This document shows positions 1 through 64,000 of a stretch of 64,000 bases of DNA, piece after piece (the stretch's first letter is position 1; each line of letters starts with the position of its first letter). Made by a program: the position numbers and the translations under genes. The DNA lies in IMG/VR virus record IMGVR_UViG_3300029543_000174, positions 50,821 to 114,820 of that record; one strand, given 5' to 3'. The DNA is from a virus. Taxonomy: Duplodnaviria > Heunggongvirae > Uroviricota > Caudoviricetes. The notes below the pieces were generated by a model. That model worked only from the letters and a program-made list of their open reading frames with translations. It was not told the DNA's origin and did no database searches.

Positions 1-1
1 A

Positions 2-649
2 CCGGTTGAACATTGGTACTTATATAACACTGAGGAAAAAAAGAAATATACAATTACTGAATACAGACAGGCAATCAAAGACGGTAAATATACCGAAAAA
101 GATTTCATCTGGCGTTCAATGACATTTCATGTTTTCCACGAAAGTTGTATTGAAGGTATGCCTGCTGCAGAAAAGCACGAAATGCCTCAAATCACCCGAT
201 TAGATTTCATTGATACATTGATTTCTAACTTGGGCGTAAAGTACAAGGAAGAGGGTAATGATGCTTATTATTCACCTTCAATGGATACGGTAGTTGTACC
301 ACCAATGAAGAATTTTAAGAATGAATATGAGTATTGTACTACTCAACTTCATGAACTTTGCCATTCGACAGGACATTCAAGCAGACTTGCAAGAGATATG
401 AGCACAGGGTTTGGTTCGGAAGAGTATGCAAGAGAAGAATTAAGGGTAGAAATTGCTGCCTCGTTAATTGCTTGCGATTACGGTTTACCGGCTTCTGAAT
501 CAAATACCAACAATCATTTGGCTTATGTTCAATCGTGGATTGAAACACTTAAAAACAAGCCTGATGAACTTTTTAAGGCTATTAAGGATGCTGAACAGAT
601 TGCCGAGTATATCAAAAAAAATTGTGAAGTAAAAGAAAAAGTTGCTTAA
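2..649 (+). CDS. ArdC-like antirestriction protein (ssDNA-binding N-domain plus zincin-like C-domain); 5' end truncated by window edge
   Basis: Frame is open from nt 2 with no upstream stop. The C-terminal part has LHELCHSTGH (HExxH-like), typical of ArdC and DUF1738-type proteins. Confidence 0.6.
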   Translation, partial: PVEHWYLYNTEEKKKYTITEYRQAIKDGKYTEKDFIWRSMTFHVFHESCIEGMPAAEKHEMPQITRLDFIDTLISNLGVKYKEEGNDAYYSPSMDTVVVPPMKNFKNEYEYCTTQLHELCHSTGHSSRLARDMSTGFGSEEYAREELRVEIAASLIACDYGLPASESNTNNHLAYVQSWIETLKNKPDELFKAIKDAEQIAEYIKKNCEVKEKVA

Positions 650-665
650 TTAGGAGGAAAAAGTA

Positions 666-2210
666 ATGACATTACTTGAAAGTAAAATTAGAGCTTTTCT
701 CAAAGATTATGAGGATGTTGTAATTAGAGAAGAAGACGGCAAGTATTATTATGACTTGTATTGTGATATTGATGATGAATTGAGTAACGACCAGATTAAT
801 GAAATTTTAATTTCTGATAATCCGATTGAAACTCTTTACCGTAAAATCAGAGAAGCGTATTATCAAAGTCTTTATGAGGTTGAATTAAATTTAGCTGCTG
901 ATTTTAGAAAAAGCAAATATGGCTATACTGAAAAGATTGATGATGCTTTCGATTGGTTTTACAATAATATAATTCTCGATTATCCGAAATTAGCAGAGCA
1001 TTTTCTCAAACAAAAAGTTTGCACCAATATCTTTCTTGATACCGGTGATAAAGCAAATGGATATGAGGATAATGATATTTATCCATCCGGCTATGGCAGA
1101 TATGATGAATTGTATGACATTTCCGACAAATCATCTGTTCTTTGGCTTGCTAATCAGCAAGGATACAGTAAGGATGACTTTCTTGATGTATTTGAAAGTG
1201 AATGCAGAAATACCAAGTCAGGACTTTTGTACGACCTTTATCATGAATTACTTAATTCTTATAACGGTGGTTGTATTGCTGTATTAACTGAAATGACATT
1301 ACAGCAGATGATTGATATTAATGATGCAAAAAATGATAACATTGCTGGCTTTGTTACTATTGAAAAGAATACATCTGTCGGTCTTTATGATTATGCAAAC
1401 GGCGGTGGAGGCCCTTTTGATATTGAATTGGAAAAAGACCTTGATATTCCGATTGCTTATATTGGTGAGTGTCTTGCTGATTCAACAGTAGGTAGTATTC
1501 AAAATTACACTCTTTCCAGTGTCTATGGTACTTGCGATTCTTTTTGGCAATACGGCAAAAAAGAACCACAAATATTTATCCCTGATATGGATAAACTTGC
1601 AAATCTTGATATTTTTTCTTGGCGTAGTACATCACCAAATAACCGTGTTTTGGAACATGTCTACTTTAACCCTGATGCAAATTCAGGTTTTCAGTTTGTA
1701 TATGACATTATACAAGATAAAGAGGTAGCAAAGGCAATTGAAGAGTCAAGCGACAGCAAAGAGTTCTTTGACATTATCAATAACTGTGAGAGAAAAACAG
1801 AACTTACAGATATTGATGAATTGTCTCTTTTTAAAGAAATATATTTTAAATATTGCTTTGAAAAGAATTCTTCTTGGTACTACGGTACTAACAAAGAAAC
1901 ATATCAGAAACTTTATAAGGTCTTTGTTAAATCACCTGAAGTGGTTATTGACAAATCAGTTCTTCAAACAGATGAAACATTCAGGTATATGCTCCTTGAT
2001 AGGATGAAAATTGATTGTAACTATTATTTAGGTAATGGTGACGGTCATAACAAATTTCTTTGGGGCGGTAATGTGGAAACTCAAATTGCTTATATGAGAG
2101 CACTTTACGATAGTTTCCCTAACGAAAAAAAGCCTGAATGGATTTCTATTGAAGATATTGACAATTACCAAAAAAAAATGATTGAAAAGGAGACAGTAAA
2201 GAATGCCTAA
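666..2210 (+). CDS. hypothetical protein (514 aa)
   Basis: Long ORF with a GGAGG RBS 7 nt upstream of the ATG. No domain recognised. Confidence 0.5.
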   Translation: MTLLESKIRAFLKDYEDVVIREEDGKYYYDLYCDIDDELSNDQINEILISDNPIETLYRKIREAYYQSLYEVELNLAADFRKSKYGYTEKIDDAFDWFYNNIILDYPKLAEHFLKQKVCTNIFLDTGDKANGYEDNDIYPSGYGRYDELYDISDKSSVLWLANQQGYSKDDFLDVFESECRNTKSGLLYDLYHELLNSYNGGCIAVLTEMTLQQMIDINDAKNDNIAGFVTIEKNTSVGLYDYANGGGGPFDIELEKDLDIPIAYIGECLADSTVGSIQNYTLSSVYGTCDSFWQYGKKEPQIFIPDMDKLANLDIFSWRSTSPNNRVLEHVYFNPDANSGFQFVYDIIQDKEVAKAIEESSDSKEFFDIINNCERKTELTDIDELSLFKEIYFKYCFEKNSSWYYGTNKETYQKLYKVFVKSPEVVIDKSVLQTDETFRYMLLDRMKIDCNYYLGNGDGHNKFLWGGNVETQIAYMRALYDSFPNEKKPEWISIEDIDNYQKKMIEKETVKNA

Positions 2211-2847
2211 TTGGTGTGTAACGGATATTGAGGTATCCGGCAAGAAAGACGAATTGTCAAAATTATATGATTTAATTAACACTTGGGGTCAAAAATCATT
2301 AGATGGGGATTCAAATGGAGATTATTTCTTTTTTAGATTTAAAGATGTAGTTGAACTTACAGATATTGTTAAGTATGCAGAAATCTTTACTGAAGATAAA
2401 CTAAATAGTTTATCAATAAGAGGCAATCTTGAAGATATGCAAATTCAAAATGATGGTAGTTTGCTTATTCGTGTTACAACCCCTTGGAATCCAATGTTAT
2501 TAATGTGGGTTAGAATTTTTGATAAATATTTAACCGATTATACGATGTATTATATGTCGGAAGAATCAGGAGAAGGTATTTATATTACAAATAACCCTAA
2601 GTATATTGGTACATATAATTTTGATGTTAAAGATCATGATAGTTTGGAAGAAAAACTTGGCAAAGGCAATGTGCCTGAAACCGAAAGTTATGTTTCCGAA
2701 AAACGAATCATTGAAATTTTGCAGAATCTTCTCAAATCAGAGTTAAATGATATTGATGAGTTAATTACTAAATTTAATTCGTCATATTTTATTGATGATA
2801 TTTCAATAAATAAATTTAATTTTGTTCCAATTGAAGATGTTTTGTAA
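2203..2847 (+). CDS. hypothetical protein (214 aa)
   Basis: ORF with an AAGGAG RBS. Its start overlaps the upstream gene. Confidence 0.45.
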   Translation: MPNWCVTDIEVSGKKDELSKLYDLINTWGQKSLDGDSNGDYFFFRFKDVVELTDIVKYAEIFTEDKLNSLSIRGNLEDMQIQNDGSLLIRVTTPWNPMLLMWVRIFDKYLTDYTMYYMSEESGEGIYITNNPKYIGTYNFDVKDHDSLEEKLGKGNVPETESYVSEKRIIEILQNLLKSELNDIDELITKFNSSYFIDDISINKFNFVPIEDVL

Positions 2848-2899
2848 AAAAGAAATTATTAAGCAGTAGGAACAATCCTGCTGCAAACGGAGGTTTACT

Positions 2900-3964
2900 A
2901 TGAAACTTATAACTAAAGAAATAATCAAATTGTTTGAGAAGTATCCGATTGGAAGTCAAGACGGAAAGGGAGGAGATGCAACAGTAATTGTTAAATTCTT
3001 CTATCCTGCCGGTGCGGCTACATGGTTAATTACCGAAGGCAATTTGATTAAGGATGAAAACGGAAATGTTTCAGATATTGAAATGTTCGGTTTCTGTTGC
3101 CCTATGGGCGTTGAATACGGTGAGTTAGGTTATGTTATGTTATCAAACCTTGAATCAGTTGAAGTAATACCGGGATTAAAAGTTGAAAGAGATTTATATT
3201 TTCCTAATGGAAAAATTAATCTCCGTAATGCTTGTATGAAATGTTTCATGACCATTCCTGAATTGTTTGACTATCCTTTGTATTACTCAATTTATCAACT
3301 TAAAGAAAATGATGATAACCGTCATCTTCGATTTGCAAAATTTAATGAACTTGAAAATGGTTTGGCAGATATTAAAGCTGAAAACTATTATCAAGTTTAT
3401 CGTGACAAATATGAAGATAATATTGATATGACAAAATCATCTGAACAACTTTCCTTGTGCAATTCTTTATATAGCTTGCTTAATAGTGATATGCCTATGC
3501 CACTTGGTTGGTACGGTCACTCTTTATCAGTAAGTGACATCATTACTCTTGAAAAAGGTAATATAAAATCTGCATATTATGTTGATGCTATCGGTTTTAA
3601 ACAGTTACCTGATTCACTTGTTGATGAACTTAAAACTGAGCAAAATAATTATCTTCCAATTCAACTCGTTGCGTTTATAAAGAATATGGACTTTTATGAA
3701 TTTAACGACAATCTTGAAATCGGACAAACAGATGAAGATGCCATTGAAGAGGTGCAAAAACAGCTCAATGATAAAAAAGCCCGTGAGGGTATTTTAAAAA
3801 CATTGAGAGAGTATTTGGAAAATTCGGAGACTATTATTTCAAATACAACCATTAAAAAGCTTAGTCTGATTGAGCTTAGTCTGATTGCTGACAGTTTAAT
3901 AATGGAATATCTTATAAGAATGGTATCTCAATATCAAGAAGAAACGGAGGATAACAATGGCTAA
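2900..3964 (+). CDS. DUF2958-domain protein (family often linked to ArdC on conjugative elements)
   Basis: N-terminus VIVKFFYPAGAATWLITEG...FGFCCPMGVEYGELGYVMLSNLESV...VERDLYFP matches the DUF2958 signature recalled from memory. RBS ACGGAGG. Confidence 0.55.
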   Translation: MKLITKEIIKLFEKYPIGSQDGKGGDATVIVKFFYPAGAATWLITEGNLIKDENGNVSDIEMFGFCCPMGVEYGELGYVMLSNLESVEVIPGLKVERDLYFPNGKINLRNACMKCFMTIPELFDYPLYYSIYQLKENDDNRHLRFAKFNELENGLADIKAENYYQVYRDKYEDNIDMTKSSEQLSLCNSLYSLLNSDMPMPLGWYGHSLSVSDIITLEKGNIKSAYYVDAIGFKQLPDSLVDELKTEQNNYLPIQLVAFIKNMDFYEFNDNLEIGQTDEDAIEEVQKQLNDKKAREGILKTLREYLENSETIISNTTIKKLSLIELSLIADSLIMEYLIRMVSQYQEETEDNNG

Positions 3965-4565
3965 GTTATATTTCAGATATGGCGCAATGGGTAGTTCTAA
4001 AACTGCTAATGCTCTCATGGTTGCTCATAACTATTCTGAAAGAGGGCAAAGGGTTCTTTTAGCAAAGCCTGAGACTGATACAAGAGATGTCGGCGTTTTA
4101 CACAGCAGAATAGGTCTTGAAAAAGAATGCGTTTCTGTTGAAAGACTTTTTTGGCTGTACGAAAACTTTGCTAAATCAATTGATAACCGTTTTCTTAAAG
4201 ACTATGATTGTATTATTGTCGATGAGGCACAGTTTTGTGATAAATCTGAAATTGAATTTTTCACACATATTGTGGATGACTTAAATGTACCGGTTATTTG
4301 CTACGGTTTGCGAACTGATTTTCAAAATAATTTATTTGAGGGTAGTAAGTGGCTGTTAGCTTGGGCTGATGAAATTGAGGAGCTAAAAACCGTATGCTGG
4401 TGTGGTAAAGCTGCTAAGTGCAATGCTCGTATTGACAGTGACGGAAATATTATAAGAGAAGGTGAGCAGGTACTTGTGGGCGCTAATGAAAAATATGTTT
4501 CTCTTTGCAGAAAACATTTTTATCAAGGCAACACAGGTCCAAAATCACATTATCTTGATAAATAG
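3957..4565 (+). CDS. tdk: thymidine kinase
   Basis: P-loop GAMGSSKT, VDEAQF, and a C-terminal CxxC...CxxH zinc ribbon. About 200 aa, as expected for thymidine kinase. Confidence 0.85.
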   Translation: MAKLYFRYGAMGSSKTANALMVAHNYSERGQRVLLAKPETDTRDVGVLHSRIGLEKECVSVERLFWLYENFAKSIDNRFLKDYDCIIVDEAQFCDKSEIEFFTHIVDDLNVPVICYGLRTDFQNNLFEGSKWLLAWADEIEELKTVCWCGKAAKCNARIDSDGNIIREGEQVLVGANEKYVSLCRKHFYQGNTGPKSHYLDK

Positions 4566-4577
4566 GAGGATATTTGT

Positions 4578-5042
4578 ATGTCAAAATACAATCCGGATAA
4601 CATTAAAGATTTAAAGGAATTTATTGGCTTGCTTACAGGTGATGCTGGTTATTTTCCTGATGAACTTTTTGATTTTGATGCAACACTTCTTGGTAAAGCA
4701 ATGGAAAAACCATTAGTAAATCGCTCTGCAAAAACAATTTTTAGCGATGCTTTTCAAATTGCTTGTGATGAATTAACAAGTCAATTTACATGTATGGAAA
4801 TATTCCATTTCCCAGATAATGAAAAAGTAAATACATTTGTTCAAAAATGTATTCAAAAACATTTTTTGTCGGATTTATTTAAAATAAAAGGAGATGCTGT
4901 TTCTTCTTATATTGAATTTATTTGTAAAGACAAAGATGTTATTTCAGTAATGAAATTTCTTGATGAGGAAACCGGATGCTTTTCTTACTTTCAAGAAGAA
5001 GTACCAATAATCGAAAATTTTGATATTGTTTTAAATAATTAA
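4578..5042 (+). CDS. hypothetical protein (154 aa)
   Basis: ORF with a TAGGAGG RBS. Confidence 0.45.
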   Translation: MSKYNPDNIKDLKEFIGLLTGDAGYFPDELFDFDATLLGKAMEKPLVNRSAKTIFSDAFQIACDELTSQFTCMEIFHFPDNEKVNTFVQKCIQKHFLSDLFKIKGDAVSSYIEFICKDKDVISVMKFLDEETGCFSYFQEEVPIIENFDIVLNN

Positions 5043-5057
5043 TAAAAATTAAGATAT

Positions 5058-5087
5058 AAGCAGCAGGCTTATGCTTGCTGCTTATTT
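5058..5087 (+). terminator. hairpin AAGCAGCAGGC-TTAT-GCTTGCTGCTT followed by ATTT
   Basis: Inverted repeat followed by a T-rich tract. One of a family of similar AAGCAGCAGG hairpins. Confidence 0.4.
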
Positions 5088-5100
5088 GGAGGAAAATTTT

Positions 5101-6066
5101 ATGAATGAAGAAAAATTATGTGACTTAGTACAAGATTGTTTTGTATATGATAAATATGGAAAAGTGACCTTTGATCTTTGTGATTTTATACTTCTTTTTG
5201 ATGATTTTTCGGTTAATTCGGTTAAAGCCGTTTTTAAGTGTTTAACAGATAATCAAAAAGAATTTTTAAAAAACAACTTTACAAAGTTTAAAAATTTGCG
5301 TGATGACCTTATTTTGCCTTCAAGTAGTTATATTAGCTTAGAGGTATTAAATGATATGATTACAGGTGAATTTAAAAACGCTAAAATGCGACCGGCAACT
5401 GAGGAAGAACTAAAATCCGTTTCTGACGGAATTAAATCAATCTCAAAACCGGTTGTTGATAACAAAGAAGGAGAAAATATTATGGAAAAGTCAAATATTG
5501 TTTTTACGGATGAGGATATTTTAAGATTGGAAAAATTATACTCTCAGTCAGATTCTCTTTTTTTACAAGAATTATTAAAAATTCTGAACGAAAAGAATTC
5601 GTTTAATTGTGTTGAAAAGGATGTACTGAAAGAATTAATAAAATTAAATGATTTGGCTTATAACGAATATATTAATATATTTAGTCCGGAAACAATTTCA
5701 AAGTTTGATGAAGCTTATGTTGAATCGAGAAATGAATTCTTGAAACACTTGGGCTTAGATTATCTTGTCAATTTTGAAGAAAAATTTAAAGATAAACTTC
5801 GAAAGGAATTTAATGAGTTCATCAAATCGGTTCAGGAAGAACAGAAAACAAATCCAAATTATGCAATTCAACATGCATATGAGATTTGTTGGAAACAAGA
5901 AATTGTTTTTGTTTCTGAAGATGTTTGCTATGATAATTTTGGTATCTTTACAAAGAAAAGTCTTTTGAATACCAATGGCGTTTTGGATATCATTTATAAA
6001 GAATGGCTTGACACAGATTCAAGTGACATCAATGAACAAATTTCAAAAATTATAAGTGAAGTGTAA
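5101..6066 (+). CDS. hypothetical protein
   Basis: Start moved to the ATG at 5101, which has a GGAGGA RBS. The listed 5071 start lies inside the terminator hairpin. Confidence 0.45.
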   Translation: MNEEKLCDLVQDCFVYDKYGKVTFDLCDFILLFDDFSVNSVKAVFKCLTDNQKEFLKNNFTKFKNLRDDLILPSSSYISLEVLNDMITGEFKNAKMRPATEEELKSVSDGIKSISKPVVDNKEGENIMEKSNIVFTDEDILRLEKLYSQSDSLFLQELLKILNEKNSFNCVEKDVLKELIKLNDLAYNEYINIFSPETISKFDEAYVESRNEFLKHLGLDYLVNFEEKFKDKLRKEFNEFIKSVQEEQKTNPNYAIQHAYEICWKQEIVFVSEDVCYDNFGIFTKKSLLNTNGVLDIIYKEWLDTDSSDINEQISKIISEV

Positions 6067-6081
6067 GAAGGAGAAAATTAA

Positions 6082-6720
6082 ATGATTCAATCAGCAGTTT
6101 ATTCTGAATTAAATGCTTTTTTCAACGCAAAAGAAAAAGGTGTTTCATTTCAAGAGTTTATCAAAGGTATCCACAAGTACGAGCTTATGGATGCAGAAGG
6201 TGACAAAGTACGTGATGATGACGAATTAATAAACTTCTTAACCGATAATTCAATTGATTATGAATTTGTTAGTTTGCATAAGTCAACTTACGGTGATGTA
6301 TATATGATTTTTACTTATTTTTACATTTATTTGTTACCACAGTGCAAAAAAGGTTCAAAGTATTATGTGGATTTTTCTAAGCTTACCTGGTATAAGAGTA
6401 ATTACGAATCACAAATCGTACATTGCCCTGAGTGCCAAGAAGAACTCAGCTATGTTAATGCAACAGATTTTATATTTGATAATGGTAAATGGAAAGAAGA
6501 AACATTTCCGACAGCTATTACATCAAATTTAAAATCAGGTTCATCTATGAAACTTGCTTTCTGCAGATTAAAATATGGAAAACTTCCAAAAATTTTATCG
6601 TTAGTTACACTGACTGATGATAAATTAAAAGAAGAACACAAAAAAGAATGTGAAAAGATTGGTGTTTATTGCCCTCATTGTGGTAAAAAAATCAATCTTC
6701 AAGAAAACAGAACTTATTAA
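6082..6720 (+). CDS. zinc-ribbon protein (CPECQ...CPHCGKK)
   Basis: ORF with a GAAGGAG RBS and two CxxC pairs. Confidence 0.45.
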   Translation: MIQSAVYSELNAFFNAKEKGVSFQEFIKGIHKYELMDAEGDKVRDDDELINFLTDNSIDYEFVSLHKSTYGDVYMIFTYFYIYLLPQCKKGSKYYVDFSKLTWYKSNYESQIVHCPECQEELSYVNATDFIFDNGKWKEETFPTAITSNLKSGSSMKLAFCRLKYGKLPKILSLVTLTDDKLKEEHKKECEKIGVYCPHCGKKINLQENRTY

Positions 6721-6762
6721 TAATTATGTTCCGTTTTTTAGTTCTTTAATTTAATTAAAACA

Positions 6763-6788
6763 AAAAGCCACCTTTTGGTGGCTTTTTT
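6763..6788 (+). terminator. rho-independent terminator AAAAGCCACCTTTTGGTGGCTTTTTT
   Basis: Perfect GC-containing hairpin followed by a T-run. Confidence 0.7.
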
Positions 6789-6805
6789 ATTAAAAAATGT
6801 AAATA

Positions 6806-6866
6806 TTTTGTTAAAATCGAGATTTTTTTCAAATTTTTTTGAAATATTTGCGATTTCTATAATGTA
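6806..6866 (+). promoter_or_regulatory. copy 1 of recurrent promoter-like motif (core TTTGCGATTTCTATAATG at 6848-6865)
   Basis: Shares the architecture found in 15 copies in this window. Located upstream of the dnaN-like gene. Confidence 0.5.
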
Positions 6867-6895
6867 CGGACCAAAAGGTCAGAAAGGAAAATTTT

Positions 6896-8023
6896 ATGAA
6901 TTTTAAATGTGATACTCAAATAATCAAAAGTGCTTGTGCCTCGGCTTCAAAGGCATCAAGCGTAAAAGCAACAATCCCAACATTAAAAGGATTACTTCTC
7001 GAAGCAAAGGAAAATTGTCTTACAATTACAGGCTATGATTTACAGCTTGGAATTAAAAAGTCAATTACTGCTGAGGTAAGCGACACCGGAGCAATTATTG
7101 TTGATGCAACAATGCTCAATAATATTCTCTCAAAAGTAAAAGGAAATACGGTTGAATTTGCTCTTGAAAACAATAACCTTGTAAGAATTAAATCAGGTAG
7201 GGCAAGATTTAAAATCAATGGCATTAACGCAGAAGACTTCCCGGAGATTCCGGCAGTGACAGGTGAAAACTTTTCTCTTACTGAAAAAGATTTTCTCAAA
7301 ATGATTTCAGTTCCGATTTTCGCTGCTGCTGATGAATGTCAGCAAAAGCCTATTTCTACAGGATTAAACTTTGAACTTTCGGATGGTTGTCTTACTACAT
7401 ACGCTCTTGACGGCTATCGTTTAGCTTTATACAGATTATTTAATGATTTTGTAGGTTCATACAGCTTCACAGTGCCTAAAAGAACGATTAAATGTATCAG
7501 TAAAGAAATAAGCGATTCAGAAGAAAAAATCGTCAATATAACGCTCTCTGCCAATCATATCCATATTGTAACAGATGAATATGATTTCTTTAGCAGATTG
7601 CTTGAAGGTGAAAGATTTAATTATAAGAATGCCATTCCTAACAAGTTCGTTTTTGAAACAATAATTGATGTTGACAGCACAGCCGAATCAATAAATTGTT
7701 GTGCACCTATAATCGAAAGTTCACAAAAGAATCCGATTCGTTGTGAATTTAACGGTAATCAATTAAATATTAAAACGAAATCCGTACTTGGTGAGGTCGA
7801 AGATACAATTGATATTGAGACAACAATGCAAGAAACACCTGTAACTATCGGTTTTAATGCTAAATATCTTTTAGAGGCATTAAATAATATCCCACCTGAA
7901 CACAGTACGGTTACATACAAGCTTGCAGGACCGGTTTCTCCGAGCGTTATTGTTCCTAATAAGGATGATGATTCAAACGAAAAATTCTTATTTATGGTGC
8001 TTCCTATGAGGTTAAAGAACTAA
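6896..8023 (+). CDS. dnaN: DNA polymerase III beta subunit-like sliding clamp
   Basis: 375 aa. The N-terminus MNFKCDTQ...IPTLKGLLLEAKENCLTITGYDLQLGIKKSITAEV follows the DnaN consensus (ref. tLPiL-L-a--g-L-ltgTDLE). Confidence 0.8.
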   Translation: MNFKCDTQIIKSACASASKASSVKATIPTLKGLLLEAKENCLTITGYDLQLGIKKSITAEVSDTGAIIVDATMLNNILSKVKGNTVEFALENNNLVRIKSGRARFKINGINAEDFPEIPAVTGENFSLTEKDFLKMISVPIFAAADECQQKPISTGLNFELSDGCLTTYALDGYRLALYRLFNDFVGSYSFTVPKRTIKCISKEISDSEEKIVNITLSANHIHIVTDEYDFFSRLLEGERFNYKNAIPNKFVFETIIDVDSTAESINCCAPIIESSQKNPIRCEFNGNQLNIKTKSVLGEVEDTIDIETTMQETPVTIGFNAKYLLEALNNIPPEHSTVTYKLAGPVSPSVIVPNKDDDSNEKFLFMVLPMRLKN

Positions 8024-8065
8024 TATTACCACTTGTATTTCATCACGATTCTAAAAAAATAAAAA

Positions 8066-8084
8066 TTGCGTGATATATATAGTG
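8066..8084 (+). promoter_or_regulatory. short-form promoter-like core TTGCGTGATATATATAGTG
   Basis: Same core as the other 14 copies. Lies directly upstream of the GC-rich island. Confidence 0.4.
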
Positions 8085-8139
8085 TAAGCAGAAAAATTTA
8101 ATACAGTTCCTTTTATGGCTTTTTGGGGAAATAAAATAA

Positions 8140-8550
8140 TCAAAAAGAGTATCACCAAGCTTAACTATAAAATTGGTGGGGCGGGGCGAAAGCGGCTTGA
8201 CCAAGTAACCCTGTCCTGAGCGGTGAAGTTCTTCCATACCGTTGCCTAAGTCAACTAAGTTGATATGGTTAAAAGGAAGAGGATGGAATTCAATAGAGTT
8301 CTGGGAACTGCCGGTGAGTGGAAACACTCAACAATGAGGGATCTGTACCATTGAGGCAGGTTAGATATTGGTCTAACAACTCGTCAAGTGTCCGATCAAG
8401 CGGTTTAGCGACGGCGACGGCATAAGCTGTTTTTGTCATTTTTACTGTAATGAAGAGGGGAAGGAGTTTCTTCAAATGCCCTTGGGGAAACTCTGTCCTC
8501 TCTTCACAGTACGCTCTGGTTCTGGCATCGGTTCTTAGAAGATACATAGG
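8140..8550. ncRNA. candidate structured non-coding RNA (GC-rich island; class and strand unknown)
   Basis: About 400 nt with GC content far above the ~30% GC flanks (GGTGGGGCGGGGCGAAAGCGGC...GGCGACGGCGACGGC...). Only two low-complexity minus-strand ORFs cover it. No RBS, and it sits in a 626-nt intergenic gap. Confidence 0.3.
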
Positions 8551-8649
8551 AAATAAGTAGGAAGATAATAAAGATGGATATTATATATAGTAATTTATAA
8601 TATATAGGACTGAAAAATTTTTAAAAATAAAAATAAAAAGGAGAAAAAT

Positions 8650-9168
8650 ATGTTTAATTTACAAGATGTGGCAAACGAATATCGACGTCTGGACCAAATT
8701 CTTAATGTTGACACAAGCAATATTGATTTAGTGCACTTCGCCGGTGTTTTTCGATGTGGATATTGTTCCGTTTGTGGAGAAAAATCAATTAAAATTGGAA
8801 TTAATGATTTGGTCTTTGAGTGTCCTGAAAATGAGTTTTACAATGTAATAAGACACGAATATGCTCATGCTGTTGATGCAATAAAATACAAAAACAGAGG
8901 ACATAGCCAAACTTGGAAACAAATTTGTAAAATAGTTGGCTGTATTCCATCGACACATATTCCTAAAAATTCAGAATTACAAAAGAAAGTTGAGCAATAC
9001 AATATGCAAACTGCAAAATACAAAATTACTTGTTCACATTGTGGTGAAGTTTATTACTATCAAAGAAAATCTTCTATTGTAAATGCTTATTATGCAGGAG
9101 CAAAACTTAAATGTCCTGTATGCCACAAGAAATTTTCAATTAATACGAACAAGGAAAATATTTCATAA
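8650..9168 (+). CDS. SprT-like zinc metallopeptidase-domain protein with C-terminal zinc ribbons
   Basis: HEYAHAVD (HExxH) plus three CxxC pairs. RBS AAGGAG. Confidence 0.5.
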   Translation: MFNLQDVANEYRRLDQILNVDTSNIDLVHFAGVFRCGYCSVCGEKSIKIGINDLVFECPENEFYNVIRHEYAHAVDAIKYKNRGHSQTWKQICKIVGCIPSTHIPKNSELQKKVEQYNMQTAKYKITCSHCGEVYYYQRKSSIVNAYYAGAKLKCPVCHKKFSINTNKENIS

Positions 9169-9186
9169 AAAATATTAAGCAGTAGG

Positions 9187-9212
9187 ATTATTCCTGCTGC
9201 TTATATGTACAC
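9187..9212 (+). terminator. hairpin AAGCAGTAGGATTATTCCTGCTGCTT
   Basis: Inverted repeat after the gene end, followed by an AT-rich tract. Confidence 0.4.
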
Positions 9213-9253
9213 AAAAAACAATATAATCAATAATTTATAAAGGAGAATTATAC

Positions 9254-9883
9254 ATGGCGTATTATGCTGTAAAAGTTGGCAGAGAACCCGGTGTTTATAA
9301 CACTTGGGATGAATGCAATTCACAGGTGAATGGTTTTCCAAAAGCAATATATAAGAAATTTTCTACTTTAGAGGAAGCTGAAATATTTGCTGACGTGAAA
9401 AACAAATCTTCTGCCAAAAAAGTTAAAACTGAAAAGAAAAAATCAAAAAACAGTAAAATTCCTGATAAAGAAAGAGCAATTGCTTATACAGACGGCTCTG
9501 CAATCGGTAATCATGTGATTGAATGCGGCTCAGGCGCAATTATTATTTGGAAAGAAAATGTTGTTAAAATCTGTTCTAAGCTTTCAGGACCTATTGTTAC
9601 ATCAAAAAATGTAACAGGTGAGATTTATGCTGCAATGTCGGCTATGAGTTTTGCAGTACAAAATAACATCAAAGAGGTTGTTATTTATTACGACTATGAG
9701 GGAATAGCAAAATGGTGTACAGGTGAGTGGGAAGCTAACAAGCAAGTAACTCGTCGGTACAGGGAATTCTTTGATTTCTGTTCGGGCAAAACAAACATTA
9801 AATTCAAGAAAGTCAAAGCTCATTCAGGAGATGTTTATAATGAGATGGCTGATGAATTGGCTAAAAAAAGTATTAATTTGTAA
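9254..9883 (+). CDS. rnhA: ribonuclease H1 with N-terminal hybrid-binding (caulimovirus viroplasmin-like) domain
   Basis: N-terminus MAYYAVKVGREPGVYNTWDECNSQVNGFPKAIYKKFSTLEEAEIF (HBD). The C-terminus has RNase H motifs AYTDGS, E, D and HSGDVYNEMADELAK. Confidence 0.75.
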   Translation: MAYYAVKVGREPGVYNTWDECNSQVNGFPKAIYKKFSTLEEAEIFADVKNKSSAKKVKTEKKKSKNSKIPDKERAIAYTDGSAIGNHVIECGSGAIIIWKENVVKICSKLSGPIVTSKNVTGEIYAAMSAMSFAVQNNIKEVVIYYDYEGIAKWCTGEWEANKQVTRRYREFFDFCSGKTNIKFKKVKAHSGDVYNEMADELAKKSINL

Positions 9884-9900
9884 GAAAGGAATTTTAATTT

Positions 9901-10437
9901 ATGCAAAATAAAATTACATACGAATCAATAATCAATAAAAAGGATATTGAATTTATAGTGACACAAAAGGTATTTATGGATCCGATACTTTGGATTTCAA
10001 GACTTGTATTTGCTTTAGGCGGTATAGGTTTGATGCTATTCTCATTATTTGGTTATATGAAAGATAAAGTTAATCTTCCTCTTGCTCTTGTGTTAGGTAT
10101 TATCGGTTTTTATCTTCTTATTATTGACCCATTCCTCAATCATAAAATTAAGGTTAACGCTCAGTTTAAAAATAAAATGAACAGATTTCCGCATTATATA
10201 GAGGTTGATAATGATTCAATTGATATGGTAATTAAGGACAATTCAAGAAAGCCTTTGACATATAGATATAAACTCAAAAGAATTGATGTTGCTTTTGAAA
10301 AAAATAATAATATTTATATGCACTTGGCAAACAGCAAAATGTTTTTTGTTTTTCATAATGATGAATTTATTTCAGGTAATATTGATGAGCTAAAAAAGAT
10401 TTTAAATTCTAAAAATATTAAACTTATTTCTAAATAA
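9901..10437 (+). CDS. membrane protein (2 TM)
   Basis: ORF with RBS. Hydrophobic N-terminal segments. Confidence 0.45.
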   Translation: MQNKITYESIINKKDIEFIVTQKVFMDPILWISRLVFALGGIGLMLFSLFGYMKDKVNLPLALVLGIIGFYLLIIDPFLNHKIKVNAQFKNKMNRFPHYIEVDNDSIDMVIKDNSRKPLTYRYKLKRIDVAFEKNNNIYMHLANSKMFFVFHNDEFISGNIDELKKILNSKNIKLISK

Positions 10438-10442
10438 TACTA

Positions 10443-10469
10443 AAAAGTCACCTTTTGGTGGCTTTTTTT
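10443..10469 (+). terminator. rho-independent terminator AAAAGTCACCTTTTGGTGGCTTTTTTT
   Basis: Hairpin followed by a T-run. Near-duplicate of the 6763 terminator. Confidence 0.7.
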
Positions 10470-10497
10470 ATTTTTTAAAATACAATTTTGTTAATAT

Positions 10498-10556
10498 TTT
10501 GCGAACTTTATGGAAAATTACAAATTTTTCATAAATATTTGCGATTTATATATTGG
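10498..10556 (+). promoter_or_regulatory. copy of recurrent promoter-like motif (TTGCGA-N17-AAATTTTTCATAAATATTTGCGATTTATATATTG)
   Basis: Full long-form motif. Confidence 0.5.
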
Positions 10557-10570
10557 GTGGTGAAAAAAAT

Positions 10571-10747
10571 ATGTTTTTTGAGATTATTAACAACGAAAAA
10601 AGAACAGTTTTTACAACTGATGATAAGAAGTGTATTCCGATGATTGGAATTTTAAAACTTCAAAATAAAAATGGTTATAAATTCAAATTGGATGGTAAAA
10701 ATATTTCATTAAATAACCTAATTAATTATGTAAATGAGGAGGAATAA
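10571..10747 (+). CDS. small hypothetical protein
   Basis: ATG 14 nt after the motif. The listed TTG start at 10553 is less likely. Confidence 0.3.
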   Translation: MFFEIINNEKRTVFTTDDKKCIPMIGILKLQNKNGYKFKLDGKNISLNNLINYVNEEE

Positions 10748-10749
10748 CA

Positions 10750-11070
10750 TTGGATTACAAGAGTAAATGCAATACCAAAGAAGAACTTGCAGTATTAGAG
10801 TTAATCAGAGAAGACCAATATATTACTTCTACTGAAATAAGTCTGCACACAAGGTTGGGTACGCAGCAAATAAGAGAACAGATTAATCATATGAGAACTA
10901 ACGGTATTCCTATCGTTGCTTGTAATAAAGGTTATAGACTAACTGATAGTGCTCAAGATGTATCCGACCAAATAGAATCACTGCTTGGCAGAATTAACAG
11001 CATATATAATGCAATAGACGGCTTGAAAAAAGCCAAAATCATTTTAAAGGAGAATGAAACAAATGGGTAA
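10750..11070 (+). CDS. putative winged-helix DNA-binding protein
   Basis: TTG start with a GAGGAGG RBS. The pattern ELAVLELIRE...ISLHTRLGTQQIREQINHMRTNGIPIV is wHTH-like. Confidence 0.35.
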   Translation: MDYKSKCNTKEELAVLELIREDQYITSTEISLHTRLGTQQIREQINHMRTNGIPIVACNKGYRLTDSAQDVSDQIESLLGRINSIYNAIDGLKKAKIILKENETNG

Positions 11071-11404
11071 TGAAAACGTTTTAAACGACATTTTAGACGG
11101 TAAGAAGGTAAAGGTTGACAGAAAAACCAAAAAGGCTGCAAAAAAGCTTGTAAAAAATAATTTAGGCGGTATCACTTCTCTTGTGAAGGATCTATCTAAT
11201 TCCGAATTATCGGATGCTGAAATGCAAAATAAATTTAATGACTTTATGTTTGGTATGTTGGGTTCACTAAAAAAAGACGATACCAATGGTGCTGATGAAG
11301 TATCTGAATTTATACCAGATAAAGAAAATAACAGTGATGGTTCAGAGAATGTTGAATTATCGGAAATGGTAGGTGAAGTTCTTGAAGAAGTCAGCAAGAA
11401 TTAA
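11054..11404 (+). CDS. acidic hypothetical protein
   Basis: ORF with an AAGGAG RBS. Confidence 0.4.
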   Translation: MKQMGNENVLNDILDGKKVKVDRKTKKAAKKLVKNNLGGITSLVKDLSNSELSDAEMQNKFNDFMFGMLGSLKKDDTNGADEVSEFIPDKENNSDGSENVELSEMVGEVLEEVSKN

Positions 11405-12458
11405 TTACGCCACACCAATTGTAGCACTGATATTACTTGTCGTAATAGGCTTATTTACTTATTTTGTGTCTTACAATGTAAATATACATAATTATACTTT
11501 TACCTTTGATAAAGCATCTTACGAGTACACAGGGCAACAAATAAAGCCTAAGTTTGTTGCAAAAACAAAAGCCGGTATAAAAATCAATATGGAAAATTAC
11601 ACTGTTGACTATATTGATAATACAGAAGTAGGCACAGGCACGGTAACACTTACTAATAAGAACAAACTCTTTGCTATTGGTAAAGCAAAAGGACAATTTA
11701 AAATTGTGCCTGCTGCAATTAAAAACACACGAATCACTTCATCAAAAGCATATCCAAACGGTAAATATAAATTTGATATTGAATATAACGGAATGAAACT
11801 TGAAGAAGGTAAAGATTATGCTGTGAATTTCAACAAAGATACATTAACACCGGGTGATATTAATATTTTCGAACTTAAAGGTATCGGAAAACATTATCAA
11901 TCAACTACTAAGGTAAATGTTTTAACAGCACCAAATACGATTAATAAAACAGATTTGATTGTATCTACATCATCAACAATTTCTATTCAATGGGATAAAG
12001 ATAACAATAATGTCAAGTATGATATTTTTAGATGCAATAAAAGTGGTAATGATGCTTATTTAATAAGTACGGTTGATAAAAATACGTACACATTTAAAGA
12101 ATTACCTCATTCAACATACATTTACTATTATATCAGACCGTTTATTGAATTAAACGGACAAAAACTCTATGCAGAAGGCAAAAAGGTACTTTCGCAACAT
12201 ACCACTACACCGGAGATAATTATAAAAGGCGTTAGCCGAAGTGGTAGTACAGTTTCAATATATTGGAAAGCAGAAAATTGCAAGTCATATGAAGTTCAGT
12301 ATTCAAATGATAAAAGTTTTTCAAATGCAAGAACTGTAACAACCACTAAAAACAATATTACAATGAAAAATATGTCTAATCCTTGTTATGTAAGGGTTAA
12401 ATGTGTAACAAACGATTCAAAAATTATTGGCTATTGGAGCCAAGCACAAAAAGTATAA
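11373..12458 (+). CDS. membrane-anchored surface protein with Fn3-like modules
   Basis: N-terminal TM segment. Two W/Y-containing beta-sandwich-like modules (ISIQWDKDN...YYYIRPF; VSIYWKAEN...YVRVKCVT) of the type that recurs in other surface proteins here. Confidence 0.45.
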   Translation: MKFLKKSARINYATPIVALILLVVIGLFTYFVSYNVNIHNYTFTFDKASYEYTGQQIKPKFVAKTKAGIKINMENYTVDYIDNTEVGTGTVTLTNKNKLFAIGKAKGQFKIVPAAIKNTRITSSKAYPNGKYKFDIEYNGMKLEEGKDYAVNFNKDTLTPGDINIFELKGIGKHYQSTTKVNVLTAPNTINKTDLIVSTSSTISIQWDKDNNNVKYDIFRCNKSGNDAYLISTVDKNTYTFKELPHSTYIYYYIRPFIELNGQKLYAEGKKVLSQHTTTPEIIIKGVSRSGSTVSIYWKAENCKSYEVQYSNDKSFSNARTVTTTKNNITMKNMSNPCYVRVKCVTNDSKIIGYWSQAQKV

Positions 12459-12472
12459 GGAGAATAAATATT

Positions 12473-12751
12473 ATGGAAATTCCAAACGTAAATGAAAGAA
12501 TCTTACTTTCACAAATTGAACCGGAGGCAATGACAGAATGTGCAATGTATTGCAAAGAAGGAAGAATATCCAGTTGCTTAGCACTTGAAGAACTGGTATG
12601 TAAAAAGAAATTCTGTCCTTTCTTTAAACGTAATATGAATGACAAACCAATGAGTGTTAAAGAACAGAAAAGATACTTACTTGGCAAAAAACTACAAACA
12701 CAGGCAAATGCTAATAACGCAGTTGGTAATCAATCTTCGTTGTTCAAGTAA
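12473..12751 (+). CDS. small Cys-containing hypothetical protein
   Basis: ATG with an AAGGAGAA RBS. The listed 12401 start lies inside the upstream gene. Confidence 0.4.
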   Translation: MEIPNVNERILLSQIEPEAMTECAMYCKEGRISSCLALEELVCKKKFCPFFKRNMNDKPMSVKEQKRYLLGKKLQTQANANNAVGNQSSLFK

Positions 12752-12758
12752 AAAATGT

Positions 12759-12787
12759 AAGGCAGAATTACCTACTCTGCCTTATTA
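12759..12787 (+). terminator. hairpin AAGGCAGA-ATTACCTAC-TCTGCCTT followed by ATT
   Basis: Inverted repeat after the stop codon. Confidence 0.4.
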
Positions 12788-12817
12788 CTTTAATATTATG
12801 TATGTGTGAGGAAAATT

Positions 12818-13279
12818 ATGATAGATATGTTATTTAAAGGAAAGACAACTGATACAAAAAGATGGATATATGGTTCTCTTGTTGTAGCAATCGTACATCA
12901 ATGTAAACATTATTATATTACTTCCGGCAGAACCAATATTAATGACGGTAATATTGATTTTGAAAAATTTGAGGTTATTCCTGAAACTGTAAGTCAGTTT
13001 ACCGGTAAATATATTAATAACACTCGAATCTTTGATGGAGACATTTTAGAGTGGTGTGATGATAGTTGGGGAATCACAAATACTGCTGTAACAAGGACTG
13101 TTGTATCTTGGGATGAAAATGACTGTTGTTGGGTTTTAAAACATGACGGTAAGGACGAATGCATTTGCACATTCACTGAATATGATAAATCTGAGTGGGA
13201 AAATATGAATTTAATCGGAAATATTTATGATAACCCGGAATTGTTATTGGATTATAACAAACAGGTTACTACCGTTTAA
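12818..13279 (+). CDS. YopX-family protein
   Basis: C-terminal IGNIYDNPELL hallmark and an internal IPETV...TGKYI...IFDGDIL motif. Paralog of 13507..14010. Confidence 0.65.
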   Translation: MIDMLFKGKTTDTKRWIYGSLVVAIVHQCKHYYITSGRTNINDGNIDFEKFEVIPETVSQFTGKYINNTRIFDGDILEWCDDSWGITNTAVTRTVVSWDENDCCWVLKHDGKDECICTFTEYDKSEWENMNLIGNIYDNPELLLDYNKQVTTV

Positions 13280-13291
13280 GGAGGCAATAAT

Positions 13292-13468
13292 TTGGAAAAA
13301 TGGTATTACGAAATTATAGATTCAACTAATAATGAAATAGTATTTTATGTATCTATTGATTTACCTATCAAGGAAGAAAAGGTGTGTAGTATTCTTGGTT
13401 TAGACGGTTTTCAAGCAAAAATGATATCAAAAGATGAATATGAAAAAAATACTGACGATGAAACTTAA
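13292..13468 (+). CDS. small hypothetical protein (58 aa, TTG start)
   Basis: AAGGAGG RBS 7 nt upstream of the TTG. Fills the gap between the YopX paralogs. Confidence 0.3.
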   Translation: MEKWYYEIIDSTNNEIVFYVSIDLPIKEEKVCSILGLDGFQAKMISKDEYEKNTDDET

Positions 13469-13506
13469 AAAATTGTTGATGATTTAAAAATTAAGGAGGA
13501 AACGAT

Positions 13507-14010
13507 ATGAGAGTACATTTATATAGAGGTAAACCTCTTCGTAAAAAAGACTATATACTCAATGAAAATATGCAATATAGTGTTGGATACTTTAAAGACG
13601 GATTTGCCTATGGTGCTTTGATTGTAAAACATGATAAATACTTTATCTGTGTAGGCGTTGCAGGTGTTATGATTAATAGTTCAATCAACAATGCAACGGC
13701 AACTCTGATTGAAGTAATACCTGAAACAGTCGGTGAATATACAAATTTAACCGATAAGAACGGCAAAAAGATATTTGAGGGTGATATATTAAAGCCAGAT
13801 TATGATAACAGCTCTTATTATAGAGTTGCTTGGGATAGTGGCAAATTACACTTAAACATAGAAGAATATTGTTTTAACGATTTTGAGGGGAAAGCTTTGT
13901 GGTCGTGGTGCGAAAATATAGCACAATATCAAATTAACGGTTGTGTAGACAATTGTGAAATTATCGGCAACATATACGATAACCCCGAATTGTTGGAGGT
14001 AGACGAATGA
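13507..14010 (+). CDS. YopX-family protein (paralog)
   Basis: IPETVGEYTNLTDKNGKKIFEGDIL and C-terminal IGNIYDNPELL. Confidence 0.65.
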   Translation: MRVHLYRGKPLRKKDYILNENMQYSVGYFKDGFAYGALIVKHDKYFICVGVAGVMINSSINNATATLIEVIPETVGEYTNLTDKNGKKIFEGDILKPDYDNSSYYRVAWDSGKLHLNIEEYCFNDFEGKALWSWCENIAQYQINGCVDNCEIIGNIYDNPELLEVDE

Positions 14011-14354
14011 AAGCGTGGGAAGTAAAAAATAAATATGAAGGCTTTAATACTGAAATCGTTTTTGCAACAACAGCAGGTAAAGCTAAAACACTTGCTTTAA
14101 GTATAAGTGAAGATAATTTTGATGATAGTAACTTCTGTGACCTTGAAGCTCACAGAGCACCGGCACTTGACAAATATTATAGGCAGGGCAAAACACACAT
14201 GGATTGGTGTGAACCAAATGACAGGCTTGTGCTTGTTAAGGAATATGATTACTACTGTAGTGATGATTGTTTTAGCGTAAAAGAATGCTACAAGTGTATG
14301 GCAAACAAATATTGTCAAAGATACAAAGATTATGTAGAAAGGAATAAGGAATAA
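14007..14354 (+). CDS. Cys-rich hypothetical protein
   Basis: ATGA-coupled start. Multiple Cys residues. Confidence 0.45.
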   Translation: MKAWEVKNKYEGFNTEIVFATTAGKAKTLALSISEDNFDDSNFCDLEAHRAPALDKYYRQGKTHMDWCEPNDRLVLVKEYDYYCSDDCFSVKECYKCMANKYCQRYKDYVERNKE

Positions 14355-14355
14355 T

Positions 14356-15156
14356 ATGGATATAAAAAGAGCTGAGAAATGCTTTGAAAACCATAAGGCA
14401 ACATTAACTGATTACGGAAATATTAAAATTTTGGATTTTAAAAACCCACAATCTTCTGAATACAGAATAAGATTTCTTTTTGAAGAAGATTATTGCAGAC
14501 TACATATATCAGGCGATTTAGGTGAACTGATTGCTACTAATTATTACAATATGACTTACGAAAAATTTAATGATATGGTAAGAGATGTAGGCTACTTTGA
14601 AGGAAAGATAAATTGCCACAGCAGACCTCTTTACATTTTTGATGAAGATGCCGTAAAAGAAGATGTCCTTGAACTTATAAAAGAAAAGTATGGAATTGAA
14701 GAATTAATAGAAGATTATAGGGATTGGGATTATGATTTTTATTCTAATGAGGAAGTTTTGAAAGAATTTTATGATGATATTCTGTCTGATTTTTCTGATG
14801 TAACCGGTATAAGTTCTGAGGCTCGTAAAATCTTAGCTAAATACATTGGTGAATATGACGCATACTCGGAGGATATTGGCAAAAGAAAAACAGACATACT
14901 TGATTGGTATATGTTTGCTTTTCAATTGGCACAAAAACAATTAAATGATGACAATGCAGAAATTAAAACATATCCACCAGTTGATACAGAAAAACATGCT
15001 TATTGGATTGATGTTACCACAGAAGATGATGACGAACCACTTTTCAAATGTTCTAATTGCGGTAACAAGGGCGGACAATGGAATTATAACTGTGATTATT
15101 GCCCTGACTGTGGTTACAAAATGGAAAAAGTAAAGGAGAATAACAATATTGAGTAA
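14356..15156 (+). CDS. hypothetical protein with C-terminal zinc ribbon (CSNCG...CPDCG)
   Basis: ORF with RBS. Confidence 0.45.
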   Translation: MDIKRAEKCFENHKATLTDYGNIKILDFKNPQSSEYRIRFLFEEDYCRLHISGDLGELIATNYYNMTYEKFNDMVRDVGYFEGKINCHSRPLYIFDEDAVKEDVLELIKEKYGIEELIEDYRDWDYDFYSNEEVLKEFYDDILSDFSDVTGISSEARKILAKYIGEYDAYSEDIGKRKTDILDWYMFAFQLAQKQLNDDNAEIKTYPPVDTEKHAYWIDVTTEDDDEPLFKCSNCGNKGGQWNYNCDYCPDCGYKMEKVKENNNIE

Positions 15157-16162
15157 AGATTATTATATTTGCAAAGCATTAGAAAGGCATAACAGATTTG
15201 CAACTGAAATTGTTAATAATCCTCAAAATATTATTGGCTGTTTTCTTATCGGTAGTCAAAACTACCATTTAAGTGATGAAGAGTCAGATGTCGATACGGT
15301 TGTTTTAGTTGCGCCAACACTCAAAGAAATTGTTACTAACAAAAAGCCGATAAGCAAGACATATATTCAACCTAACGGCGAACACACCACAATTAAGGAT
15401 ATTCGTCTTTTTGTTGAAGGCATTAAGAAAGGTAGATTGGAATGCCTTGAAATTTTAAATACTGTTCATTTTATAATCAATGATAATTGGCGTAATCATT
15501 TTGCTTTTAATTATTTTTTCTTTTATTTTATTAAACAAAACAGAGAAAAAATTGCTCGTCTTAATGAGAGGGCAGTAATTCAAGCTGCAACCGGAATGAT
15601 TAAAAGTTGTAATCGTAAAAATGCAAAACCTAAAGATCTTTACCATTCTATGAGATTAAAAAGTTTCTTGCAAAAATATATGAATAAAGAACCTTATGAG
15701 GTATGCCTTGTTGGTGAATCTGATATGATTGCTTGTAAAAGAAAATCTAAATTAACAAATGATGATTTAGTGATTCTTGAAAACAATGCAAAAATGGCTC
15801 AGGAAATATTAAACAATTTAGACGATTGTGAATATTCCTTAACAGATAAAGAAAAAAGTGAAATAAAAAAAGAACTTGATGCTTTTGCAATGAATTTTGT
15901 TGAATTTGGCTTAATGGGTGAAAACAGAAAAAAATTTAACATGCCTAAAAAACCTATTACAAAAAATGTTGTTTGTGGTGACGTGAATTACAAAAGATTC
16001 TATTGCCCTCATTGTAAGAAACTTATAGTAACAAAGGTTAATGATGATTTTAATGAAAATTTTATCGGAGAAAATGGTTTTGTTATAGAAGAACTACAAT
16101 GTTATTGTGACAACTGTGGTCAGCATTTAGATTGGAATGGTGAAAGGCAAAGTGAAAGGTAA
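15149..16162 (+). CDS. Pol-beta-superfamily nucleotidyltransferase with C-terminal zinc ribbons
   Basis: GSQNYHLSDEESDVD matches the minimal NTase motif hG[GS]x9-13Dh[DE]h. C-terminal CPHC...CDNCG. TTG start with an AAGGAG RBS. Confidence 0.5.
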   Translation: MSKDYYICKALERHNRFATEIVNNPQNIIGCFLIGSQNYHLSDEESDVDTVVLVAPTLKEIVTNKKPISKTYIQPNGEHTTIKDIRLFVEGIKKGRLECLEILNTVHFIINDNWRNHFAFNYFFFYFIKQNREKIARLNERAVIQAATGMIKSCNRKNAKPKDLYHSMRLKSFLQKYMNKEPYEVCLVGESDMIACKRKSKLTNDDLVILENNAKMAQEILNNLDDCEYSLTDKEKSEIKKELDAFAMNFVEFGLMGENRKKFNMPKKPITKNVVCGDVNYKRFYCPHCKKLIVTKVNDDFNENFIGENGFVIEELQCYCDNCGQHLDWNGERQSER

Positions 16163-16411
16163 TATGATTGCTGCACTGTTCCTGATTTTTAATATTTCAT
16201 CTATTCTCACATTTATATATTATTGCAAATTACCACAGCCTAAAATGTCTGACAATGAGCACAATTTTAACAAGTGCGATTTCAAAGTGATTAATATTAT
16301 AAAAAATCAGCAAGTTACCGGCAAGTAAAATAACAAATAATAAAGCCAAATAGTTGAAAATATATGCTTTTTAGCAAGTTACAAGCAAGTTAAACTGAAA
16401 GGAAAAATAAA

Positions 16412-16987
16412 ATGTTATATGTTCTAATATTGTTAATTATCAATGCATTATTAACGGCTTTTATGTACTTTTTAACCGAAATTCCAATCGTAACAATTAT
16501 GTATATAGTTTTTCTGTTTGTATATGAAGGATTGATATATTTTGCATACAGAGTTGTGAACGGTAACTGTGATGAAAAGTCTATGTGGATTGAAAAATGT
16601 GAACCAAAATGGTTTGAAGTGAAAAATGAAGTTATATACGATCCTATTGATACTAACATTAATGATATTTACAATCTGAAATTGTATGCTAATTATTATC
16701 ATAGAAAACGAAACGGTAAACTGATTCAGAAACATATTAATTTATATAATGAGTCAAAAAATACTTTGGACTTTTCCGAAAAGTACAGTGAACCACACAA
16801 AATCACTTATGTGTGTAGCAATACAAAATTAGCCGTTAAACCTAATTTTTGGACCACATTGCCACACTTATATTTCAAATATCGTGGCACCAAAGTAGGC
16901 TCTTATGTCAATTTCAGTGATGAATACATCAATATTGTGTTACCTATGGAATACAGAAAAAACATTTATAAAACTGAAAGGAATTAA
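16412..16987 (+). CDS. membrane protein
   Basis: Two N-terminal TM segments. RBS GAAAGGAAAA. Confidence 0.45.
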   Translation: MLYVLILLIINALLTAFMYFLTEIPIVTIMYIVFLFVYEGLIYFAYRVVNGNCDEKSMWIEKCEPKWFEVKNEVIYDPIDTNINDIYNLKLYANYYHRKRNGKLIQKHINLYNESKNTLDFSEKYSEPHKITYVCSNTKLAVKPNFWTTLPHLYFKYRGTKVGSYVNFSDEYINIVLPMEYRKNIYKTERN

Positions 16988-16992
16988 AAATT

Positions 16993-17556
16993 ATGGATAA
17001 TAAAAATACAGTACAAATTAATTGGAAAACAATGTTTATTATTTTAGGTATTATAGTAGCTATTGTAGTAGCATTCTTCTTAACAAAACTTTCAATTAAT
17101 ACGACAGCGATAAACAAGGAAGAACAAATCTTTGAATCAGCATCGTCAATTAATGTTCAAATGGATACTCGAAACAGAAAAATCAAACAGGTTGCTCAGG
17201 TTGTTGAAAAATATTCTGATTATGAAAAAGGCATTATGACAGATTTCGCAGAAGCAAGGAAAGAAATCTCCTCCGGCACTGATAAAGCATCTACGATTCT
17301 TAATGCTATTTCAGAACAGTATCCTACACTCAAAGCTGACAAGCAATATGAAAAGCTGAGTAATGAAATTATTTCCTGTGAAAACAAAATATCTGATTAC
17401 AGAGAAGATTATAACCAACAAGTGAAAAGTTATCGAAAATATTGTAGAAATCCGGTAAATAAGTTTTTCCTTGGAAATTATAAAATGATTAATGATTCGG
17501 AATATTTGCAGTTTGATGAAAGTGTATCGGAAGTAGGGGATGTTTTTGAAAAATAA
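16993..17556 (+). CDS. LemA-family protein
   Basis: N-terminal TM, 187 aa. Has ...RNRKIKQVAQVVEKY...ARKEISS...YPTLKADKQYEKLSNEI...ENKISDYREDYN, which is LemA-like. Confidence 0.55.
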   Translation: MDNKNTVQINWKTMFIILGIIVAIVVAFFLTKLSINTTAINKEEQIFESASSINVQMDTRNRKIKQVAQVVEKYSDYEKGIMTDFAEARKEISSGTDKASTILNAISEQYPTLKADKQYEKLSNEIISCENKISDYREDYNQQVKSYRKYCRNPVNKFFLGNYKMINDSEYLQFDESVSEVGDVFEK

Positions 17557-18412
17557 AAACGATAATGTACTGATTGATTGTGATACCTTTACGGTAACAA
17601 AGCGTGAAGCTCTTGTTTCGATAATAATTGTTGTTTTACTAATTGGAATAGGCATATATACAACTTCTTCTATTATCAACAAAGTAGACGAGCATAATTC
17701 CAAGGTTAATCGTATTCAGTGTTGTGATACTCAAGATATGTTCGACCATTTGGTTGATACCAATGCAGGAAAAGTAATTGCAAAGGCAAATGTAGTATGT
17801 ACTAAACCCGTAGCTATGAACGATATAATATCAGGCGAATACTCTTATATTTATTATCAAAGAGAAAAATATGAAATGAAAACAAGAGTGGTTACAGATA
17901 CATATACCGATGCTGACGGCAATACTCATACAAGTTCACATACAGAAACATATTACGAATGGGATACGAAGGATTGGGAATCAAAGTCAAGTGATGAAAT
18001 TACAATTAATAATCATAAGTACAAACCGGAAAATGTATCAAAATATTTCCCATATAAGTATTTAAGTGCTAAAGACTATAAAGGTAAATATTCTTATGAA
18101 AGTGGGAATTATATTTACTTGTCATCACACGAAAGAATATCATTTAAGGTCTATGAATTGACTTCTGCCGGCGTAGTGTATTGTAAACTTGACAATAACA
18201 AAATTGATTATGTTCGTAAATATTACCTTAACAAGACAAGTCCAAAAGAAGTCAAAAAATCAATGTTGAAAAACGCCAATTCTGTTTTAGCTGTATTTTG
18301 GATAATTGATGCTTTGCTTATATTGGGCGTTGTATTTGTATTCGTTTATTTTGACAACGATTGGCTTTATGGTAAAAAGGAGGAGAAAAGTTTTGATGAG
18401 TACGATTGGTAA
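17540..18412 (+). CDS. membrane protein
   Basis: N-terminal and C-terminal TM segments. Confidence 0.45.
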   Translation: MFLKNKNDNVLIDCDTFTVTKREALVSIIIVVLLIGIGIYTTSSIINKVDEHNSKVNRIQCCDTQDMFDHLVDTNAGKVIAKANVVCTKPVAMNDIISGEYSYIYYQREKYEMKTRVVTDTYTDADGNTHTSSHTETYYEWDTKDWESKSSDEITINNHKYKPENVSKYFPYKYLSAKDYKGKYSYESGNYIYLSSHERISFKVYELTSAGVVYCKLDNNKIDYVRKYYLNKTSPKEVKKSMLKNANSVLAVFWIIDALLILGVVFVFVYFDNDWLYGKKEEKSFDEYDW

Positions 18413-18794
18413 AATATTATTTGTGGCAATTATAGTTTTGTTAATTGTAATTGGTATAATTGTTTTTAAATGTGTAAAAAAATCAAACGATTATTTTAAA
18501 AAAAACGGACAAACCGGAACCGCCGTGATTGTTGGATATGATAGTGAATCTACAAGCACAAATGTAAGACTTTCTGTTAAGGTTCTTAACTCTGATGATG
18601 AACATTCATACAATTTAAAAGGCATATATAATGTAAAGAAAATTGACGGCTCGTTAGATGAAAGATATCCGCATTTTTCTATTGGAGATGAAGTTAAAGT
18701 TATTTATGCAAAAAAGAAAACTTTAGGCATCGAAATGCTTGATGTCAGAATTGATCAAAGTCAATATGATTATCCTAAAAAACAGGAGAAATAA
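18396..18794 (+). CDS. membrane protein (DUF3592-like: N-terminal TM plus beta-rich domain)
   Basis: Start moved to the ATG with an AAGGAGGAG RBS. Confidence 0.4.
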   Translation: MSTIGKILFVAIIVLLIVIGIIVFKCVKKSNDYFKKNGQTGTAVIVGYDSESTSTNVRLSVKVLNSDDEHSYNLKGIYNVKKIDGSLDERYPHFSIGDEVKVIYAKKKTLGIEMLDVRIDQSQYDYPKKQEK

Positions 18795-18818
18795 TTAATG
18801 GGTAAAGAATGTCAACTG

Positions 18819-18849
18819 CCACACACCGTAAAGGAATGTGGTTTTACGG
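18819..18849 (+). repeat. conserved box CCACACACCGTAAAGGAATGTGGTTTTACGG (copy 1 of 3)
   Basis: Contains a CCGTAAA/TTTACGG inverted repeat. Exact copy at 21758 and near-exact copy at 37493. Confidence 0.6.
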
Positions 18850-18917
18850 AAAGTTGTTTATATGATTTTCACAATTATATGGTGAAAGATTAATTTCTGT
18901 AACTCTTTTTTAATAAA

Positions 18918-18976
18918 TTGCGAATTTTAAGCAATATTTCAAATTTTTTCAAAATATTTGCGATTAATTATATAGA
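18918..18976 (+). promoter_or_regulatory. copy of recurrent promoter-like motif
   Basis: TTGCGA-N17-AAATTTTTTCAAAATATTTGCGATTAATTATATAG. Confidence 0.5.
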
Positions 18977-19003
18977 AACAAAAAACAAAAGGAGATTTTT
19001 ATT

Positions 19004-19264
19004 ATGACATACGAAGAAGTTTTAGAAAAAGATTTAGAACATTGTACAGGCTGTGAGAATTTTTATAAAGATGATTGTACAAAAACTTGTGCATATGGTA
19101 TTCACAGAAATTCTGTACAAAAACAGATACCGGTACAAGCAACGGTATATAACTTTCCAAAGGCTCAAATTGCATTTTGTCCTGAATGTAATAACTTACT
19201 TGGAAAAGATTCAAAATACTGTGATAAATGCGGTCAGAGGGTGAGAATTAATGCAGATGCTTGA
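19004..19264 (+). CDS. small zinc-ribbon protein
   Basis: CTGC...C..C...CPEC...CDKCG. RBS AAAGGAG. Confidence 0.45.
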   Translation: MTYEEVLEKDLEHCTGCENFYKDDCTKTCAYGIHRNSVQKQIPVQATVYNFPKAQIAFCPECNNLLGKDSKYCDKCGQRVRINADA

Positions 19265-19634
19265 TTCGATAAGGAAGACAATGCTTGTCTTTCCAAAAAG
19301 TTATATTAATTACAATAATGAGCTGATTTTAATTCCAAAATTCAATGTTTATATCTGTTTGGATAATATCATTTCTGACGAAGATTTCTATGTTGAACTT
19401 TGTGAAAACTTTAGTAGGGAATGTTCATCAGCGTTAAGGAGTTCATCAAAACCAACACTTTACAGATATTACAATAATAATACAAGAAATTTTAACAAAA
19501 TTTGCAACACTTCATTTTCAACAAAAGATATGGATACGATTTATGCAAAGTTAGGCAATGGTATTAATCATCAAATGGCTGTAGATTTTGTTAAATCAGG
19601 TTTTGATTTAAGCGTTTTAGGAGAAAATCAATGA
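19251..19634 (+). CDS. hypothetical protein
   Basis: Start overlaps the upstream gene (translational coupling). Confidence 0.4.
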   Translation: MQMLDSIRKTMLVFPKSYINYNNELILIPKFNVYICLDNIISDEDFYVELCENFSRECSSALRSSSKPTLYRYYNNNTRNFNKICNTSFSTKDMDTIYAKLGNGINHQMAVDFVKSGFDLSVLGENQ

Positions 19635-20110
19635 TTAAAGAAGATATGGCAAAACTATGTCCGTTCTATTCTTGTGTTGATAATGGTAATGTTAATTGTT
19701 TTGACCATCCGGTTTACATACAAACTTGTACTAAAACTAATCAAAAAACTTCACTCATTAATTGTAGCCGTTGTAAATGTGGTAATATTTACAGACAATT
19801 AATCGAAAAAGAATTCAAAAAGATACAAAATTTATCTGTCGAGACTTTTGCAGATTGGCTATGCAACAATTTGTTACAATGCAAGAACTGTGGACTCAAA
19901 TACCATAATTGTAAAAAACAATTAGCTTTTAATCTTAGCCAACCTTTGTCTGGTGGCTATGGTAATAAGCATTACAACGAGTTATCAACAGAGTTATTCT
20001 ATGAATTTTTAGAAACACAGTGGCTTTTTAATGACAGCAATAATATTAACAAAAATTTCAGTAAAAAGTTAATTACGATAATCGAAAAGGAGAAAAATAA
20101 TGAAAGTTAA
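19631..20110 (+). CDS. Cys-rich hypothetical protein
   Basis: GGAGAA RBS. Many Cys residues. Confidence 0.4.
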   Translation: MIKEDMAKLCPFYSCVDNGNVNCFDHPVYIQTCTKTNQKTSLINCSRCKCGNIYRQLIEKEFKKIQNLSVETFADWLCNNLLQCKNCGLKYHNCKKQLAFNLSQPLSGGYGNKHYNELSTELFYEFLETQWLFNDSNNINKNFSKKLITIIEKEKNNES

Positions 20111-20792
20111 TAATACTAAAGAATATTGTATTTTTCCGGAAATTAACAATAATTTAGAATTAAAACAAACCTTTAAGGAAATAAAGAAGAACAAAAGACA
20201 AGATTTTTTTTCTGAATTAAAAGAGACATTTAATTCAAAAAAGTTTAAATACATAGTTGTTAATATTATATTGGCAATTATTATAGTTCTTTGTAGCTAT
20301 GCTCGTTTTAATTTTATTGCTCCAATTGATTATGATTCTTTTCCACCTGATAAAAGAATTACACTAAAAATTGCTGTTGGGTTTGTATGTGTTCTTTTTG
20401 TATCATTAGCAGCACTTGTATTGAGATTGGTCGAAGGCAAAATTCAAGATTTAGTAATAGAAAAAAAGTTAAGTAAAATGTCATATAAGAAAATGCAATA
20501 TATACCTTTAACCAAATCTGAATTTATCAAATTAGAAATTCATAACATTACTGATTATGTAACTTTTTTAAATGATTTTTTGAAAGCAAAAATAGAATAT
20601 TTTGATATAAATGTTTTTTCAACTGCTTATAGAGCTGTAACTGCAACACCGCCACAAATGATTTTAGACAAAATCAATGAATCATTGATATATCTTGCAG
20701 AACTACCTGAAAGCGGACAACAAATTGGATTTAATGATGTTAATAAATTCATTGTTAAGAAAGGAGAAAATTATGGAACATTACACGACTAA
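20100..20792 (+). CDS. membrane protein
   Basis: AAAGGAG RBS. Three TM segments. Confidence 0.45.
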   Translation: MKVNNTKEYCIFPEINNNLELKQTFKEIKKNKRQDFFSELKETFNSKKFKYIVVNIILAIIIVLCSYARFNFIAPIDYDSFPPDKRITLKIAVGFVCVLFVSLAALVLRLVEGKIQDLVIEKKLSKMSYKKMQYIPLTKSEFIKLEIHNITDYVTFLNDFLKAKIEYFDINVFSTAYRAVTATPPQMILDKINESLIYLAELPESGQQIGFNDVNKFIVKKGENYGTLHD

Positions 20793-21021
20793 AATTAATA
20801 AGATTAAAGTAAAAAATATACCAAGACTATGTACAATATTAAGAGGCTGTGACCAATTTGTAATTTCGTCCGGTAATTATAGATTGGAAACAGCATCGTT
20901 GCTTATGATGATGTCACTTATCGGTCTTAGAAACGGTTTTAATCTTGATATTTATAATTATGATACTGAACGACAAAAGTTCATTATAAGGGAAATTGAG
21001 GCTCTTAAGAAAATCCTCTAA
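20773..21021 (+). CDS. small hypothetical protein
   Basis: ATG with a GGAGAA RBS. In frame with the listed 20695 ORF. Confidence 0.35.
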   Translation: MEHYTTKINKIKVKNIPRLCTILRGCDQFVISSGNYRLETASLLMMMSLIGLRNGFNLDIYNYDTERQKFIIREIEALKKIL

Positions 21022-21285
21022 CGGCCTTGACAGTTTTAATATATTGCGCTACACTAAGTGTATAGTAATTATTATTTATGATTTAATTTTATATATTTTA
21101 AATTCAAGGAATGTACTTTTTGAGAAAAGTGTGTTCCTTTTTTTTATTATAAATTTAATAAAAGTAAATTTTGAGCAGATACTTTTGGGTATTTGCTTTT
21201 TGTTTTTTCATAATAAAAAATAACAGACATATTAAATTTATGCTCAGTTTGTTATTTTGTTGTGAGCACAACAGGAGGTAGAATT

Positions 21286-21606
21286 ATGAAGAACGTTATT
21301 ACAAAAAATGAGATGCAGTCTATTCAAAATCTTATTTATGCTGTTACAAAAGCTTGTGCAATTGATATTCGTAAATATCGTATTTTTGTTGATAAACATG
21401 GTACGGAATTTATGGATAAGAAAATGCAAAAGGAGTTTGAAAAGTATTTGGAAAATTTTGAAGAATCGAAAGATTGGTTACTTGCTTCTGATATTGGTGT
21501 TGCAATTTTTGATAAACTTATGAATGAGAGCATTCAGGAAGCTAAGAAAAATTTGCATAACATGTATACATCAAAATCAGAAGAATACATTGAGGATGTT
21601 GCATAA
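21286..21606 (+). CDS. hypothetical protein
   Basis: ATG with an AGGAGG RBS. The listed 21262 start is less likely. Confidence 0.45.
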   Translation: MKNVITKNEMQSIQNLIYAVTKACAIDIRKYRIFVDKHGTEFMDKKMQKEFEKYLENFEESKDWLLASDIGVAIFDKLMNESIQEAKKNLHNMYTSKSEEYIEDVA

Positions 21607-21619
21607 TTTAATCAAACTA

Positions 21620-21649
21620 AAAAGAGCCACCGGAAGGGTGGCTTTTTTT
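21620..21649 (+). terminator. rho-independent terminator GAGCCACCGGAAGGGTGGCTTTTTTT
   Basis: Hairpin followed by a T-run. Confidence 0.7.
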
Positions 21650-21678
21650 ATGCCTTGATTTACTCTTTTGTAAACAAT

Positions 21679-21735
21679 TTGCGAAAATTGAGAAAATTTT
21701 CAAATTTTTTTGAAATATTTGCGATTTATATAGTG
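21679..21735 (+). promoter_or_regulatory. copy of recurrent promoter-like motif
   Basis: TTGCGA-N17-AAATTTTTTTTGAAATATTTGCGATTTATATAGTG. Confidence 0.5.
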
Positions 21736-21757
21736 AAGACTGAAAAAGAGTGAACTA

Positions 21758-21788
21758 CCACACACCGTAAAGGAATGTGGTTTTACGG
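21758..21788 (+). repeat. conserved box CCACACACCGTAAAGGAATGTGGTTTTACGG (copy 2)
   Basis: Identical to 18819..18849. Confidence 0.6.
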
Positions 21789-21834
21789 ATAGTTATTTAT
21801 AAATAACTTTTTTGTAATTTTAGGAGGATTTTTT

Positions 21835-23313
21835 ATGAGAACAAGAGGAAAATTAAATTTACACAAAATAATTCAAGATAACTTGAATTTATATATCAAA
21901 AAAATTAACGAAAAATACATATATCCTATTGATTATGCTTCGCCATGTACTATTTTGTTTGACTTAATTATGGATGTTATAAGAAAGGATAAAGATAATT
22001 TCTTGTTTTATAATTCATCACATAGTCTCAACGGAAAATTTACCAGTTTTGAATTTATATATTTTAATAATAATTATGATATTGTAAAACAATTTGCAAA
22101 AACTTATGAAAAAATATATAAAACAGGCAAAAATCCGGGCGATGTGGAATTGGAAATAAGGAATATGCGATTTGAAATAACAATTTCAGATTATATTGCA
22201 ATAACTGTGCAACCTTATCGATGGGTTAAATTGTATTGGGATAGAGCCTTTAAAAAACTTGAAATATCCACAACCACAAAAATTGGTAATAAACAATTAA
22301 TGTTAATATACAATGACGGAAGTATATATTCTCAAAAGAAATATTCAAAACAGTTTTATCCGTCTTCAATACATAAAGTTTTAGATCTTCCACACGAAAT
22401 TGCAGAATTAATATTTCAATTTTGCACATATAAAAATTATTTTTACAAAGATTTTTTGAATGAAAATTATCAATCAACTTTGGCACTAAATAATTTACAA
22501 AAATACCACAGTAAAAGTGAATACATGAATGATGTATTTCCTATCGCTAATTTTCCAAACAAAAGTAACAAACTTGAATTTTCGAATTTGTATATGATAG
22601 GTAGTGCGGCTAAATATGTTTTACCGGAGCAAATATCATTATTATTTGAAGATGCATTTTTGTGTGACGATTATGATCATAAAATTATGCCGGTCAGAAT
22701 TAATCGAGAATGTTGTGCTGAAGAATATTTAAAAGCAATATTTAGAAAGAGGTTTCACGATAAAGGCGATATAGACTGGTATAATTCATACTATTATATA
22801 ATTGATGATTATATAGATATGGCGATAGAACTTGGCGAAAAAATCAATTTAAAGGAAAGAAAAAGAAATATTCTTCAACTTCACGATTATTATTGTGATA
22901 AGATAACTGCCAAAAAAGTAGCTCAAGGCAGAAAAAAATTACAAATTCCTGAAACACCATTAAAGTATTTAGAACTGCCTGATAACTATAAAAAGCTTGA
23001 AAGATATAATGAATTTGTATCAGAAGGCAAAAAACAACACAATTGTGTTGCAAGCTATATAAGCGATGTGGAAGATGGCGAATGCATGATTTTTAGTGCA
23101 ACTGTGAATGATGAACGATTAACAATCGAAATCCGTGAAACAAAGACATCGTTTAAAATTAATCAGTGTTTAAAATCTTGTAATGAAAGATGCTTATCTG
23201 AAACATTTAAAATCGTAAAAACAGATGTAAAAAATGCGACAGAAAACGCCTACAAAAAATATAATGCCGTTCAAAAAAGAAGAAGAAACAAAGAATTAAA
23301 GGCAAAATTATAG
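21835..23313 (+). CDS. hypothetical protein (492 aa)
   Basis: TAGGAGG RBS. No confident domain. A PcfJ-like relationship was considered but is not supported. Confidence 0.5.
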   Translation: MRTRGKLNLHKIIQDNLNLYIKKINEKYIYPIDYASPCTILFDLIMDVIRKDKDNFLFYNSSHSLNGKFTSFEFIYFNNNYDIVKQFAKTYEKIYKTGKNPGDVELEIRNMRFEITISDYIAITVQPYRWVKLYWDRAFKKLEISTTTKIGNKQLMLIYNDGSIYSQKKYSKQFYPSSIHKVLDLPHEIAELIFQFCTYKNYFYKDFLNENYQSTLALNNLQKYHSKSEYMNDVFPIANFPNKSNKLEFSNLYMIGSAAKYVLPEQISLLFEDAFLCDDYDHKIMPVRINRECCAEEYLKAIFRKRFHDKGDIDWYNSYYYIIDDYIDMAIELGEKINLKERKRNILQLHDYYCDKITAKKVAQGRKKLQIPETPLKYLELPDNYKKLERYNEFVSEGKKQHNCVASYISDVEDGECMIFSATVNDERLTIEIRETKTSFKINQCLKSCNERCLSETFKIVKTDVKNATENAYKKYNAVQKRRRNKELKAKL

Positions 23314-23326
23314 AAAGGACTAACTT

Positions 23327-23815
23327 ATGGAAGAATTCAAGGTAGAATTAGAAAATTTAACTGATAAAGAAAAGAAAACTTTTCTTCACTTGGTTAAAAA
23401 AAGTAAAAAAAGTCGCAGAAAACATATGAACGAAATATATTACAGTATTGCTGAAGATGGAAATATTGTCGGCAGTGTTGAAAACGATACGCTTTACGAT
23501 GAAAACTGTTGGAAATTTGGAAATTATTATAACACCAAAGAAGAAGCTGAATTTGTAAAGCAAAAGCAATTAGTATATCAAGAACTGAAAAAATATGCCT
23601 TAGAACATAATACTAAGGATATTGATTGGGAAAATTATTTACAAATCAAATATTTTATTTATTGTAATACAAAGTCTAACGACCTTGGCATTATGGATGT
23701 ATCTAAAAGGAAAATAGCAGGGCAGGTATATTTTACCTCTGAAAAGATTGCAGAAAATGCAATTAAAGATATTGGTGAAGATAGAATTAAGAAGTATTTA
23801 TTTGAAATTAATTAA
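23327..23815 (+). CDS. hypothetical protein
   Basis: ORF. Confidence 0.45.
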   Translation: MEEFKVELENLTDKEKKTFLHLVKKSKKSRRKHMNEIYYSIAEDGNIVGSVENDTLYDENCWKFGNYYNTKEEAEFVKQKQLVYQELKKYALEHNTKDIDWENYLQIKYFIYCNTKSNDLGIMDVSKRKIAGQVYFTSEKIAENAIKDIGEDRIKKYLFEIN

Positions 23816-23830
23816 AAGGAGATAACTACA

Positions 23831-24262
23831 ATGCCTATTAAAAACTATACAACAAAAATTGATTGTTACCAGTCAATTGGAGAAATACAGGGTGCTCTTG
23901 CAAAACACGGTGCAAGACAGATTATGATTGATTATGATGAAAACGGTAAGCCTACCGGAATTGCATTTAAGCTTGTAAACGGTAATCAGTCGCAAGCATT
24001 TATTTTGCCGGCAAATATAGACGGTGTGCTTGAAACATTTAAAAAACAAAGAATTAAAGTTGACAGAGAACAGGCTGAAAAAACAGCTTGGCGCAATGTA
24101 AGAGATTGGATTCTTGCACAAATGGCATTTATTGAATCGGGTAATGTAGAAGTTGACGAAATATTCTTACCTTATCTGACTGACGGTAAAAAAACGCTGT
24201 ATCAAGCATATAAAACAGGACAACTACTATTAAGTGACGGAGGAAATACTTATAGTGCTTGA
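23831..24262 (+). CDS. hypothetical protein
   Basis: AAAGGAGA RBS. Confidence 0.45.
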   Translation: MPIKNYTTKIDCYQSIGEIQGALAKHGARQIMIDYDENGKPTGIAFKLVNGNQSQAFILPANIDGVLETFKKQRIKVDREQAEKTAWRNVRDWILAQMAFIESGNVEVDEIFLPYLTDGKKTLYQAYKTGQLLLSDGGNTYSA

Positions 24263-25136
24263 ATTTAACAAAATTTATGATATGGAAGGCACAGAAGGGC
24301 TATATGCACTTGAACCTCATTCGGTTGACCTGATTGTTGCCGACCTGCCTTACGGAGTCACAAAGAACAAATACGATATACCTATTCCTTTTCACAAAAT
24401 GTGGGAAGCAATTGATTATGCACGAAAACCAAATACAGCTATTCTTCTGTTCGGGCAAGGTAAGTTTTATATTAATTTATGTGCAAGTAATATTGATATG
24501 TTTCGATATGACTATTGCTGGAACAAAATACTTACATCAGGTTTTCTTAATGCATCGAGTATGCCATTACGACAGCATGAAAATATTGCTGTATTTTACG
24601 AACAAAGACCTACATACAATCCGCAATTTACAATAGGTCAACCTTTACATTCAAGAGGTAATTATACTCAAGACAAAGTTAATTCAAACTATTCTGATTT
24701 TAAGCTTAATGATAACAGAAAAGGATGTATGGAAAAATATCCTACTGATATATTAAGCTTTCCGATTGCTGATGAAGATGTCGAATTTTATGTTGACGGC
24801 TTGGATTATGAAAATCAAATATTCTATATTAATGACTTTATAGAATTTCAAAAAGTCCATCCAAGCAAAGCTATTCATCAAACAGAAAAGCCGGCAGGAC
24901 TTATGGATTTTCTTATTCGTACATATTCTAATCCCGGTGATTTAGTAGTTGACTTTACTTGCGGTTCTGCATCTACAAATTTAGCTGCAATAAGAAACAA
25001 AAGAAAAACAATTGGATTTGATTTCGGTAAATGTTTAAATCCAAAAAGTAAATATTATTTACAAAAATGGGCTGACATCGGAAATCAAAGAATTAAAGAG
25101 TTGATGGATATGCCTGAACAGATTACGTTTGTATAA
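24234..25136 (+). CDS. beta-class N6-adenine/N4-cytosine DNA methyltransferase (orphan)
   Basis: DLIVADLPYG (motif IV, DPPY-like) lies before VVDFTCGSASTNLAA (motif I), giving the beta-class order. An alternative GTG start at 24255 has a better GGAGG RBS. Confidence 0.75.
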   Translation: MTEEILIVLEFNKIYDMEGTEGLYALEPHSVDLIVADLPYGVTKNKYDIPIPFHKMWEAIDYARKPNTAILLFGQGKFYINLCASNIDMFRYDYCWNKILTSGFLNASSMPLRQHENIAVFYEQRPTYNPQFTIGQPLHSRGNYTQDKVNSNYSDFKLNDNRKGCMEKYPTDILSFPIADEDVEFYVDGLDYENQIFYINDFIEFQKVHPSKAIHQTEKPAGLMDFLIRTYSNPGDLVVDFTCGSASTNLAAIRNKRKTIGFDFGKCLNPKSKYYLQKWADIGNQRIKELMDMPEQITFV

Positions 25137-25146
25137 GGGAGAGATT

Positions 25147-25434
25147 ATGATAACAAATTATAACAACAAAGTAGCAAATTACATTATTATACCAAATAAT
25201 TTTAAAGAAATTTTAATAGAAAAATTCAAATCGTTAAATATTGAGAGCACCGTTTTAAGTTCAAACGGTATCTATCTCAACAAAGGTCAAACAATGTTTT
25301 TGTCTGTGACTAATTTTACCAAGTCGGATGAAATTAAATCAATTCTTACAGAATTTGAAATTGATAATAATGATAAGTTGAAACAACATATTATTTTCTT
25401 TACCGTACCGGTACTTGATTTTAATGTATTTTAA
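25147..25434 (+). CDS. small hypothetical protein
   Basis: ATG with an AAGGGAGAG RBS. Confidence 0.4.
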   Translation: MITNYNNKVANYIIIPNNFKEILIEKFKSLNIESTVLSSNGIYLNKGQTMFLSVTNFTKSDEIKSILTEFEIDNNDKLKQHIIFFTVPVLDFNVF

Positions 25435-25443
25435 TAAGGTGGC

Positions 25444-25842
25444 GTGACAATATTGACTTTTGAACACATGACTGCTGAGGAATATCAAAAAGAAATACTT
25501 GGCAAATGTAATAATAAAAGTGCTAAATATAAAAACAAATGTATTTGGTATGATGGCTTATATTTTCAATCGCAGAAAGAACTTGATGATTATTTGGACC
25601 ACAAAAGAATGCTTATGGCAGGTGAAATCGCAGGCTTTTTATGGCAGGGAACACTTGTACTTGTTGAAGGTGGAAGTACCTCAAAAGAACGTGCGGTGAC
25701 TTATAAACCTGATGTTGTAACACTGTTTAATGATGGTACATACGAAATGAGAGAAGATAAAGGAAAGAAAACAAAGGACTATATCATCAAAAAGAAATTA
25801 ATATTAAAAAAATATCCAAGAATTAATTTTAAGGAGGTTTAA
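25444..25842 (+). CDS. DUF1064-like phage protein
   Basis: The pattern YFQSQKE...GEI..F..Q....L...G....VTYKPD.....DGT....E.KG..T....IKKKL....YP matches the DUF1064 signature recalled from memory. Confidence 0.4.
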   Translation: MTILTFEHMTAEEYQKEILGKCNNKSAKYKNKCIWYDGLYFQSQKELDDYLDHKRMLMAGEIAGFLWQGTLVLVEGGSTSKERAVTYKPDVVTLFNDGTYEMREDKGKKTKDYIIKKKLILKKYPRINFKEV

Positions 25843-25845
25843 AAA

Positions 25846-26094
25846 GTGTCTGAATTATTTGTAGGATTGTTTATGATTGGTTTAATTTTATTTGGAGCTG
25901 TTATGTTTGTATTGTTTGTTTTGTTTGGACCTACAAAAAAAGGAATAATATGTTTTGCCGTAATGATGTTTTCTTTAATTAGTTTTATTGCTTTTGTTAT
26001 GTTTGTTGCAAAAATATCAATTATCGTGACCTTGCTTGTTAATGCATTCTTAATAGCAATTGTTTTAATAGGCTGTTATATGATGAGCTATTAG
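25846..26094 (+). CDS. small membrane protein (3 TM)
   Basis: GTG start with an AAGGAGG RBS. Strongly hydrophobic. Confidence 0.45.
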   Translation: MSELFVGLFMIGLILFGAVMFVLFVLFGPTKKGIICFAVMMFSLISFIAFVMFVAKISIIVTLLVNAFLIAIVLIGCYMMSY

Positions 26095-26142
26095 TGTAAA
26101 AATTATTATTTTAATTATAATTAAAAAAGGAGGAAATAGTTA

Positions 26143-28119
26143 ATGTTTATAGAACATGAAAATGTAATTGATGTTTTAAAATATTCTATGAAAAGGTTGC
26201 CAAAAGAAGCAGACGATGATGATATTATAAGTTTCTTTCCTAAAAAATATATTGATTATACGAAATTTCGATATGCAAAACCTGAATGTGTGAATAAAGA
26301 AGTTTGCTTAAAATTGCATCTTAAAGATTTTGATATTGGTAGAGCCTCTACCTATGTTCAATATTCTTTGGGTCGTTGTGTTGATGAATTTACAAAAAGA
26401 AGAGTAAATGTTATGTGGTTCGATCAAGAAGATATAATAGATTTTCTTCGTAATAGATGCGGAAAAACAATATATGTATGTGGAACTTTGAACTATAGTG
26501 AAGAATATAACATTTATTCTATAACAAATCCTAATATAACAACTGAATATGAAAATACGGCTTTGACTATTTTTCCGGCGTATGTCGGAGTACCAAGCAC
26601 GGACTATTTCAATTACAAAGATTACAGAAAAAATTTAAGAGAAATTCTTGATGTTTATTATTTTGATGAATGGATTCCTGAGTACATAAGAAAAGAATGT
26701 AACCTTATGACTTTGGAAGAAGCATATAAGGAAATTCATTTTCCTACAACTTTTAGAAGATTAAAAAGAGCACTTTCAACAGTAGACTTCAATAAAATGT
26801 TGAAGTATTCTATTAATCTTGCAAAACAAAAAGATAGAAATTGTACAACTACAGCATTTATTCCTAAAAATTTAAAAATTGTAAGTGAAATTGCTGAAAA
26901 ACTGCCGTATGAATTAACTAACGACCAAAAGCAAACGATTAATTCTATTCTTTCAAATATGAAAACCGGTAATTGTGAAACAGCATTGGTCCAAGGTGAT
27001 GTCGGTTCAGGCAAAACTATTGTAGCTGTTATGCTTATGGCAACAATGGCAAAATCAGGCTATCAATCTGTTTTAGTTGCTCCTACTACTGTATTAGCAG
27101 AACAACATTATAAAAACATAAAAGAATTATGTGAACCATTTGGAATTAAAACCGTTTTCTTAACATCAAGCATTAAAGCTACTGAAAAAAGAAAAATTAC
27201 GAAAGAAATCAATGAAGGCAAATACGATATTATAGTTGGAACTCATTCAGTTCTTAATGATGATATTGAATATAACAATTTGGCTTTAATTGTAACGGAT
27301 GAAGAACATAAATTTGGCGTAGCTCAAAGAGAAAAGTTGAGAAATAAATCAACAGAAAATGTTCATTCAATTTCTATGACTGCCACACCTATCCCAAGAA
27401 CCCTTGCAACAACACTTTACGGTGATTGGATAAATGTATATACGATAAAAGAAAAGCCTAAAGGAAGATCTCCTGTAAAAACAATAATTGATAATGATTA
27501 TGAAAGTAGCTTTGAATTTTTAAACGAGGAAATAAAAAAAGGTCATCAATGTTATGTCGTTGCTCCTAAAATTGAAAAGGATACCAAAAGAAAAAGCAGC
27601 GTTCTTTCCGTAAAACAATTAACAGAAAAACTTGAAGATTTTTTTGATGAAGTAAATCCTTCTGTTAAGATTCAAAGTTTAACCGGAAAAACAAGTGCTG
27701 AAAGCAAATCAAATATTTTGAATGATTTTTCAGATAATAAAATTCAAATTTTGGTTTCAACAACTGTTATTGAGGTTGGCGTTAATATTCCTAATGCAAC
27801 TGTAATTGCTATTTCAAATGCTGAAATGTTTGGCTTGGCTTCTTTACATCAGCTTAGAGGCAGGGTAGGCAGAAGCAACTTGCAGTCATATTGTTTGTTG
27901 ATTTCAGATAAAGGCAATAATGAGCGACTTAATGCTCTTGTTTCAACAAATGACGGCTTTGAAATTGCAAAGCAAGATTTCTATCAGCGTGGCTCAGGTG
28001 ATTTGGTAGGTGTTACGCAATCCGGTTTTACGGAAGAAATTGCAATTATGCTCAATCGACCAAAAATGTTTGAATTTGCACAAAGGTATGCTAAAAATTT
28101 AAAGCATTTGTCTGTTTAA
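26143..28119 (+). CDS. recG: RecG-like ATP-dependent DNA helicase
   Basis: Walker A GDVGSGKT, DEEH box (TDEEHKFGV), TATPIPRTL and QLRGRVGR. 658 aa. Confidence 0.8.
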   Translation: MFIEHENVIDVLKYSMKRLPKEADDDDIISFFPKKYIDYTKFRYAKPECVNKEVCLKLHLKDFDIGRASTYVQYSLGRCVDEFTKRRVNVMWFDQEDIIDFLRNRCGKTIYVCGTLNYSEEYNIYSITNPNITTEYENTALTIFPAYVGVPSTDYFNYKDYRKNLREILDVYYFDEWIPEYIRKECNLMTLEEAYKEIHFPTTFRRLKRALSTVDFNKMLKYSINLAKQKDRNCTTTAFIPKNLKIVSEIAEKLPYELTNDQKQTINSILSNMKTGNCETALVQGDVGSGKTIVAVMLMATMAKSGYQSVLVAPTTVLAEQHYKNIKELCEPFGIKTVFLTSSIKATEKRKITKEINEGKYDIIVGTHSVLNDDIEYNNLALIVTDEEHKFGVAQREKLRNKSTENVHSISMTATPIPRTLATTLYGDWINVYTIKEKPKGRSPVKTIIDNDYESSFEFLNEEIKKGHQCYVVAPKIEKDTKRKSSVLSVKQLTEKLEDFFDEVNPSVKIQSLTGKTSAESKSNILNDFSDNKIQILVSTTVIEVGVNIPNATVIAISNAEMFGLASLHQLRGRVGRSNLQSYCLLISDKGNNERLNALVSTNDGFEIAKQDFYQRGSGDLVGVTQSGFTEEIAIMLNRPKMFEFAQRYAKNLKHLSV

Positions 28120-28136
28120 TGAAAAGGAGAAAAATA

Positions 28137-28871
28137 ATGAAACCGATTTACGAACCTAAAGGTGCCGCAAAAGAATATGGCGATTATGCCATTAATATCT
28201 ACACAGGCTGTCCTCATAACTGTTTTTACTGCTTCGCACCAAATGTGTTGCATAAGAAAAAAGATGATTTTCACAGCCTTGTAGAACCTCGTAAAGACAT
28301 TGTGAACGAAGTAAAAAAGCAAATAGAAAGAGAAAAAATAACAGGTAAAACTATTCATTTATGCTTCACTTGTGACCCTTATCCACTTGGATATGATTCA
28401 ACACCAACAAGAGAAATTATTAAAATTATTAAAAATTCCGGCAATCATGTTCAAATTCTTACTAAAAACGGCAAGGATGCAATGAGAGATTTTGATTTGC
28501 TTGATAGTAATGATTGGTTTGGTGTAACCTACGCAGGTTATTCTGTTCAGGCAAATTTAGATGTTTCTCCTGATGAACCTAATGCCGGTAAGATTTCGGA
28601 TAGATTAACAGCTTTAAAAACAGCTTATTCAAAAGGTATTAAAACATGGGTATCTGCTGAACCGGTACTTAATGCAGAAAGTGTATTAAATTTATTTAAA
28701 AACGCCGATTATGTTGATTTGTTTAAAGTGGGTAAGCTTAATTATCATAAGTCTGATATTGATTGGAAATCTTTTGGTGAAAGTGCAGTTGAGTTATTGG
28801 AACTTAACAAGAAGTTATATGGTTCTGATTACTATATCAAAGATAGCTTAAGAAAAGAAATGGAAAAATAA
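28137..28871 (+). CDS. radical SAM protein, SplB/COG1533-like
   Basis: NIYTGCPHNCFYCFAP has the CxxxCxxC radical-SAM cysteine triad in the context typical of SplB-like proteins (ref. NPYxGCxHGCxYCYA). RBS AAAGGAG 7 nt upstream. Confidence 0.6.
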   Translation: MKPIYEPKGAAKEYGDYAINIYTGCPHNCFYCFAPNVLHKKKDDFHSLVEPRKDIVNEVKKQIEREKITGKTIHLCFTCDPYPLGYDSTPTREIIKIIKNSGNHVQILTKNGKDAMRDFDLLDSNDWFGVTYAGYSVQANLDVSPDEPNAGKISDRLTALKTAYSKGIKTWVSAEPVLNAESVLNLFKNADYVDLFKVGKLNYHKSDIDWKSFGESAVELLELNKKLYGSDYYIKDSLRKEMEK

Positions 28872-28874
28872 CTT

Positions 28875-29429
28875 ATGGAAACAGAACTTACAAAAACGCT
28901 GAAAAAATTAACACATTATTTTAAGCCTATAATGCATACTCAAATGAGAACTTTGAGATATGCTGACGAGGTTTGGACTCCTACCGGCATTGTTGATAGC
29001 ATTCGTTTTGAGGATATTCCAACTAAAGAATTAAACGATTGCAGAAAACTAAAACATAACGAGCCTTGTAAATTAGGACAAAAAGAAGTCGGCAAATATT
29101 GCAAAGGGTGTGTATTTTATCAACATGCCGTTTTAGAAACAGGTATTTGTGTTACTTGCTTTGAAGTAAAAATTACATTTGAAGATTTTAAAAGCCCACA
29201 CGGACATAATTTTTGTGGTAACAGAAATTATTATGTTGTACCTAAAGAATTAGCTACTAAAATAGTGGATTTAGTACCAGATGATATTGGTATTATTACA
29301 TATCATGGTCATAACTATATGAGGGTTTATAAGGAATGTAAATTTAAGGAAATTACTGAAGAATTAAAATGCCGATTGCTATATGACGGACTGAAAAAAT
29401 GGTGTGATGGAAGCCAAAGCATTAAGTGA
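28875..29429 (+). CDS. Cys-rich hypothetical protein
   Basis: ORF directly after the radical-SAM gene. Confidence 0.45.
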   Translation: METELTKTLKKLTHYFKPIMHTQMRTLRYADEVWTPTGIVDSIRFEDIPTKELNDCRKLKHNEPCKLGQKEVGKYCKGCVFYQHAVLETGICVTCFEVKITFEDFKSPHGHNFCGNRNYYVVPKELATKIVDLVPDDIGIITYHGHNYMRVYKECKFKEITEELKCRLLYDGLKKWCDGSQSIK

Positions 29430-29442
29430 GGAGTTAAGAATT

Positions 29443-29535
29443 ATGCCTTTAATTACGTCTATTGCAGTATGCTGTACTGGAATTATTCTGTTTACTGTAA
29501 CAGTATATGTAACTAAAATTTTATTAAATTTATAA
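29443..29535 (+). CDS. small hydrophobic peptide (30 aa)
   Basis: GAGGAG RBS. Sequence MPLITSIAVCCTGIILFTVTVYVTKILLNL. Confidence 0.3.
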   Translation: MPLITSIAVCCTGIILFTVTVYVTKILLNL

Positions 29536-29556
29536 ATAATTAAGGAGAAAATTAAT

Positions 29557-29748
29557 ATGACAAATACCAAAACAGTTTCACCAAGTGTAAAATCCGGCTA
29601 TTCAGATGATTATAAAAGAATTAGAAACGATGCTGAGTGCAATTGGCCAGAATGGAAAATTGCTGCATACAATGAAAGCTTTGCAGTTTCTATATATGCA
29701 AAAAAACTAACACCAATTAAAGAAATGTTGACGGTTGCGAAGGAATAA
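29557..29748 (+). CDS. small hypothetical protein
   Basis: AAGGAGAA RBS. Confidence 0.4.
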   Translation: MTNTKTVSPSVKSGYSDDYKRIRNDAECNWPEWKIAAYNESFAVSIYAKKLTPIKEMLTVAKE

Positions 29749-29900
29749 TAGTAAATACTCTTCTTGGCAGTAGTCATTCTAAAATGATGATATTCCTGCT
29801 GCACAGAATATTTACGTTGAACGGACTGATATTTATAAAGAAAGAAAAATTCCTTTTATCGGAACTGAAAAATTATACGATTGTTTGGAGGTATAAAAAT

Positions 29901-30530
29901 ATGAGTTATACTGAACTTTGGGGCATTAAAAAAGATTGGTACGGTGAAGAAATCAAATCATATCAAAACAGTTATATATTTGTGCCTGTTATTTGTGACA
30001 AACTACTTTGTGAATACATATCGGAAAGTGAAAGAAGAAAAATGATCGGCTTCGATTCGGAAGCTATTAATTCTTATTTGTTCTTTTGTTTTATCGGTAT
30101 TGGTAATTGGGAAAAGCTTAACAATAAGATTAATGATTCTGATTGTTTCACTAACCGTATTATGTGGGATTTATGTAATTCAGGTATTTTTTCTGCAAAA
30201 GACAAAGAAAAAGTGGCTGATTGTATTATCAAATTTTCTGAAAAATATTTTTCTGATGAAGAATATGCCATTACTGCCAAAAGACTTCAAGAAGTTGCAG
30301 AAGATATACAAAATCTTGACAAAAAATATAAATATTTTTGTATTCATGGAACTTCTTGTGATGATAATGTTGAGCGTTGGTTTTACGACTTGGAAGGAGA
30401 AGCAGCACCACTATCTGATTGCTGTGACCCCGAATGTTGTTTTGTGACAATTTCAGATAATAATGAAATTTCATATAAGAATTGTTCGGAAGTGACAAAA
30501 AGAATTAAATTAAGGTGCAAAAATATATGA
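29901..30530 (+). CDS. Cys-rich hypothetical protein
   Basis: ATG with a GGAGG RBS. The listed 29784 start is less likely. Confidence 0.4.
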   Translation: MSYTELWGIKKDWYGEEIKSYQNSYIFVPVICDKLLCEYISESERRKMIGFDSEAINSYLFFCFIGIGNWEKLNNKINDSDCFTNRIMWDLCNSGIFSAKDKEKVADCIIKFSEKYFSDEEYAITAKRLQEVAEDIQNLDKKYKYFCIHGTSCDDNVERWFYDLEGEAAPLSDCCDPECCFVTISDNNEISYKNCSEVTKRIKLRCKNI

Positions 30531-30559
30531 GAAAAAAGATAGAATGGAAAATAGATAAA

Positions 30560-30592
30560 AGGCAGCAGGTAAATATATCTGCTGCTTTTTTA
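30560..30592 (+). terminator. rho-independent terminator AGGCAGCAG-GTAAATATAT-CTGCTGCTTTTTTAT
   Basis: Hairpin followed by a T-run. Confidence 0.65.
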
Positions 30593-30604
30593 TTTGTAAA
30601 CAAT

Positions 30605-30672
30605 TTGTGAAGATTTAAGAATATTTCAAATTTTTCCGAAATATTTGCGATTTATATAGTGAAGGCTCAAAA
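30605..30672 (+). promoter_or_regulatory. copy of recurrent promoter-like motif
   Basis: TTGTGA-N17-AAATTTTTCCGAAATATTTGCGATTTATATAGTG. Confidence 0.5.
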
Positions 30673-30710
30673 AAATGGGTCAAAGTTTCATATTATAGGA
30701 GGAATTTTTT

Positions 30711-31025
30711 ATGGAAACTACAATCTTAGAAATCAAAAGAAACAAAGAAACAAATCAAATTACTGACAAAATTGAAATTCGTAATTCTTTCACATTTGGC
30801 ATTCAAGAAATTACATATTTCACAACAAACAAATCAAAGTTTAGAAAAGCTTTGATTATACTTAATGAAATGGCATTGCCTAACTTGATTTGTAAAGAAC
30901 TAAGAACAACTGAAGGATATACAATTATGTGTTATTCAAATGATACAGATATTGAAAAGACTGTGCATTGCGTTTTTTCTGATTGCCTTCAAGGTAAAAA
31001 AGTTAAGATTATTAAAATAGGTTAA
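30711..31025 (+). CDS. hypothetical protein
   Basis: TAGGAGG RBS. Confidence 0.45.
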   Translation: METTILEIKRNKETNQITDKIEIRNSFTFGIQEITYFTTNKSKFRKALIILNEMALPNLICKELRTTEGYTIMCYSNDTDIEKTVHCVFSDCLQGKKVKIIKIG

Positions 31026-31041
31026 AAAAGGAGAAAAAAAT

Positions 31042-31638
31042 ATGAACACATTTTTAATTGGAATAGGAATAGCAATTTCTATTATTATTGGCGTTTTGGC
31101 AATTATTTTTATCATTAGTCAAACGATTGAAAATTATGAATACAACGACTTTGGTACGTATTTATTAGATGGAATGATAATTATATTCATTATTTCTGCG
31201 GTTATTGTGGGTTGTTTAGGCATTTATGAATTAAAAGATGATAATAAAGCTGAAATTACTCCATATTATTCACAAGGTCATATTGTCGGTGGGAAATTTG
31301 TTAGTTCTAATGAATTATTACCGTTTGAGGACGGTTCGTATGTAAAAAAATCAGAAGTTAATGATTTTTCTGAAAATTCTGATACATATTACATTCGTAT
31401 TTATATCAATGACAGTGGTGATTTCGTTGAGCAAACAATAGAAGGTGAACTTACTTATTCTTATACAACGGATAAGCCACATATTGAAAAGTATTTGTCT
31501 AAAGAAAAAACAATTATAAGTGATGAAGAATATTCGTATAAGATTTATATTCCCAAAACTGAAAAATCAACAGAAACAACTCAGAGTACCACTAATACTG
31601 AAACAACTACTGATAATGCAGTAGAAAATAATAATTAA
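31042..31638 (+). CDS. membrane protein
   Basis: AAGGAG RBS. Two TM segments. Confidence 0.45.
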   Translation: MNTFLIGIGIAISIIIGVLAIIFIISQTIENYEYNDFGTYLLDGMIIIFIISAVIVGCLGIYELKDDNKAEITPYYSQGHIVGGKFVSSNELLPFEDGSYVKKSEVNDFSENSDTYYIRIYINDSGDFVEQTIEGELTYSYTTDKPHIEKYLSKEKTIISDEEYSYKIYIPKTEKSTETTQSTTNTETTTDNAVENNN

Positions 31639-31655
31639 AAAAGAAAGGAAAAATT

Positions 31656-32567
31656 ATGAGAAAGATAGAACAAAACAAATATTATAACAATTTTGATGAG
31701 GACAATGATGAGATGTATGTTGTACATAACAACGGAAGTTTTACAAAAAAATGGATAATCATCGGAGTTATTGCGTTTCTTTTTGTTGTTTTAATCGGAA
31801 CAAGTATGACACAAGTAAGAGCCGGTCATACAGGTGTTGTATCAACATTTGGTAAAATTAGTTCAAATGTATTGCAGGAAGGTTTACACTTTAAAGCGCC
31901 TTGGCAAAAGGTAACTAAGGTTGATAACCGTATTGTTAAACTTGAAATTGAAACAGAATCATCTACAAAGGATTTGCAGACTGTATCGGCAAAGTTAGCA
32001 ACAAGTTATCGTATTAATACCAATATGTCATATTCGATTATTAAAAATGTCGGTAAGAACTATGAAGATGTTTTGGTAACACCGGCAGTAAATGAGGTCC
32101 TTAAAGCCGTAACAGCTAAATATACAGCAGAAGAATGTATTTCATCAAGAAGTAACGTATCAAAAGAACTTGTAGATGAAATTAATAAAAAACTTAACGC
32201 TCAAGGTATTTATGTAAATGATGTAAATATTATTAATTTTGATTTCTCTGAGGCATATAATAAGGCAATTGAGGACAAGCAGGTTGCAGAGCAGAAATTA
32301 AAGAAAGCTGAAACAGATAAGCAGTCGGCAGTTGTAAAAGCACAGGCTGAGGCTGAAAAGAAAAAAATTGCTGCTGAGGCAGAAGCCGCGGCTACAAAGG
32401 TTAAAGCAGATGCACAAGCTGAGGCAAACGAAAAACTTAACAAATCAATTAATAAAAGCCTTATTGATTATGAAATTGCTAATAAGTGGAACGGTGAACT
32501 TCCTAAAGTATCAGGTTCAAATGGTACACTTATTAATTCAGACAGCTTGTTAAACGGCAAAAACTAA
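31656..32567 (+). CDS. SPFH/band-7 (stomatin/prohibitin/HflK-like) protein
   Basis: N-terminal TM, then GHTGVVSTFGKIS...GLHFKAPWQKV and an Ala/Glu/Lys-rich coiled-coil tail. Typical SPFH architecture. Confidence 0.7.
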   Translation: MRKIEQNKYYNNFDEDNDEMYVVHNNGSFTKKWIIIGVIAFLFVVLIGTSMTQVRAGHTGVVSTFGKISSNVLQEGLHFKAPWQKVTKVDNRIVKLEIETESSTKDLQTVSAKLATSYRINTNMSYSIIKNVGKNYEDVLVTPAVNEVLKAVTAKYTAEECISSRSNVSKELVDEINKKLNAQGIYVNDVNIINFDFSEAYNKAIEDKQVAEQKLKKAETDKQSAVVKAQAEAEKKKIAAEAEAAATKVKADAQAEANEKLNKSINKSLIDYEIANKWNGELPKVSGSNGTLINSDSLLNGKN

Positions 32568-32616
32568 CAAAAAAACAGCCAAGATATTATTTTTCTTGGC
32601 TGTACGAGGATTTTTT

Positions 32617-33297
32617 ATGTCAAACGATATGTATAAAAATAATTTAAAAAATTGGGTTGATAATTTTGACGAACAAACAAAGATTGAATCAGGCAAAGCT
32701 TTTAATACTTATTATAAGATGAAATCACAAAATGTTATTTATCCAAACAGTGCTGATATTTATAACGCTTTTATGAAAACTTCTTATGATGATGTTAAGG
32801 TTGTAATTTTAGGTCAAGACCCATATCACGAAGAAGGACAGGCAAACGGTTTGGCTTTTTCCGTCAACAACGGTGTGAAAATTCCACCTTCATTAAAGAA
32901 TATTTTTAAAGAACTTCAAGATGATATTGGCGGTGAACTTCGTACTAATACTGATTTGACCGATTGGGCTAAGCAGGGTGTATTTCTTTTGAACTCGTCT
33001 TTAACTGTTATAGAGGGTAGACCTAACTCAATGGCTGATATTTGGAATACTTTTACCGACAGTATCATTAAACTACTGAACAATAAGGAAAAGCCTATTG
33101 TATTTGTTCTTTGGGGCAAAAATGCAAGAGATAAGAAAAAGTTAATTGATACAAATAAACATTTTATTATTGAATCTGCACATCCAAGTCCATTATCGGC
33201 ATACAGAGGTTTCTTTGGTTCAAAGCCGTTTTCAAAAGTAAATGAATATCTTATTTCTACCGGTCAAGTACCGATTGATTGGGTAGGTGAATGCTAA
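32617..33297 (+). CDS. ung: uracil-DNA glycosylase, family 1
   Basis: GQDPYH, LLLNSSLTV and HPSPLSA motifs. ATG start at 32617; the listed 32596 is a TTG. Confidence 0.8.
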   Translation: MSNDMYKNNLKNWVDNFDEQTKIESGKAFNTYYKMKSQNVIYPNSADIYNAFMKTSYDDVKVVILGQDPYHEEGQANGLAFSVNNGVKIPPSLKNIFKELQDDIGGELRTNTDLTDWAKQGVFLLNSSLTVIEGRPNSMADIWNTFTDSIIKLLNNKEKPIVFVLWGKNARDKKKLIDTNKHFIIESAHPSPLSAYRGFFGSKPFSKVNEYLISTGQVPIDWVGEC

Positions 33298-33967
33298 AAT
33301 GGATTTGCGTTTACAATTGTTCATTTTGGGTATTGGTATTGGCTTGTTACTAAATTTTAGTATTAAGAGCCTTTATAATTTGCTGAAATATAAGCCTGAA
33401 AATAATAAGAAAGCAAGTGCAAAAATCATTGATAGTTCATACGACTATGTTTACATACACGAAGCAGGGCATGCGTTTCTTGCACACATGTTTTGCAATG
33501 AATATTTCGTTGAGGCTGATATATCTAAAGATAAAAGTCCTTGTGTTACAACATATAGCAAAGAAATTTGTACAAAAGATGATGTTAAAAATCTAATTCT
33601 TATATGTTATGCAGGGGCGGCGGCAGAAGAAGTTATTTTAGGTGAATTTAGTGCCGGTTCTATAATCAGTAACAAATATAATGATAGTGATTTTGTAAAG
33701 TGTGTTGATTTCTTAAAAGCATATATTCTTTTAGAAGAAAATAATTCTTCACACCCTAAAGAATCAAGACACAGTAAAACAATGCTTGACAGTGATTTTA
33801 ACGATTTAATAGTTGAAAAAAGCAAGCTATTTTATAATGAAACACTTAAAATCATTGAACAGAACAAAAAAGTGATTATAGAATTTGCTAATTTGATTAA
33901 AAAGAAAAGACAATTGTCAAAGGATGAAATTGATGAATTTCTTATCAAAAAGGATTTGAACTTATGA
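33287..33967 (+). CDS. HExxH zinc-metalloprotease-like membrane protein (FtsH/ImmA-like motif HEAGHA)
   Basis: N-terminal TM, then YIHEAGHAFLAH. Confidence 0.4.
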   Translation: MNAKMDLRLQLFILGIGIGLLLNFSIKSLYNLLKYKPENNKKASAKIIDSSYDYVYIHEAGHAFLAHMFCNEYFVEADISKDKSPCVTTYSKEICTKDDVKNLILICYAGAAAEEVILGEFSAGSIISNKYNDSDFVKCVDFLKAYILLEENNSSHPKESRHSKTMLDSDFNDLIVEKSKLFYNETLKIIEQNKKVIIEFANLIKKKRQLSKDEIDEFLIKKDLNL

Positions 33968-34126
33968 TATATTTTGTGATTATAATTTTTGTAATCGTAG
34001 TTGTTTGTTCAGCATGGTTTTTGATTGAAGATTATAAACTAACTAAAGAATTTAACAATGAAATACAAAAATTAAGTGATAATTTAGATTCTGTTATAGA
34101 AAAATTAACTAAAGGAGAAAATAATT

Positions 34127-34912
34127 ATGAAGAATAACACATACAATTTTGAGAAAAAACAATCTGTTTTTGGATTGTTGAAAATGATAATTAGCATATA
34201 TAAGGTATTTGATGCCGGAATGATTATCATAAGTTTTGCTTTATCTGTACTGTTTAATATATTCCTTAATAATCAATACTTTAAGGAAAGTGAGACTTGG
34301 ACTAATACATTAAAATATGAACGACTATTTACTAACATTATATATTCTTTTATATTTGTAGTAAGTTTTTTCATTATCTTATTTGCTTTGTCTTGGATTG
34401 TAAGAGGCATTACATACGGCTGCGCAAAAATTAAGTCATTCTTAAAAATGAGATACTTACCATTATCAAGTAAGGAAATCGAAGAAACTCTTGGTGAAAA
34501 ATCTAAATATTATGACTATATTAATTTTATCAATGATTTTCTTAAGGTGAAATTATTCTATTTTGACTCATCTGTAATCTCTACTTTTACTTTTATAAAT
34601 GAATGGAGCAAAAAATATTGTATAATTAAAATCCCAAGTGAATTATTTGATCAAATTGCGGAAAGTGCAGTTAAATATTACAATTGTACTAAAGACGAAT
34701 TTATTGATTCTTTTGAATATGAGAAAGCAAAATATGAGATGATAGATGATAGTAAGGACCTTTATATTGGCAAAATTTCTTTTGCAAAAAACGGCGAAAC
34801 AATAACCCTTATCGAGTATAATAGCTGTAATGATATTAAAGTGAAATTTAAGGATGGAACTATTGTTAGCACAACATATTATAACTTTATTACTGGAAAT
34901 ATTGACAAATAA
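34127..34912 (+). CDS. membrane protein with C-terminal 48-aa repeat-family module
   Basis: Three TM segments. The C-terminus GETITLIEYNSCNDIKVKFKDGTIVSTTYYNFITGNI matches the repeat unit of 37664..38425. Confidence 0.45.
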   Translation: MKNNTYNFEKKQSVFGLLKMIISIYKVFDAGMIIISFALSVLFNIFLNNQYFKESETWTNTLKYERLFTNIIYSFIFVVSFFIILFALSWIVRGITYGCAKIKSFLKMRYLPLSSKEIEETLGEKSKYYDYINFINDFLKVKLFYFDSSVISTFTFINEWSKKYCIIKIPSELFDQIAESAVKYYNCTKDEFIDSFEYEKAKYEMIDDSKDLYIGKISFAKNGETITLIEYNSCNDIKVKFKDGTIVSTTYYNFITGNIDK

Positions 34913-34926
34913 TACAGGAGAAAAAT

Positions 34927-35688
34927 ATGATTTATGTAACAGGTGATTGTCACGGCGATTGGAGAAGATTTCAACCAAACTGTTTTCCAGAACAGAAAAA
35001 TATGAACCGTGACGATTACGTAATTGTGTGCGGCGATTTTGGTATATGGCATGATACATATGGCAAAGAAACAGAAGAACTTAACAAACTTACAAAGTTG
35101 CCATTCACTATTCTTTTTGTGGATGGCAACCACGAAAATTATGACCGTCTTGAAAGTGAATTCCCTGAAGTCAATTTTCATGGCGGTAAAGCACATAAGA
35201 TAAGAGAAAATGTATATCATCTTGAAAGAGGATATGTGTTTGAATTACAAGGAAAAAAATTCTTCTGTTTTGGTGGTGCTTCTTCACACGATATAAGCGA
35301 TGGTATTCTTGACCCAAATGATTATAAATCAGAAAAGAATTTCGTTAAGGTATATAACGAATATAATTTATCCGGTAAAATGTTTAGGGTAAAAAATATA
35401 TCTTGGTGGAAAAGAGAATTACCAAATGAAGAAGAAATGCAACGAGGGTTAGATAATCTGAAAGAAAATAACAATAAGGTCGATTTCATAATATCTCATT
35501 GTGCTCCAGAATCTATTGCAGATATTATAGGCTGTGGACTGTATCAAGAAGATATACTTACAGATTATTTTGAAAAAATCAAAAATACGGTCCATTTTAC
35601 AAAATGGATATTTGGTCACTACCATGATGATATTAAATTTTTAGATGATTATATCTTATTGTATTATCAATTTGTGAGAATTGTATGA
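34927..35688 (+). CDS. calcineurin-like metallophosphoesterase
   Basis: GDCHGD, CGDFG, DGNHEN, ISHCAP and GHYHDD motifs. Confidence 0.7.
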   Translation: MIYVTGDCHGDWRRFQPNCFPEQKNMNRDDYVIVCGDFGIWHDTYGKETEELNKLTKLPFTILFVDGNHENYDRLESEFPEVNFHGGKAHKIRENVYHLERGYVFELQGKKFFCFGGASSHDISDGILDPNDYKSEKNFVKVYNEYNLSGKMFRVKNISWWKRELPNEEEMQRGLDNLKENNNKVDFIISHCAPESIADIIGCGLYQEDILTDYFEKIKNTVHFTKWIFGHYHDDIKFLDDYILLYYQFVRIV

Positions 35689-35902
35689 CGGAAAGAAGGT
35701 GGATATATTGACGATTGTTCACTACAAAGGTTATTCAGGAGAAATTCATTTTTCTAAAGAAGATAATCTGTTTGTAGGTCAAATAATTAATATTGTCGAT
35801 TCAATCAATTTCCACGGAAAAACAATCGAAGAATGCATTGAGTATTTCCACAAATCTGTTGATGAGTATATATTAATTCAGAAAGATTGTGCACAACGGT
35901 AA
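35681..35902 (+). CDS. HicB-family antitoxin-like protein (orphan)
   Basis: YKGYSGEIHFSKEDNLFVGQII...GKTIEECIEYFHKSVDEY resembles the HicB/UPF0150 N-terminal domain. TTG start. No HicA partner is seen. Confidence 0.4.
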   Translation: MYDGKKVDILTIVHYKGYSGEIHFSKEDNLFVGQIINIVDSINFHGKTIEECIEYFHKSVDEYILIQKDCAQR

Positions 35903-35968
35903 AAACAAATATTTACTTTTTTATAAAAACAGTGTAATATAAACACAAGAAAATATAAGAGGAAAATT

Positions 35969-36292
35969 ATGGAACAGAAAAACATCAAAGAAAAATTACA
36001 TAATCATATTAAGCCATTAGGCACCGGTGATTTGTATTTTTTGTATTATAAAATATATGGGCTTAGTGAGGTATCAACTACAGCGTTTCTTAATGACATA
36101 TATAATCATTTTACTATTTTTGCAAAAAAATATGATTGCACTTGTAAAAAATCGAATCTTTTAAAGCCCCAAAAAAATGAAATTGGTTTTGCGGTAAAAG
36201 TAGAAGGCGCTCCTGAGAAGATTAACAAATTAGCATATGCTATTGCTGATATTTTGCAACAAAACTCAATTGAGGATTTTAGCAATGTGTAA
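35969..36292 (+). CDS. hypothetical protein
   Basis: ORF. Confidence 0.4.
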   Translation: MEQKNIKEKLHNHIKPLGTGDLYFLYYKIYGLSEVSTTAFLNDIYNHFTIFAKKYDCTCKKSNLLKPQKNEIGFAVKVEGAPEKINKLAYAIADILQQNSIEDFSNV

Positions 36293-37244
36293 AAAATTAA
36301 CATTCAAAATACTTGTGATTTTAACTTCATTCCTGCTGCTGTTTGGTTGTTCAGCTAATGTAGTTAATAATACAACACAGCAAAGTATATCTAATACTGT
36401 ATCAACTACAAACAGTCAAAAAAGTAGCAAAAATAACATTACAAGTAGCACGACAACAGAACAGACTTTTGATATTTCTTCGATACCTGAATACAATGGT
36501 TCACCTTATGTTGAAATTAACGATAACGTACCACAATTCACAAAGAGTGAGATTACTACATCATCATTTGAGATATATGGTGGTTTAGACGGTCTTGGAC
36601 GGTGTACAACGGCTTTTTCTTGTATAGGTAAAGACTTAATGCCAACAGAAAAAAGAGGGGAGATAGGCTCAGTAAAACCGACAGGCTGGCATCTTGCTAA
36701 ATATGATTTTATTGACGGCAAATATCTTTACAACAGGTGTCATTTGATAGGTTATCAACTTACAGGTGAGAATGCTAATGAAAAGAATCTGATTACAGGC
36801 ACGAGATACCTTAATATTCAAGGTATGCTGCCTTTTGAGAACGAAGTAGCTGAATATATTAAAAACACAAACAACCATGTTATGTACCGTGTAACACCTA
36901 TATTTGAGGAAGATAATCTTCTTGCCGATGGTGTGCAAATGGAAGGATATTCAGTTGAAGATAATGGCAGAAGTATTTCATTCAATGTATTCTGTTACAA
37001 TGTTCAACCCGGCGTGAATATTAATTATGCAACCGGCGATAACTCTACATCAGGAGAATATACAACAACAACTGATGAAGATATAACGGACACATATATT
37101 GTAAATCTCAATACAAAAAAATTCCACAAACCAAGTTGTAGTTCAATATCTCAAATGAGTAAGAAAAATAAAAAACAATACAAAGGAAAAAGAAGCAGTT
37201 TGATTAACAATGGTTACGAGCCTTGTAAAAACTGCAATCCGTAA
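36285..37244 (+). CDS. lipoprotein, EndA/NucA-like secreted DNA nuclease
   Basis: Lipoprotein signal MCKKLTFKILVILTSFLLLFGC. NRCHLIGYQLTGENANEKNLITG resembles the DRGH-type DNA-entry nuclease core. Cys-rich C-terminus. Confidence 0.5.
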   Translation: MCKKLTFKILVILTSFLLLFGCSANVVNNTTQQSISNTVSTTNSQKSSKNNITSSTTTEQTFDISSIPEYNGSPYVEINDNVPQFTKSEITTSSFEIYGGLDGLGRCTTAFSCIGKDLMPTEKRGEIGSVKPTGWHLAKYDFIDGKYLYNRCHLIGYQLTGENANEKNLITGTRYLNIQGMLPFENEVAEYIKNTNNHVMYRVTPIFEEDNLLADGVQMEGYSVEDNGRSISFNVFCYNVQPGVNINYATGDNSTSGEYTTTTDEDITDTYIVNLNTKKFHKPSCSSISQMSKKNKKQYKGKRSSLINNGYEPCKNCNP

Positions 37245-37247
37245 GAT

Positions 37248-37487
37248 ATGACAAATTATACATCATCTAATAAAACAAAAAGTACAGAATATACATATTT
37301 TGTTGCAACAACAGTTAATAGTAAGGATAATTCTACAAGCAAACAGTTATTCAGAGAACACTTTGCTACTGTTGAGGTATATAATATATATAACGGTCAT
37401 TTTGTAGAAAATACTAATTATGTTCCTATTAGAACACATTTCATTTCTTCTTCATTTGATTCTGCTTTATCATATCACTTACGGTAA
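37248..37487 (+). CDS. hypothetical protein (no RBS)
   Basis: ORF only. Confidence 0.25.
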   Translation: MTNYTSSNKTKSTEYTYFVATTVNSKDNSTSKQLFREHFATVEVYNIYNGHFVENTNYVPIRTHFISSSFDSALSYHLR

Positions 37488-37492
37488 ATTAC

Positions 37493-37521
37493 CACACACC
37501 TAAAGGAATGTGGTTTTACGA
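37493..37521 (+). repeat. conserved box CCACACACC-TAAAGGAATGTGGTTTTACG (copy 3, 1-nt deletion)
   Basis: Near-identical to copies at 18819 and 21758. Confidence 0.55.
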
Positions 37522-37591
37522 ATAGATATTTATATTTTTTTAGAGTAACCTTTATGGTTGCTCTTTTTTTATGCCTTTTTTTGTTAATAAT

Positions 37592-37648
37592 TTGCGAATT
37601 ATGAGAAGAATTTCAAATTTTTCTGAAATATTTGCGATTTATATATTG
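37592..37648 (+). promoter_or_regulatory. copy of recurrent promoter-like motif
   Basis: TTGCGA-N17-AAATTTTTCTGAAATATTTGCGATTTATATATTG, immediately followed by AAGGAG and an ATG. Confidence 0.5.
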
Positions 37649-37663
37649 AAAGGAGCGTTTATA

Positions 37664-38425
37664 ATGCCTTATCCAAATAGACTTTATGAAACAAATATTT
37701 CTAATCGAGGTCAAAAAATGAGAATTGTTGCATATCGAAGTGCAACTGATATTGACGTAGAATTTGAAGATGGTACTGTTGTTGAACATCGAACATACAG
37801 AAGATTTAAAGAAGGCCATATTTCTAACCCTAATTATAGCGACTACGACAAGGTGGGAGAGGAAAATATATCAAATTACGGTCAGAAAATGAAAGTAATT
37901 GCCTGCCATAATCTTAACAACATTGATATTCAATTTGAGGACGGCACTATAGTTACCGGAAGAAGATATTCTTCATTTAAAAAAGGAAGCATTTTTAATC
38001 CAAATTTGAAAAGATTATATTTGAATCAAAGCCAAAAAGCAAATAACGGTCAGTTGATGAAAATAATTGAATACAAAAATGCTAATGATATTGTCGTTGA
38101 GTTTGAAGATGGCACTATAACAAAAACATCATATCGTGCTTTTAGGAAAGGCAGTGTTGCAAATCCTAATGTTAAAACAAAATATAATAGAAGCTTTTGG
38201 AACAATATGGCAAAAAGCAGAATCGGCGAAACAAACATTGCTTCTTGTGGTATGGAAATGACAATTGTTGAATATAACGGAGCAAATGATATTATCGTTG
38301 AATTTAAAGACGGCGCAAGAACTCATACCACATACAGTAATTTTAAAAACGGTATAGTAAAAAATGAGAATATCAGTAAAACTAATTATGCAAAAAAAAG
38401 ATATTCTTCTTGCTTTATAAAATAA
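37664..38425 (+). CDS. tandem-repeat protein (four ~48-aa repeats)
   Basis: The unit NISNxGQKMxIVxYxxxxDIxVEFEDGTxVxxxxYxxFKKGxIxNPN repeats four times. ATG with an AAGGAG RBS; the listed 37571 start is inside the promoter motif. Confidence 0.5.
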   Translation: MPYPNRLYETNISNRGQKMRIVAYRSATDIDVEFEDGTVVEHRTYRRFKEGHISNPNYSDYDKVGEENISNYGQKMKVIACHNLNNIDIQFEDGTIVTGRRYSSFKKGSIFNPNLKRLYLNQSQKANNGQLMKIIEYKNANDIVVEFEDGTITKTSYRAFRKGSVANPNVKTKYNRSFWNNMAKSRIGETNIASCGMEMTIVEYNGANDIIVEFKDGARTHTTYSNFKNGIVKNENISKTNYAKKRYSSCFIK

Positions 38426-38444
38426 TAGAAAGGAGTTTTGTTTT

Positions 38445-39560
38445 TTGAAAAAAATATTATCAATTATTATATCAATCATGTGTTTTACAGCTTTATGTAC
38501 CATTGCTGCTGTATCTTATGCAGATGAAATAGAGCCGTTGTTGAATATTACAAATTATTCAAGTGAAAGCAAAGAAAATCAAAATTTATCACCAACCTCA
38601 AATGATTATTCATTACAATGTTATTATTTAAACAACAGTATTAAAGTTAATGTATCGTCAATTTATGATAATCAAATATTAACTTGCAGTTTGTATGAGG
38701 ATGATTTTGATACAGATATTAATATGGATTCACTTGTAGTTAAACCGGCAATTGATAGCACACAAATAACTACAAATTGCTGTTTTGAATTTAATCTCGA
38801 TAAATTACACAGTGAATATACAGTTATTCTTACCAAGTTAATAAATAATCAGGAAACTATTGTTGCACAGTCAACTGTAAAAGTAAATATAGAAACACCT
38901 AAAATTGAAATAAAAGAAATAAGTGGTAAATCAGTAGTGCTTCAGTTCTCTAATGAAAATACCGAAGGCTATGAGTTATATAGAAATGATAAATTAGTTG
39001 CAAACTTTAATCAAAATACTTATGACGATACTGATTTACAGCCTGAAACTTCTTATACATATAAAGTAAGAAGTTACAAAAAAATTGATAATAAAAAGGT
39101 ATATTCTGACTTTTCTAAAGAAGTTGAAGTAAGAACATTAAGCCAGTATGGTTTACCTGATGTATCAGGTGAATGTAAAACTTATGCATATTACACAGCC
39201 GTAACAGCAACAGGAAGCCCACAGTATAAACTACTTAACGGACCGAATTGCTATACAGATACCAAAACAGGTATTCGTATGGTTGATGATTGTTATTGTA
39301 TTGCTCTTGGTTCGTATTATGGTTCTACAATCGGCACTAAATATAAAATAAGACTTTCATCAGGACAGTCGTTCAATGCAATTCTATGTGACCAAAAGTC
39401 TAATAGACACACAGATGACAATCATCAATACGCTGTGAAAAATAAAGATATTATTGAATTCTATGTTCAGGGAGGATATATACCTTCATCAGTAAACGGT
39501 TCATATAATACTATATTTAGTGGTTCTGTTGTAAGCATTGAGCAGTTATCAATTATGTAG
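38445..39560 (+). CDS. secreted protein with Fn3-like module
   Basis: TTG start with an AAGGAG RBS. Signal peptide. Middle module VVLQFSNENTEGYELYRNDK...SYTYKVRSYKK. Confidence 0.5.
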   Translation: MKKILSIIISIMCFTALCTIAAVSYADEIEPLLNITNYSSESKENQNLSPTSNDYSLQCYYLNNSIKVNVSSIYDNQILTCSLYEDDFDTDINMDSLVVKPAIDSTQITTNCCFEFNLDKLHSEYTVILTKLINNQETIVAQSTVKVNIETPKIEIKEISGKSVVLQFSNENTEGYELYRNDKLVANFNQNTYDDTDLQPETSYTYKVRSYKKIDNKKVYSDFSKEVEVRTLSQYGLPDVSGECKTYAYYTAVTATGSPQYKLLNGPNCYTDTKTGIRMVDDCYCIALGSYYGSTIGTKYKIRLSSGQSFNAILCDQKSNRHTDDNHQYAVKNKDIIEFYVQGGYIPSSVNGSYNTIFSGSVVSIEQLSIM

Positions 39561-39589
39561 TTTTTATTTACAAAAATATTTTAAATTTT

Positions 39590-39608
39590 CTTGCGCGATA
39601 AATATATA
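39590..39608 (+). promoter_or_regulatory. short-form promoter-like core TTGCGCGATAAATATATAG
   Basis: Same core as the other copies. Confidence 0.45.
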
Positions 39609-39661
39609 GAAAGACTTTTTTTAAAAACAAGTCAAATATTAAAGAAAAGGAGGAAAATTAT

Positions 39662-39997
39662 ATGGACTTAGATAATAAGGTCGGTGAAACCGTTGAAAAT
39701 GCATCTGTAGAAGCAGACGGAAAAGATGTTACTAATACATATGTCACAGAATCAGCACAATACACCGAGGAGCAAGATGCTTCAAAAGAAAAAATGGCAA
39801 ATATGGCACTTGGTTTTGGCATCGCTTCGTTGTTTATTGTTTTATTTGCTATTCCAAGTCTGATTTATGGATACGAGTATAAGAAACAATCTGCAATAAC
39901 GGAAAATGGTCTAAAAAAAGCAAAAGCCGGTATTATTATCAGCTATGTTGCCATTGGCATTGTCTTGCTCACTCAACTTGCTAAACTTTTGGTTTAA
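39662..39997 (+). CDS. small membrane protein (paralog of 44420..44860)
   Basis: Shared pattern GYEYKKQSAITENGLKKAKAGIIISYVAIG matches GYLYKNKPITSTQGRKYAKAGIICSWISFG. Confidence 0.45.
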   Translation: MDLDNKVGETVENASVEADGKDVTNTYVTESAQYTEEQDASKEKMANMALGFGIASLFIVLFAIPSLIYGYEYKKQSAITENGLKKAKAGIIISYVAIGIVLLTQLAKLLV

Positions 39998-40108
39998 ACA
40001 ACAAATACGTTTCACAATGTACGGCAAAAAAACATTGTTTAGAAAATAAGGTAAACATTATTGTTTGCCTTATTTTCATACAAAAATATTTAGAAAGGAT
40101 GATTTATA

Positions 40109-42907
40109 TTGAAAAAAATATTATCAATTGTACTTGCAATAGCAGTAATGCTTAGCACTGTTGTTATAAGCAGAACTGCATTTGCGGAAGAAAGTACAGA
40201 AAAAATCTACACTATGGTGTCAGGTAGACTAAATATTAAAACCGGAGTCGAAACAATACCTTCAAATTTTTTGGATAAAGACGATGTTAATAATGTTATA
40301 AGTATTACAATGCCTGATACTGTTACCAATATTGGTTCAAGAGCCTTTAAAAACTGTGCTAATTTGTCTTATGTTAAATTATCAAAAAACATTACGCAAA
40401 TTAATGACAGTACGTTTTATGGATGCTCACGATTAACAGACATTACAATTCCGGCAAAAGTAGAATGTATTGATAAATATGCATTTTATGGTTGCACCAA
40501 TTTATCAAATATGAATTTTGAATCAAATACAACACTAACACAAATTTTATCATACGCATTTTATAATTGTATCTCTTTATCTAACTTTAGTATACCTGAT
40601 TCGGTTACAACATTGGGTACATATGCTTTTTATAACTGCTCTTCGCTTACTAATATAACGATTCCTAACAGTGTAAGCGTAGTGCCGGAAAAATGTTTTT
40701 ACGGTTGTATTAACGCAACTGATTTAAAATTGTCAAAAACATTAACAGAAATAGGTAATAATGCATTTGAAAATTGTAAAACAATTAAAAGTATAAATAT
40801 GCCTAATACTGTTGAAAAAGTAGGTGTGGCCGCATTTAACGGATGTAAGAATGTTAGAAATATTCATATTTCAACGAATCTTGGAAGTTTATCTAAGTCA
40901 GTATTTAAAAGTTGTTCAAGTCTAACTTCGTTAACAATTCCAAATAATATTTACGTAATTAACAGCAATGCATTTACTGATTGCAAATCACTCTTAAATA
41001 TTATCGTTCCGGAAAATGTTTATATACTTGACAATGAAGCTTTTAAAGGATGTACAAATCTTAAAACTTGCCAGTTGCCAACGAAACTCACTTCGATACC
41101 GTCAGGATTATTTAGCGGTTGTACTTCACTTGAAGCTATAACAATTCCTAAAACTGTTAAGTCAATTTCGGCATCAGCATTTTATAATTGTCAATCACTT
41201 AAAAATATTGATATTCCTGATACCGTTAAAACAATCGGTTCAAGTGCATTTTCAGGTTGCAAAAATATTGAAACATTAAAATTATCAAATAATTGTGAGA
41301 CAATAGGTGCAAATGCTTTTTACAATTGTTCAAAAATTCAAAATGTTGAATTGCCTGAGACTGTTAATACAATCGGCGAAAGTGCATTTGCTTATTGCTC
41401 TTCACTTTCTGATGTTACTGTAAAATCAAACCTTGATGCTATAGGTAATAACGCATTTAGCAAAATTAATCGAAATTGTGTATTTCATTGTTATTCAAAC
41501 GGATATTCGTTTAATTATTTCAAATCTCTTGGCTATAACGTTGAATGTATAAATCATGACAAAGGCTCATATCAAGTTATAAAGGCGACTCCAAATACAA
41601 ATGGCTCTTATGGTATTAGATGTAATGCTTGTGGTGCCGTTCTTGAAGATAATAAAGTGATTTTAAGACCTTCATCAATTCATCTATCAACCAATTCTAC
41701 ACCGTATACAGGTAATGAGATAAAACCTGATGTAATTGTATATGATGCAAAAGGTAATGCTATCAGTAAATCTAATTATGAAGTTGTTTACAATAATAAT
41801 GTTCATCCCGGTAATGCAACAGTAACAGTTAATTTTAAGGGAAAATATTATGAGGGTTCAATGACCTCTGAATTTACAATTAGAACAACTGCAAATATTA
41901 ATAATCCAATTTATGATTGGGATAATGCTACAGTAGTTGATTTTTCAAAATCAAAAACATACAAATATACAATTACAAATGATAATTCACTTTCTTATTT
42001 TAAAATTAATTCAGCAGATGCAGGATATTATGAAGTAAGAATATCAGGATATTATCCGGCAACTCCGGATTACAGTTGCTCTATGTTTATTAATAATACT
42101 CCTTTTGCAAACAATGCATCATATATTACAAACAACGGAATTATAAATGTAAATTCAGCTAATTCAAACGGTGTACTTAAAAGTATTATGCGGTTAGAGC
42201 AGGGAAACAACTATGGTGTAATTAATGTTCAATATGCTGCTAACCAAAATGCAGGGAAAACTATAACAGTTTCATTTACAAAACATACTTCACATTCAAC
42301 AGTTGAAAATATAATACCGGCAAGTACAAGCACTAACGGTGCAATAGTTAAAAAGTGTAAGGTATGTGGTGAAACAATATCGACTACCGTAATACCCCGA
42401 ATAAGAAATGTTTCTTTAACTAAAACGAAATTTGTATATAACGGTAATTCAAGAACACCATATGTAACTGTTTATAATACAAACGGTAATAAAATTTCAT
42501 CAGGTTACTATGATGTTACATATAAAAATAATAAAAATGTGGGTAAAGGTACAGTAATTATCACTTTAAAAGGTAATTATTCCGGTACTATTACAAAAAC
42601 ATTTAAAATTGTACCAGCAAGCATCAATATTTCAAGACTTTCGGTCAAAGGAAAGACAGTTACCGTTAAATGGAAAAAGCAGAAAAAACAAATCACAGGC
42701 TATCAAATTAGGTATTCAACTAAATCTAATATGAAGTCTTCAAAAACAATTACAATATCTAAAAAATCTACGTCTTCTAAAAAAATTTCTAAATTAAAAA
42801 AGAAAAAGAAATACTATATCCAAATAAGAACATACAAAAAGGTTGGTAAAACTAAGTATTATTCTAATTGGTCTAAAAAAGGCGTAGCTAAAATCGGTAA
42901 AAAATAA
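40109..42907 (+). CDS. BspA-type leucine-rich-repeat surface protein with Ig/Fn3-like C-terminal modules (932 aa)
   Basis: Signal peptide. More than 15 repeats of about 23 aa of the form IP.SV..IG..AF..C..L..I. (LRR_5-like). Lys-rich Fn3-like tail. Confidence 0.7.
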   Translation: MKKILSIVLAIAVMLSTVVISRTAFAEESTEKIYTMVSGRLNIKTGVETIPSNFLDKDDVNNVISITMPDTVTNIGSRAFKNCANLSYVKLSKNITQINDSTFYGCSRLTDITIPAKVECIDKYAFYGCTNLSNMNFESNTTLTQILSYAFYNCISLSNFSIPDSVTTLGTYAFYNCSSLTNITIPNSVSVVPEKCFYGCINATDLKLSKTLTEIGNNAFENCKTIKSINMPNTVEKVGVAAFNGCKNVRNIHISTNLGSLSKSVFKSCSSLTSLTIPNNIYVINSNAFTDCKSLLNIIVPENVYILDNEAFKGCTNLKTCQLPTKLTSIPSGLFSGCTSLEAITIPKTVKSISASAFYNCQSLKNIDIPDTVKTIGSSAFSGCKNIETLKLSNNCETIGANAFYNCSKIQNVELPETVNTIGESAFAYCSSLSDVTVKSNLDAIGNNAFSKINRNCVFHCYSNGYSFNYFKSLGYNVECINHDKGSYQVIKATPNTNGSYGIRCNACGAVLEDNKVILRPSSIHLSTNSTPYTGNEIKPDVIVYDAKGNAISKSNYEVVYNNNVHPGNATVTVNFKGKYYEGSMTSEFTIRTTANINNPIYDWDNATVVDFSKSKTYKYTITNDNSLSYFKINSADAGYYEVRISGYYPATPDYSCSMFINNTPFANNASYITNNGIINVNSANSNGVLKSIMRLEQGNNYGVINVQYAANQNAGKTITVSFTKHTSHSTVENIIPASTSTNGAIVKKCKVCGETISTTVIPRIRNVSLTKTKFVYNGNSRTPYVTVYNTNGNKISSGYYDVTYKNNKNVGKGTVIITLKGNYSGTITKTFKIVPASINISRLSVKGKTVTVKWKKQKKQITGYQIRYSTKSNMKSSKTITISKKSTSSKKISKLKKKKKYYIQIRTYKKVGKTKYYSNWSKKGVAKIGKK

Positions 42908-42957
42908 CCAGTTCGTCCTCCGGATTGCTTCGGCACCGGGGGCTTTTTATTAACATT

Positions 42958-43015
42958 TTGCGAATTTTGGCAAAAACAGCAAATTTTTTTGAAATATTCG
43001 CGATTAATAATATAG
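42958..43015 (+). promoter_or_regulatory. copy of recurrent promoter-like motif
   Basis: TTGCGA-N17-AAATTTTTTTGAAATATTCGCGATTAATAATATAG. Confidence 0.5.
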
Positions 43016-43060
43016 AACGACTGAAAAAAGTCTGATTTTTAATATGAAGGGTGGAATTAA

Positions 43061-44398
43061 GTGGACTACAAAATCGCAAAACCGGTAAGACTAATTGAGC
43101 TTTTTGCAGGTATTGGAAGTCAAGCTAAGGCTCTTGAATTACTTGGCGTTGATTTTGAACATTGGAAAGTTTGTGAATTTGATGATTATGCTATGAAAAG
43201 CTATAACGCAGTTCATAATACAAATTTTAAAACATCAGATATTCAAAATCTTACCGCATCCGACTTGGAAATAAAAGATAAAGATAAATATGAATATATA
43301 ATGACTTATTCATATCCCTGTACTGATATTTCCATTGCAGGTAAGAGGGAAGGCATGGAAAGAAACAGCGGTACTCGTTCAAGTCTATTATGGGAAGTCG
43401 AAAGACTTTTGAAAGAATGTGGCAATAACAAACCTCAAATTCTATTGATGGAGAATGTAAGAGAATGCCATAACGGAAAAAATGCTCCATTGTTTTTTGA
43501 ATGGACTTCCTTTCTTCGCTCTATAGGATACAAAAATTTTTACACAGATATGGATGCTAAAAATTATGGTATTCCACAAACAAGAAAAAGATGTTTTATG
43601 TTATCTATTCTTGATGAAAATGCTTATTATGAATTTCCACAAGCTTGTGGTTTAAACTATTCAGTAAAAGAATTTCTCGAAGATAAAGTTGATAAAAAAT
43701 ACTATGTAAAAGAAGAAACGGCATTACCACTTATAAAAAAGATGGAAAAAGAGTGCCCCAGTGCAACTATCATTGATGATACATACGGTTTTGATAACAG
43801 TGAGGTAAGATATTTTCCTGATGTTTGCCCGACACTTAGAGCTGCAAAGGCTAACTTAAAATGTATTGTTGCTATGAGAGGAAGAAATTCTGATAGCCTA
43901 AATCAAACACCCGGCACTTCTACTGAACAACGGCTTGAAAAAAATAAAACCAATTGCAGTAACGCAATTACAACCGTACCTAAAGATAATCTTGTGCTTG
44001 TTTATGATGATTATAACGGTCACATAAGAGATGGCCAAGATACAATTGGTACGATAACAACAAATATTGGTAATCAAGCACTCAGAAACGCTACAAAACT
44101 TATCGTAAACAAACGATTAAGGACTCTTACACCAAAAGAAGTATGGAGATTGTTCGGTTTTGAGGATAAAGACGTAGAAAATGCATCTGAATTTGTTCCT
44201 GATACACAATTATATAAGCAGGGAGGTAATTGTATTGTTGTCAATTGTCTTGTTGCCATATTAGGACAGCTATTTAAAGGTAAAGAAAGCGTATATCGTG
44301 AAATTGCCAAAAAGCCTTTATTTGATGTTGATTCTCAGAGTCAACTGACTTTTTCAAATGATTCTGATGACATAAATTTATTTAATTTAACAGCTTAA
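43061..44398 (+). CDS. dcm: DNA (cytosine-5)-methyltransferase (orphan)
   Basis: Motif I LFAGIGSQ, motif IV SYPCTDIS, ENV, and QGGNCIVV near the C-terminus. GTG start with an AAGGGTGG RBS. Confidence 0.8.
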   Translation: MDYKIAKPVRLIELFAGIGSQAKALELLGVDFEHWKVCEFDDYAMKSYNAVHNTNFKTSDIQNLTASDLEIKDKDKYEYIMTYSYPCTDISIAGKREGMERNSGTRSSLLWEVERLLKECGNNKPQILLMENVRECHNGKNAPLFFEWTSFLRSIGYKNFYTDMDAKNYGIPQTRKRCFMLSILDENAYYEFPQACGLNYSVKEFLEDKVDKKYYVKEETALPLIKKMEKECPSATIIDDTYGFDNSEVRYFPDVCPTLRAAKANLKCIVAMRGRNSDSLNQTPGTSTEQRLEKNKTNCSNAITTVPKDNLVLVYDDYNGHIRDGQDTIGTITTNIGNQALRNATKLIVNKRLRTLTPKEVWRLFGFEDKDVENASEFVPDTQLYKQGGNCIVVNCLVAILGQLFKGKESVYREIAKKPLFDVDSQSQLTFSNDSDDINLFNLTA

Positions 44399-44419
44399 CA
44401 AGAAAGGAGGAAAAACATA

Positions 44420-44860
44420 ATGGATGTTGAAAAAAATGCTCAAATTAACAGCCAAAACAGCGTAAATAACGAAAATCAAGGTAACGTTTACTATTCACCA
44501 CCTCAACAAAATAGTGGTATGAATAATGCTCAATATGTCGAAGTAAAAGGAAGTGCTGTTAATAACAACTCACAAAGCACATGTTCTGTTTCGGACAATG
44601 AAAATACATCTAATGACGGCTTGTCAATCACTTCATTGGTATGTGGTATTCTATCGCTCTTTTTTGTACTTTTAGCAGTACCCGGTCTTATTACAGGTTA
44701 CTTATATAAGAATAAGCCAATTACTTCTACTCAAGGAAGAAAATATGCAAAAGCAGGAATTATTTGCAGTTGGATTTCTTTTGGAATCTATATTCTATTA
44801 TATATTTTGTTGCTAATATGCTTTCTTTTTCCATTGTTCCATGATGAGGTGATATTTTGA
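44420..44860 (+). CDS. membrane protein (paralog of 39662..39997)
   Basis: Gln/Asn-rich N-terminus followed by TM segments. Confidence 0.45.
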   Translation: MDVEKNAQINSQNSVNNENQGNVYYSPPQQNSGMNNAQYVEVKGSAVNNNSQSTCSVSDNENTSNDGLSITSLVCGILSLFFVLLAVPGLITGYLYKNKPITSTQGRKYAKAGIICSWISFGIYILLYILLLICFLFPLFHDEVIF

Positions 44861-45186
44861 CTGAACTCGAAAAAAATAATTTAGATATTGCAGTAGACAA
44901 TATTATCAGTTTGTGCGACAAAGAAAGATGGAATTATTTCTTTTTTGGTTACACGTTTTTTGTGTTTACACCATTCTCCGGTTGGAAGTTTGACCTTGAT
45001 GCAAACAAAATTGAGCTTTACCATAAAAATTCTCGTATTGAGCCGAATGCTGAAAAGCATAAACAAGAATATCATAACCAAAATAAATCTTTTTCCATTA
45101 ATGATTTAGATGATATGTTCAGCTATATCAAAAATCATGATAATGTCTATTTACATAAGAAAAAAAGAGGTTTTGGTGCAATATGA
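44857..45186 (+). CDS. hypothetical protein
   Basis: TTG-coupled start. Confidence 0.35.
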   Translation: MTELEKNNLDIAVDNIISLCDKERWNYFFFGYTFFVFTPFSGWKFDLDANKIELYHKNSRIEPNAEKHKQEYHNQNKSFSINDLDDMFSYIKNHDNVYLHKKKRGFGAI

Positions 45187-45974
45187 AAAGCAAAAAGTTT
45201 AAAATTGCAATTGTGATACTCATTATATCTATATTAATAGGTATAGTAAGCGGAAGTTATTTGGTATACAAACATAATCGGTTAAATGATTACAACACAA
45301 CAATTTCTCAAATTAAGGATAAAACTACTGACGAAGATAAAAAGTCTATTTCAAAGAAAAAACTGAATTTTAAATCTTTAAAGAAAATTAATTCTGATGT
45401 AAAAGGATGGCTTTCAATTCCTAATACATATATTGATACACCGGTTACACAAACTAAAAACAATACATTTTATCTTAAACATAATTTTTATAAAAATTAT
45501 AGTTTTTACGGAAATGCATTTCTTGACTACCAATGTAATGATAAATCTCATTTGAAAATCATTTACGGCCATAATATGAGAGATAATGCACAATTTGGAA
45601 CTTTACATGATTTATACAAAAATCCTAATAAAGCAAAAAGTAATTCTATGATTACTTATGAAACTTCATCCGGAAAATCAGAATGGATTGTTGTCGGTGC
45701 TTATTATACAAACGGCACTGAGTTTGCACAAACCAGTGAACAATTACGTAATGCTCTTGATAGCAATAGTGTTAATTCTATTGAAAACAAAACGAAACAA
45801 CTTGATAAGCTTAAAAATAAATTTATTTATACTTCAGATGTTATATTTGATGAATATGACAACTATATGGAGCTATACACTTGCTCTTATCAGGTTAAAG
45901 GTCAGCGCTTTGTCGTTGTTGCAAGAGAAAAACGTGAAAATGAACTTATAACAAACATTGATTACAAAAAATAA
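45183..45974 (+). CDS. sortase-like transpeptidase
   Basis: N-terminal TM. IIYGHNM (His motif), ELYTCSY (TLxTC-like Cys motif) and a following RFVVVAR (Arg). Confidence 0.45.
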   Translation: MKSKKFKIAIVILIISILIGIVSGSYLVYKHNRLNDYNTTISQIKDKTTDEDKKSISKKKLNFKSLKKINSDVKGWLSIPNTYIDTPVTQTKNNTFYLKHNFYKNYSFYGNAFLDYQCNDKSHLKIIYGHNMRDNAQFGTLHDLYKNPNKAKSNSMITYETSSGKSEWIVVGAYYTNGTEFAQTSEQLRNALDSNSVNSIENKTKQLDKLKNKFIYTSDVIFDEYDNYMELYTCSYQVKGQRFVVVAREKRENELITNIDYKK

Positions 45975-45987
45975 GGAGATTGTTACT

Positions 45988-46152
45988 ATGGAAAAAAATG
46001 AAATTATTGAACAAATCGAAAAAATGTCGGATAAACAAAAGGCTAAGGTTTTAAGTATAGTTTTGGATGAATATCAACATTCAAACTCTAATGATGATTT
46101 TGGTCAAAAAGCTGCTGCCGCATTTGAATCGGCTGTAAGATGGTTACTCTAA
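45988..46152 (+). CDS. small hypothetical protein
   Basis: ATG with an AAGGAGA RBS. Confidence 0.35.
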   Translation: MEKNEIIEQIEKMSDKQKAKVLSIVLDEYQHSNSNDDFGQKAAAAFESAVRWLL

Positions 46153-46221
46153 TATAGCTTTGAGGGCAGTAATTTATATTACTGCCTTTTTTATTGTTTT
46201 TTTCTTCATTCTGCGAACTTT

Positions 46222-46277
46222 TTGCGAATATTGACGATTTTTTCAAATTTTTCTGAAATATTTGCGATTATATAATG
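46222..46277 (+). promoter_or_regulatory. copy of recurrent promoter-like motif
   Basis: TTGCGA-N17-AAATTTTTCTGAAATATTTGCGATTATATAATG. Confidence 0.5.
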
Positions 46278-46293
46278 TAAGGAGAAAAAAGCA

Positions 46294-46479
46294 ATGGGAT
46301 CAAGCTTTAATAAGTTCAAAATTGTTGATAAAGAAACAACAATAGTTTACACACAAGATGTAAATGGAAACATCAATGGTAAATTCTATATTGATACTGA
46401 AGATTTGTCAAAAGTCCTTATGGGGTTATTGCCAAGGTTGTGCTCCTCCAAACTGCCTGAAATTGTTAATGTTTTGTAA
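46294..46479 (+). CDS. small hypothetical protein
   Basis: AAGGAGAAAAAA RBS. Confidence 0.35.
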   Translation: MGSSFNKFKIVDKETTIVYTQDVNGNINGKFYIDTEDLSKVLMGLLPRLCSSKLPEIVNVL

Positions 46480-46530
46480 ACACTGAGAAAAATCACAAAT
46501 TTTTTTGAAATATTCGCGATTTATATAATG
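46474..46530 (+). promoter_or_regulatory. copy of recurrent promoter-like motif (upstream of TnpB-like gene)
   Basis: TTGTAA-N17-AAATTTTTTTGAAATATTCGCGATTTATATAATG. Confidence 0.5.
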
Positions 46531-46556
46531 TAAGGCGGTAAAAAGGAGGAATTACT

Positions 46557-48353
46557 GTGCCGGAAAAAGAAAAAAAGAATCAATATATTTTATCAATGGG
46601 CTTAGAAATTAATGCTGATGATAAAATTTATCTTGATAAGTATTTTGAATTTGTAAGAAAAATGCAAAATTATTTTATTTCTTATCAGCTAAAAAAATAT
46701 AACAAAATGGTAAGAGAAACAAATTATCAAGAATTAAAAATTCAAATTGATAATATTGATAAAGCTATTTCTAATTTCAACAGACAAATTATAAACCGTC
46801 AAAAAGTTATTGATGAAGGTGAAATATCTAAATGTGAAATCACTTCATACAAGAATGAAATTGCAGAATTGAAAAAAGATATTTCTTCTTTGAAAAAAGA
46901 AAAATCAAAATATCAAAAGCAAATTTATGAACTTTTGAAAGAATACAGGTTTAGTGATTTAAGTTTTAAATCCGATGTAGCTATATTTGACAAAATTGAT
47001 TATTTCACAAAACCTTGTTACAAAACAAAGAATGGTAAGCTTGCAAGAGATAAAAATGGTAACAAAATTCCTATTCTCGATGAAAACGGAAATGTAAAAA
47101 GAAAATGTTTTGTCTCTTCATTAGTGAGAAAATATTCTATTGCTGCACCGATTTGGTCAGCATTTGATAAAAAGTTCAAGGAAAACGGTGCAGTCCATTT
47201 TAAAAGCTTTTTAAATAAAAAATCAGTCAGCTCTATTGCATTCCCAGTTGGTAATTCTTTCAAAGGTAACAATGCTTTTGTTATTCCTTCTGTAGGCAAA
47301 ATAATTAAATATAAAATACCAAGAACCCAATACGAAAAGGAAGTATTTAACAAAGAAAATGTTAATGTTATCCGAATTAAAAGGATTTGGAAGAATACAA
47401 AATACAGCTATTCGGTTCAGTTTACTATAACAGGTGAACCTGTGTTAAGGAAAGACAAAGATAATTGTGTCAAACATCCACTTGGCACTGGTGTAGCAGG
47501 TGTAGGTATAAGTTTAAATGAATGTTGGATTTGCACTGAGAACACATTAAAAAGAGTTTCTTTAGTTCCACCTGATGCTTATGAGTTTGATAATGAAATA
47601 AAACAAATTGAAAGAGCAATGGATAGAAGTAAGCGTGCTACTAATCCAAATAATTTTGATGAAAAGGGTAGGGCAAAGAGCTTTTACGAAACGCCTGACC
47701 CTGATAACCCAGACAAAATCATCAAGTCAAAGCTCCGTTGGAGATTTTCAAAGCATTACAGAAAACTAAGTCAAAGAAAAGCTTATTTGGAAGGTATTAA
47801 TGCCAGAAAGCGTAAGCTTTATGACGAAAACCTTGTGAATGAATTATTGCTGTATTTCAATGAAATCAATATTCAAAAGAATGATTTCAAGAGAACTCAA
47901 ATGAGTAAACAAAAAGTCGGTGACAGCGCCGATGAAAAGAAAAAGGCTGGTTTACATATTAAAGAAGCATCACCTTCACAGTTCGTTGAAATTCTTAAAA
48001 GAAAAGTCATCAGCCACGGTGGTAAAGTAAATATCATTACTAAAAAGGAATGTCAAGCAACAGAATTCAATCATATAGACGGTAAGTTCTATGATATGCC
48101 TGTTTCTAACAGGTGGTTTGGTATGAGTGATGGTAATGTTCTTCAAAGAGATGCTCATACGGCTTTTAATCTATTGACACTTAATGATATAGAAAAAAGC
48201 AACAAACTTTATGATGACTTTTTAAAACAACATTCTGCCGAACTTGAAAAGTTTAATGTTGTTGCACCTGAACAGGTAAATATGGTTACTTGCAGTCAGG
48301 CAAAAGAAAAAAGAAAGTCAGCAAGAAAAACAAAAAAGAAAAATATTGCATGA
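46557..48353 (+). CDS. TnpB/Cas12-like RuvC-fold protein (598 aa), RuvC-I Asp apparently replaced by Ser
   Basis: GTG start with an AAGGAGG RBS. Region GTGVAGVGISLNE aligns with the TnpB RuvC-I block (ref. vGIDLG) with S in the D position. KLRWRFSKHYRKLSQRKAYL...LLLYFNEINIQKNDF aligns with the RuvC-II block (ref. vvvEdLnvkgm). SQFVEILKRKVISHGGKVNIITKKECQATEF aligns with the TnpB block FxxLxYKAxxxGxxVxxV with a degenerate zinc finger. QRDAHTAFNLL aligns with RuvC-III (ref. DRDxNAAxNIL). Confidence 0.55.
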   Translation: MPEKEKKNQYILSMGLEINADDKIYLDKYFEFVRKMQNYFISYQLKKYNKMVRETNYQELKIQIDNIDKAISNFNRQIINRQKVIDEGEISKCEITSYKNEIAELKKDISSLKKEKSKYQKQIYELLKEYRFSDLSFKSDVAIFDKIDYFTKPCYKTKNGKLARDKNGNKIPILDENGNVKRKCFVSSLVRKYSIAAPIWSAFDKKFKENGAVHFKSFLNKKSVSSIAFPVGNSFKGNNAFVIPSVGKIIKYKIPRTQYEKEVFNKENVNVIRIKRIWKNTKYSYSVQFTITGEPVLRKDKDNCVKHPLGTGVAGVGISLNECWICTENTLKRVSLVPPDAYEFDNEIKQIERAMDRSKRATNPNNFDEKGRAKSFYETPDPDNPDKIIKSKLRWRFSKHYRKLSQRKAYLEGINARKRKLYDENLVNELLLYFNEINIQKNDFKRTQMSKQKVGDSADEKKKAGLHIKEASPSQFVEILKRKVISHGGKVNIITKKECQATEFNHIDGKFYDMPVSNRWFGMSDGNVLQRDAHTAFNLLTLNDIEKSNKLYDDFLKQHSAELEKFNVVAPEQVNMVTCSQAKEKRKSARKTKKKNIA

Positions 48354-48365
48354 CAGCAATGTTGA

Positions 48366-48516
48366 TATAGGTAGACTTAGCTACCTAAAACTACCGGTAA
48401 ACGCATTTTTGTGTTTGGTAGTAATGAAATAATTAAGGTTAAGCAGTTAGTTGGTTTGCGTTTGTCAGAACTTAATAGAGCTGTTTGACAAGATTATACA
48501 GTGTAATTAATTTGAG
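48366..48516 (+). other. conserved array leader, copy 1 (about 150 bp; contains TTGACA-N17-TAATTT)
   Basis: About 90% identical to 49690..49825 and 50502..50652. Confidence 0.5.
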
Positions 48517-48618
48517 GTTTTGGTACTGTAGTAGATTACACTACTCTAAAAGAAATATATTGGGAGTGTCTGAAAAATCCATGTTTTGGTACTGTAGTAA
48601 ATTACACTACTCTAATTA
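48517..48618 (+). CRISPR. CRISPR-like mini-array 1 (2 repeats of 36 nt, 1 spacer of 30 nt)
   Basis: Repeat GTTTTGGTACTGTAGTA(A/G)ATTACACTACTCTAAAAG. Spacer AAATATATTGGGAGTGTCTGAAAAATCCAT. The second repeat has a degenerate 3' end. A terminator hairpin follows at 48618-48638. Confidence 0.5.
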
Positions 48619-48638
48619 CACCATTTGGTGTGTTTTAT
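48618..48638 (+). terminator. hairpin ACACCATTTGGTGTG followed by TTTTAT
   Basis: Inverted repeat with a T-run after array 1. Confidence 0.5.
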
Positions 48639-48668
48639 ATAAAAAATAATTTAGGAGGAAAAAATATA

Positions 48669-48769
48669 TGTCATTCAATATGGTTATGGTTATTATTTGT
48701 GCTGTAATTCTTGTTGCTTGCATTATTGCTCTTATTGTAAGAGGCATTAAGAGTAAGCGCAATAAGTAA
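48669..48769 (+). CDS. small hydrophobic peptide (33 aa)
   Basis: GGAGGAAAAAA RBS. Sequence MSFNMVMVIICAVILVACIIALIVRGIKSKRNK. Similar in shape to the peptide at 52312. Confidence 0.3.
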
Positions 48770-48824
48770 TTAAGTACAAATACAGCATCCCCGGATACGC
48801 TGATTAAACATTATCCGGGAATGT

Positions 48825-48911
48825 GACAATGTAGTTTAACGGTAAAACACAAAAGTTGTTTTTTTGATCCTCCTTCGACTTTTGGATGTAAGTTCAAATC
48901 TTACCATTGCC
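48825..48911 (+). tRNA. atypical tRNA-like gene (possible anticodon UGU; 21-nt variable arm; one acceptor-stem mismatch)
   Basis: Canonical T arm (GTAAG-TTCAAAT-CTTAC) and D arm (GTTT-AACGGTA-AAAC) by eye. The anticodon loop is ambiguous because of a T7 run. Confidence 0.3.
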
Positions 48912-48921
48912 AATAAGATAT

Positions 48922-49007
48922 GCTGATGTGATGGAATGGCAGACAGAAGAGACTTAAAATCTCTTGGTGGAAACATCGTGTGAGTTCGACTCTCACCATC
49001 AGCACCA
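48922..49007 (+). tRNA. tRNA-Leu (UAA), type II with long variable arm, CCA encoded
   Basis: Acceptor GCTGATG/CATCAGC. Anticodon stem AGAGA/TCTCT with loop CTTAAAA. T arm GTGAG-TTCGACT-CTCAC. Confidence 0.7.
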
Positions 49008-49355
49008 CTGCAGGGCCCAAGTGAAAGGTCTAAGAAGTTTCACAACGGTATAAGATATTTCTTGGCTGGTTTTTGCCGTGTGCTGGAATGCACTGAATCA
49101 ATAACCTTACAGACAGTATCAAAAAAGTTAGGACTTTTTGTATTGGAAGGGTTGCTGACCTTTCCGTAGTTTTTCTAATGATTTAAAGGAAGTTAAGCAA
49201 AAGTGTACATATTACTTTACTGAATTTAATCACCGTATTAACACGCTGATAGACAGTATTTCTCCCACAATTCGGGAAGTAAAGAGATCTATTGGTTGAA
49301 AGTAAATGGATACGGCAGAACAGTGCACATCTGCCGTATCACGATTATTAAATAC

Positions 49356-49430
49356 GCAGATATGATGTAATCGGTAGCATACAACTCTTCCACAGTTGGT
49401 GTGCGAGTTCAAACCTCGTTATCTGCTCCA
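49356..49430 (+). tRNA. tRNA-Gly (UCC), CCA encoded
   Basis: Acceptor GCAGATA/TATCTGC. Anticodon stem CAACT/AGTTG with loop CTTCCAC. T arm GCGAG-TTCAAAC-CTCGT. Confidence 0.75.
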
Positions 49431-49436
49431 AAATAT

Positions 49437-49512
49437 TCTCCATTAGTTCAGAAGGTAGAACGGTAGACTGTTAATCTATATGTCATTGGTTCAAATCCAA
49501 TATGGAGAGCCA
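49437..49512 (+). tRNA. tRNA-Asn (GUU), CCA encoded
   Basis: Acceptor TCTCCAT/ATGGAGA. D arm GTTC-AGAAGGTA-GAAC. Anticodon loop CTGTTAA. T arm ATTGG-TTCAAAT-CCAAT. Confidence 0.8.
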
Positions 49513-49515
49513 AAC

Positions 49516-49591
49516 GGACCGTTAGCTTAGTAGGTAAAGCAACCGGCTCATAACCGGTAAACCATGGGTTCAAATCCTATACGGTCCACCA
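49516..49591 (+). tRNA. tRNA-Met (CAU) (elongator-type; Ile2/lysidine alternative not excluded)
   Basis: Acceptor GGACCGT/ACGGTCC with 1-72 paired. D arm GCTT-AGTAGGTA-AAGC. Anticodon stem ACCGG/CCGGT with loop CTCATAA. Confidence 0.8.
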
Positions 49592-49594
49592 TAT

Positions 49595-49670
49595 GTGTCA
49601 TTAGCTCAGTAGGTAGAGCAACAGACTTTTAATTTGCAGGTCAAGGGTTCAATTCCCTTATGACACACCA
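49595..49670 (+). tRNA. tRNA-Lys (UUU), CCA encoded
   Basis: Acceptor GTGTCAT/ATGACAC. D arm GCTC-AGTAGGTA-GAGC. Anticodon loop CTTTTAA, with one A-C mismatch in the anticodon stem. T arm AAGGG-TTCAATT-CCCTT. Confidence 0.7.
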
Positions 49671-49689
49671 CTTAATAGGGCTGAATTAG

Positions 49690-49825
49690 CAGCCTGATGC
49701 TACTGGTAAACACATTTTTGTGTTTGGTAGTAATGAAATAATCAAGGTTAAGCAGTTAGTTGGTTTGCATTTGTCAGAACTCAATAGAGCTGCTTAACAA
49801 GATTATATAGTGTAATTAATTTGAG
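49690..49825 (+). other. conserved array leader, copy 2
   Basis: About 90% identical to leader copies 1 and 3. Confidence 0.5.
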
Positions 49826-49993
49826 GTTTTTGTACTGTAGTAAATTACACTACTCTAAAAGCGCCGCAGAATTGCTTCCACGGTGGTCTTTGTTTTGGTA
49901 CTGTAGTAAATTACACTACTCTAAAAGGACAGCTACAGTTTTAGGCACGGTTTTCTTGTTTTTGTACTGTAGTAAATTACACTACTCTTAACG
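49826..49993 (+). CRISPR. CRISPR-like mini-array 2 (3 repeats of 36 nt, 2 spacers of 30 nt)
   Basis: Repeats GTTTTTGTACTGTAGTAAATTACACTACTCTAAAAG, then the GTTTTGG variant, then a degenerate terminal repeat ending CTTAACG. Spacers CGCCGCAGAATTGCTTCCACGGTGGTCTTT and GACAGCTACAGTTTTAGGCACGGTTTTCTT. Confidence 0.55.
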
Positions 49994-50056
49994 TTGTTTG
50001 TTTTGAGAAATGCAAGACAAAGAGTAGTAAATTTCATTTAAAAGAGGAAAAAATAA

Positions 50057-50497
50057 ATGCATTTAGATACAGCAGTAATATTTTTTATTGGTGTTCCTGT
50101 ATATTTGCTAATGGCATTATTATCAAGAAAATTTGCGTATGTTGAAGCATCAATTGGATTGCTAATATGTTCAATTGTTAGCCTATTTACAGAAAACACA
50201 GGAATAATTTGTTTGGTGATATATTTTGGACCATTCATTGTTTCAGCTATTATGAAACCAATAGAAAATAGGATAAATAAAAAGAAACAAGAAAAAGAAT
50301 TGCATAAATTTGCGGATATGCAAAAAGGAAAGGTGGGTGTTATCCATGAATTAGAAGATGGCAACTTATATTTATTCCTCTCAGGTAGATATTGGCAAAT
50401 ATCCGAACAGTCGAGAATTAAATATAATTGTGAGGAACAAGATGCCGTTAAGGTATTAGATATTAATACAGATAGACTTATCGTTAAGCCTATTTAG
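50057..50497 (+). CDS. NfeD-like membrane protein (short form)
   Basis: N-terminal TM segments. The C-terminus GKVGVIHELEDGNLYLFLSGRYWQISEQ...AVKVLDINTDRLIVKP fits the NfeD OB-fold pattern (ref. G.G.v..G..W.A.s...i..G..V.V....L.V.P). Confidence 0.5.
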   Translation: MHLDTAVIFFIGVPVYLLMALLSRKFAYVEASIGLLICSIVSLFTENTGIICLVIYFGPFIVSAIMKPIENRINKKKQEKELHKFADMQKGKVGVIHELEDGNLYLFLSGRYWQISEQSRIKYNCEEQDAVKVLDINTDRLIVKPI

Positions 50498-50501
50498 TAT
50501 A

Positions 50502-50652
50502 TATGGGTAGACTTAGCTACCTGAAACTACCGGTAAACGCATTTTTGCGCTTGGTAGTAATGAAATAATCGAGATTAAGCAGTTAGTTGGTTTGCATTCG
50601 TCAGAACTTAATAGAGCTGTTTGATAAGATTATGTAGTCGTAATAATTTGAG
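50502..50652 (+). other. conserved array leader, copy 3
   Basis: About 90% identical to leader copies 1 and 2. Confidence 0.5.
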
Positions 50653-50818
50653 GTTTTAGAACCATATATAACTACACTACTCTAAAAGTACCGAAGAAGA
50701 ACGAAGCGGTGCATAAAAGTTTTAGAACCATATATAACTACACTACTCTAAAAGGTCTGAGATAGTTGCAACAATAAAAAACTTTGGAACTGTATTATAT
50801 TACACTATTTTTTAAAAA
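50653..50818 (+). CRISPR. CRISPR-like mini-array 3 (2 clean repeats plus 1 degenerate; spacers of about 30 nt)
   Basis: Repeat variant GTTTTAGAACCATATATAACTACACTACTCTAAAAG appears twice. Spacer TACCGAAGAAGAACGAAGCGGTGCATAAAA. The third unit is degenerate (TGGAACTGTATTATATTACACTATTTTTT). Confidence 0.5.
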
Positions 50819-50833
50819 AAGGAGATAAAAATT

Positions 50834-51238
50834 ATGCTAAAAATTGCAAAACCAAACTTCTTCGTAAATGAAGAAAAGAGAACAATCGTTGGTAAGTTGA
50901 TTATGCCGGATGATAAAGAATTATTTGATGTTGCTCAATTAGTTGACGAGGTTGACGAAGATTTCTGTTATGAAAATCTTAAAAATTCCTATGACTTTAC
51001 TATTTTTGAAGCAAAGGCAAAGTGCTGCCCCGAAGACAAGTGGGATGTAGAAAAAGGAAAGGCCATTGTTAATGAACGATTGGGTAAAATGATTATTCAA
51101 AGAGTTAAACGTCAGGCTAAAGAAGAAAGAACAAAAATTATTAATCGTATCAGTGAACTCGATGAAATCATAAAGCATTGTGATAAAAGCATCGACAATT
51201 CAAACAAACATATTGATAAAATTATCAAGGGGGAATAA
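50834..51238 (+). CDS. hypothetical protein
   Basis: AAAGGAGA RBS. Confidence 0.45.
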   Translation: MLKIAKPNFFVNEEKRTIVGKLIMPDDKELFDVAQLVDEVDEDFCYENLKNSYDFTIFEAKAKCCPEDKWDVEKGKAIVNERLGKMIIQRVKRQAKEERTKIINRISELDEIIKHCDKSIDNSNKHIDKIIKGE

Positions 51239-51240
51239 TT

Positions 51241-52191
51241 ATGAGTTTAGCTAAGAAAGTATTATCGGTTGGTATTGCTTCTATTATGGCAATGTCAGCT
51301 ATTGGAGTTGGCACTACTGCACTTGCCGAACCAATTAATTCTGTTCAGTCGGCTACTTCAATTTCACTAAATGAGAGTAAAACTGTAACCTTGAAATATG
51401 GTGATATTGGTAATTATGATGACATCTCGGAAGATACTGTTTACTATAAGTTTACTGCTCCGACCACTAATTATTATGAATTTACCTTAACAGGTTACAA
51501 GACAAGAATTGATAATAATGACCCAAGTGCTTATATTGATATAACAGATGAATATGGCGTCAATGCATCGTCAAGTGGGGGCTTATTTAATCCGTATTTT
51601 AATGATGTAAAATCAATTGCCTATTTGGAACAAGGAAAGTCATATATAATCAATGTCTTTTACTCACCAATTGGTACTCAAGAGTACAATTCAAAGGACT
51701 ATGCCGAAACAGCAATTACACTAACTGTTTCTCCACATACACATGACATTACAAGTGTCGTTAATGACGGATATACAGACTACACCTGCAAGCGTTGCAA
51801 TTATTCATATACCGAATTTAAACCGTTACCGACATCTCCTTCACAGCCTACACAGGCTCCTACAAGCACTGTTACTCCAATAACAGCAAGTAAGGTATCA
51901 AAGCCAAAAAAGACTAAAATTAAAAAGGTAAAGGCTGCTAAGAAGGCATTGGCAGTTACTTGGAATAAAGTATCCGGCGTAAAAGGTTATCAAGTACAGG
52001 CTGCAACAGACAAAAAGTTCAAAAAGAACAAGAAAACTGTTACAATCAAGAAGCAAAAAACTACTAAGACAACCGTAAAGAAACTTAAAGCTAAGAAAAA
52101 GTATTACGTAAGAGTAAGAACTTACAAGACCATAAATGGAAAAAAGGTTTACTCGGCTTGGTCAAGTGTAAAAAATGTAAAAACTAAATAG
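51241..52191 (+). CDS. secreted protein with shared Lys-rich Fn3-like C-terminal module
   Basis: Signal peptide. The C-terminal ~100 aa are nearly identical to the C-terminus of the 60296 protein. Confidence 0.5.
   Translation: MSLAKKVLSVGIASIMAMSAIGVGTTALAEPINSVQSATSISLNESKTVTLKYGDIGNYDDISEDTVYYKFTAPTTNYYEFTLTGYKTRIDNNDPSAYIDITDEYGVNASSSGGLFNPYFNDVKSIAYLEQGKSYIINVFYSPIGTQEYNSKDYAETAITLTVSPHTHDITSVVNDGYTDYTCKRCNYSYTEFKPLPTSPSQPTQAPTSTVTPITASKVSKPKKTKIKKVKAAKKALAVTWNKVSGVKGYQVQAATDKKFKKNKKTVTIKKQKTTKTTVKKLKAKKKYYVRVRTYKTINGKKVYSAWSSVKNVKTK
51848..52140 (+). repeat. about 290 bp nearly identical to 63724..64000 (shared C-terminal module of two surface-protein genes)
   Basis: Direct comparison of the nucleotide strings gives about 93% identity. 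Confidence 0.7.
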
Positions 52192-52269
52192 ACTTTTTTG
52201 TAAATCTAAAAAGCACCATAGAATTTTGATTTTCTATGGTGCTTTTTTATTTTTCTAAAAATAAAAAAC

Positions 52270-52288
52270 TTGCGCGATATATATATTG
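52270..52288 (+). promoter_or_regulatory. short-form promoter-like core TTGCGCGATATATATATTG
   Basis: First of four tandem copies in 52.2-52.7 kb. Followed by a strong RBS and a 34-aa peptide gene. Confidence 0.5.
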
Positions 52289-52311
52289 AACGAAGCAGTT
52301 AGGAGGAATGT

Positions 52312-52416
52312 TATGACACTTACAGGAAACATAATTTTGCTGATTGTATGTTCAATTACATTTATTGCAAGTTTGACGGCTCTCATTTTGAGAAGTGTCA
52401 AAAAACACAAAAAATG
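52312..52416 (+). CDS. small hydrophobic peptide (34 aa)
   Basis: TTAGGAGGAATG RBS. Sequence MTLTGNIILLIVCSITFIASLTALILRSVKKHKK. Confidence 0.3.
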
Positions 52417-52446
52417 AAAAAATTTAATATTCAAAAATTTTAAAAA

Positions 52447-52465
52447 GTTGCGCGATATATAAAGT
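52447..52465 (+). promoter_or_regulatory. short-form promoter-like core TTGCGCGATATATAAAGTG
   Basis: Tandem copy 2. Confidence 0.45.
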
Positions 52466-52536
52466 GAAAGGTGAATAACACTCATTTGATATTAGAAATT
52501 TGGAGCTTGATTATAACCTTTCTGAAAATAAAAAAA

Positions 52537-52555
52537 TTGCGCGATATAGAAAATG
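52537..52555 (+). promoter_or_regulatory. short-form promoter-like core TTGCGCGATATAGAAAATG
   Basis: Tandem copy 3. Confidence 0.45.
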
Positions 52556-52673
52556 GTGAGGTTAAACCGCACTGGCGTAAATATCGTATTGAAAATTATA
52601 AAAAATCAAATAGAACCTGCTTTGAGTGTATATTTTGAGGATTTGTATTTGATTTTATGAAAAAAAATTTTCT

Positions 52674-52692
52674 TGCGCGATATCTTAAGTGA
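52674..52692 (+). promoter_or_regulatory. short-form promoter-like core TTGCGCGATATCTTAAGTG
   Basis: Tandem copy 4. Confidence 0.45.
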
Positions 52693-52932
52693 CAGCACTA
52701 ATAATCGAGCTGTTCAAAAGGCTGGATAAGCCGTTATTATGATTGTTTTAGTCTGAATATTACATAAAAATACTTGAATTAAAGGGTTTATACAAACATT
52801 GTTATTTACTCTTCGGGCAAAAATAATTCACTTTTTTGATGATATCAGGCTTGAACATATATCTATTCAATGCATCTAAACAAAATACTACTTTCCGCAT
52901 TGGAAATCTAATGAAAGGAGAACATATAGTAC

Positions 52933-53100
52933 ATGAAAACTATTTTCGAGGAATACGGTACAGTAATCATCGTTGCAATTGCTATCGTTGCTCTTATTGC
53001 TATCGTAACATTTATCCTTGGCGATGACCAGATTAAGGGCAAGTTCAAGGATCTTGTAACAAGCTTCTTCAATCAGGTTAAGTTTGACGCAGCAGCTTAA
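52933..53100 (+). CDS. Flp-like pilin candidate (55 aa)
   Basis: AAAGGAGAA RBS. MKTIFEEYGTVIIVAIAIVALIAIV has an EY-G motif followed by a hydrophobic helix, as in Flp prepilins (ref. IEYGLIAALIAV). Confidence 0.4.
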   Translation: MKTIFEEYGTVIIVAIAIVALIAIVTFILGDDQIKGKFKDLVTSFFNQVKFDAAA

Positions 53101-53212
53101 TTAAATTGATTTGAAAAGGTTTTAAGTCTTGAACAGACACGTGCCACACCTTGTTTCTTGATGGACGAGGTGTGGCTTTTTCTTTGAAAATGATTTTTGT
53201 GGGTGAATTTAT

Positions 53213-54508
53213 ATGGGAATTTTTAGTAAGAAAAATAATGATTTAGAGAATATAGAAAATACAGAAATCGTTACTCTGATAGAAGAAAAGAAAGAGAAAA
53301 CGGAATCTCAGATTATAAATGAGATGCAAAAGGATTATTTATCTAAAAGAGAAAATCTTGGCGATTGGGATTTAGAGCCTAAAGATTTCGGACCGGTATG
53401 GAGTTATGTTGCAGATGAAAATGTCACAGATATTAACTTGAATATGGACGGTCACGATTTGTGGATTACTGATTTAAACAAGGGTAAATATCGAGTTGAA
53501 CCGGAAACATTTAAACAAAAATGTGATGAATGGTTAGAAACACAGGATGCACTTGAATTTGGAAATACAGAGCAGCAGGATTCAAACAGTTTATTTGTAA
53601 AGCAATTCGTACACAGAGTTGGTAATAAGCAAAGTAGGCAATTTAATAAACAAAAACCGTTACTTGAAGCAGAAACAGGAAATCTTCGTATATCGTGCGT
53701 TCATTCATCTGCGGCAGTATCTGGTATATCAATATGTATAAGAAAAACACCACCTGTAATGAGAATTACACCTAAAAAAGCGTTAGAGCAAAAATATTTT
53801 ACAGAAGATATTTTGTGTTTGCTAACCAATTGCGTTAAGGCAAAAATGAATTTTGTCTTTTGCGGTGAACCGGGTGTAGGTAAAACAGAATGTGCAAAAT
53901 TCTTTTCCCAATTTATTAATGCTGAGGATAGAGTTATTACAATCGAAGATAACCCTGAATTACACTACAGAGAAATTAATCCCGGCAAGGATTGTGTTGA
54001 ATTGAAAGTATTTGAGCCTATGTTTACATACAGTACAGCTATTAAGGCTTGCCTTCGTCAAAACCCTCAATGGATTATGCTTTCTGAGGCACGTTCAACA
54101 GAAGTTAAATATCTTCTTGAATGTTGGTCAACCGGTGTATCAGGTTTTACTACACTTCATACTGATGATGTAAGAAAAATTCCGGACCGTATCCAAAACA
54201 TGATGGGAGATAGCAGAGATGCCGAAAGACTTGAAAATGATATTTTTTCTTTCGTAAATATTGGAATACTACTTCGTAAAAAGAAGGATGAAAACGGCAA
54301 TACATATCGTTATATTGATCAAGTTTGCTTTTTTGATAGAAGTAATGGTAAAAACAATATTGTGATGATGGTTGAAAACGGACAAATGATTAACAACAAT
54401 GGAGAAAAACCAAAAATTCCTGACTATATTTTAAAGCGGTTAAGCTTTGTGGATATAACTGATCCTTATTCGGGATTAAACGAAATTTTGAAGGGAGAAA
54501 AAGATTAA
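53213..54508 (+). CDS. CpaF/TadA (VirB11-family) secretion ATPase
   Basis: Walker A CGEPGVGKTE, RQNPQWIMLSEAR (ref. RxxPDxIxvGEiR), and a His box TLHTDD. Confidence 0.7.
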   Translation: MGIFSKKNNDLENIENTEIVTLIEEKKEKTESQIINEMQKDYLSKRENLGDWDLEPKDFGPVWSYVADENVTDINLNMDGHDLWITDLNKGKYRVEPETFKQKCDEWLETQDALEFGNTEQQDSNSLFVKQFVHRVGNKQSRQFNKQKPLLEAETGNLRISCVHSSAAVSGISICIRKTPPVMRITPKKALEQKYFTEDILCLLTNCVKAKMNFVFCGEPGVGKTECAKFFSQFINAEDRVITIEDNPELHYREINPGKDCVELKVFEPMFTYSTAIKACLRQNPQWIMLSEARSTEVKYLLECWSTGVSGFTTLHTDDVRKIPDRIQNMMGDSRDAERLENDIFSFVNIGILLRKKKDENGNTYRYIDQVCFFDRSNGKNNIVMMVENGQMINNNGEKPKIPDYILKRLSFVDITDPYSGLNEILKGEKD

Positions 54509-56364
54509 TGGATAAACGTGAAAAAATCGAAAAGAAAAAGGAACGTCTTGAAACTAAAATCAAAGATTGTGATGACCAAATTGCAGAAATCGAAAAAGCA
54601 AAAGCTTTAAAAGCAAAAATCGAAAAGATGAAACAAGAGGAACGTCTTGAAAAAGCCGAACAGAAAAAATTAAAGCAACTGCAAAGAGAATATGCAAGAG
54701 AGCAGGATAAAATCCGTAAGAAGAACGAACAAATTGCTCAAAAGAATAAAGTTGTTGAAAAACGTGAAGCTGAAAAAGAAACAAAGGCTAAAAAAGATTT
54801 CAACAAAAGAGAAAAGTATCTTAAATACGGTGTTGATCCTAATATAAAAACATTACCAAAAAAGAAAAAAGTAAATGTTTTTAAAATGCTTGATTACAAT
54901 CAATTGCAGATGGAAGTAAATAAATACGGATATCATTATTCGTTTAAGAAAATTCTTATGCATTACCTTATTGCAGTTATTCTTGCTGTTGCAGTCGGTA
55001 TGGTGTTTAAACTCAAATTCTATCTTATCGGAGTTATTGTCCTTGCCGCAATTATCTTTACGCCGTCAATAATTCTTACTTCTGTAAAAGGAATGTATGA
55101 AGGTAAACGATTTTATGACGTAGCAAATTATATTGAAACTCTCTTATATTCTTTCAGACGTAAGGAAAAAATCCTTGATGCACTTGAAGATACATATACG
55201 TCATATAAAAAAGACAAAGGCAAAATGGGTGACTGTATTGCAAAGGCAATAAATCATATTAAATTTTCCAACTCTGTCGGTGATGTTTCAAAAGAAGCTT
55301 TATCAATCATTGAGGATGAATATGAACATAATGAAAGAATGGTTAATGTTCACAACTTCCTTATTGCTGTTGAAAATAATGGTGGTGATGTTCGTAGACC
55401 GGTTGATTTACTTCTTAAAGAAAGAAATATGTGGGATGAAAGAAACCATTCGTTCCAGAAAGAAAAGACAACTGTAAGAAGAAATATTGCTATTTCAATT
55501 ATATGCTCAGTTGGACTTTGTGTATTCCTTCTTTATATCCTCGGAACAGGACAAATGGCTGAACTTGATATTATTCACAATAATCTTGTTCAAATTACAT
55601 CAACCGTTGCAATTATTGCAAGTATGGCTATGTATGTAATGGCTATAAACAAATTATCTCAGAGCTGGTTGGCTAAAAATACTAAATACAGTGATTATCA
55701 GGTATTAAGAAACTACTTTAATGCAAAAGATTTTGACTTCGTTTCTGAAATGAAATCAAGCTTATTGTTTTCCGTAATTGGTGTATTACTAATTGTCCTT
55801 GGTATTTCAAGAGGAATTAAAGTTACGATTATTCTCGGTGCTGCACTGACAATTTTCTTTATTTGTGCACCTCTTATTGCTCATTCAACAGCAAAGAAAG
55901 TAACAAACAAAGAAATTACAAAAGCGTTCCCTGAATGGCTTATGAACGTTGCACTTCTTATGCAACAAGATAATGTTCAGGTGGCTATTGCTAAGAGTGT
56001 TAATACTGCACCTGCAGTATTAAGACCTGATCTTACAAAACTTGTTAAAGATTTCTACAAAGAGCCTAACAGTATTAAGCCATACCAAAACTTTTTATCG
56101 GATTTTGACTTTCCTGAAATTCAGGGTGCTATGTGTATGCTTTATTCAATAACCGAAACAGGTGACGATGCCGGTGGAGAGCAAATTAACGACCTTATTG
56201 ATAAACAAAATATTCTTATGGATAAGGCAGAAAGAACGGCAAATGAAGATACCATAGCAAGCTATTCGGCATATCAAATGATGCCTATGCTTATATGTAT
56301 ATTCAAAGCTCTCCTTGATATGACAGTCCTTGTAATGGGATTGATGTCATATATGAATAATTAA
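54508..56364 (+). CDS. large polytopic membrane protein, putative TadB/TadC-like platform (618 aa)
   Basis: ATGG-coupled to the ATPase gene. Lys/Glu-rich coiled-coil N-terminus followed by multiple TM segments. Confidence 0.45.
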   Translation: MDKREKIEKKKERLETKIKDCDDQIAEIEKAKALKAKIEKMKQEERLEKAEQKKLKQLQREYAREQDKIRKKNEQIAQKNKVVEKREAEKETKAKKDFNKREKYLKYGVDPNIKTLPKKKKVNVFKMLDYNQLQMEVNKYGYHYSFKKILMHYLIAVILAVAVGMVFKLKFYLIGVIVLAAIIFTPSIILTSVKGMYEGKRFYDVANYIETLLYSFRRKEKILDALEDTYTSYKKDKGKMGDCIAKAINHIKFSNSVGDVSKEALSIIEDEYEHNERMVNVHNFLIAVENNGGDVRRPVDLLLKERNMWDERNHSFQKEKTTVRRNIAISIICSVGLCVFLLYILGTGQMAELDIIHNNLVQITSTVAIIASMAMYVMAINKLSQSWLAKNTKYSDYQVLRNYFNAKDFDFVSEMKSSLLFSVIGVLLIVLGISRGIKVTIILGAALTIFFICAPLIAHSTAKKVTNKEITKAFPEWLMNVALLMQQDNVQVAIAKSVNTAPAVLRPDLTKLVKDFYKEPNSIKPYQNFLSDFDFPEIQGAMCMLYSITETGDDAGGEQINDLIDKQNILMDKAERTANEDTIASYSAYQMMPMLICIFKALLDMTVLVMGLMSYMNN

Positions 56365-56380
56365 TGTGAGGTAAACAACT

Positions 56381-56698
56381 ATGAGTAGTGTTATCAAATC
56401 TTATACTTCAATCATTTTTATCATTATTGCTTTTGTTGTGTCAATTGGTGTTATTTCAATGAGTGTTGATATTCAAAACGCAAGAAATTTTTATAGCACT
56501 GCTGTTACCGAAATCGAAAACAGTGATGCTAACGACAAAGTTATTGAAGCGTTACAAAATGATGCCAAGAAAAATAAGTACAAACTCACAGTCACTAAAA
56601 CAACCGGCGGTACAGCTAAAGTTGTTCTTGAATACAAATATTCCTTCAGATTTTTAAATATATCAAATAATCAAAAAATTGAAGGATATGCCCGATAA
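56381..56698 (+). CDS. pseudopilin/TadE-like small membrane protein
   Basis: N-terminal TM, 105 aa, sited in the pilus locus. Confidence 0.35.
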   Translation: MSSVIKSYTSIIFIIIAFVVSIGVISMSVDIQNARNFYSTAVTEIENSDANDKVIEALQNDAKKNKYKLTVTKTTGGTAKVVLEYKYSFRFLNISNNQKIEGYAR

Positions 56699-56710
56699 GG
56701 AGGTAAAGCA

Positions 56711-56809
56711 ATGCGTTTAATTATTGAAGAATATGGACTTGCTGTTGTTTTTACTATCTTTATCGGGGGATTAATCGGCTTGCTTTTTAAATTAGTGACT
56801 CAATTGTAG
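56711..56809 (+). CDS. Flp-like pilin candidate (32 aa)
   Basis: AAGGAGG RBS. Sequence MRLIIEEYGLAVVFTIFIGGLIGLLFKLVTQL. Confidence 0.35.
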   Translation: MRLIIEEYGLAVVFTIFIGGLIGLLFKLVTQL

Positions 56810-56821
56810 GGGGGATTGTTT

Positions 56822-56965
56822 TTGAAAGATATATTTGAAGAATACGGAGATTTCATATTACAGATTATCGGAGGTTTTGCCGTATTGGGAATTGTATTCT
56901 CACTTTTTTCAAAAAACGGTTTGCTCAACGAAGCACTTGCCTCAGTCTTTAATTCTGTTACATAA
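56822..56965 (+). CDS. Flp-like pilin candidate (47 aa, TTG start)
   Basis: KDIFEEYGDFILQIIGGFAVLGIVFSLF. Confidence 0.35.
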   Translation: MKDIFEEYGDFILQIIGGFAVLGIVFSLFSKNGLLNEALASVFNSVT

Positions 56966-56978
56966 GGAGTGATTTGCT

Positions 56979-57182
56979 TTGAAAATAATTTTTAGTGAAT
57001 CCGGTAAAACAATTATTGCTATTTTGGTAGCACTAATAATGATTGGTACATTTGCTATGGGCGGTTTCTTTGCCGACTTGCTATCTGATTATGGTAATAA
57101 AAATAATAATGTATCATATTCAGATAGTGATAAAGCTTTTGCCGATTATATTCCGGATGAAAGTACAACATCAAATACTTAA
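56979..57182 (+). CDS. small TM protein
   Basis: TTG start with an AAGGAGTG RBS. N-terminal TM. Confidence 0.35.
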   Translation: MKIIFSESGKTIIAILVALIMIGTFAMGGFFADLLSDYGNKNNNVSYSDSDKAFADYIPDESTTSNT

Positions 57183-57198
57183 TAGGGGGTAACTTAAA

Positions 57199-57846
57199 TT
57201 GAAAAACGCAATTATTTCGGTTGGACTTGTTATTATAATGATATTATCCTTATGTGGTATTCTCAGTGTTGTTACAAACATAACAAGGACTAATGAATTG
57301 GAAGAAAATATTAATACAGCAACATATCAAACTATGGATAAATTCTTTATGGATACAACGGTTGAATCAAATCAAGAAAATGAAAATAGATTTGTATCTG
57401 AATTTACGGCAAATTTAATGAATTTAATTGATAGCGATTCTGAAATCAATGTAAAAGTCGTTAAAATTGACCTCTCTAACGGCGTATTTCGTGTAAACGC
57501 TACAGAAAAATACAAAGGTATGTTTAAAATAAAAAAGTCAATTAAAGCTGACAGAACAATGATTTTGGACTTTGGTTCAAGTGATGTATATAAAAAGAAT
57601 AATATTACTGTTACGTTCTATTGGGATAAGGATAAAGTCGTGAAAAAAATAAGAGCAACGGCAGGGGATAGCGTTTCGGCACCAAATGAATACATTTATG
57701 TAGATAATGCCAATTATCCGATTCCTAATGGCTTTCATGATTTTAAAGGTTGGACCAAAAATAAAGAAACAAATGAACTTGTTGAATTTGAAGACGGAAA
57801 AGAAAGAGTAACCGAAGATACGGTTTACTATGCTGTATTTGAGTAA
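57199..57846 (+). CDS. N-terminally anchored protein, pilus-associated?
   Basis: TTG start. N-terminal TM. Confidence 0.4.
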   Translation: MKNAIISVGLVIIMILSLCGILSVVTNITRTNELEENINTATYQTMDKFFMDTTVESNQENENRFVSEFTANLMNLIDSDSEINVKVVKIDLSNGVFRVNATEKYKGMFKIKKSIKADRTMILDFGSSDVYKKNNITVTFYWDKDKVVKKIRATAGDSVSAPNEYIYVDNANYPIPNGFHDFKGWTKNKETNELVEFEDGKERVTEDTVYYAVFE

Positions 57847-57997
57847 GAGCAAGGAGATGTCAAGATGGCATCTCCTTTTTTGACAAATAAATTGTATGAT
57901 TACAATTATAATGTTGATAGACAAATATACAACAATTGTCGAATAATGTAGAAAAAACGTAAAAAATATTGTATTTTGGAAAGGTTTATGGTAAATT

Positions 57998-58834
57998 ATG
58001 GATGTAAAGGTATATATATTTACACACGATGATAGCAAAAACAGGAGAATTAAATTGAATAACCCAATAGCAAAAATTAATAATGATTTATTGAAAGATA
58101 ATAAAAATGACGATTTTGAGAAGTTATACAAGCAATTATTTAATATCTTTGACAGCACTAATTTAACTGTTGATGAATTATGTGCTCTGCTTAATGAACG
58201 CCAAAATAGAGCATCACAAAAAAGCAATAATATTGACGAATCAAAATATTATGTAAAGAAAACAAGTGATATTGACAAGGTATCATTATATGCCAACTAT
58301 GTTGTGGATTTATTTTCATATTTTAAAGATAAGAATGGCATAACTTTTAATTGTCCGGAAATTAAAATTCATAAGATGATTTTGATTTTACAAATTGCTC
58401 AAGCTTATAATTACATAGATTTTTTCAATCTGAATTATCAAATCGAAATATGTCCTTGCGGATTTAAAATTCCTAATTTAGCTATACATACAGAAAAATT
58501 TGTTAATAATGACTGTTCTGATAAAGAAGTTGATTTTACCTTTGAGGAAAAATATTTATATATAGAAAATTCAGGATGTTTCAATAACAGCCTAATAACA
58601 AATGAAAACAAAAAGAAACTATTTGTATTGTTTAAAAACTTTGCTAATTCTAATCCGCTTGTGTTAGGACAATTCCTTGATACGATTAAAACAGATACAA
58701 TGAAAGAGGAAATAGGTAAGAAAATATCTTCAAAAGATTTTGAAAAATTAGCTACCGATGGAAAAGAAAAAGTGAAAAATTTTAATGGCTTAAATGTATT
58801 TTCATTCTTTAAGGAATTGGAATCAACAAAGTAA
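57998..58834 (+). CDS. hypothetical protein
   Basis: ORF. Confidence 0.4.
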   Translation: MDVKVYIFTHDDSKNRRIKLNNPIAKINNDLLKDNKNDDFEKLYKQLFNIFDSTNLTVDELCALLNERQNRASQKSNNIDESKYYVKKTSDIDKVSLYANYVVDLFSYFKDKNGITFNCPEIKIHKMILILQIAQAYNYIDFFNLNYQIEICPCGFKIPNLAIHTEKFVNNDCSDKEVDFTFEEKYLYIENSGCFNNSLITNENKKKLFVLFKNFANSNPLVLGQFLDTIKTDTMKEEIGKKISSKDFEKLATDGKEKVKNFNGLNVFSFFKELESTK

Positions 58835-58854
58835 CTAAAATTGGAAAAGAACTT

Positions 58855-60159
58855 ATGAGTAGGATTGATAATAAATATTTACAAAGTTTTATAGATATAA
58901 TCAGTGAAGAAAACAGAGTCTTTTCGGTTTTAAATGACAATGATAAAACATTTTGTAAACGACTTTTTGAAAATTATAGTGAAGTACAGAAAATATCAAG
59001 TGGTGAAGATATTTTTTCTTTTCATTACATATATCTATTAGATGAATTAATAATAAACAAACTAAAATGTAACAATTCACTTTGCATAGATGAATTTGAA
59101 TGCAAATTGTCTGTTGATTATTACAAGTTGCTAAAAGATTATTCAAATACACTTGCTGAAAATAATATAAAAGAGCCAGATAAACCTGCGAATCCTTCAA
59201 ATGATACACAGCCTTCAAACCAGACTGGTACAACAAAACCAAGTGAATATTCAGATATTTCAATGACAGAAGAAACTTTTGACTTGGATAATATTCCTTG
59301 GGTATTGGAAACATTAAAATACATTGACATAAAGTGTGAAATGCTTTCTCATGCAAGTTCTTTAACAAATGTATATACCGATGATGCTGTATCTCAAAAT
59401 TTAAAAAACTTAAATGAAGTAAATAAAAAAATCACTGATGTTAATGGCTATATTGATGAAATTGCCAATAATTCTGCTCAAAAGATCACTGAAATTGAAA
59501 AACAATACAATACTCTCGATAATCAAATTAAATTACAGAAAAAATCGTACAAAAAACAAAATGAAAAGTTAAAGCATCAAGAACAAAAAGCAACAGAAAA
59601 TTATATTACTATTTTAGGTATATTTGTTGCAATTGTAACAGTTTTAATTGCTGGTGTGTCATTCACCGGACTTGTTACTAAAGAATTGCTAATGGCAAAC
59701 CCAATAAAATCCTTAATGTTTATTGGAATGATTAGTATTATTTTATATGATGCTTTGCTATCTTTATTTTACTATTTATCAAAATTAACAGGCAAACCGA
59801 TACATAATACAGATTATTGCAATTTTTGCTGTTCAAAAAACAGTTTAAAAAAATTGATTTGTCCGATCGCTCATAATTATAAATTTGCTTTTTGGTCAAA
59901 TGTGATTCTTGGTTTATTTATGTTGTTTTTATTTAATCTTTATTTATTAACCAATAACCATATAAATATAGGCTTTACTTCAAATGGAATTTCGTTTATG
60001 AATGTTTTTATTTCAATGTCAATTCCTGTGTTAATCATAATTTTGTTACTTATTTTTACAAGACCTTGCCAAGAACATATTGATGAATTAAATTCTTCAA
60101 AACAATCAAGTAAAATTCATGTTAAAAAAAGTGAAAAGTCAAATAAAAATGAACAATAG
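58855..60159 (+). CDS. coiled-coil protein with C-terminal TM segments
   Basis: ORF. Central heptad-like region (NLKNLNEVNKKITDVNGYIDEIANNSAQKITEIEKQYNTLDNQIKLQKK) and four C-terminal TM segments. Confidence 0.45.
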   Translation: MSRIDNKYLQSFIDIISEENRVFSVLNDNDKTFCKRLFENYSEVQKISSGEDIFSFHYIYLLDELIINKLKCNNSLCIDEFECKLSVDYYKLLKDYSNTLAENNIKEPDKPANPSNDTQPSNQTGTTKPSEYSDISMTEETFDLDNIPWVLETLKYIDIKCEMLSHASSLTNVYTDDAVSQNLKNLNEVNKKITDVNGYIDEIANNSAQKITEIEKQYNTLDNQIKLQKKSYKKQNEKLKHQEQKATENYITILGIFVAIVTVLIAGVSFTGLVTKELLMANPIKSLMFIGMISIILYDALLSLFYYLSKLTGKPIHNTDYCNFCCSKNSLKKLICPIAHNYKFAFWSNVILGLFMLFLFNLYLLTNNHINIGFTSNGISFMNVFISMSIPVLIIILLLIFTRPCQEHIDELNSSKQSSKIHVKKSEKSNKNEQ

Positions 60160-60167
60160 ACCTTAAA

Positions 60168-60195
60168 CAGCAGCAGGAATTCTGCTGCTTTTTCT
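60168..60195 (+). terminator. rho-independent terminator ACAGCAGCAGG-AATT-CTGCTGCTTTTTC
   Basis: Hairpin followed by a T-run. Confidence 0.65.
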
Positions 60196-60295
60196 TTCTT
60201 TTTTAATTGTAAAACATATGCGAACTTATCCATATCGACATTGACACTATGTACTCCGTGCGGTATAATTTAAGTATAGAAAGGAACGAAAAATT

Positions 60296-63200
60296 ATGAA
60301 GAAAACGTTGAGTTTTTTACTTGCTTTTGCATTGATATTTTCAACTGTAATTGTACCTGTATCTGCTTTTGCTGATACGGATTTTTCAAATTATTCTAAA
60401 TATGTTTATGATTCAAATTCTGATCCTATTGACTACAATAAAGTAGCAGTATTCAAAGATTATGACGAATTGGAAAAATACATTCAATCTCTTAATTTAA
60501 AATTGGAAAATAAGCCTGAATTAATTGATGGATTAGTGTGCTATATTACGTCCGGATATGGTGGATATGGTTCAGATCAAGATTATGATAAACCTTTAGT
60601 AATATCTTTAGGCTATGGTCCGACAAATACTTTCGATGATGGCATTTATGATCAGGCTCTTGCAGGACCGTATTCTGTTAAATTATATCCTATTAAATCA
60701 AATTACATGAGCGATTGTCTTTTTCAAGTTCGTGTTGATAATGGCATTTACACAACCGAACAAATCAATGAATATTATAAAACAATAAAAAGAGCTTTTG
60801 ACGAAATGGACCTTTATGATAAGTCTGATTATGCAAAGGCTACTTCTATTGTTTCTTGGATTGGTAATAATATTAGTTATAACGATGATAATTATCAAAA
60901 TGTTGCAACGGCTATGCTTATCAATAAAGACGGTATCTGTTCTGGATTTTCAAGTTTAGTTAATTATTTTTGTAATATAGTAGGAATTGAAAGTTATGAA
61001 ATGGGTAGTATAGCTCATTCATGGAATGTGTTAAAAATCAACGGTAAATATTATTTCACAGATTGTTCTAATATTATTACTGCAAGGCTTATGTCAGCTA
61101 AAGATTTTGGACGTGTAGATGAAAAGACTTGGGTTGGCGGACAATCAAATGATTATTATATTGAAATGATCAACACAGCTCCATATGTCAAATTGCATAT
61201 CGTAGATGAGGAAACATGGAATGATCCGGGTTGGAAGTCTTTAAAGCAGTTTGTTCTTGACTTTATGGATAATCTTACGTTAGTTGGTATTGATACTATA
61301 GGTCTTGTTGGAGACACTCGTTATCACACACATTCCTCTCCGTATACAATTAGTAAAACTAAAATAAAAAAATCAAATTCATCTTCAAATAATTTAATTT
61401 CTGATGATAATTGCAATCTTAAATATGAAAACATTGACGAGAAATTTACTCAAACCAGTAAATGTAGTGTCAATGGCTATATGACAGGCTATTTTACCGA
61501 TAGAACAGCATATTATACTGACAATGATGTTATAACAGAAAATGCACGTCCTATTAAAGATTGTATCCTTAACGGTAATACCGGCGATAAAGCAGTTAAA
61601 CTTACCACAAAGGAAACTCAGGTTGACCAGTTTGATAACCCAACTGATAAAACTGTTAATTTCACGGAAAACCGTGTAATTGAAACCGGTAAAGTTATAA
61701 AGAACAACAAGACTTCTCATAATTATTACAAGAGGACAATCAAAAATTATACTTGTGATAAAGATACCGTAATTGAATTTGTATGTAAGGATTGTGGTGA
61801 AAGATTTTGTCTTGTAAAATATTGTGATAATCATCAGTTTAAAACTTATGTTGACGTTACACCAAATACATGTACTTCTGACGGCAAAATTAACATTTAT
61901 GATGGAAACGCAACGGATTATGATTTTAAGTCGAAGTCTTTTAAAGGTGTTTCATTGAACAAGCTTAATCATAATATTAAGACTGAGGTTGTTGATAATG
62001 GTACATTAGAAAGAACTTATTGTGATAATACTTCTAATGAAATCACATTAACAACCGATGATATTAAAAATAATCTTATGAATTGCTTGTATTCCAGCGA
62101 TTATGACGGTGTAGACGATTTAAAGTGGAATAAAACTCAAGACCGTAGATTTTGGGAATTTAATTGTGATAATCAAAATGGTCAAACACCGACTATTACA
62201 ATGAAACTCCTCGCTAAAGGTATCAGTGACGGTGTAAGCAATTATGGCACATCTCTTTACTTCACAATTAAAGATGATAAAACGAATGAAGTAAAGACAT
62301 ATAATTTCTGTTATAACGACAAAACGAAAGTAGCAACTCTTACCAATGTAAATGATAAGACTGATGTATTACCGGCTGAAGCAAAAATTGATGGTGTAAC
62401 CATTACTCTCAGTGTTAAGGCTAATTCGGTATATAAGAGATATGGTTATAGTTACTCTTATCTTAACGGAAGATTTTACGAAATAAGAACCAATGGCGCA
62501 TTTTCGGATATGTTTGGTACAAACTGTTATATCAAATTTACATACGATAATTGTAATTATGAAACTACTAAAGAGTTAGATCATTTTTATCAGGAAAGTA
62601 ACAGAACACCTGCTTCTTGTACCAAAGAGGGTACAGTAGAGTATACTTGTAAGCACTGTGGTGCTAAGAAATATGATACTTTACCATTAGCAGAACATAC
62701 TGCTATAATTCAAAATAAAAAGGATTCTACGTGTGCTGAGGAAGGCTATACAGGTGATACTGTTTGTAGTGTATGTGGTAAAACACTCAAAAAGGGAACA
62801 GCAGTTCCTAAAAAGGACCACACGTATAAGATTACAACCGTAAGTGCTAATTGTACTTCTCAGGGTTATGATGAATACACTTGTATTTATTGTGGCTATT
62901 CGTATAAAACAAATTATGTAGAACCTAACGGTAAGCACGTTCCTAAATATGGTGTAAACAAAAAGGAAGCAACTTGTACCGAAAAGGGCTACACCGGTGA
63001 TACGGTTTGTACTGTTTGTAACAAAGTGATTGAAAAGGGTAGTGAAACAAATCCTAAAAATCACAGCTATGTTCTTACAACTGTATCTGCAACGTGTGTA
63101 TCTGAGGGATACGACCTTTATACTTGCTCAAATTGTGGTGATTCATATAAAACAAATATTGTTGCACCAAATAACAAACACACAGTTGTAGTTGACAAGG

Positions 63201-64000
63201 CAGTTCCTGCTACTTGTACTACTGATGGATACACTGCCGGTACCCATTGTTCGGTATGTAATAAAGTTATTTCTGCTCAAAAGGTTATTAAGGCTACAGG
63301 ACATAAGCCTACCAAAATTGCTGCTGTACCTGCTACTTGTTCTTCTACCGGACTAACGGAGGGTTCAGTATGCTCTGTATGTAAAACAGTATTGGTAGAA
63401 CAAAAGGTTGTTCCTGCACTTGACCATAAATGGGATAACGGTACTGTTACCGTTGAACCGACTTGTACAAAGGAAGGTAAAAAGGTTTATCATTGTGTTA
63501 ATTGCAATGAAACTATGATTGAATCAATCGGTAAAACAAATCATTCGTTTGGTAATAATCTTCCTAATTGTTCAGTATGTGGCGCTGCTAATCCAAATTA
63601 TGTAGCGCCAACAAAGCCAACTGAACATACTACAAAGCCTGCTGCTCCTTCACAGCCGCCACAGGCACCGATTCAGCCGAGTGTAATACCAAATGCTCCT
63701 GCTACAACAACACCTGTTCCTGTGCCTACACAGGCTCCTACAAGAGCTGTAGTAAAGGTATCAAAGCCTAAAAAGACTAAAATCAAAAAGGTAAAGGCTG
63801 CTAAGAAAGCATTAGCAGTTACTTGGAACAAAGTATCCGGCGTAAAAGGTTATCAAGTACAGGTTGCAACGGATAAAAAGTTCAAAAAGAACAAGAAAAC
63901 TGTTACAATCAAGAAACAGAAAACAACTAAGACAACCGTAAAGAAGCTTAAAGCTAAGAAAAAGTATTACGTAAGAGTAAGAACTTACAAAACTGTAAAG
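60296..64000 (+). CDS. giant secreted protein: transglutaminase-like cysteine-protease core, at least 8 Cys-rich ~32-aa repeats (ATC..GYTGDTVC.VC.K), Pro-rich linker, shared Fn3-like tail; 3' end beyond window
   Basis: Frame 2 is open from 60296 to the window end; I translated it and found no stop. Signal peptide MKKTLSFLLAFALIFSTVIVPVSAFA. GICSGFS...HSWNV...TDCS forms a Cys/His/Asp triad. Confidence 0.6.
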   Translation, partial: MKKTLSFLLAFALIFSTVIVPVSAFADTDFSNYSKYVYDSNSDPIDYNKVAVFKDYDELEKYIQSLNLKLENKPELIDGLVCYITSGYGGYGSDQDYDKPLVISLGYGPTNTFDDGIYDQALAGPYSVKLYPIKSNYMSDCLFQVRVDNGIYTTEQINEYYKTIKRAFDEMDLYDKSDYAKATSIVSWIGNNISYNDDNYQNVATAMLINKDGICSGFSSLVNYFCNIVGIESYEMGSIAHSWNVLKINGKYYFTDCSNIITARLMSAKDFGRVDEKTWVGGQSNDYYIEMINTAPYVKLHIVDEETWNDPGWKSLKQFVLDFMDNLTLVGIDTIGLVGDTRYHTHSSPYTISKTKIKKSNSSSNNLISDDNCNLKYENIDEKFTQTSKCSVNGYMTGYFTDRTAYYTDNDVITENARPIKDCILNGNTGDKAVKLTTKETQVDQFDNPTDKTVNFTENRVIETGKVIKNNKTSHNYYKRTIKNYTCDKDTVIEFVCKDCGERFCLVKYCDNHQFKTYVDVTPNTCTSDGKINIYDGNATDYDFKSKSFKGVSLNKLNHNIKTEVVDNGTLERTYCDNTSNEITLTTDDIKNNLMNCLYSSDYDGVDDLKWNKTQDRRFWEFNCDNQNGQTPTITMKLLAKGISDGVSNYGTSLYFTIKDDKTNEVKTYNFCYNDKTKVATLTNVNDKTDVLPAEAKIDGVTITLSVKANSVYKRYGYSYSYLNGRFYEIRTNGAFSDMFGTNCYIKFTYDNCNYETTKELDHFYQESNRTPASCTKEGTVEYTCKHCGAKKYDTLPLAEHTAIIQNKKDSTCAEEGYTGDTVCSVCGKTLKKGTAVPKKDHTYKITTVSANCTSQGYDEYTCIYCGYSYKTNYVEPNGKHVPKYGVNKKEATCTEKGYTGDTVCTVCNKVIEKGSETNPKNHSYVLTTVSATCVSEGYDLYTCSNCGDSYKTNIVAPNNKHTVVVDKAVPATCTTDGYTAGTHCSVCNKVISAQKVIKATGHKPTKIAAVPATCSSTGLTEGSVCSVCKTVLVEQKVVPALDHKWDNGTVTVEPTCTKEGKKVYHCVNCNETMIESIGKTNHSFGNNLPNCSVCGAANPNYVAPTKPTEHTTKPAAPSQPPQAPIQPSVIPNAPATTTPVPVPTQAPTRAVVKVSKPKKTKIKKVKAAKKALAVTWNKVSGVKGYQVQVATDKKFKKNKKTVTIKKQKTTKTTVKKLKAKKKYYVRVRTYKTVK

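What the first reader, a model, noticed from the sequence alone, without database searches (positions are those of the whole stretch)
52933..57846. Tad/Flp-like pilus module (CpaF ATPase, large platform protein, three EEYG Flp-like peptides) on a phage-like element
A VirB11/CpaF-type ATPase (53213-54508) is translationally coupled to a 618-aa polytopic membrane protein. Around these are three very small genes whose products all begin with I-(F/I)-EEYG followed by a hydrophobic helix. This matches the Flp prepilin signature EY-G-hydrophobic, but the usual Gly cleavage site before the motif is missing. Several small N-terminally anchored proteins are also present and could be pseudopilins. Tad pili on phage or plasmid elements of Firmicutes are unusual. 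The module could mediate adhesion or DNA uptake, or act as a lysogenic-conversion trait. No TadV prepilin peptidase and no TadZ are seen in the window.
Basis: partly seen in the sequence, partly recalled or inferred. Interest (0 to 1): 0.7.

Follow-up and report, generated by a model that had tools for sequence, protein, structure and literature searches.

The report
Leaderless Flp-like pilus operon on mobile element
A compact operon on a large mobile element from gut Clostridia encodes a pilus-type motor, a fused membrane platform and tiny pilin-like proteins that begin where normal pilins begin only after cleavage, so the machine may need no pilin-cutting enzyme.

Summary
At 52933-57846 lie a T2SSE-family ATPase, an overlapping 618-aa membrane protein and four (not three) tiny genes whose products start M-[KR]-x-I-[FI]-[ES]-E-[YS]-G followed by a hydrophobic helix. 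A 105-aa protein has a variant of this start in the same register, and a 215-aa anchored protein follows.

The membrane protein matches no Pfam or PDB sequence. A high-confidence model (pLDDT 94) has GspF/PilC-like cytoplasmic domains. Its two halves are homologous to pLS20-family proteins p38 and p39, which follow the "VirB11" ATPase in Bacillus and Listeria conjugation operons.

The same operon, with the same leaderless N-termini, sits in Lachnospiraceae contigs among housekeeping genes. The platform family has 940 clusters at 50% identity.

No Gly cleavage site, prepilin peptidase or TadZ was found, and the Pfam Flp model is not met. I read this as a Tad-like type IV filament variant, not a canonical Tad locus.

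The 192-kb host contig is filed as viral, but the ORFs searched across the 129 kb I walked gave no virion genes. It carries a VirD4-type coupling protein and a thioester adhesin. "Phage-like" is therefore doubtful.

The parts
52208..52247 (+). Intrinsic terminator after the preceding fn3 surface-protein gene. It marks the upstream boundary of the module.
   Evidence: 16-bp stem followed by a T-run.
52933..53100 (+). Candidate major subunit. This 55-aa leaderless Flp-like protein reads MKTIFEEYG, then a roughly 20-aa hydrophobic helix, then an amphipathic tail.
   Evidence: Orthologues of 54-69 aa sit in the same position, upstream of the ATPase, in L007, L008, L011, L013, L050 and L051. Flp_Fap gives only E 0.068.
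53143..53176 (+). Strong hairpin terminator or attenuator between the subunit gene and the machinery genes.
   Evidence: 14-bp stem with 7 GC pairs, then TTTTTCTTT.
53213..54508 (+). Hexameric secretion-type ATPase of the T2SSE / PilT-VirB11-CpaF superfamily, 431 aa. The Walker A motif is GEPGVGKT.
   Evidence: Pfam T2SSE 3e-18. NCBIfam best matches are VirB11 at 91.8 bits, TrbB at 73 and TadA-conj at 64, all far below their cut-offs. In the PDB it is equidistant from archaeal GspE, VirB11 and CpaF. It is 26.5-29.8% identical to pLS20-type p37, E 6e-36.
54508..54864 (+). Lys/Glu-rich N-terminal extension of the platform protein, predicted as one long helix. It is absent from most of the roughly 500-aa relatives, including those in the Lachnospiraceae contigs.
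54922..55674 (+). First half of the platform (residues 139-389): TM-TM, a cytoplasmic helical bundle, then TM-TM. It is homologous to pLS20-family p38.
55675..56364 (+). Second half of the platform (residues 390-618): TM-TM, a cytoplasmic helical bundle, then TM. It is homologous to pLS20-family p39.
   Evidence: hhalign against p39 homologues: probability 95.9%, E 5e-9 over 192 columns. The two halves align to each other with E 8.9e-5 over 189 columns.
56381..56698 (+). 105-aa N-anchored protein whose start, M-S-S-V-I-K-S-Y, is in register with MKxIFEEYG but has K6 instead of E6. The C-terminus G-Y-A-R is conserved. I propose it as a tip or priming subunit.
   Evidence: alignment of six orthologues. 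Weak DUF4320 hit, E 0.037. Weak end-to-end alignment to pLS20-type p40, E 0.005.
56711..56809 (+). 32-aa leaderless pilin-like peptide (MRLIIEEYG...), minor class B.
   Evidence: Orthologues of 33-37 aa are present in L007, L008, L011, L013, L050 and L051.
56822..56965 (+). 47-aa leaderless pilin-like peptide (MKDIFEEYGDFILQIIGG...), minor class C. The start is revised from 56816.
   Evidence: ribosome-binding-site spacing. Orthologues of 47-48 aa read MK[LAE]IFEEYGD.ILQI.GG.
56979..57182 (+). 67-aa pilin-like protein (MKIIFSESG...) with a short polar C-terminal tail. In relatives this position carries C-terminal domains that bring the protein to 147-203 aa.
   Evidence: L008 12059-12670 has the same N-terminus followed by 'ISSYMFYECVKLSSVTIPESVTSISSAAFSGCTELTTV', which I judge BspA-type LRR-like by eye; no domain search was run on it.
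57199..57846 (+). 215-aa N-anchored protein with a weak Listeria-Bacteroides-repeat-like C-terminus. It is the last conserved small gene of the operon.
   Evidence: Flg_new E 0.016. Orthologues of 197-225 aa are present in L008, L011, L013 and L050.
60296..64000 (+). Large Sec-secreted surface protein of at least 1234 aa, with a transglutaminase-like core, Cys-rich repeats and a C-terminal fn3 domain. It is the possible counterpart of the large Flg_new protein that ends the operon in relatives, but its link to the module is uncertain. It has its own consensus promoter at 60241-60269.
   Evidence: Relatives: L011 1415 aa, L013 614 aa, L050 883 aa, L008 1468 aa.

Best explanation
The module is a compact type IV filament (Tad-like) assembly operon of a previously uncurated kind.

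Shown: it encodes a T2SSE-family ATPase, and the next gene, whose start overlaps the ATPase stop, encodes a single membrane protein. The two halves of that protein each carry a GspF/PilC-like cytoplasmic bundle. It is in effect a fused TadB-TadC or p38-p39 platform.

Shown: around these lie one abundant-type small subunit gene, followed by a terminator hairpin, and three further small subunit genes. All of them encode M-[KR]-x-I-[FI]-[ES]-E-[YS]-G plus a hydrophobic helix at the very N-terminus. There is also a 105-aa variant in the same register with Lys in place of Glu, and a 215-aa anchored protein.

Inferred: the subunits insert with the two-residue Met-Lys end in the cytoplasm and the C-terminus outside. 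The ATPase hexamer turns or pushes the platform, which lifts subunits out of the membrane into a helical fibre. The Glu-Tyr-Gly that sits at +5/+6/+7 of a processed Flp pilin sits here at residues 7-9. The proteins therefore mimic mature Flp with only two extra residues and need no prepilin peptidase. The Glu is probably neutralised by the N-terminal amine or Lys2 of a neighbouring subunit. The minor subunits and the Lys variant would prime or cap the fibre, and the variable C-terminal domains and the neighbouring large surface proteins would supply binding specificity.

Inferred function on this element: cell-to-cell or cell-to-substrate attachment. This could be a colonisation trait, or a way of making contact for transfer, since the same contig carries a VirD4-type coupling protein and a thioester adhesin.
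For: - ATPase: Pfam T2SSE above its cut-off.
- The two halves of the platform are weakly homologous to each other. Each half is specifically homologous to p38 or p39 of pLS20-type plasmids, and the cross comparisons are weak.
- The N-terminal motif is far beyond chance: 3 occurrences against 0 in shuffles.
- The motif is kept in four orthologous size classes across operons whose ATPases are only 48-66% identical.
- No upstream start codon is possible.
- The same N-terminus is attached to extra C-terminal domains in relatives, one of which looks like an extracellular BspA-type LRR by eye. This argues for an N-in, C-out, pilin-like topology.
- The operon has the layout typical of pilus loci: subunit gene, hairpin, then machinery.
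- The same gene order is found in Lachnospiraceae contigs flanked by housekeeping genes. The families are large: 2504 ATPase clusters and 940 platform clusters.
- No Peptidase_A24 was found among the ORFs searched in the window or in the precomputed Pfam annotations of relatives' flanks.
Against: - No filament has been seen, and everything here is computational.
- The small proteins fail the Pfam Flp_Fap model.
- The platform has no T2SSF sequence signal.
- Every characterised type IV filament system uses a prepilin peptidase (established knowledge; e.g. PMC3244431). A peptidase-free version therefore has no precedent.
- By HMM score the ATPase is slightly nearer VirB11 than TadA.
- An unprocessed N-terminal Met-Lys might hinder extraction of the subunit from the membrane.
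Confidence: 0.58

Rival explanations
1. The module is a dedicated conjugation module. The ATPase would be the "VirB11" of a Gram-positive type IV secretion system, and the membrane and small proteins would be its partners. It would work with the element's VirD4-type coupling protein in mating-pair formation or channel assembly, as is assumed for pLS20 genes 36-41, rather than acting as a general adhesion pilus.
For: - The closest plasmid-borne ATPases are all from Bacillus and Listeria plasmids, where the gene lies between a thioester adhesin and CagC/VirB2-like and conjugal-transfer/VirD4-type genes.
- p38 and p39 homology.
- The best NCBIfam model is VirB11.
- The same 192-kb contig has a full-length T4CP (T4SS-DNA_transf 9e-48) next to a 1954-aa thioester/SpaA adhesin.
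- The window holds PcfJ, ArdC-type and other leading-region-type genes.
- One metagenomic variant joins the T4CP in frame to this ATPase.
Against: - The same operon is found among housekeeping genes, with no transfer genes in the flanks shown.
- The T4CP lies about 87 kb away, not in the operon.
- No VirB4, VirB6, VirB8 or relaxase was seen among the ORFs searched in the 129 kb walked.
- The VirB11 score is far below the model cut-off (91.8 against 249.95).
- VirB11 proteins of T4SSs are not known to pair with GspF-fold platforms (established knowledge).
Confidence: 0.2
2. The module builds a short pseudopilus that acts as a piston or scaffold, in the manner of a Com or type II secretion system. 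It would move or display the large adjacent surface proteins, or DNA, through the thick wall, and would not form a long adhesive pilus.
For: - There is one major and several minor subunits, as in Com and T2SS pseudopili.
- In relatives the operon always ends with a large Sec-secreted protein carrying Flg_new-type repeats.
- ComGA is among the ATPase's NCBIfam matches.
- SpoIIIAB, a channel component rather than a pilus component, is one of the best fold matches.
Against: - No competence DNA-channel genes (ComEC or ComEA type) were seen in the flanks.
- The large proteins have ordinary Sec signal peptides and, in this window, a separate promoter.
- The subunits are Flp-sized, not ComGC-like.
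Confidence: 0.12
3. The module is a canonical Tad/Flp pilus whose prepilins are processed by a host-encoded TadV peptidase located elsewhere.
For: - The E-Y-G motif and the Flp-like size of the small proteins.
- TANB77 hosts have a chromosomal Tad-type cluster with a fused TadC-TadB platform (PMC11680825).
Against: - There is no residue to cleave. The proteins begin two residues before the position equivalent to +1, have Lys/Arg rather than Gly at -1, and in-frame stops exclude longer leaders.
- The Flp_Fap and T2SSF models are not met.
- No TadZ, TadV or TadE/F was found among the ORFs searched.
Confidence: 0.04
4. The small ORFs are not filament subunits. They would be small membrane peptides, such as regulators, toxins or bacteriocin-like peptides, and the ATPase and membrane protein would have an unrelated transport role.
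For: - They fail all curated pilin models.
- Some are only 32-35 aa, too short for a globular head.
Against: - They are strictly co-conserved with a T2SSE ATPase and a GspF-fold protein, in fixed order, across distant relatives.
- The identical N-terminus is found on proteins with 100-150-aa C-terminal domains.
- No ABC exporter or immunity-type genes are present in the operon.
Confidence: 0.05

Closest known systems
Tad/Flp (type IVc) pili, e.g. Aggregatibacter, Caulobacter CpaF/CpaG/CpaH/PilA, Bifidobacterium
   Same: Both have a T2SSE-family motor ATPase and two GspF-type platform domains. Both have very small subunits of about 50-60 aa with Glu-Tyr-Gly just before a hydrophobic helix, several minor subunits, and a single ATPase.
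   Different: The subunits here have no leader and no Gly cleavage site. No TadV peptidase, TadZ/CpaE or RcpC/CpaB was found. The platform is one fused polypeptide with no T2SSF sequence signature, and the Pfam Flp_Fap and TadE models are not met.
pLS20-family conjugation operon genes 36-41 (putative VirB11 p37, unknown p38-p41) and their counterparts on Listeria pLGUG1/pLM80-type plasmids (PMC8557374)
   Same: The ATPase is homologous (E 6e-36). The platform halves are homologous and colinear with p38 and p39 (hhalign 94.6% and 95.9%). Both are followed by an N-anchored protein of about 110-120 aa and several proteins of about 50 aa with a single TM helix. A thioester adhesin and a T4CP are on the same replicon.
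   Different: Here p38 and p39 are fused. The small proteins have the MKxIFEEYG start, whereas the Bacillus ones start MSFEMNADRSING-IYSLIIG. The module is not embedded in a T4SS operon; the T4CP is about 87 kb away.
Chromosomal Tad-type cluster conserved in order TANB77 (PMC11680825)
   Same: Same probable host lineage: a relative of this module lies on a Candidatus Fimenecus MAG contig. Both have a fused TadC-TadB-like platform of about 600-700 aa next to a CpaF-like ATPase, followed by N-anchored pilin-like proteins.
   Different: That cluster has CpaB, TadZ and CpaE, a 640-aa ATPase with a TM helix, and pilin-like proteins of 143-621 aa. No sequences were available for direct comparison.
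Com pseudopilus of monoderm bacteria (ComGA/ComGB/ComGC-GG)
   Same: Both are minimal type IV filament machines in a Gram-positive envelope, with one ATPase, one platform protein carrying two GspF repeats, and one major plus four minor subunits.
   Different: Com pilins have class III leaders cut by ComC, and ComGB matches T2SSF. The ATPase here scores only 54 bits against a cut-off of 300 on the ComGA model.
Plasmid-borne tad loci of Gram-positive bacteria, e.g. Cutibacterium acnes Flp-pili plasmids (PMC5696575; title and abstract only, from the listing)
   Same: Both are pilus loci carried on a mobile replicon of a Gram-positive commensal.
   Different: Those are described as canonical Flp/Tad loci.

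Membership tests
Type IV filament superfamily (core machinery) | Hexameric T2SSE-family (PilB/PilT/CpaF/GspE-type) ATPase | tested here: met
   Pfam PF00437 at 66.1 bits against a cut-off of 24.9. PDB matches to archaeal GspE, VirB11, CpaF and FlaI at E 6e-14 to 7e-11.
Type IV filament superfamily (core machinery) | Polytopic platform protein with GspF/PilC-type cytoplasmic domains, tested at fold level | tested here: met
Type IV filament superfamily (core machinery) | Platform protein matches the T2SSF sequence family (PF00482) | tested here: not met
   The query has no Pfam or NCBIfam hit. Of 23 homologues, 22 have no precomputed Pfam domain and one has only PF07291. A 114-sequence profile finds no GspF-family chain in the PDB.
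Type IV filament superfamily (core machinery) | Subunits made as prepilins with a class III signal peptide (charged leader, Gly/Ala at -1) cut by an A24 prepilin peptidase | tested here: not met
   All subunits start M-[KRQE]-x directly before the hydrophobic/EYG segment, and in-frame stops exclude longer leaders. No Peptidase_A24 appears among the ORFs searched in the window or in the precomputed annotations of relatives' flanks.
Tad/Flp (type IVc) pilus | Flp pilin family membership (Pfam Flp_Fap PF04964; G/XXXXEY motif) | tested here: not met
   Best score E 0.068, 13.4 bits against a cut-off of 32.2. Only 3 of 22 family members give even a weak hit. E-Y-G is present, but Gly at -1 is absent.
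Tad/Flp (type IVc) pilus | ATPase belongs to the CpaF/TadA subfamily | tested here: inconclusive
   Bit scores to CpaF (52.6), VirB11 (52.8) and archaeal GspE (55.1) are equal. NCBIfam scores are VirB11 91.8 and TadA-conj 64, all below their cut-offs. No reference phylogeny was built.
Tad/Flp (type IVc) pilus | Accessory genes TadZ/CpaE (ParA-like), TadE/TadF pseudopilins, RcpC/CpaB | tested here: not met
   None appear among the Pfam hits for the module or the ORFs searched in the window. There is only a weak DUF4320 hit (E 0.037) for the 105-aa protein. In L011 a ParA/MinD-like gene lies two genes upstream, with unclear relevance.
VirB/D4 type IV secretion system (VirB11 ATPase) | ATPase meets the VirB11/TrbB equivalog models and sits with VirB4, VirB6 and VirB8 genes | tested here: not met
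   TIGR02788 scores 91.8 against 249.95 and TIGR02782 scores 73.3 against 304.55. No VirB4, VirB6 or VirB8 family was found among the ORFs searched in the 129 kb walked. A T4CP exists about 87 kb away.
pLS20-type 'VirB11 + p38/p39' module of Firmicutes conjugative plasmids | Homologous ATPase followed by p38-like and p39-like membrane proteins in that order | tested here: met
   blastp E 6e-36 and 8e-34. hhalign gives half 1 against p38 at 94.6% and half 2 against p39 at 95.9%, with cross pairs at 16% or less. The gene order in L001 and L002 is the same.
pLS20-type 'VirB11 + p38/p39' module of Firmicutes conjugative plasmids | Embedded in a conjugation operon between the adhesin and the VirD4/VirB4 genes | tested here: not met
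   The module's neighbours in the window are surface-protein genes and tRNAs. The T4CP and thioester adhesin are on the same contig but about 87 kb upstream.
Archaellum / archaeal type IV pili | FlaI/ArlI-type ATPase with a FlaJ platform | tested here: not met
   NF058587 scores 54.4 against a cut-off of 550. The context is bacterial, and there are no archaellin-type subunits.
Bacteriophage (nature of the host element) | Virion genes: capsid, portal, terminase, tail | tested here: inconclusive
   IMG/VR lists the contig as viral, and the window has phage-typical genes (YopX, DUF1064, thymidine kinase, a tRNA array). No capsid, terminase or portal family appeared among the ORFs searched in the 129 of 192 kb walked. 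The only structural-type hits were one PHROG 'virion structural protein' (3e-26, carrying ORF not identified) and a weak scaffold-like hit. About 63 kb of the contig was not seen.

The most novel reading that the evidence does not exclude
Gut Clostridia, and through homologous modules the pLS20/pXO2/Listeria class of Gram-positive conjugative plasmids, may build a type IV-like filament from leaderless subunits without any prepilin peptidase. That would remove one of the four supposedly universal components of the type IV filament superfamily. It would also mean that the "VirB11" of Gram-positive conjugation operons is really the motor of a pilus that mediates mating contact.
Probability: 0.3. 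Interest if true: 0.85.

Novelty: new variant of a known kind. Interest (0 to 1): 0.64.

Why it matters
All characterised type IV filaments, including pili, Tad, Com, T2SS and archaella, need a dedicated peptidase to remove a leader from their subunits. A widespread family that encodes ready-made subunits would show that this step is dispensable, and it would give a minimal system for studying assembly.

The homology to pLS20 genes 37-39 also bears on an open question. Reviews state that Gram-positive conjugation systems lack VirB11 and lack pili (PMC12857230, PMC11730352). If this module builds a fibre, how Gram-positive donors contact recipients becomes directly testable.

The operon is also common in human-gut Lachnospiraceae and on large mobile elements of the TANB77 lineage. 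Pilus proteins of that lineage have been linked to immunotherapy response (PMC11680825).

Tried and rejected
- DNA searches of the module against phage and plasmid collections found nothing.
- PHROGs gave no informative hit for the ATPase, platform or neighbours.
- Foldseek of the first full-length platform model against the PDB returned only coiled-coil noise from the 105-residue N-terminal helix. I therefore remodelled a truncated protein with a deeper alignment.
- Profile searches of the platform (114 sequences) and of the pilin-like alignment against PDB sequences gave no meaningful hit.
- hhalign of the two platform halves using the shallow 23-sequence alignment showed nothing. A signal appeared only with the 90-sequence alignment.
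- The homologue search with the 55-aa protein returned only five hits, four 84-98% identical and one 61% identical, so the subunit family had to be collected by reading loci.
- The 105-aa protein against pLS20 p40 or p36 gave weak or no signal, and I make no claim from it.
- Pfam on the pLS20-type p36 and p38-p41 proteins gave nothing.
- I considered the L004 T4CP-ATPase fusion as evidence for a natural two-domain protein. I rejected that reading because it is a deletion joint at an 8-nt microhomology between genes that lie about 87 kb apart in the intact contig.
- A literature search for leaderless Flp pilins, or for a description of this operon in Lachnospiraceae, found nothing.

Full report
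**1. What is in the sequence**

- A 55-aa ORF at 52933-53100 (MKTIFEEYG...).
- A 431-aa ATPase at 53213-54508.
- A 618-aa polytopic protein at 54508-56364, whose ATG overlaps the ATPase stop by one base.
- Then, each 12-16 nt after the previous gene: a 105-aa protein (56381-56698), a 32-aa peptide (56711-56809, MRLIIEEYG), a 47/49-aa peptide (56816/56822-56965), a 67-aa protein (56979-57182, MKIIFSESG) and a 215-aa N-anchored protein (57199-57846).

The third peptide most likely starts at the TTG at 56822. The Shine-Dalgarno sequence GGGGGA (56810-56815) then has a 6-nt spacer, and the product reads MKDIFEEYG, in register with the others.

So there are four paralogues rather than three. All of them begin M-[KR]-x-I-[FI]-[ES]-E-[YS]-G followed by about 20 hydrophobic residues.

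The back-translated I-[FI]-E-E-Y-G pattern occurs three times in the window and never in 100 shuffles. In-frame stop codons lie one to four codons upstream of each start. A longer leader with a Gly cleavage site cannot be encoded.

Terminator-like hairpins lie upstream of the module (52208-52247), directly after the 55-aa gene (53143-53176, 14-bp stem) and at 60169-60189. A perfect sigma-70 consensus precedes the next large gene.

**2. The ATPase**

It is a T2SSE-family protein (Pfam 3e-18, 66.1 bits, cut-off 24.9). It falls far below every curated subfamily model:
- VirB11 91.8 bits against a cut-off of 250
- TrbB 73
- TadA-type 64
- FlaI 54
- ComGA 54

Against PDB sequences it is equidistant from archaeal GspE, VirB11 and CpaF, at about 52-55 bits each. 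Sequence alone therefore does not decide between "CpaF" and "VirB11".

**3. The 618-aa protein**

It has no Pfam, NCBIfam or PHROG match. A 114-sequence profile finds nothing meaningful among PDB sequences.

The first full-length model was mediocre (pLDDT 77). Its long Lys/Glu-rich N-terminal helix swamped Foldseek.

A profile search of 1.84 billion representatives showed that the family is large. There are 940 clusters at 50% identity and 414 at E below 1e-30, mostly of about 500 aa. With 90 of these sequences, the truncated protein (residues 120-618) modelled at pLDDT 94.2 and pTM 0.85.

The model is a tandem of two similar units, each with TM helices, a cytoplasmic helical bundle and further TM helices.

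- Rank 1: a designed protein.

The two halves align to each other over 189 columns (E 8.9e-5, probability 60%).

I conclude that the protein is a fused two-domain GspF/TadB-TadC-type platform at fold level. The caveat is that helical bundles are common and designed helical bundles score similarly. The afdb50 library, which would have been the cleaner test, was unavailable.

**4. Relatives on Gram-positive conjugative plasmids**

The best plasmid matches of the ATPase are all from Bacillus and Listeria plasmids.

In a Bacillus subtilis plasmid and in Listeria grayi pLGUG1 the ATPase follows a thioester-domain adhesin gene and a small hypothetical gene. After the ATPase come two membrane proteins of about 243-279 aa, an N-anchored protein of about 115-120 aa and several smaller proteins. 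Beyond these lie a CagC/VirB2-like gene and a conjugal-transfer protein gene in the Bacillus plasmid, and a VirD4-type gene in pLGUG1. The Bacillus plasmid carries three annotated proteins of about 50 aa, two of them identical.

This layout corresponds to pLS20 genes 34-41. In the pLS20 paper, p37 is called a putative VirB11 and p36 and p38-p41 are listed as "unknown" (PMC8557374).

hhalign links the first half of the platform specifically to the p38 homologues (94.6%, E 7e-8, 234 columns). It links the second half to the p39 homologues (95.9%, E 5e-9, 192 columns). The crossed comparisons are weak. The ATPases are 26.5-29.8% identical (E 6e-36).

The module here is therefore homologous and colinear with pLS20 genes 37-39. 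Recent reviews state that Gram-positive T4SSs lack VirB11 homologues (PMC12857230). Another paper states that Gram-positive conjugation appears to lack a pilus (PMC11730352).

**5. Relatives in bacterial genomes**

The ATPase family has 2504 clusters at E below 1e-10.

Contigs that carry members at 53-55% identity show the same operon:
- a small subunit gene of 54-63 aa
- an ATPase of 360-414 aa
- a fused platform of 420-512 aa
- a protein of 111-124 aa
- peptides of about 33-35 aa (not always called as genes) and 47-48 aa
- a protein of 147-171 aa
- a protein of 197-225 aa
- a large protein of 614-1415 aa with Listeria-Bacteroides-type repeats

Flanking genes include ClpB, IMPDH, glutamine synthetase, PyrB/PyrI and aminoacyl-tRNA synthetases. 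One such locus is in Lachnospiraceae bacterium C7. The precomputed Pfam annotations of those flanks show no Peptidase_A24.

In every locus the small proteins start at exactly the same register. Examples are MKVIFEEYSG, MKIVIEEFGG, MKEIMEEYAG, MKEIFEQYGG, MRRIIEEYGQ and MQKIFEEYGG. They fall into four orthologous size classes.

In some relatives the same N-terminus carries 100-150 further residues. One of these looks by eye like a BspA-type leucine-rich repeat, which is typical of extracellular proteins. This argues for an N-in, C-out, pilin-like topology.

The 105-aa family starts M-x-x-V-[IM]-K-[SA]-[YF], in the same register with Lys in place of the first Glu, and ends in G-[YF]-A-R.

**6. 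Comparison with Flp**

In processed Flp pilins, Glu-Tyr-Gly sit at +5/+6/+7 (PMC3244431). Here they sit at residues 7-9, so the primary translation product equals a mature Flp N-terminus plus Met-Lys.

Met is expected to be retained before Lys or Arg (established specificity of methionine aminopeptidase).

The proteins nevertheless fail the Pfam Flp_Fap model. The best score is E 0.068, 13.4 bits against a cut-off of 32.2, with weak hits in only 3 of 22.

No TadV, TadZ, TadE/F or RcpC family appears in the module or among the window ORFs I searched.

I therefore do not file this as a Tad locus. It works like one, as a type IV filament machine. But two defining features, the class III leader and the prepilin peptidase, were tested and not met.

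**7. The element**

The exact platform protein lies on two IMG/VR contigs of 192 kb and 169 kb. A 50%-identical copy lies on a 134-kb contig binned to a Candidatus Fimenecus MAG. A 46-48%-identical copy (P0007) lies next to Rep3 and ParA genes on a 225-kb contig.

The window has phage-typical genes: YopX, DUF1064, thymidine kinase, UDG, RNase H, DNA polymerase III beta, a RecG-like helicase and six tRNAs. It also has genes typical of conjugative-element leading regions: an ArdC-type metallopeptidase, LPD11, YodL, DUF2958 and PcfJ. A sortase and several fn3- or LRR-type surface proteins are present too.

A metagenomic variant (L004) joins a VirD4-type coupling protein in frame to residue ~67 of the ATPase. 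Searching with that part showed that the intact coupling-protein gene lies about 87 kb upstream on the same 192-kb contig. It encodes 715 aa with T4SS-DNA_transf at 9e-48, TraG-D_C and TrwB domains. A few genes upstream of it is a 1954-aa thioester/SpaA-repeat adhesin. The L004 joint sits at an 8-nt microhomology.

I walked the contig from 39.6 to 168.7 kb. The ORFs I searched gave no VirB4, relaxase, capsid, portal or terminase family. About 63 kb remains unseen.

The label "phage-like" is therefore not established. The content fits a large plasmid-like or hybrid element at least as well.

**8. Mechanism proposed**

Shown:
- A T2SSE ATPase and a GspF-fold platform whose genes overlap by one base.
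- A family of subunit-like proteins with an invariant register.
- A subunit gene set apart by a hairpin.
- Conservation of the whole set across hundreds of lineages.

Inferred:
- The ATPase hexamer drives the platform to extract the single-helix subunits from the membrane into a helical fibre.
- Because the subunits are synthesised in near-mature form, no peptidase is needed.
- Glu7 is neutralised by the N-terminal amine or Lys2 of a neighbouring subunit.
- The three minor EYG subunits and the Lys variant prime or cap the fibre.
- Variable C-terminal domains and the adjacent large surface proteins confer binding.
- On this element the fibre most plausibly mediates attachment, either to recipient cells (given the coupling protein and thioester adhesin) or to host or substrate surfaces.

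I put about 0.58 on the filament-machine reading. About 0.2 goes to a strictly conjugation-dedicated role, and smaller weights go to a secretion pseudopilus, a canonical Tad pilus with a host peptidase, or non-filament peptides.

**9. Novelty and verdict**

The building blocks are known, but the combination is not curated in Pfam, NCBIfam or PHROGs. That combination is leaderless Flp-like subunits, no peptidase, and a fused platform with no T2SSF sequence signal. I found no description of it in the literature searched.

It is a new variant of a known kind. Its interest lies mainly in the possible independence from a prepilin peptidase and in the link to the unexplained "VirB11" module of Gram-positive conjugative plasmids.

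All functional statements remain computational inferences.

Noticed in passing
L004 2974-5397 (compare window 53413 onward and L028 10001-12148): One metagenomic contig carries an in-frame fusion of the first ~445 residues of the element's VirD4-type coupling protein to residue ~67 onward of the pilus ATPase. In the intact 192-kb contig the two genes are about 87 kb apart. The joint lies at an 8-nt microhomology (GATGAnAA), so it looks like a large deletion variant rather than a designed fusion.
   Followed up: yes
L028 1072-6936 and 10001-12148 (IMGVR_UViG_3300045988_183299, about 50.6-61.7 kb): The same contig as the window encodes a 1954-aa thioester-domain adhesin with 13 SpaA repeats and a full-length T4CP (VirD4/TraG type). 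No VirB4 or relaxase was found among the ORFs searched in the 129 kb walked.
   Followed up: partly
window 51892-52136 and 63755-63999: A direct repeat of 245 nt (94% identical) brackets the pilus module. It encodes the Lys-rich C-terminal fn3 domain shared by the 316-aa protein and the large transglutaminase-like protein. More diverged copies of this fn3 tail end the 932-aa BspA-LRR protein and occur in the 361-aa and 371-aa proteins.
   Followed up: partly
window 57906-60160: A two-gene cassette (278 aa plus a 434-aa membrane protein) is replaced by a different pair (297 aa plus 374 aa) in contigs that are otherwise 93-99% identical on both sides (L003, L004). This is a local variable region just downstream of the pilus operon.
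   Followed up: partly
window 48824-49670: Array of six tRNA genes (Thr, Leu, Gly, Asn, Met, Lys) about 3 kb upstream of the module.
   Followed up: no
window 119-3964 and 21835-23313: Genes typical of anti-restriction or polyvalent proteins and of conjugative leading regions: MPTase-PolyVal (ArdC-like), LPD11, YodL plus DUF2958, and PcfJ. A second similar set, with ArdC-N, appears to lie just upstream of the window in the contig.
   Followed up: partly
window 54508-54864: The platform protein carries a Lys/Glu-rich N-terminal extension of about 119 residues, most of it (about 105 residues) predicted as a single helix. This extension is missing from most of the roughly 500-aa relatives, including those in the Lachnospiraceae contigs, but is present in several longer family members (613-820 aa).
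   Followed up: no
L049 8969-16687: A 2572-aa ORF downstream of the window on the same contig has no Pfam match at all.
   Followed up: no
L001 10267-10419 and 10700-10852: The Bacillus subtilis pLS20-type plasmid carries two identical copies of a 50-aa single-TM protein (MSFEMNADRSINGIYSLIIG...) downstream of p40. This is a possible subunit with a short leader ending in Gly, unlike the leaderless clostridial proteins.
   Followed up: no
L008 8016-8195 and 8275-8466: In the Candidatus Fimenecus MAG contig the putative major subunit gene is tandemly duplicated.
   Followed up: no
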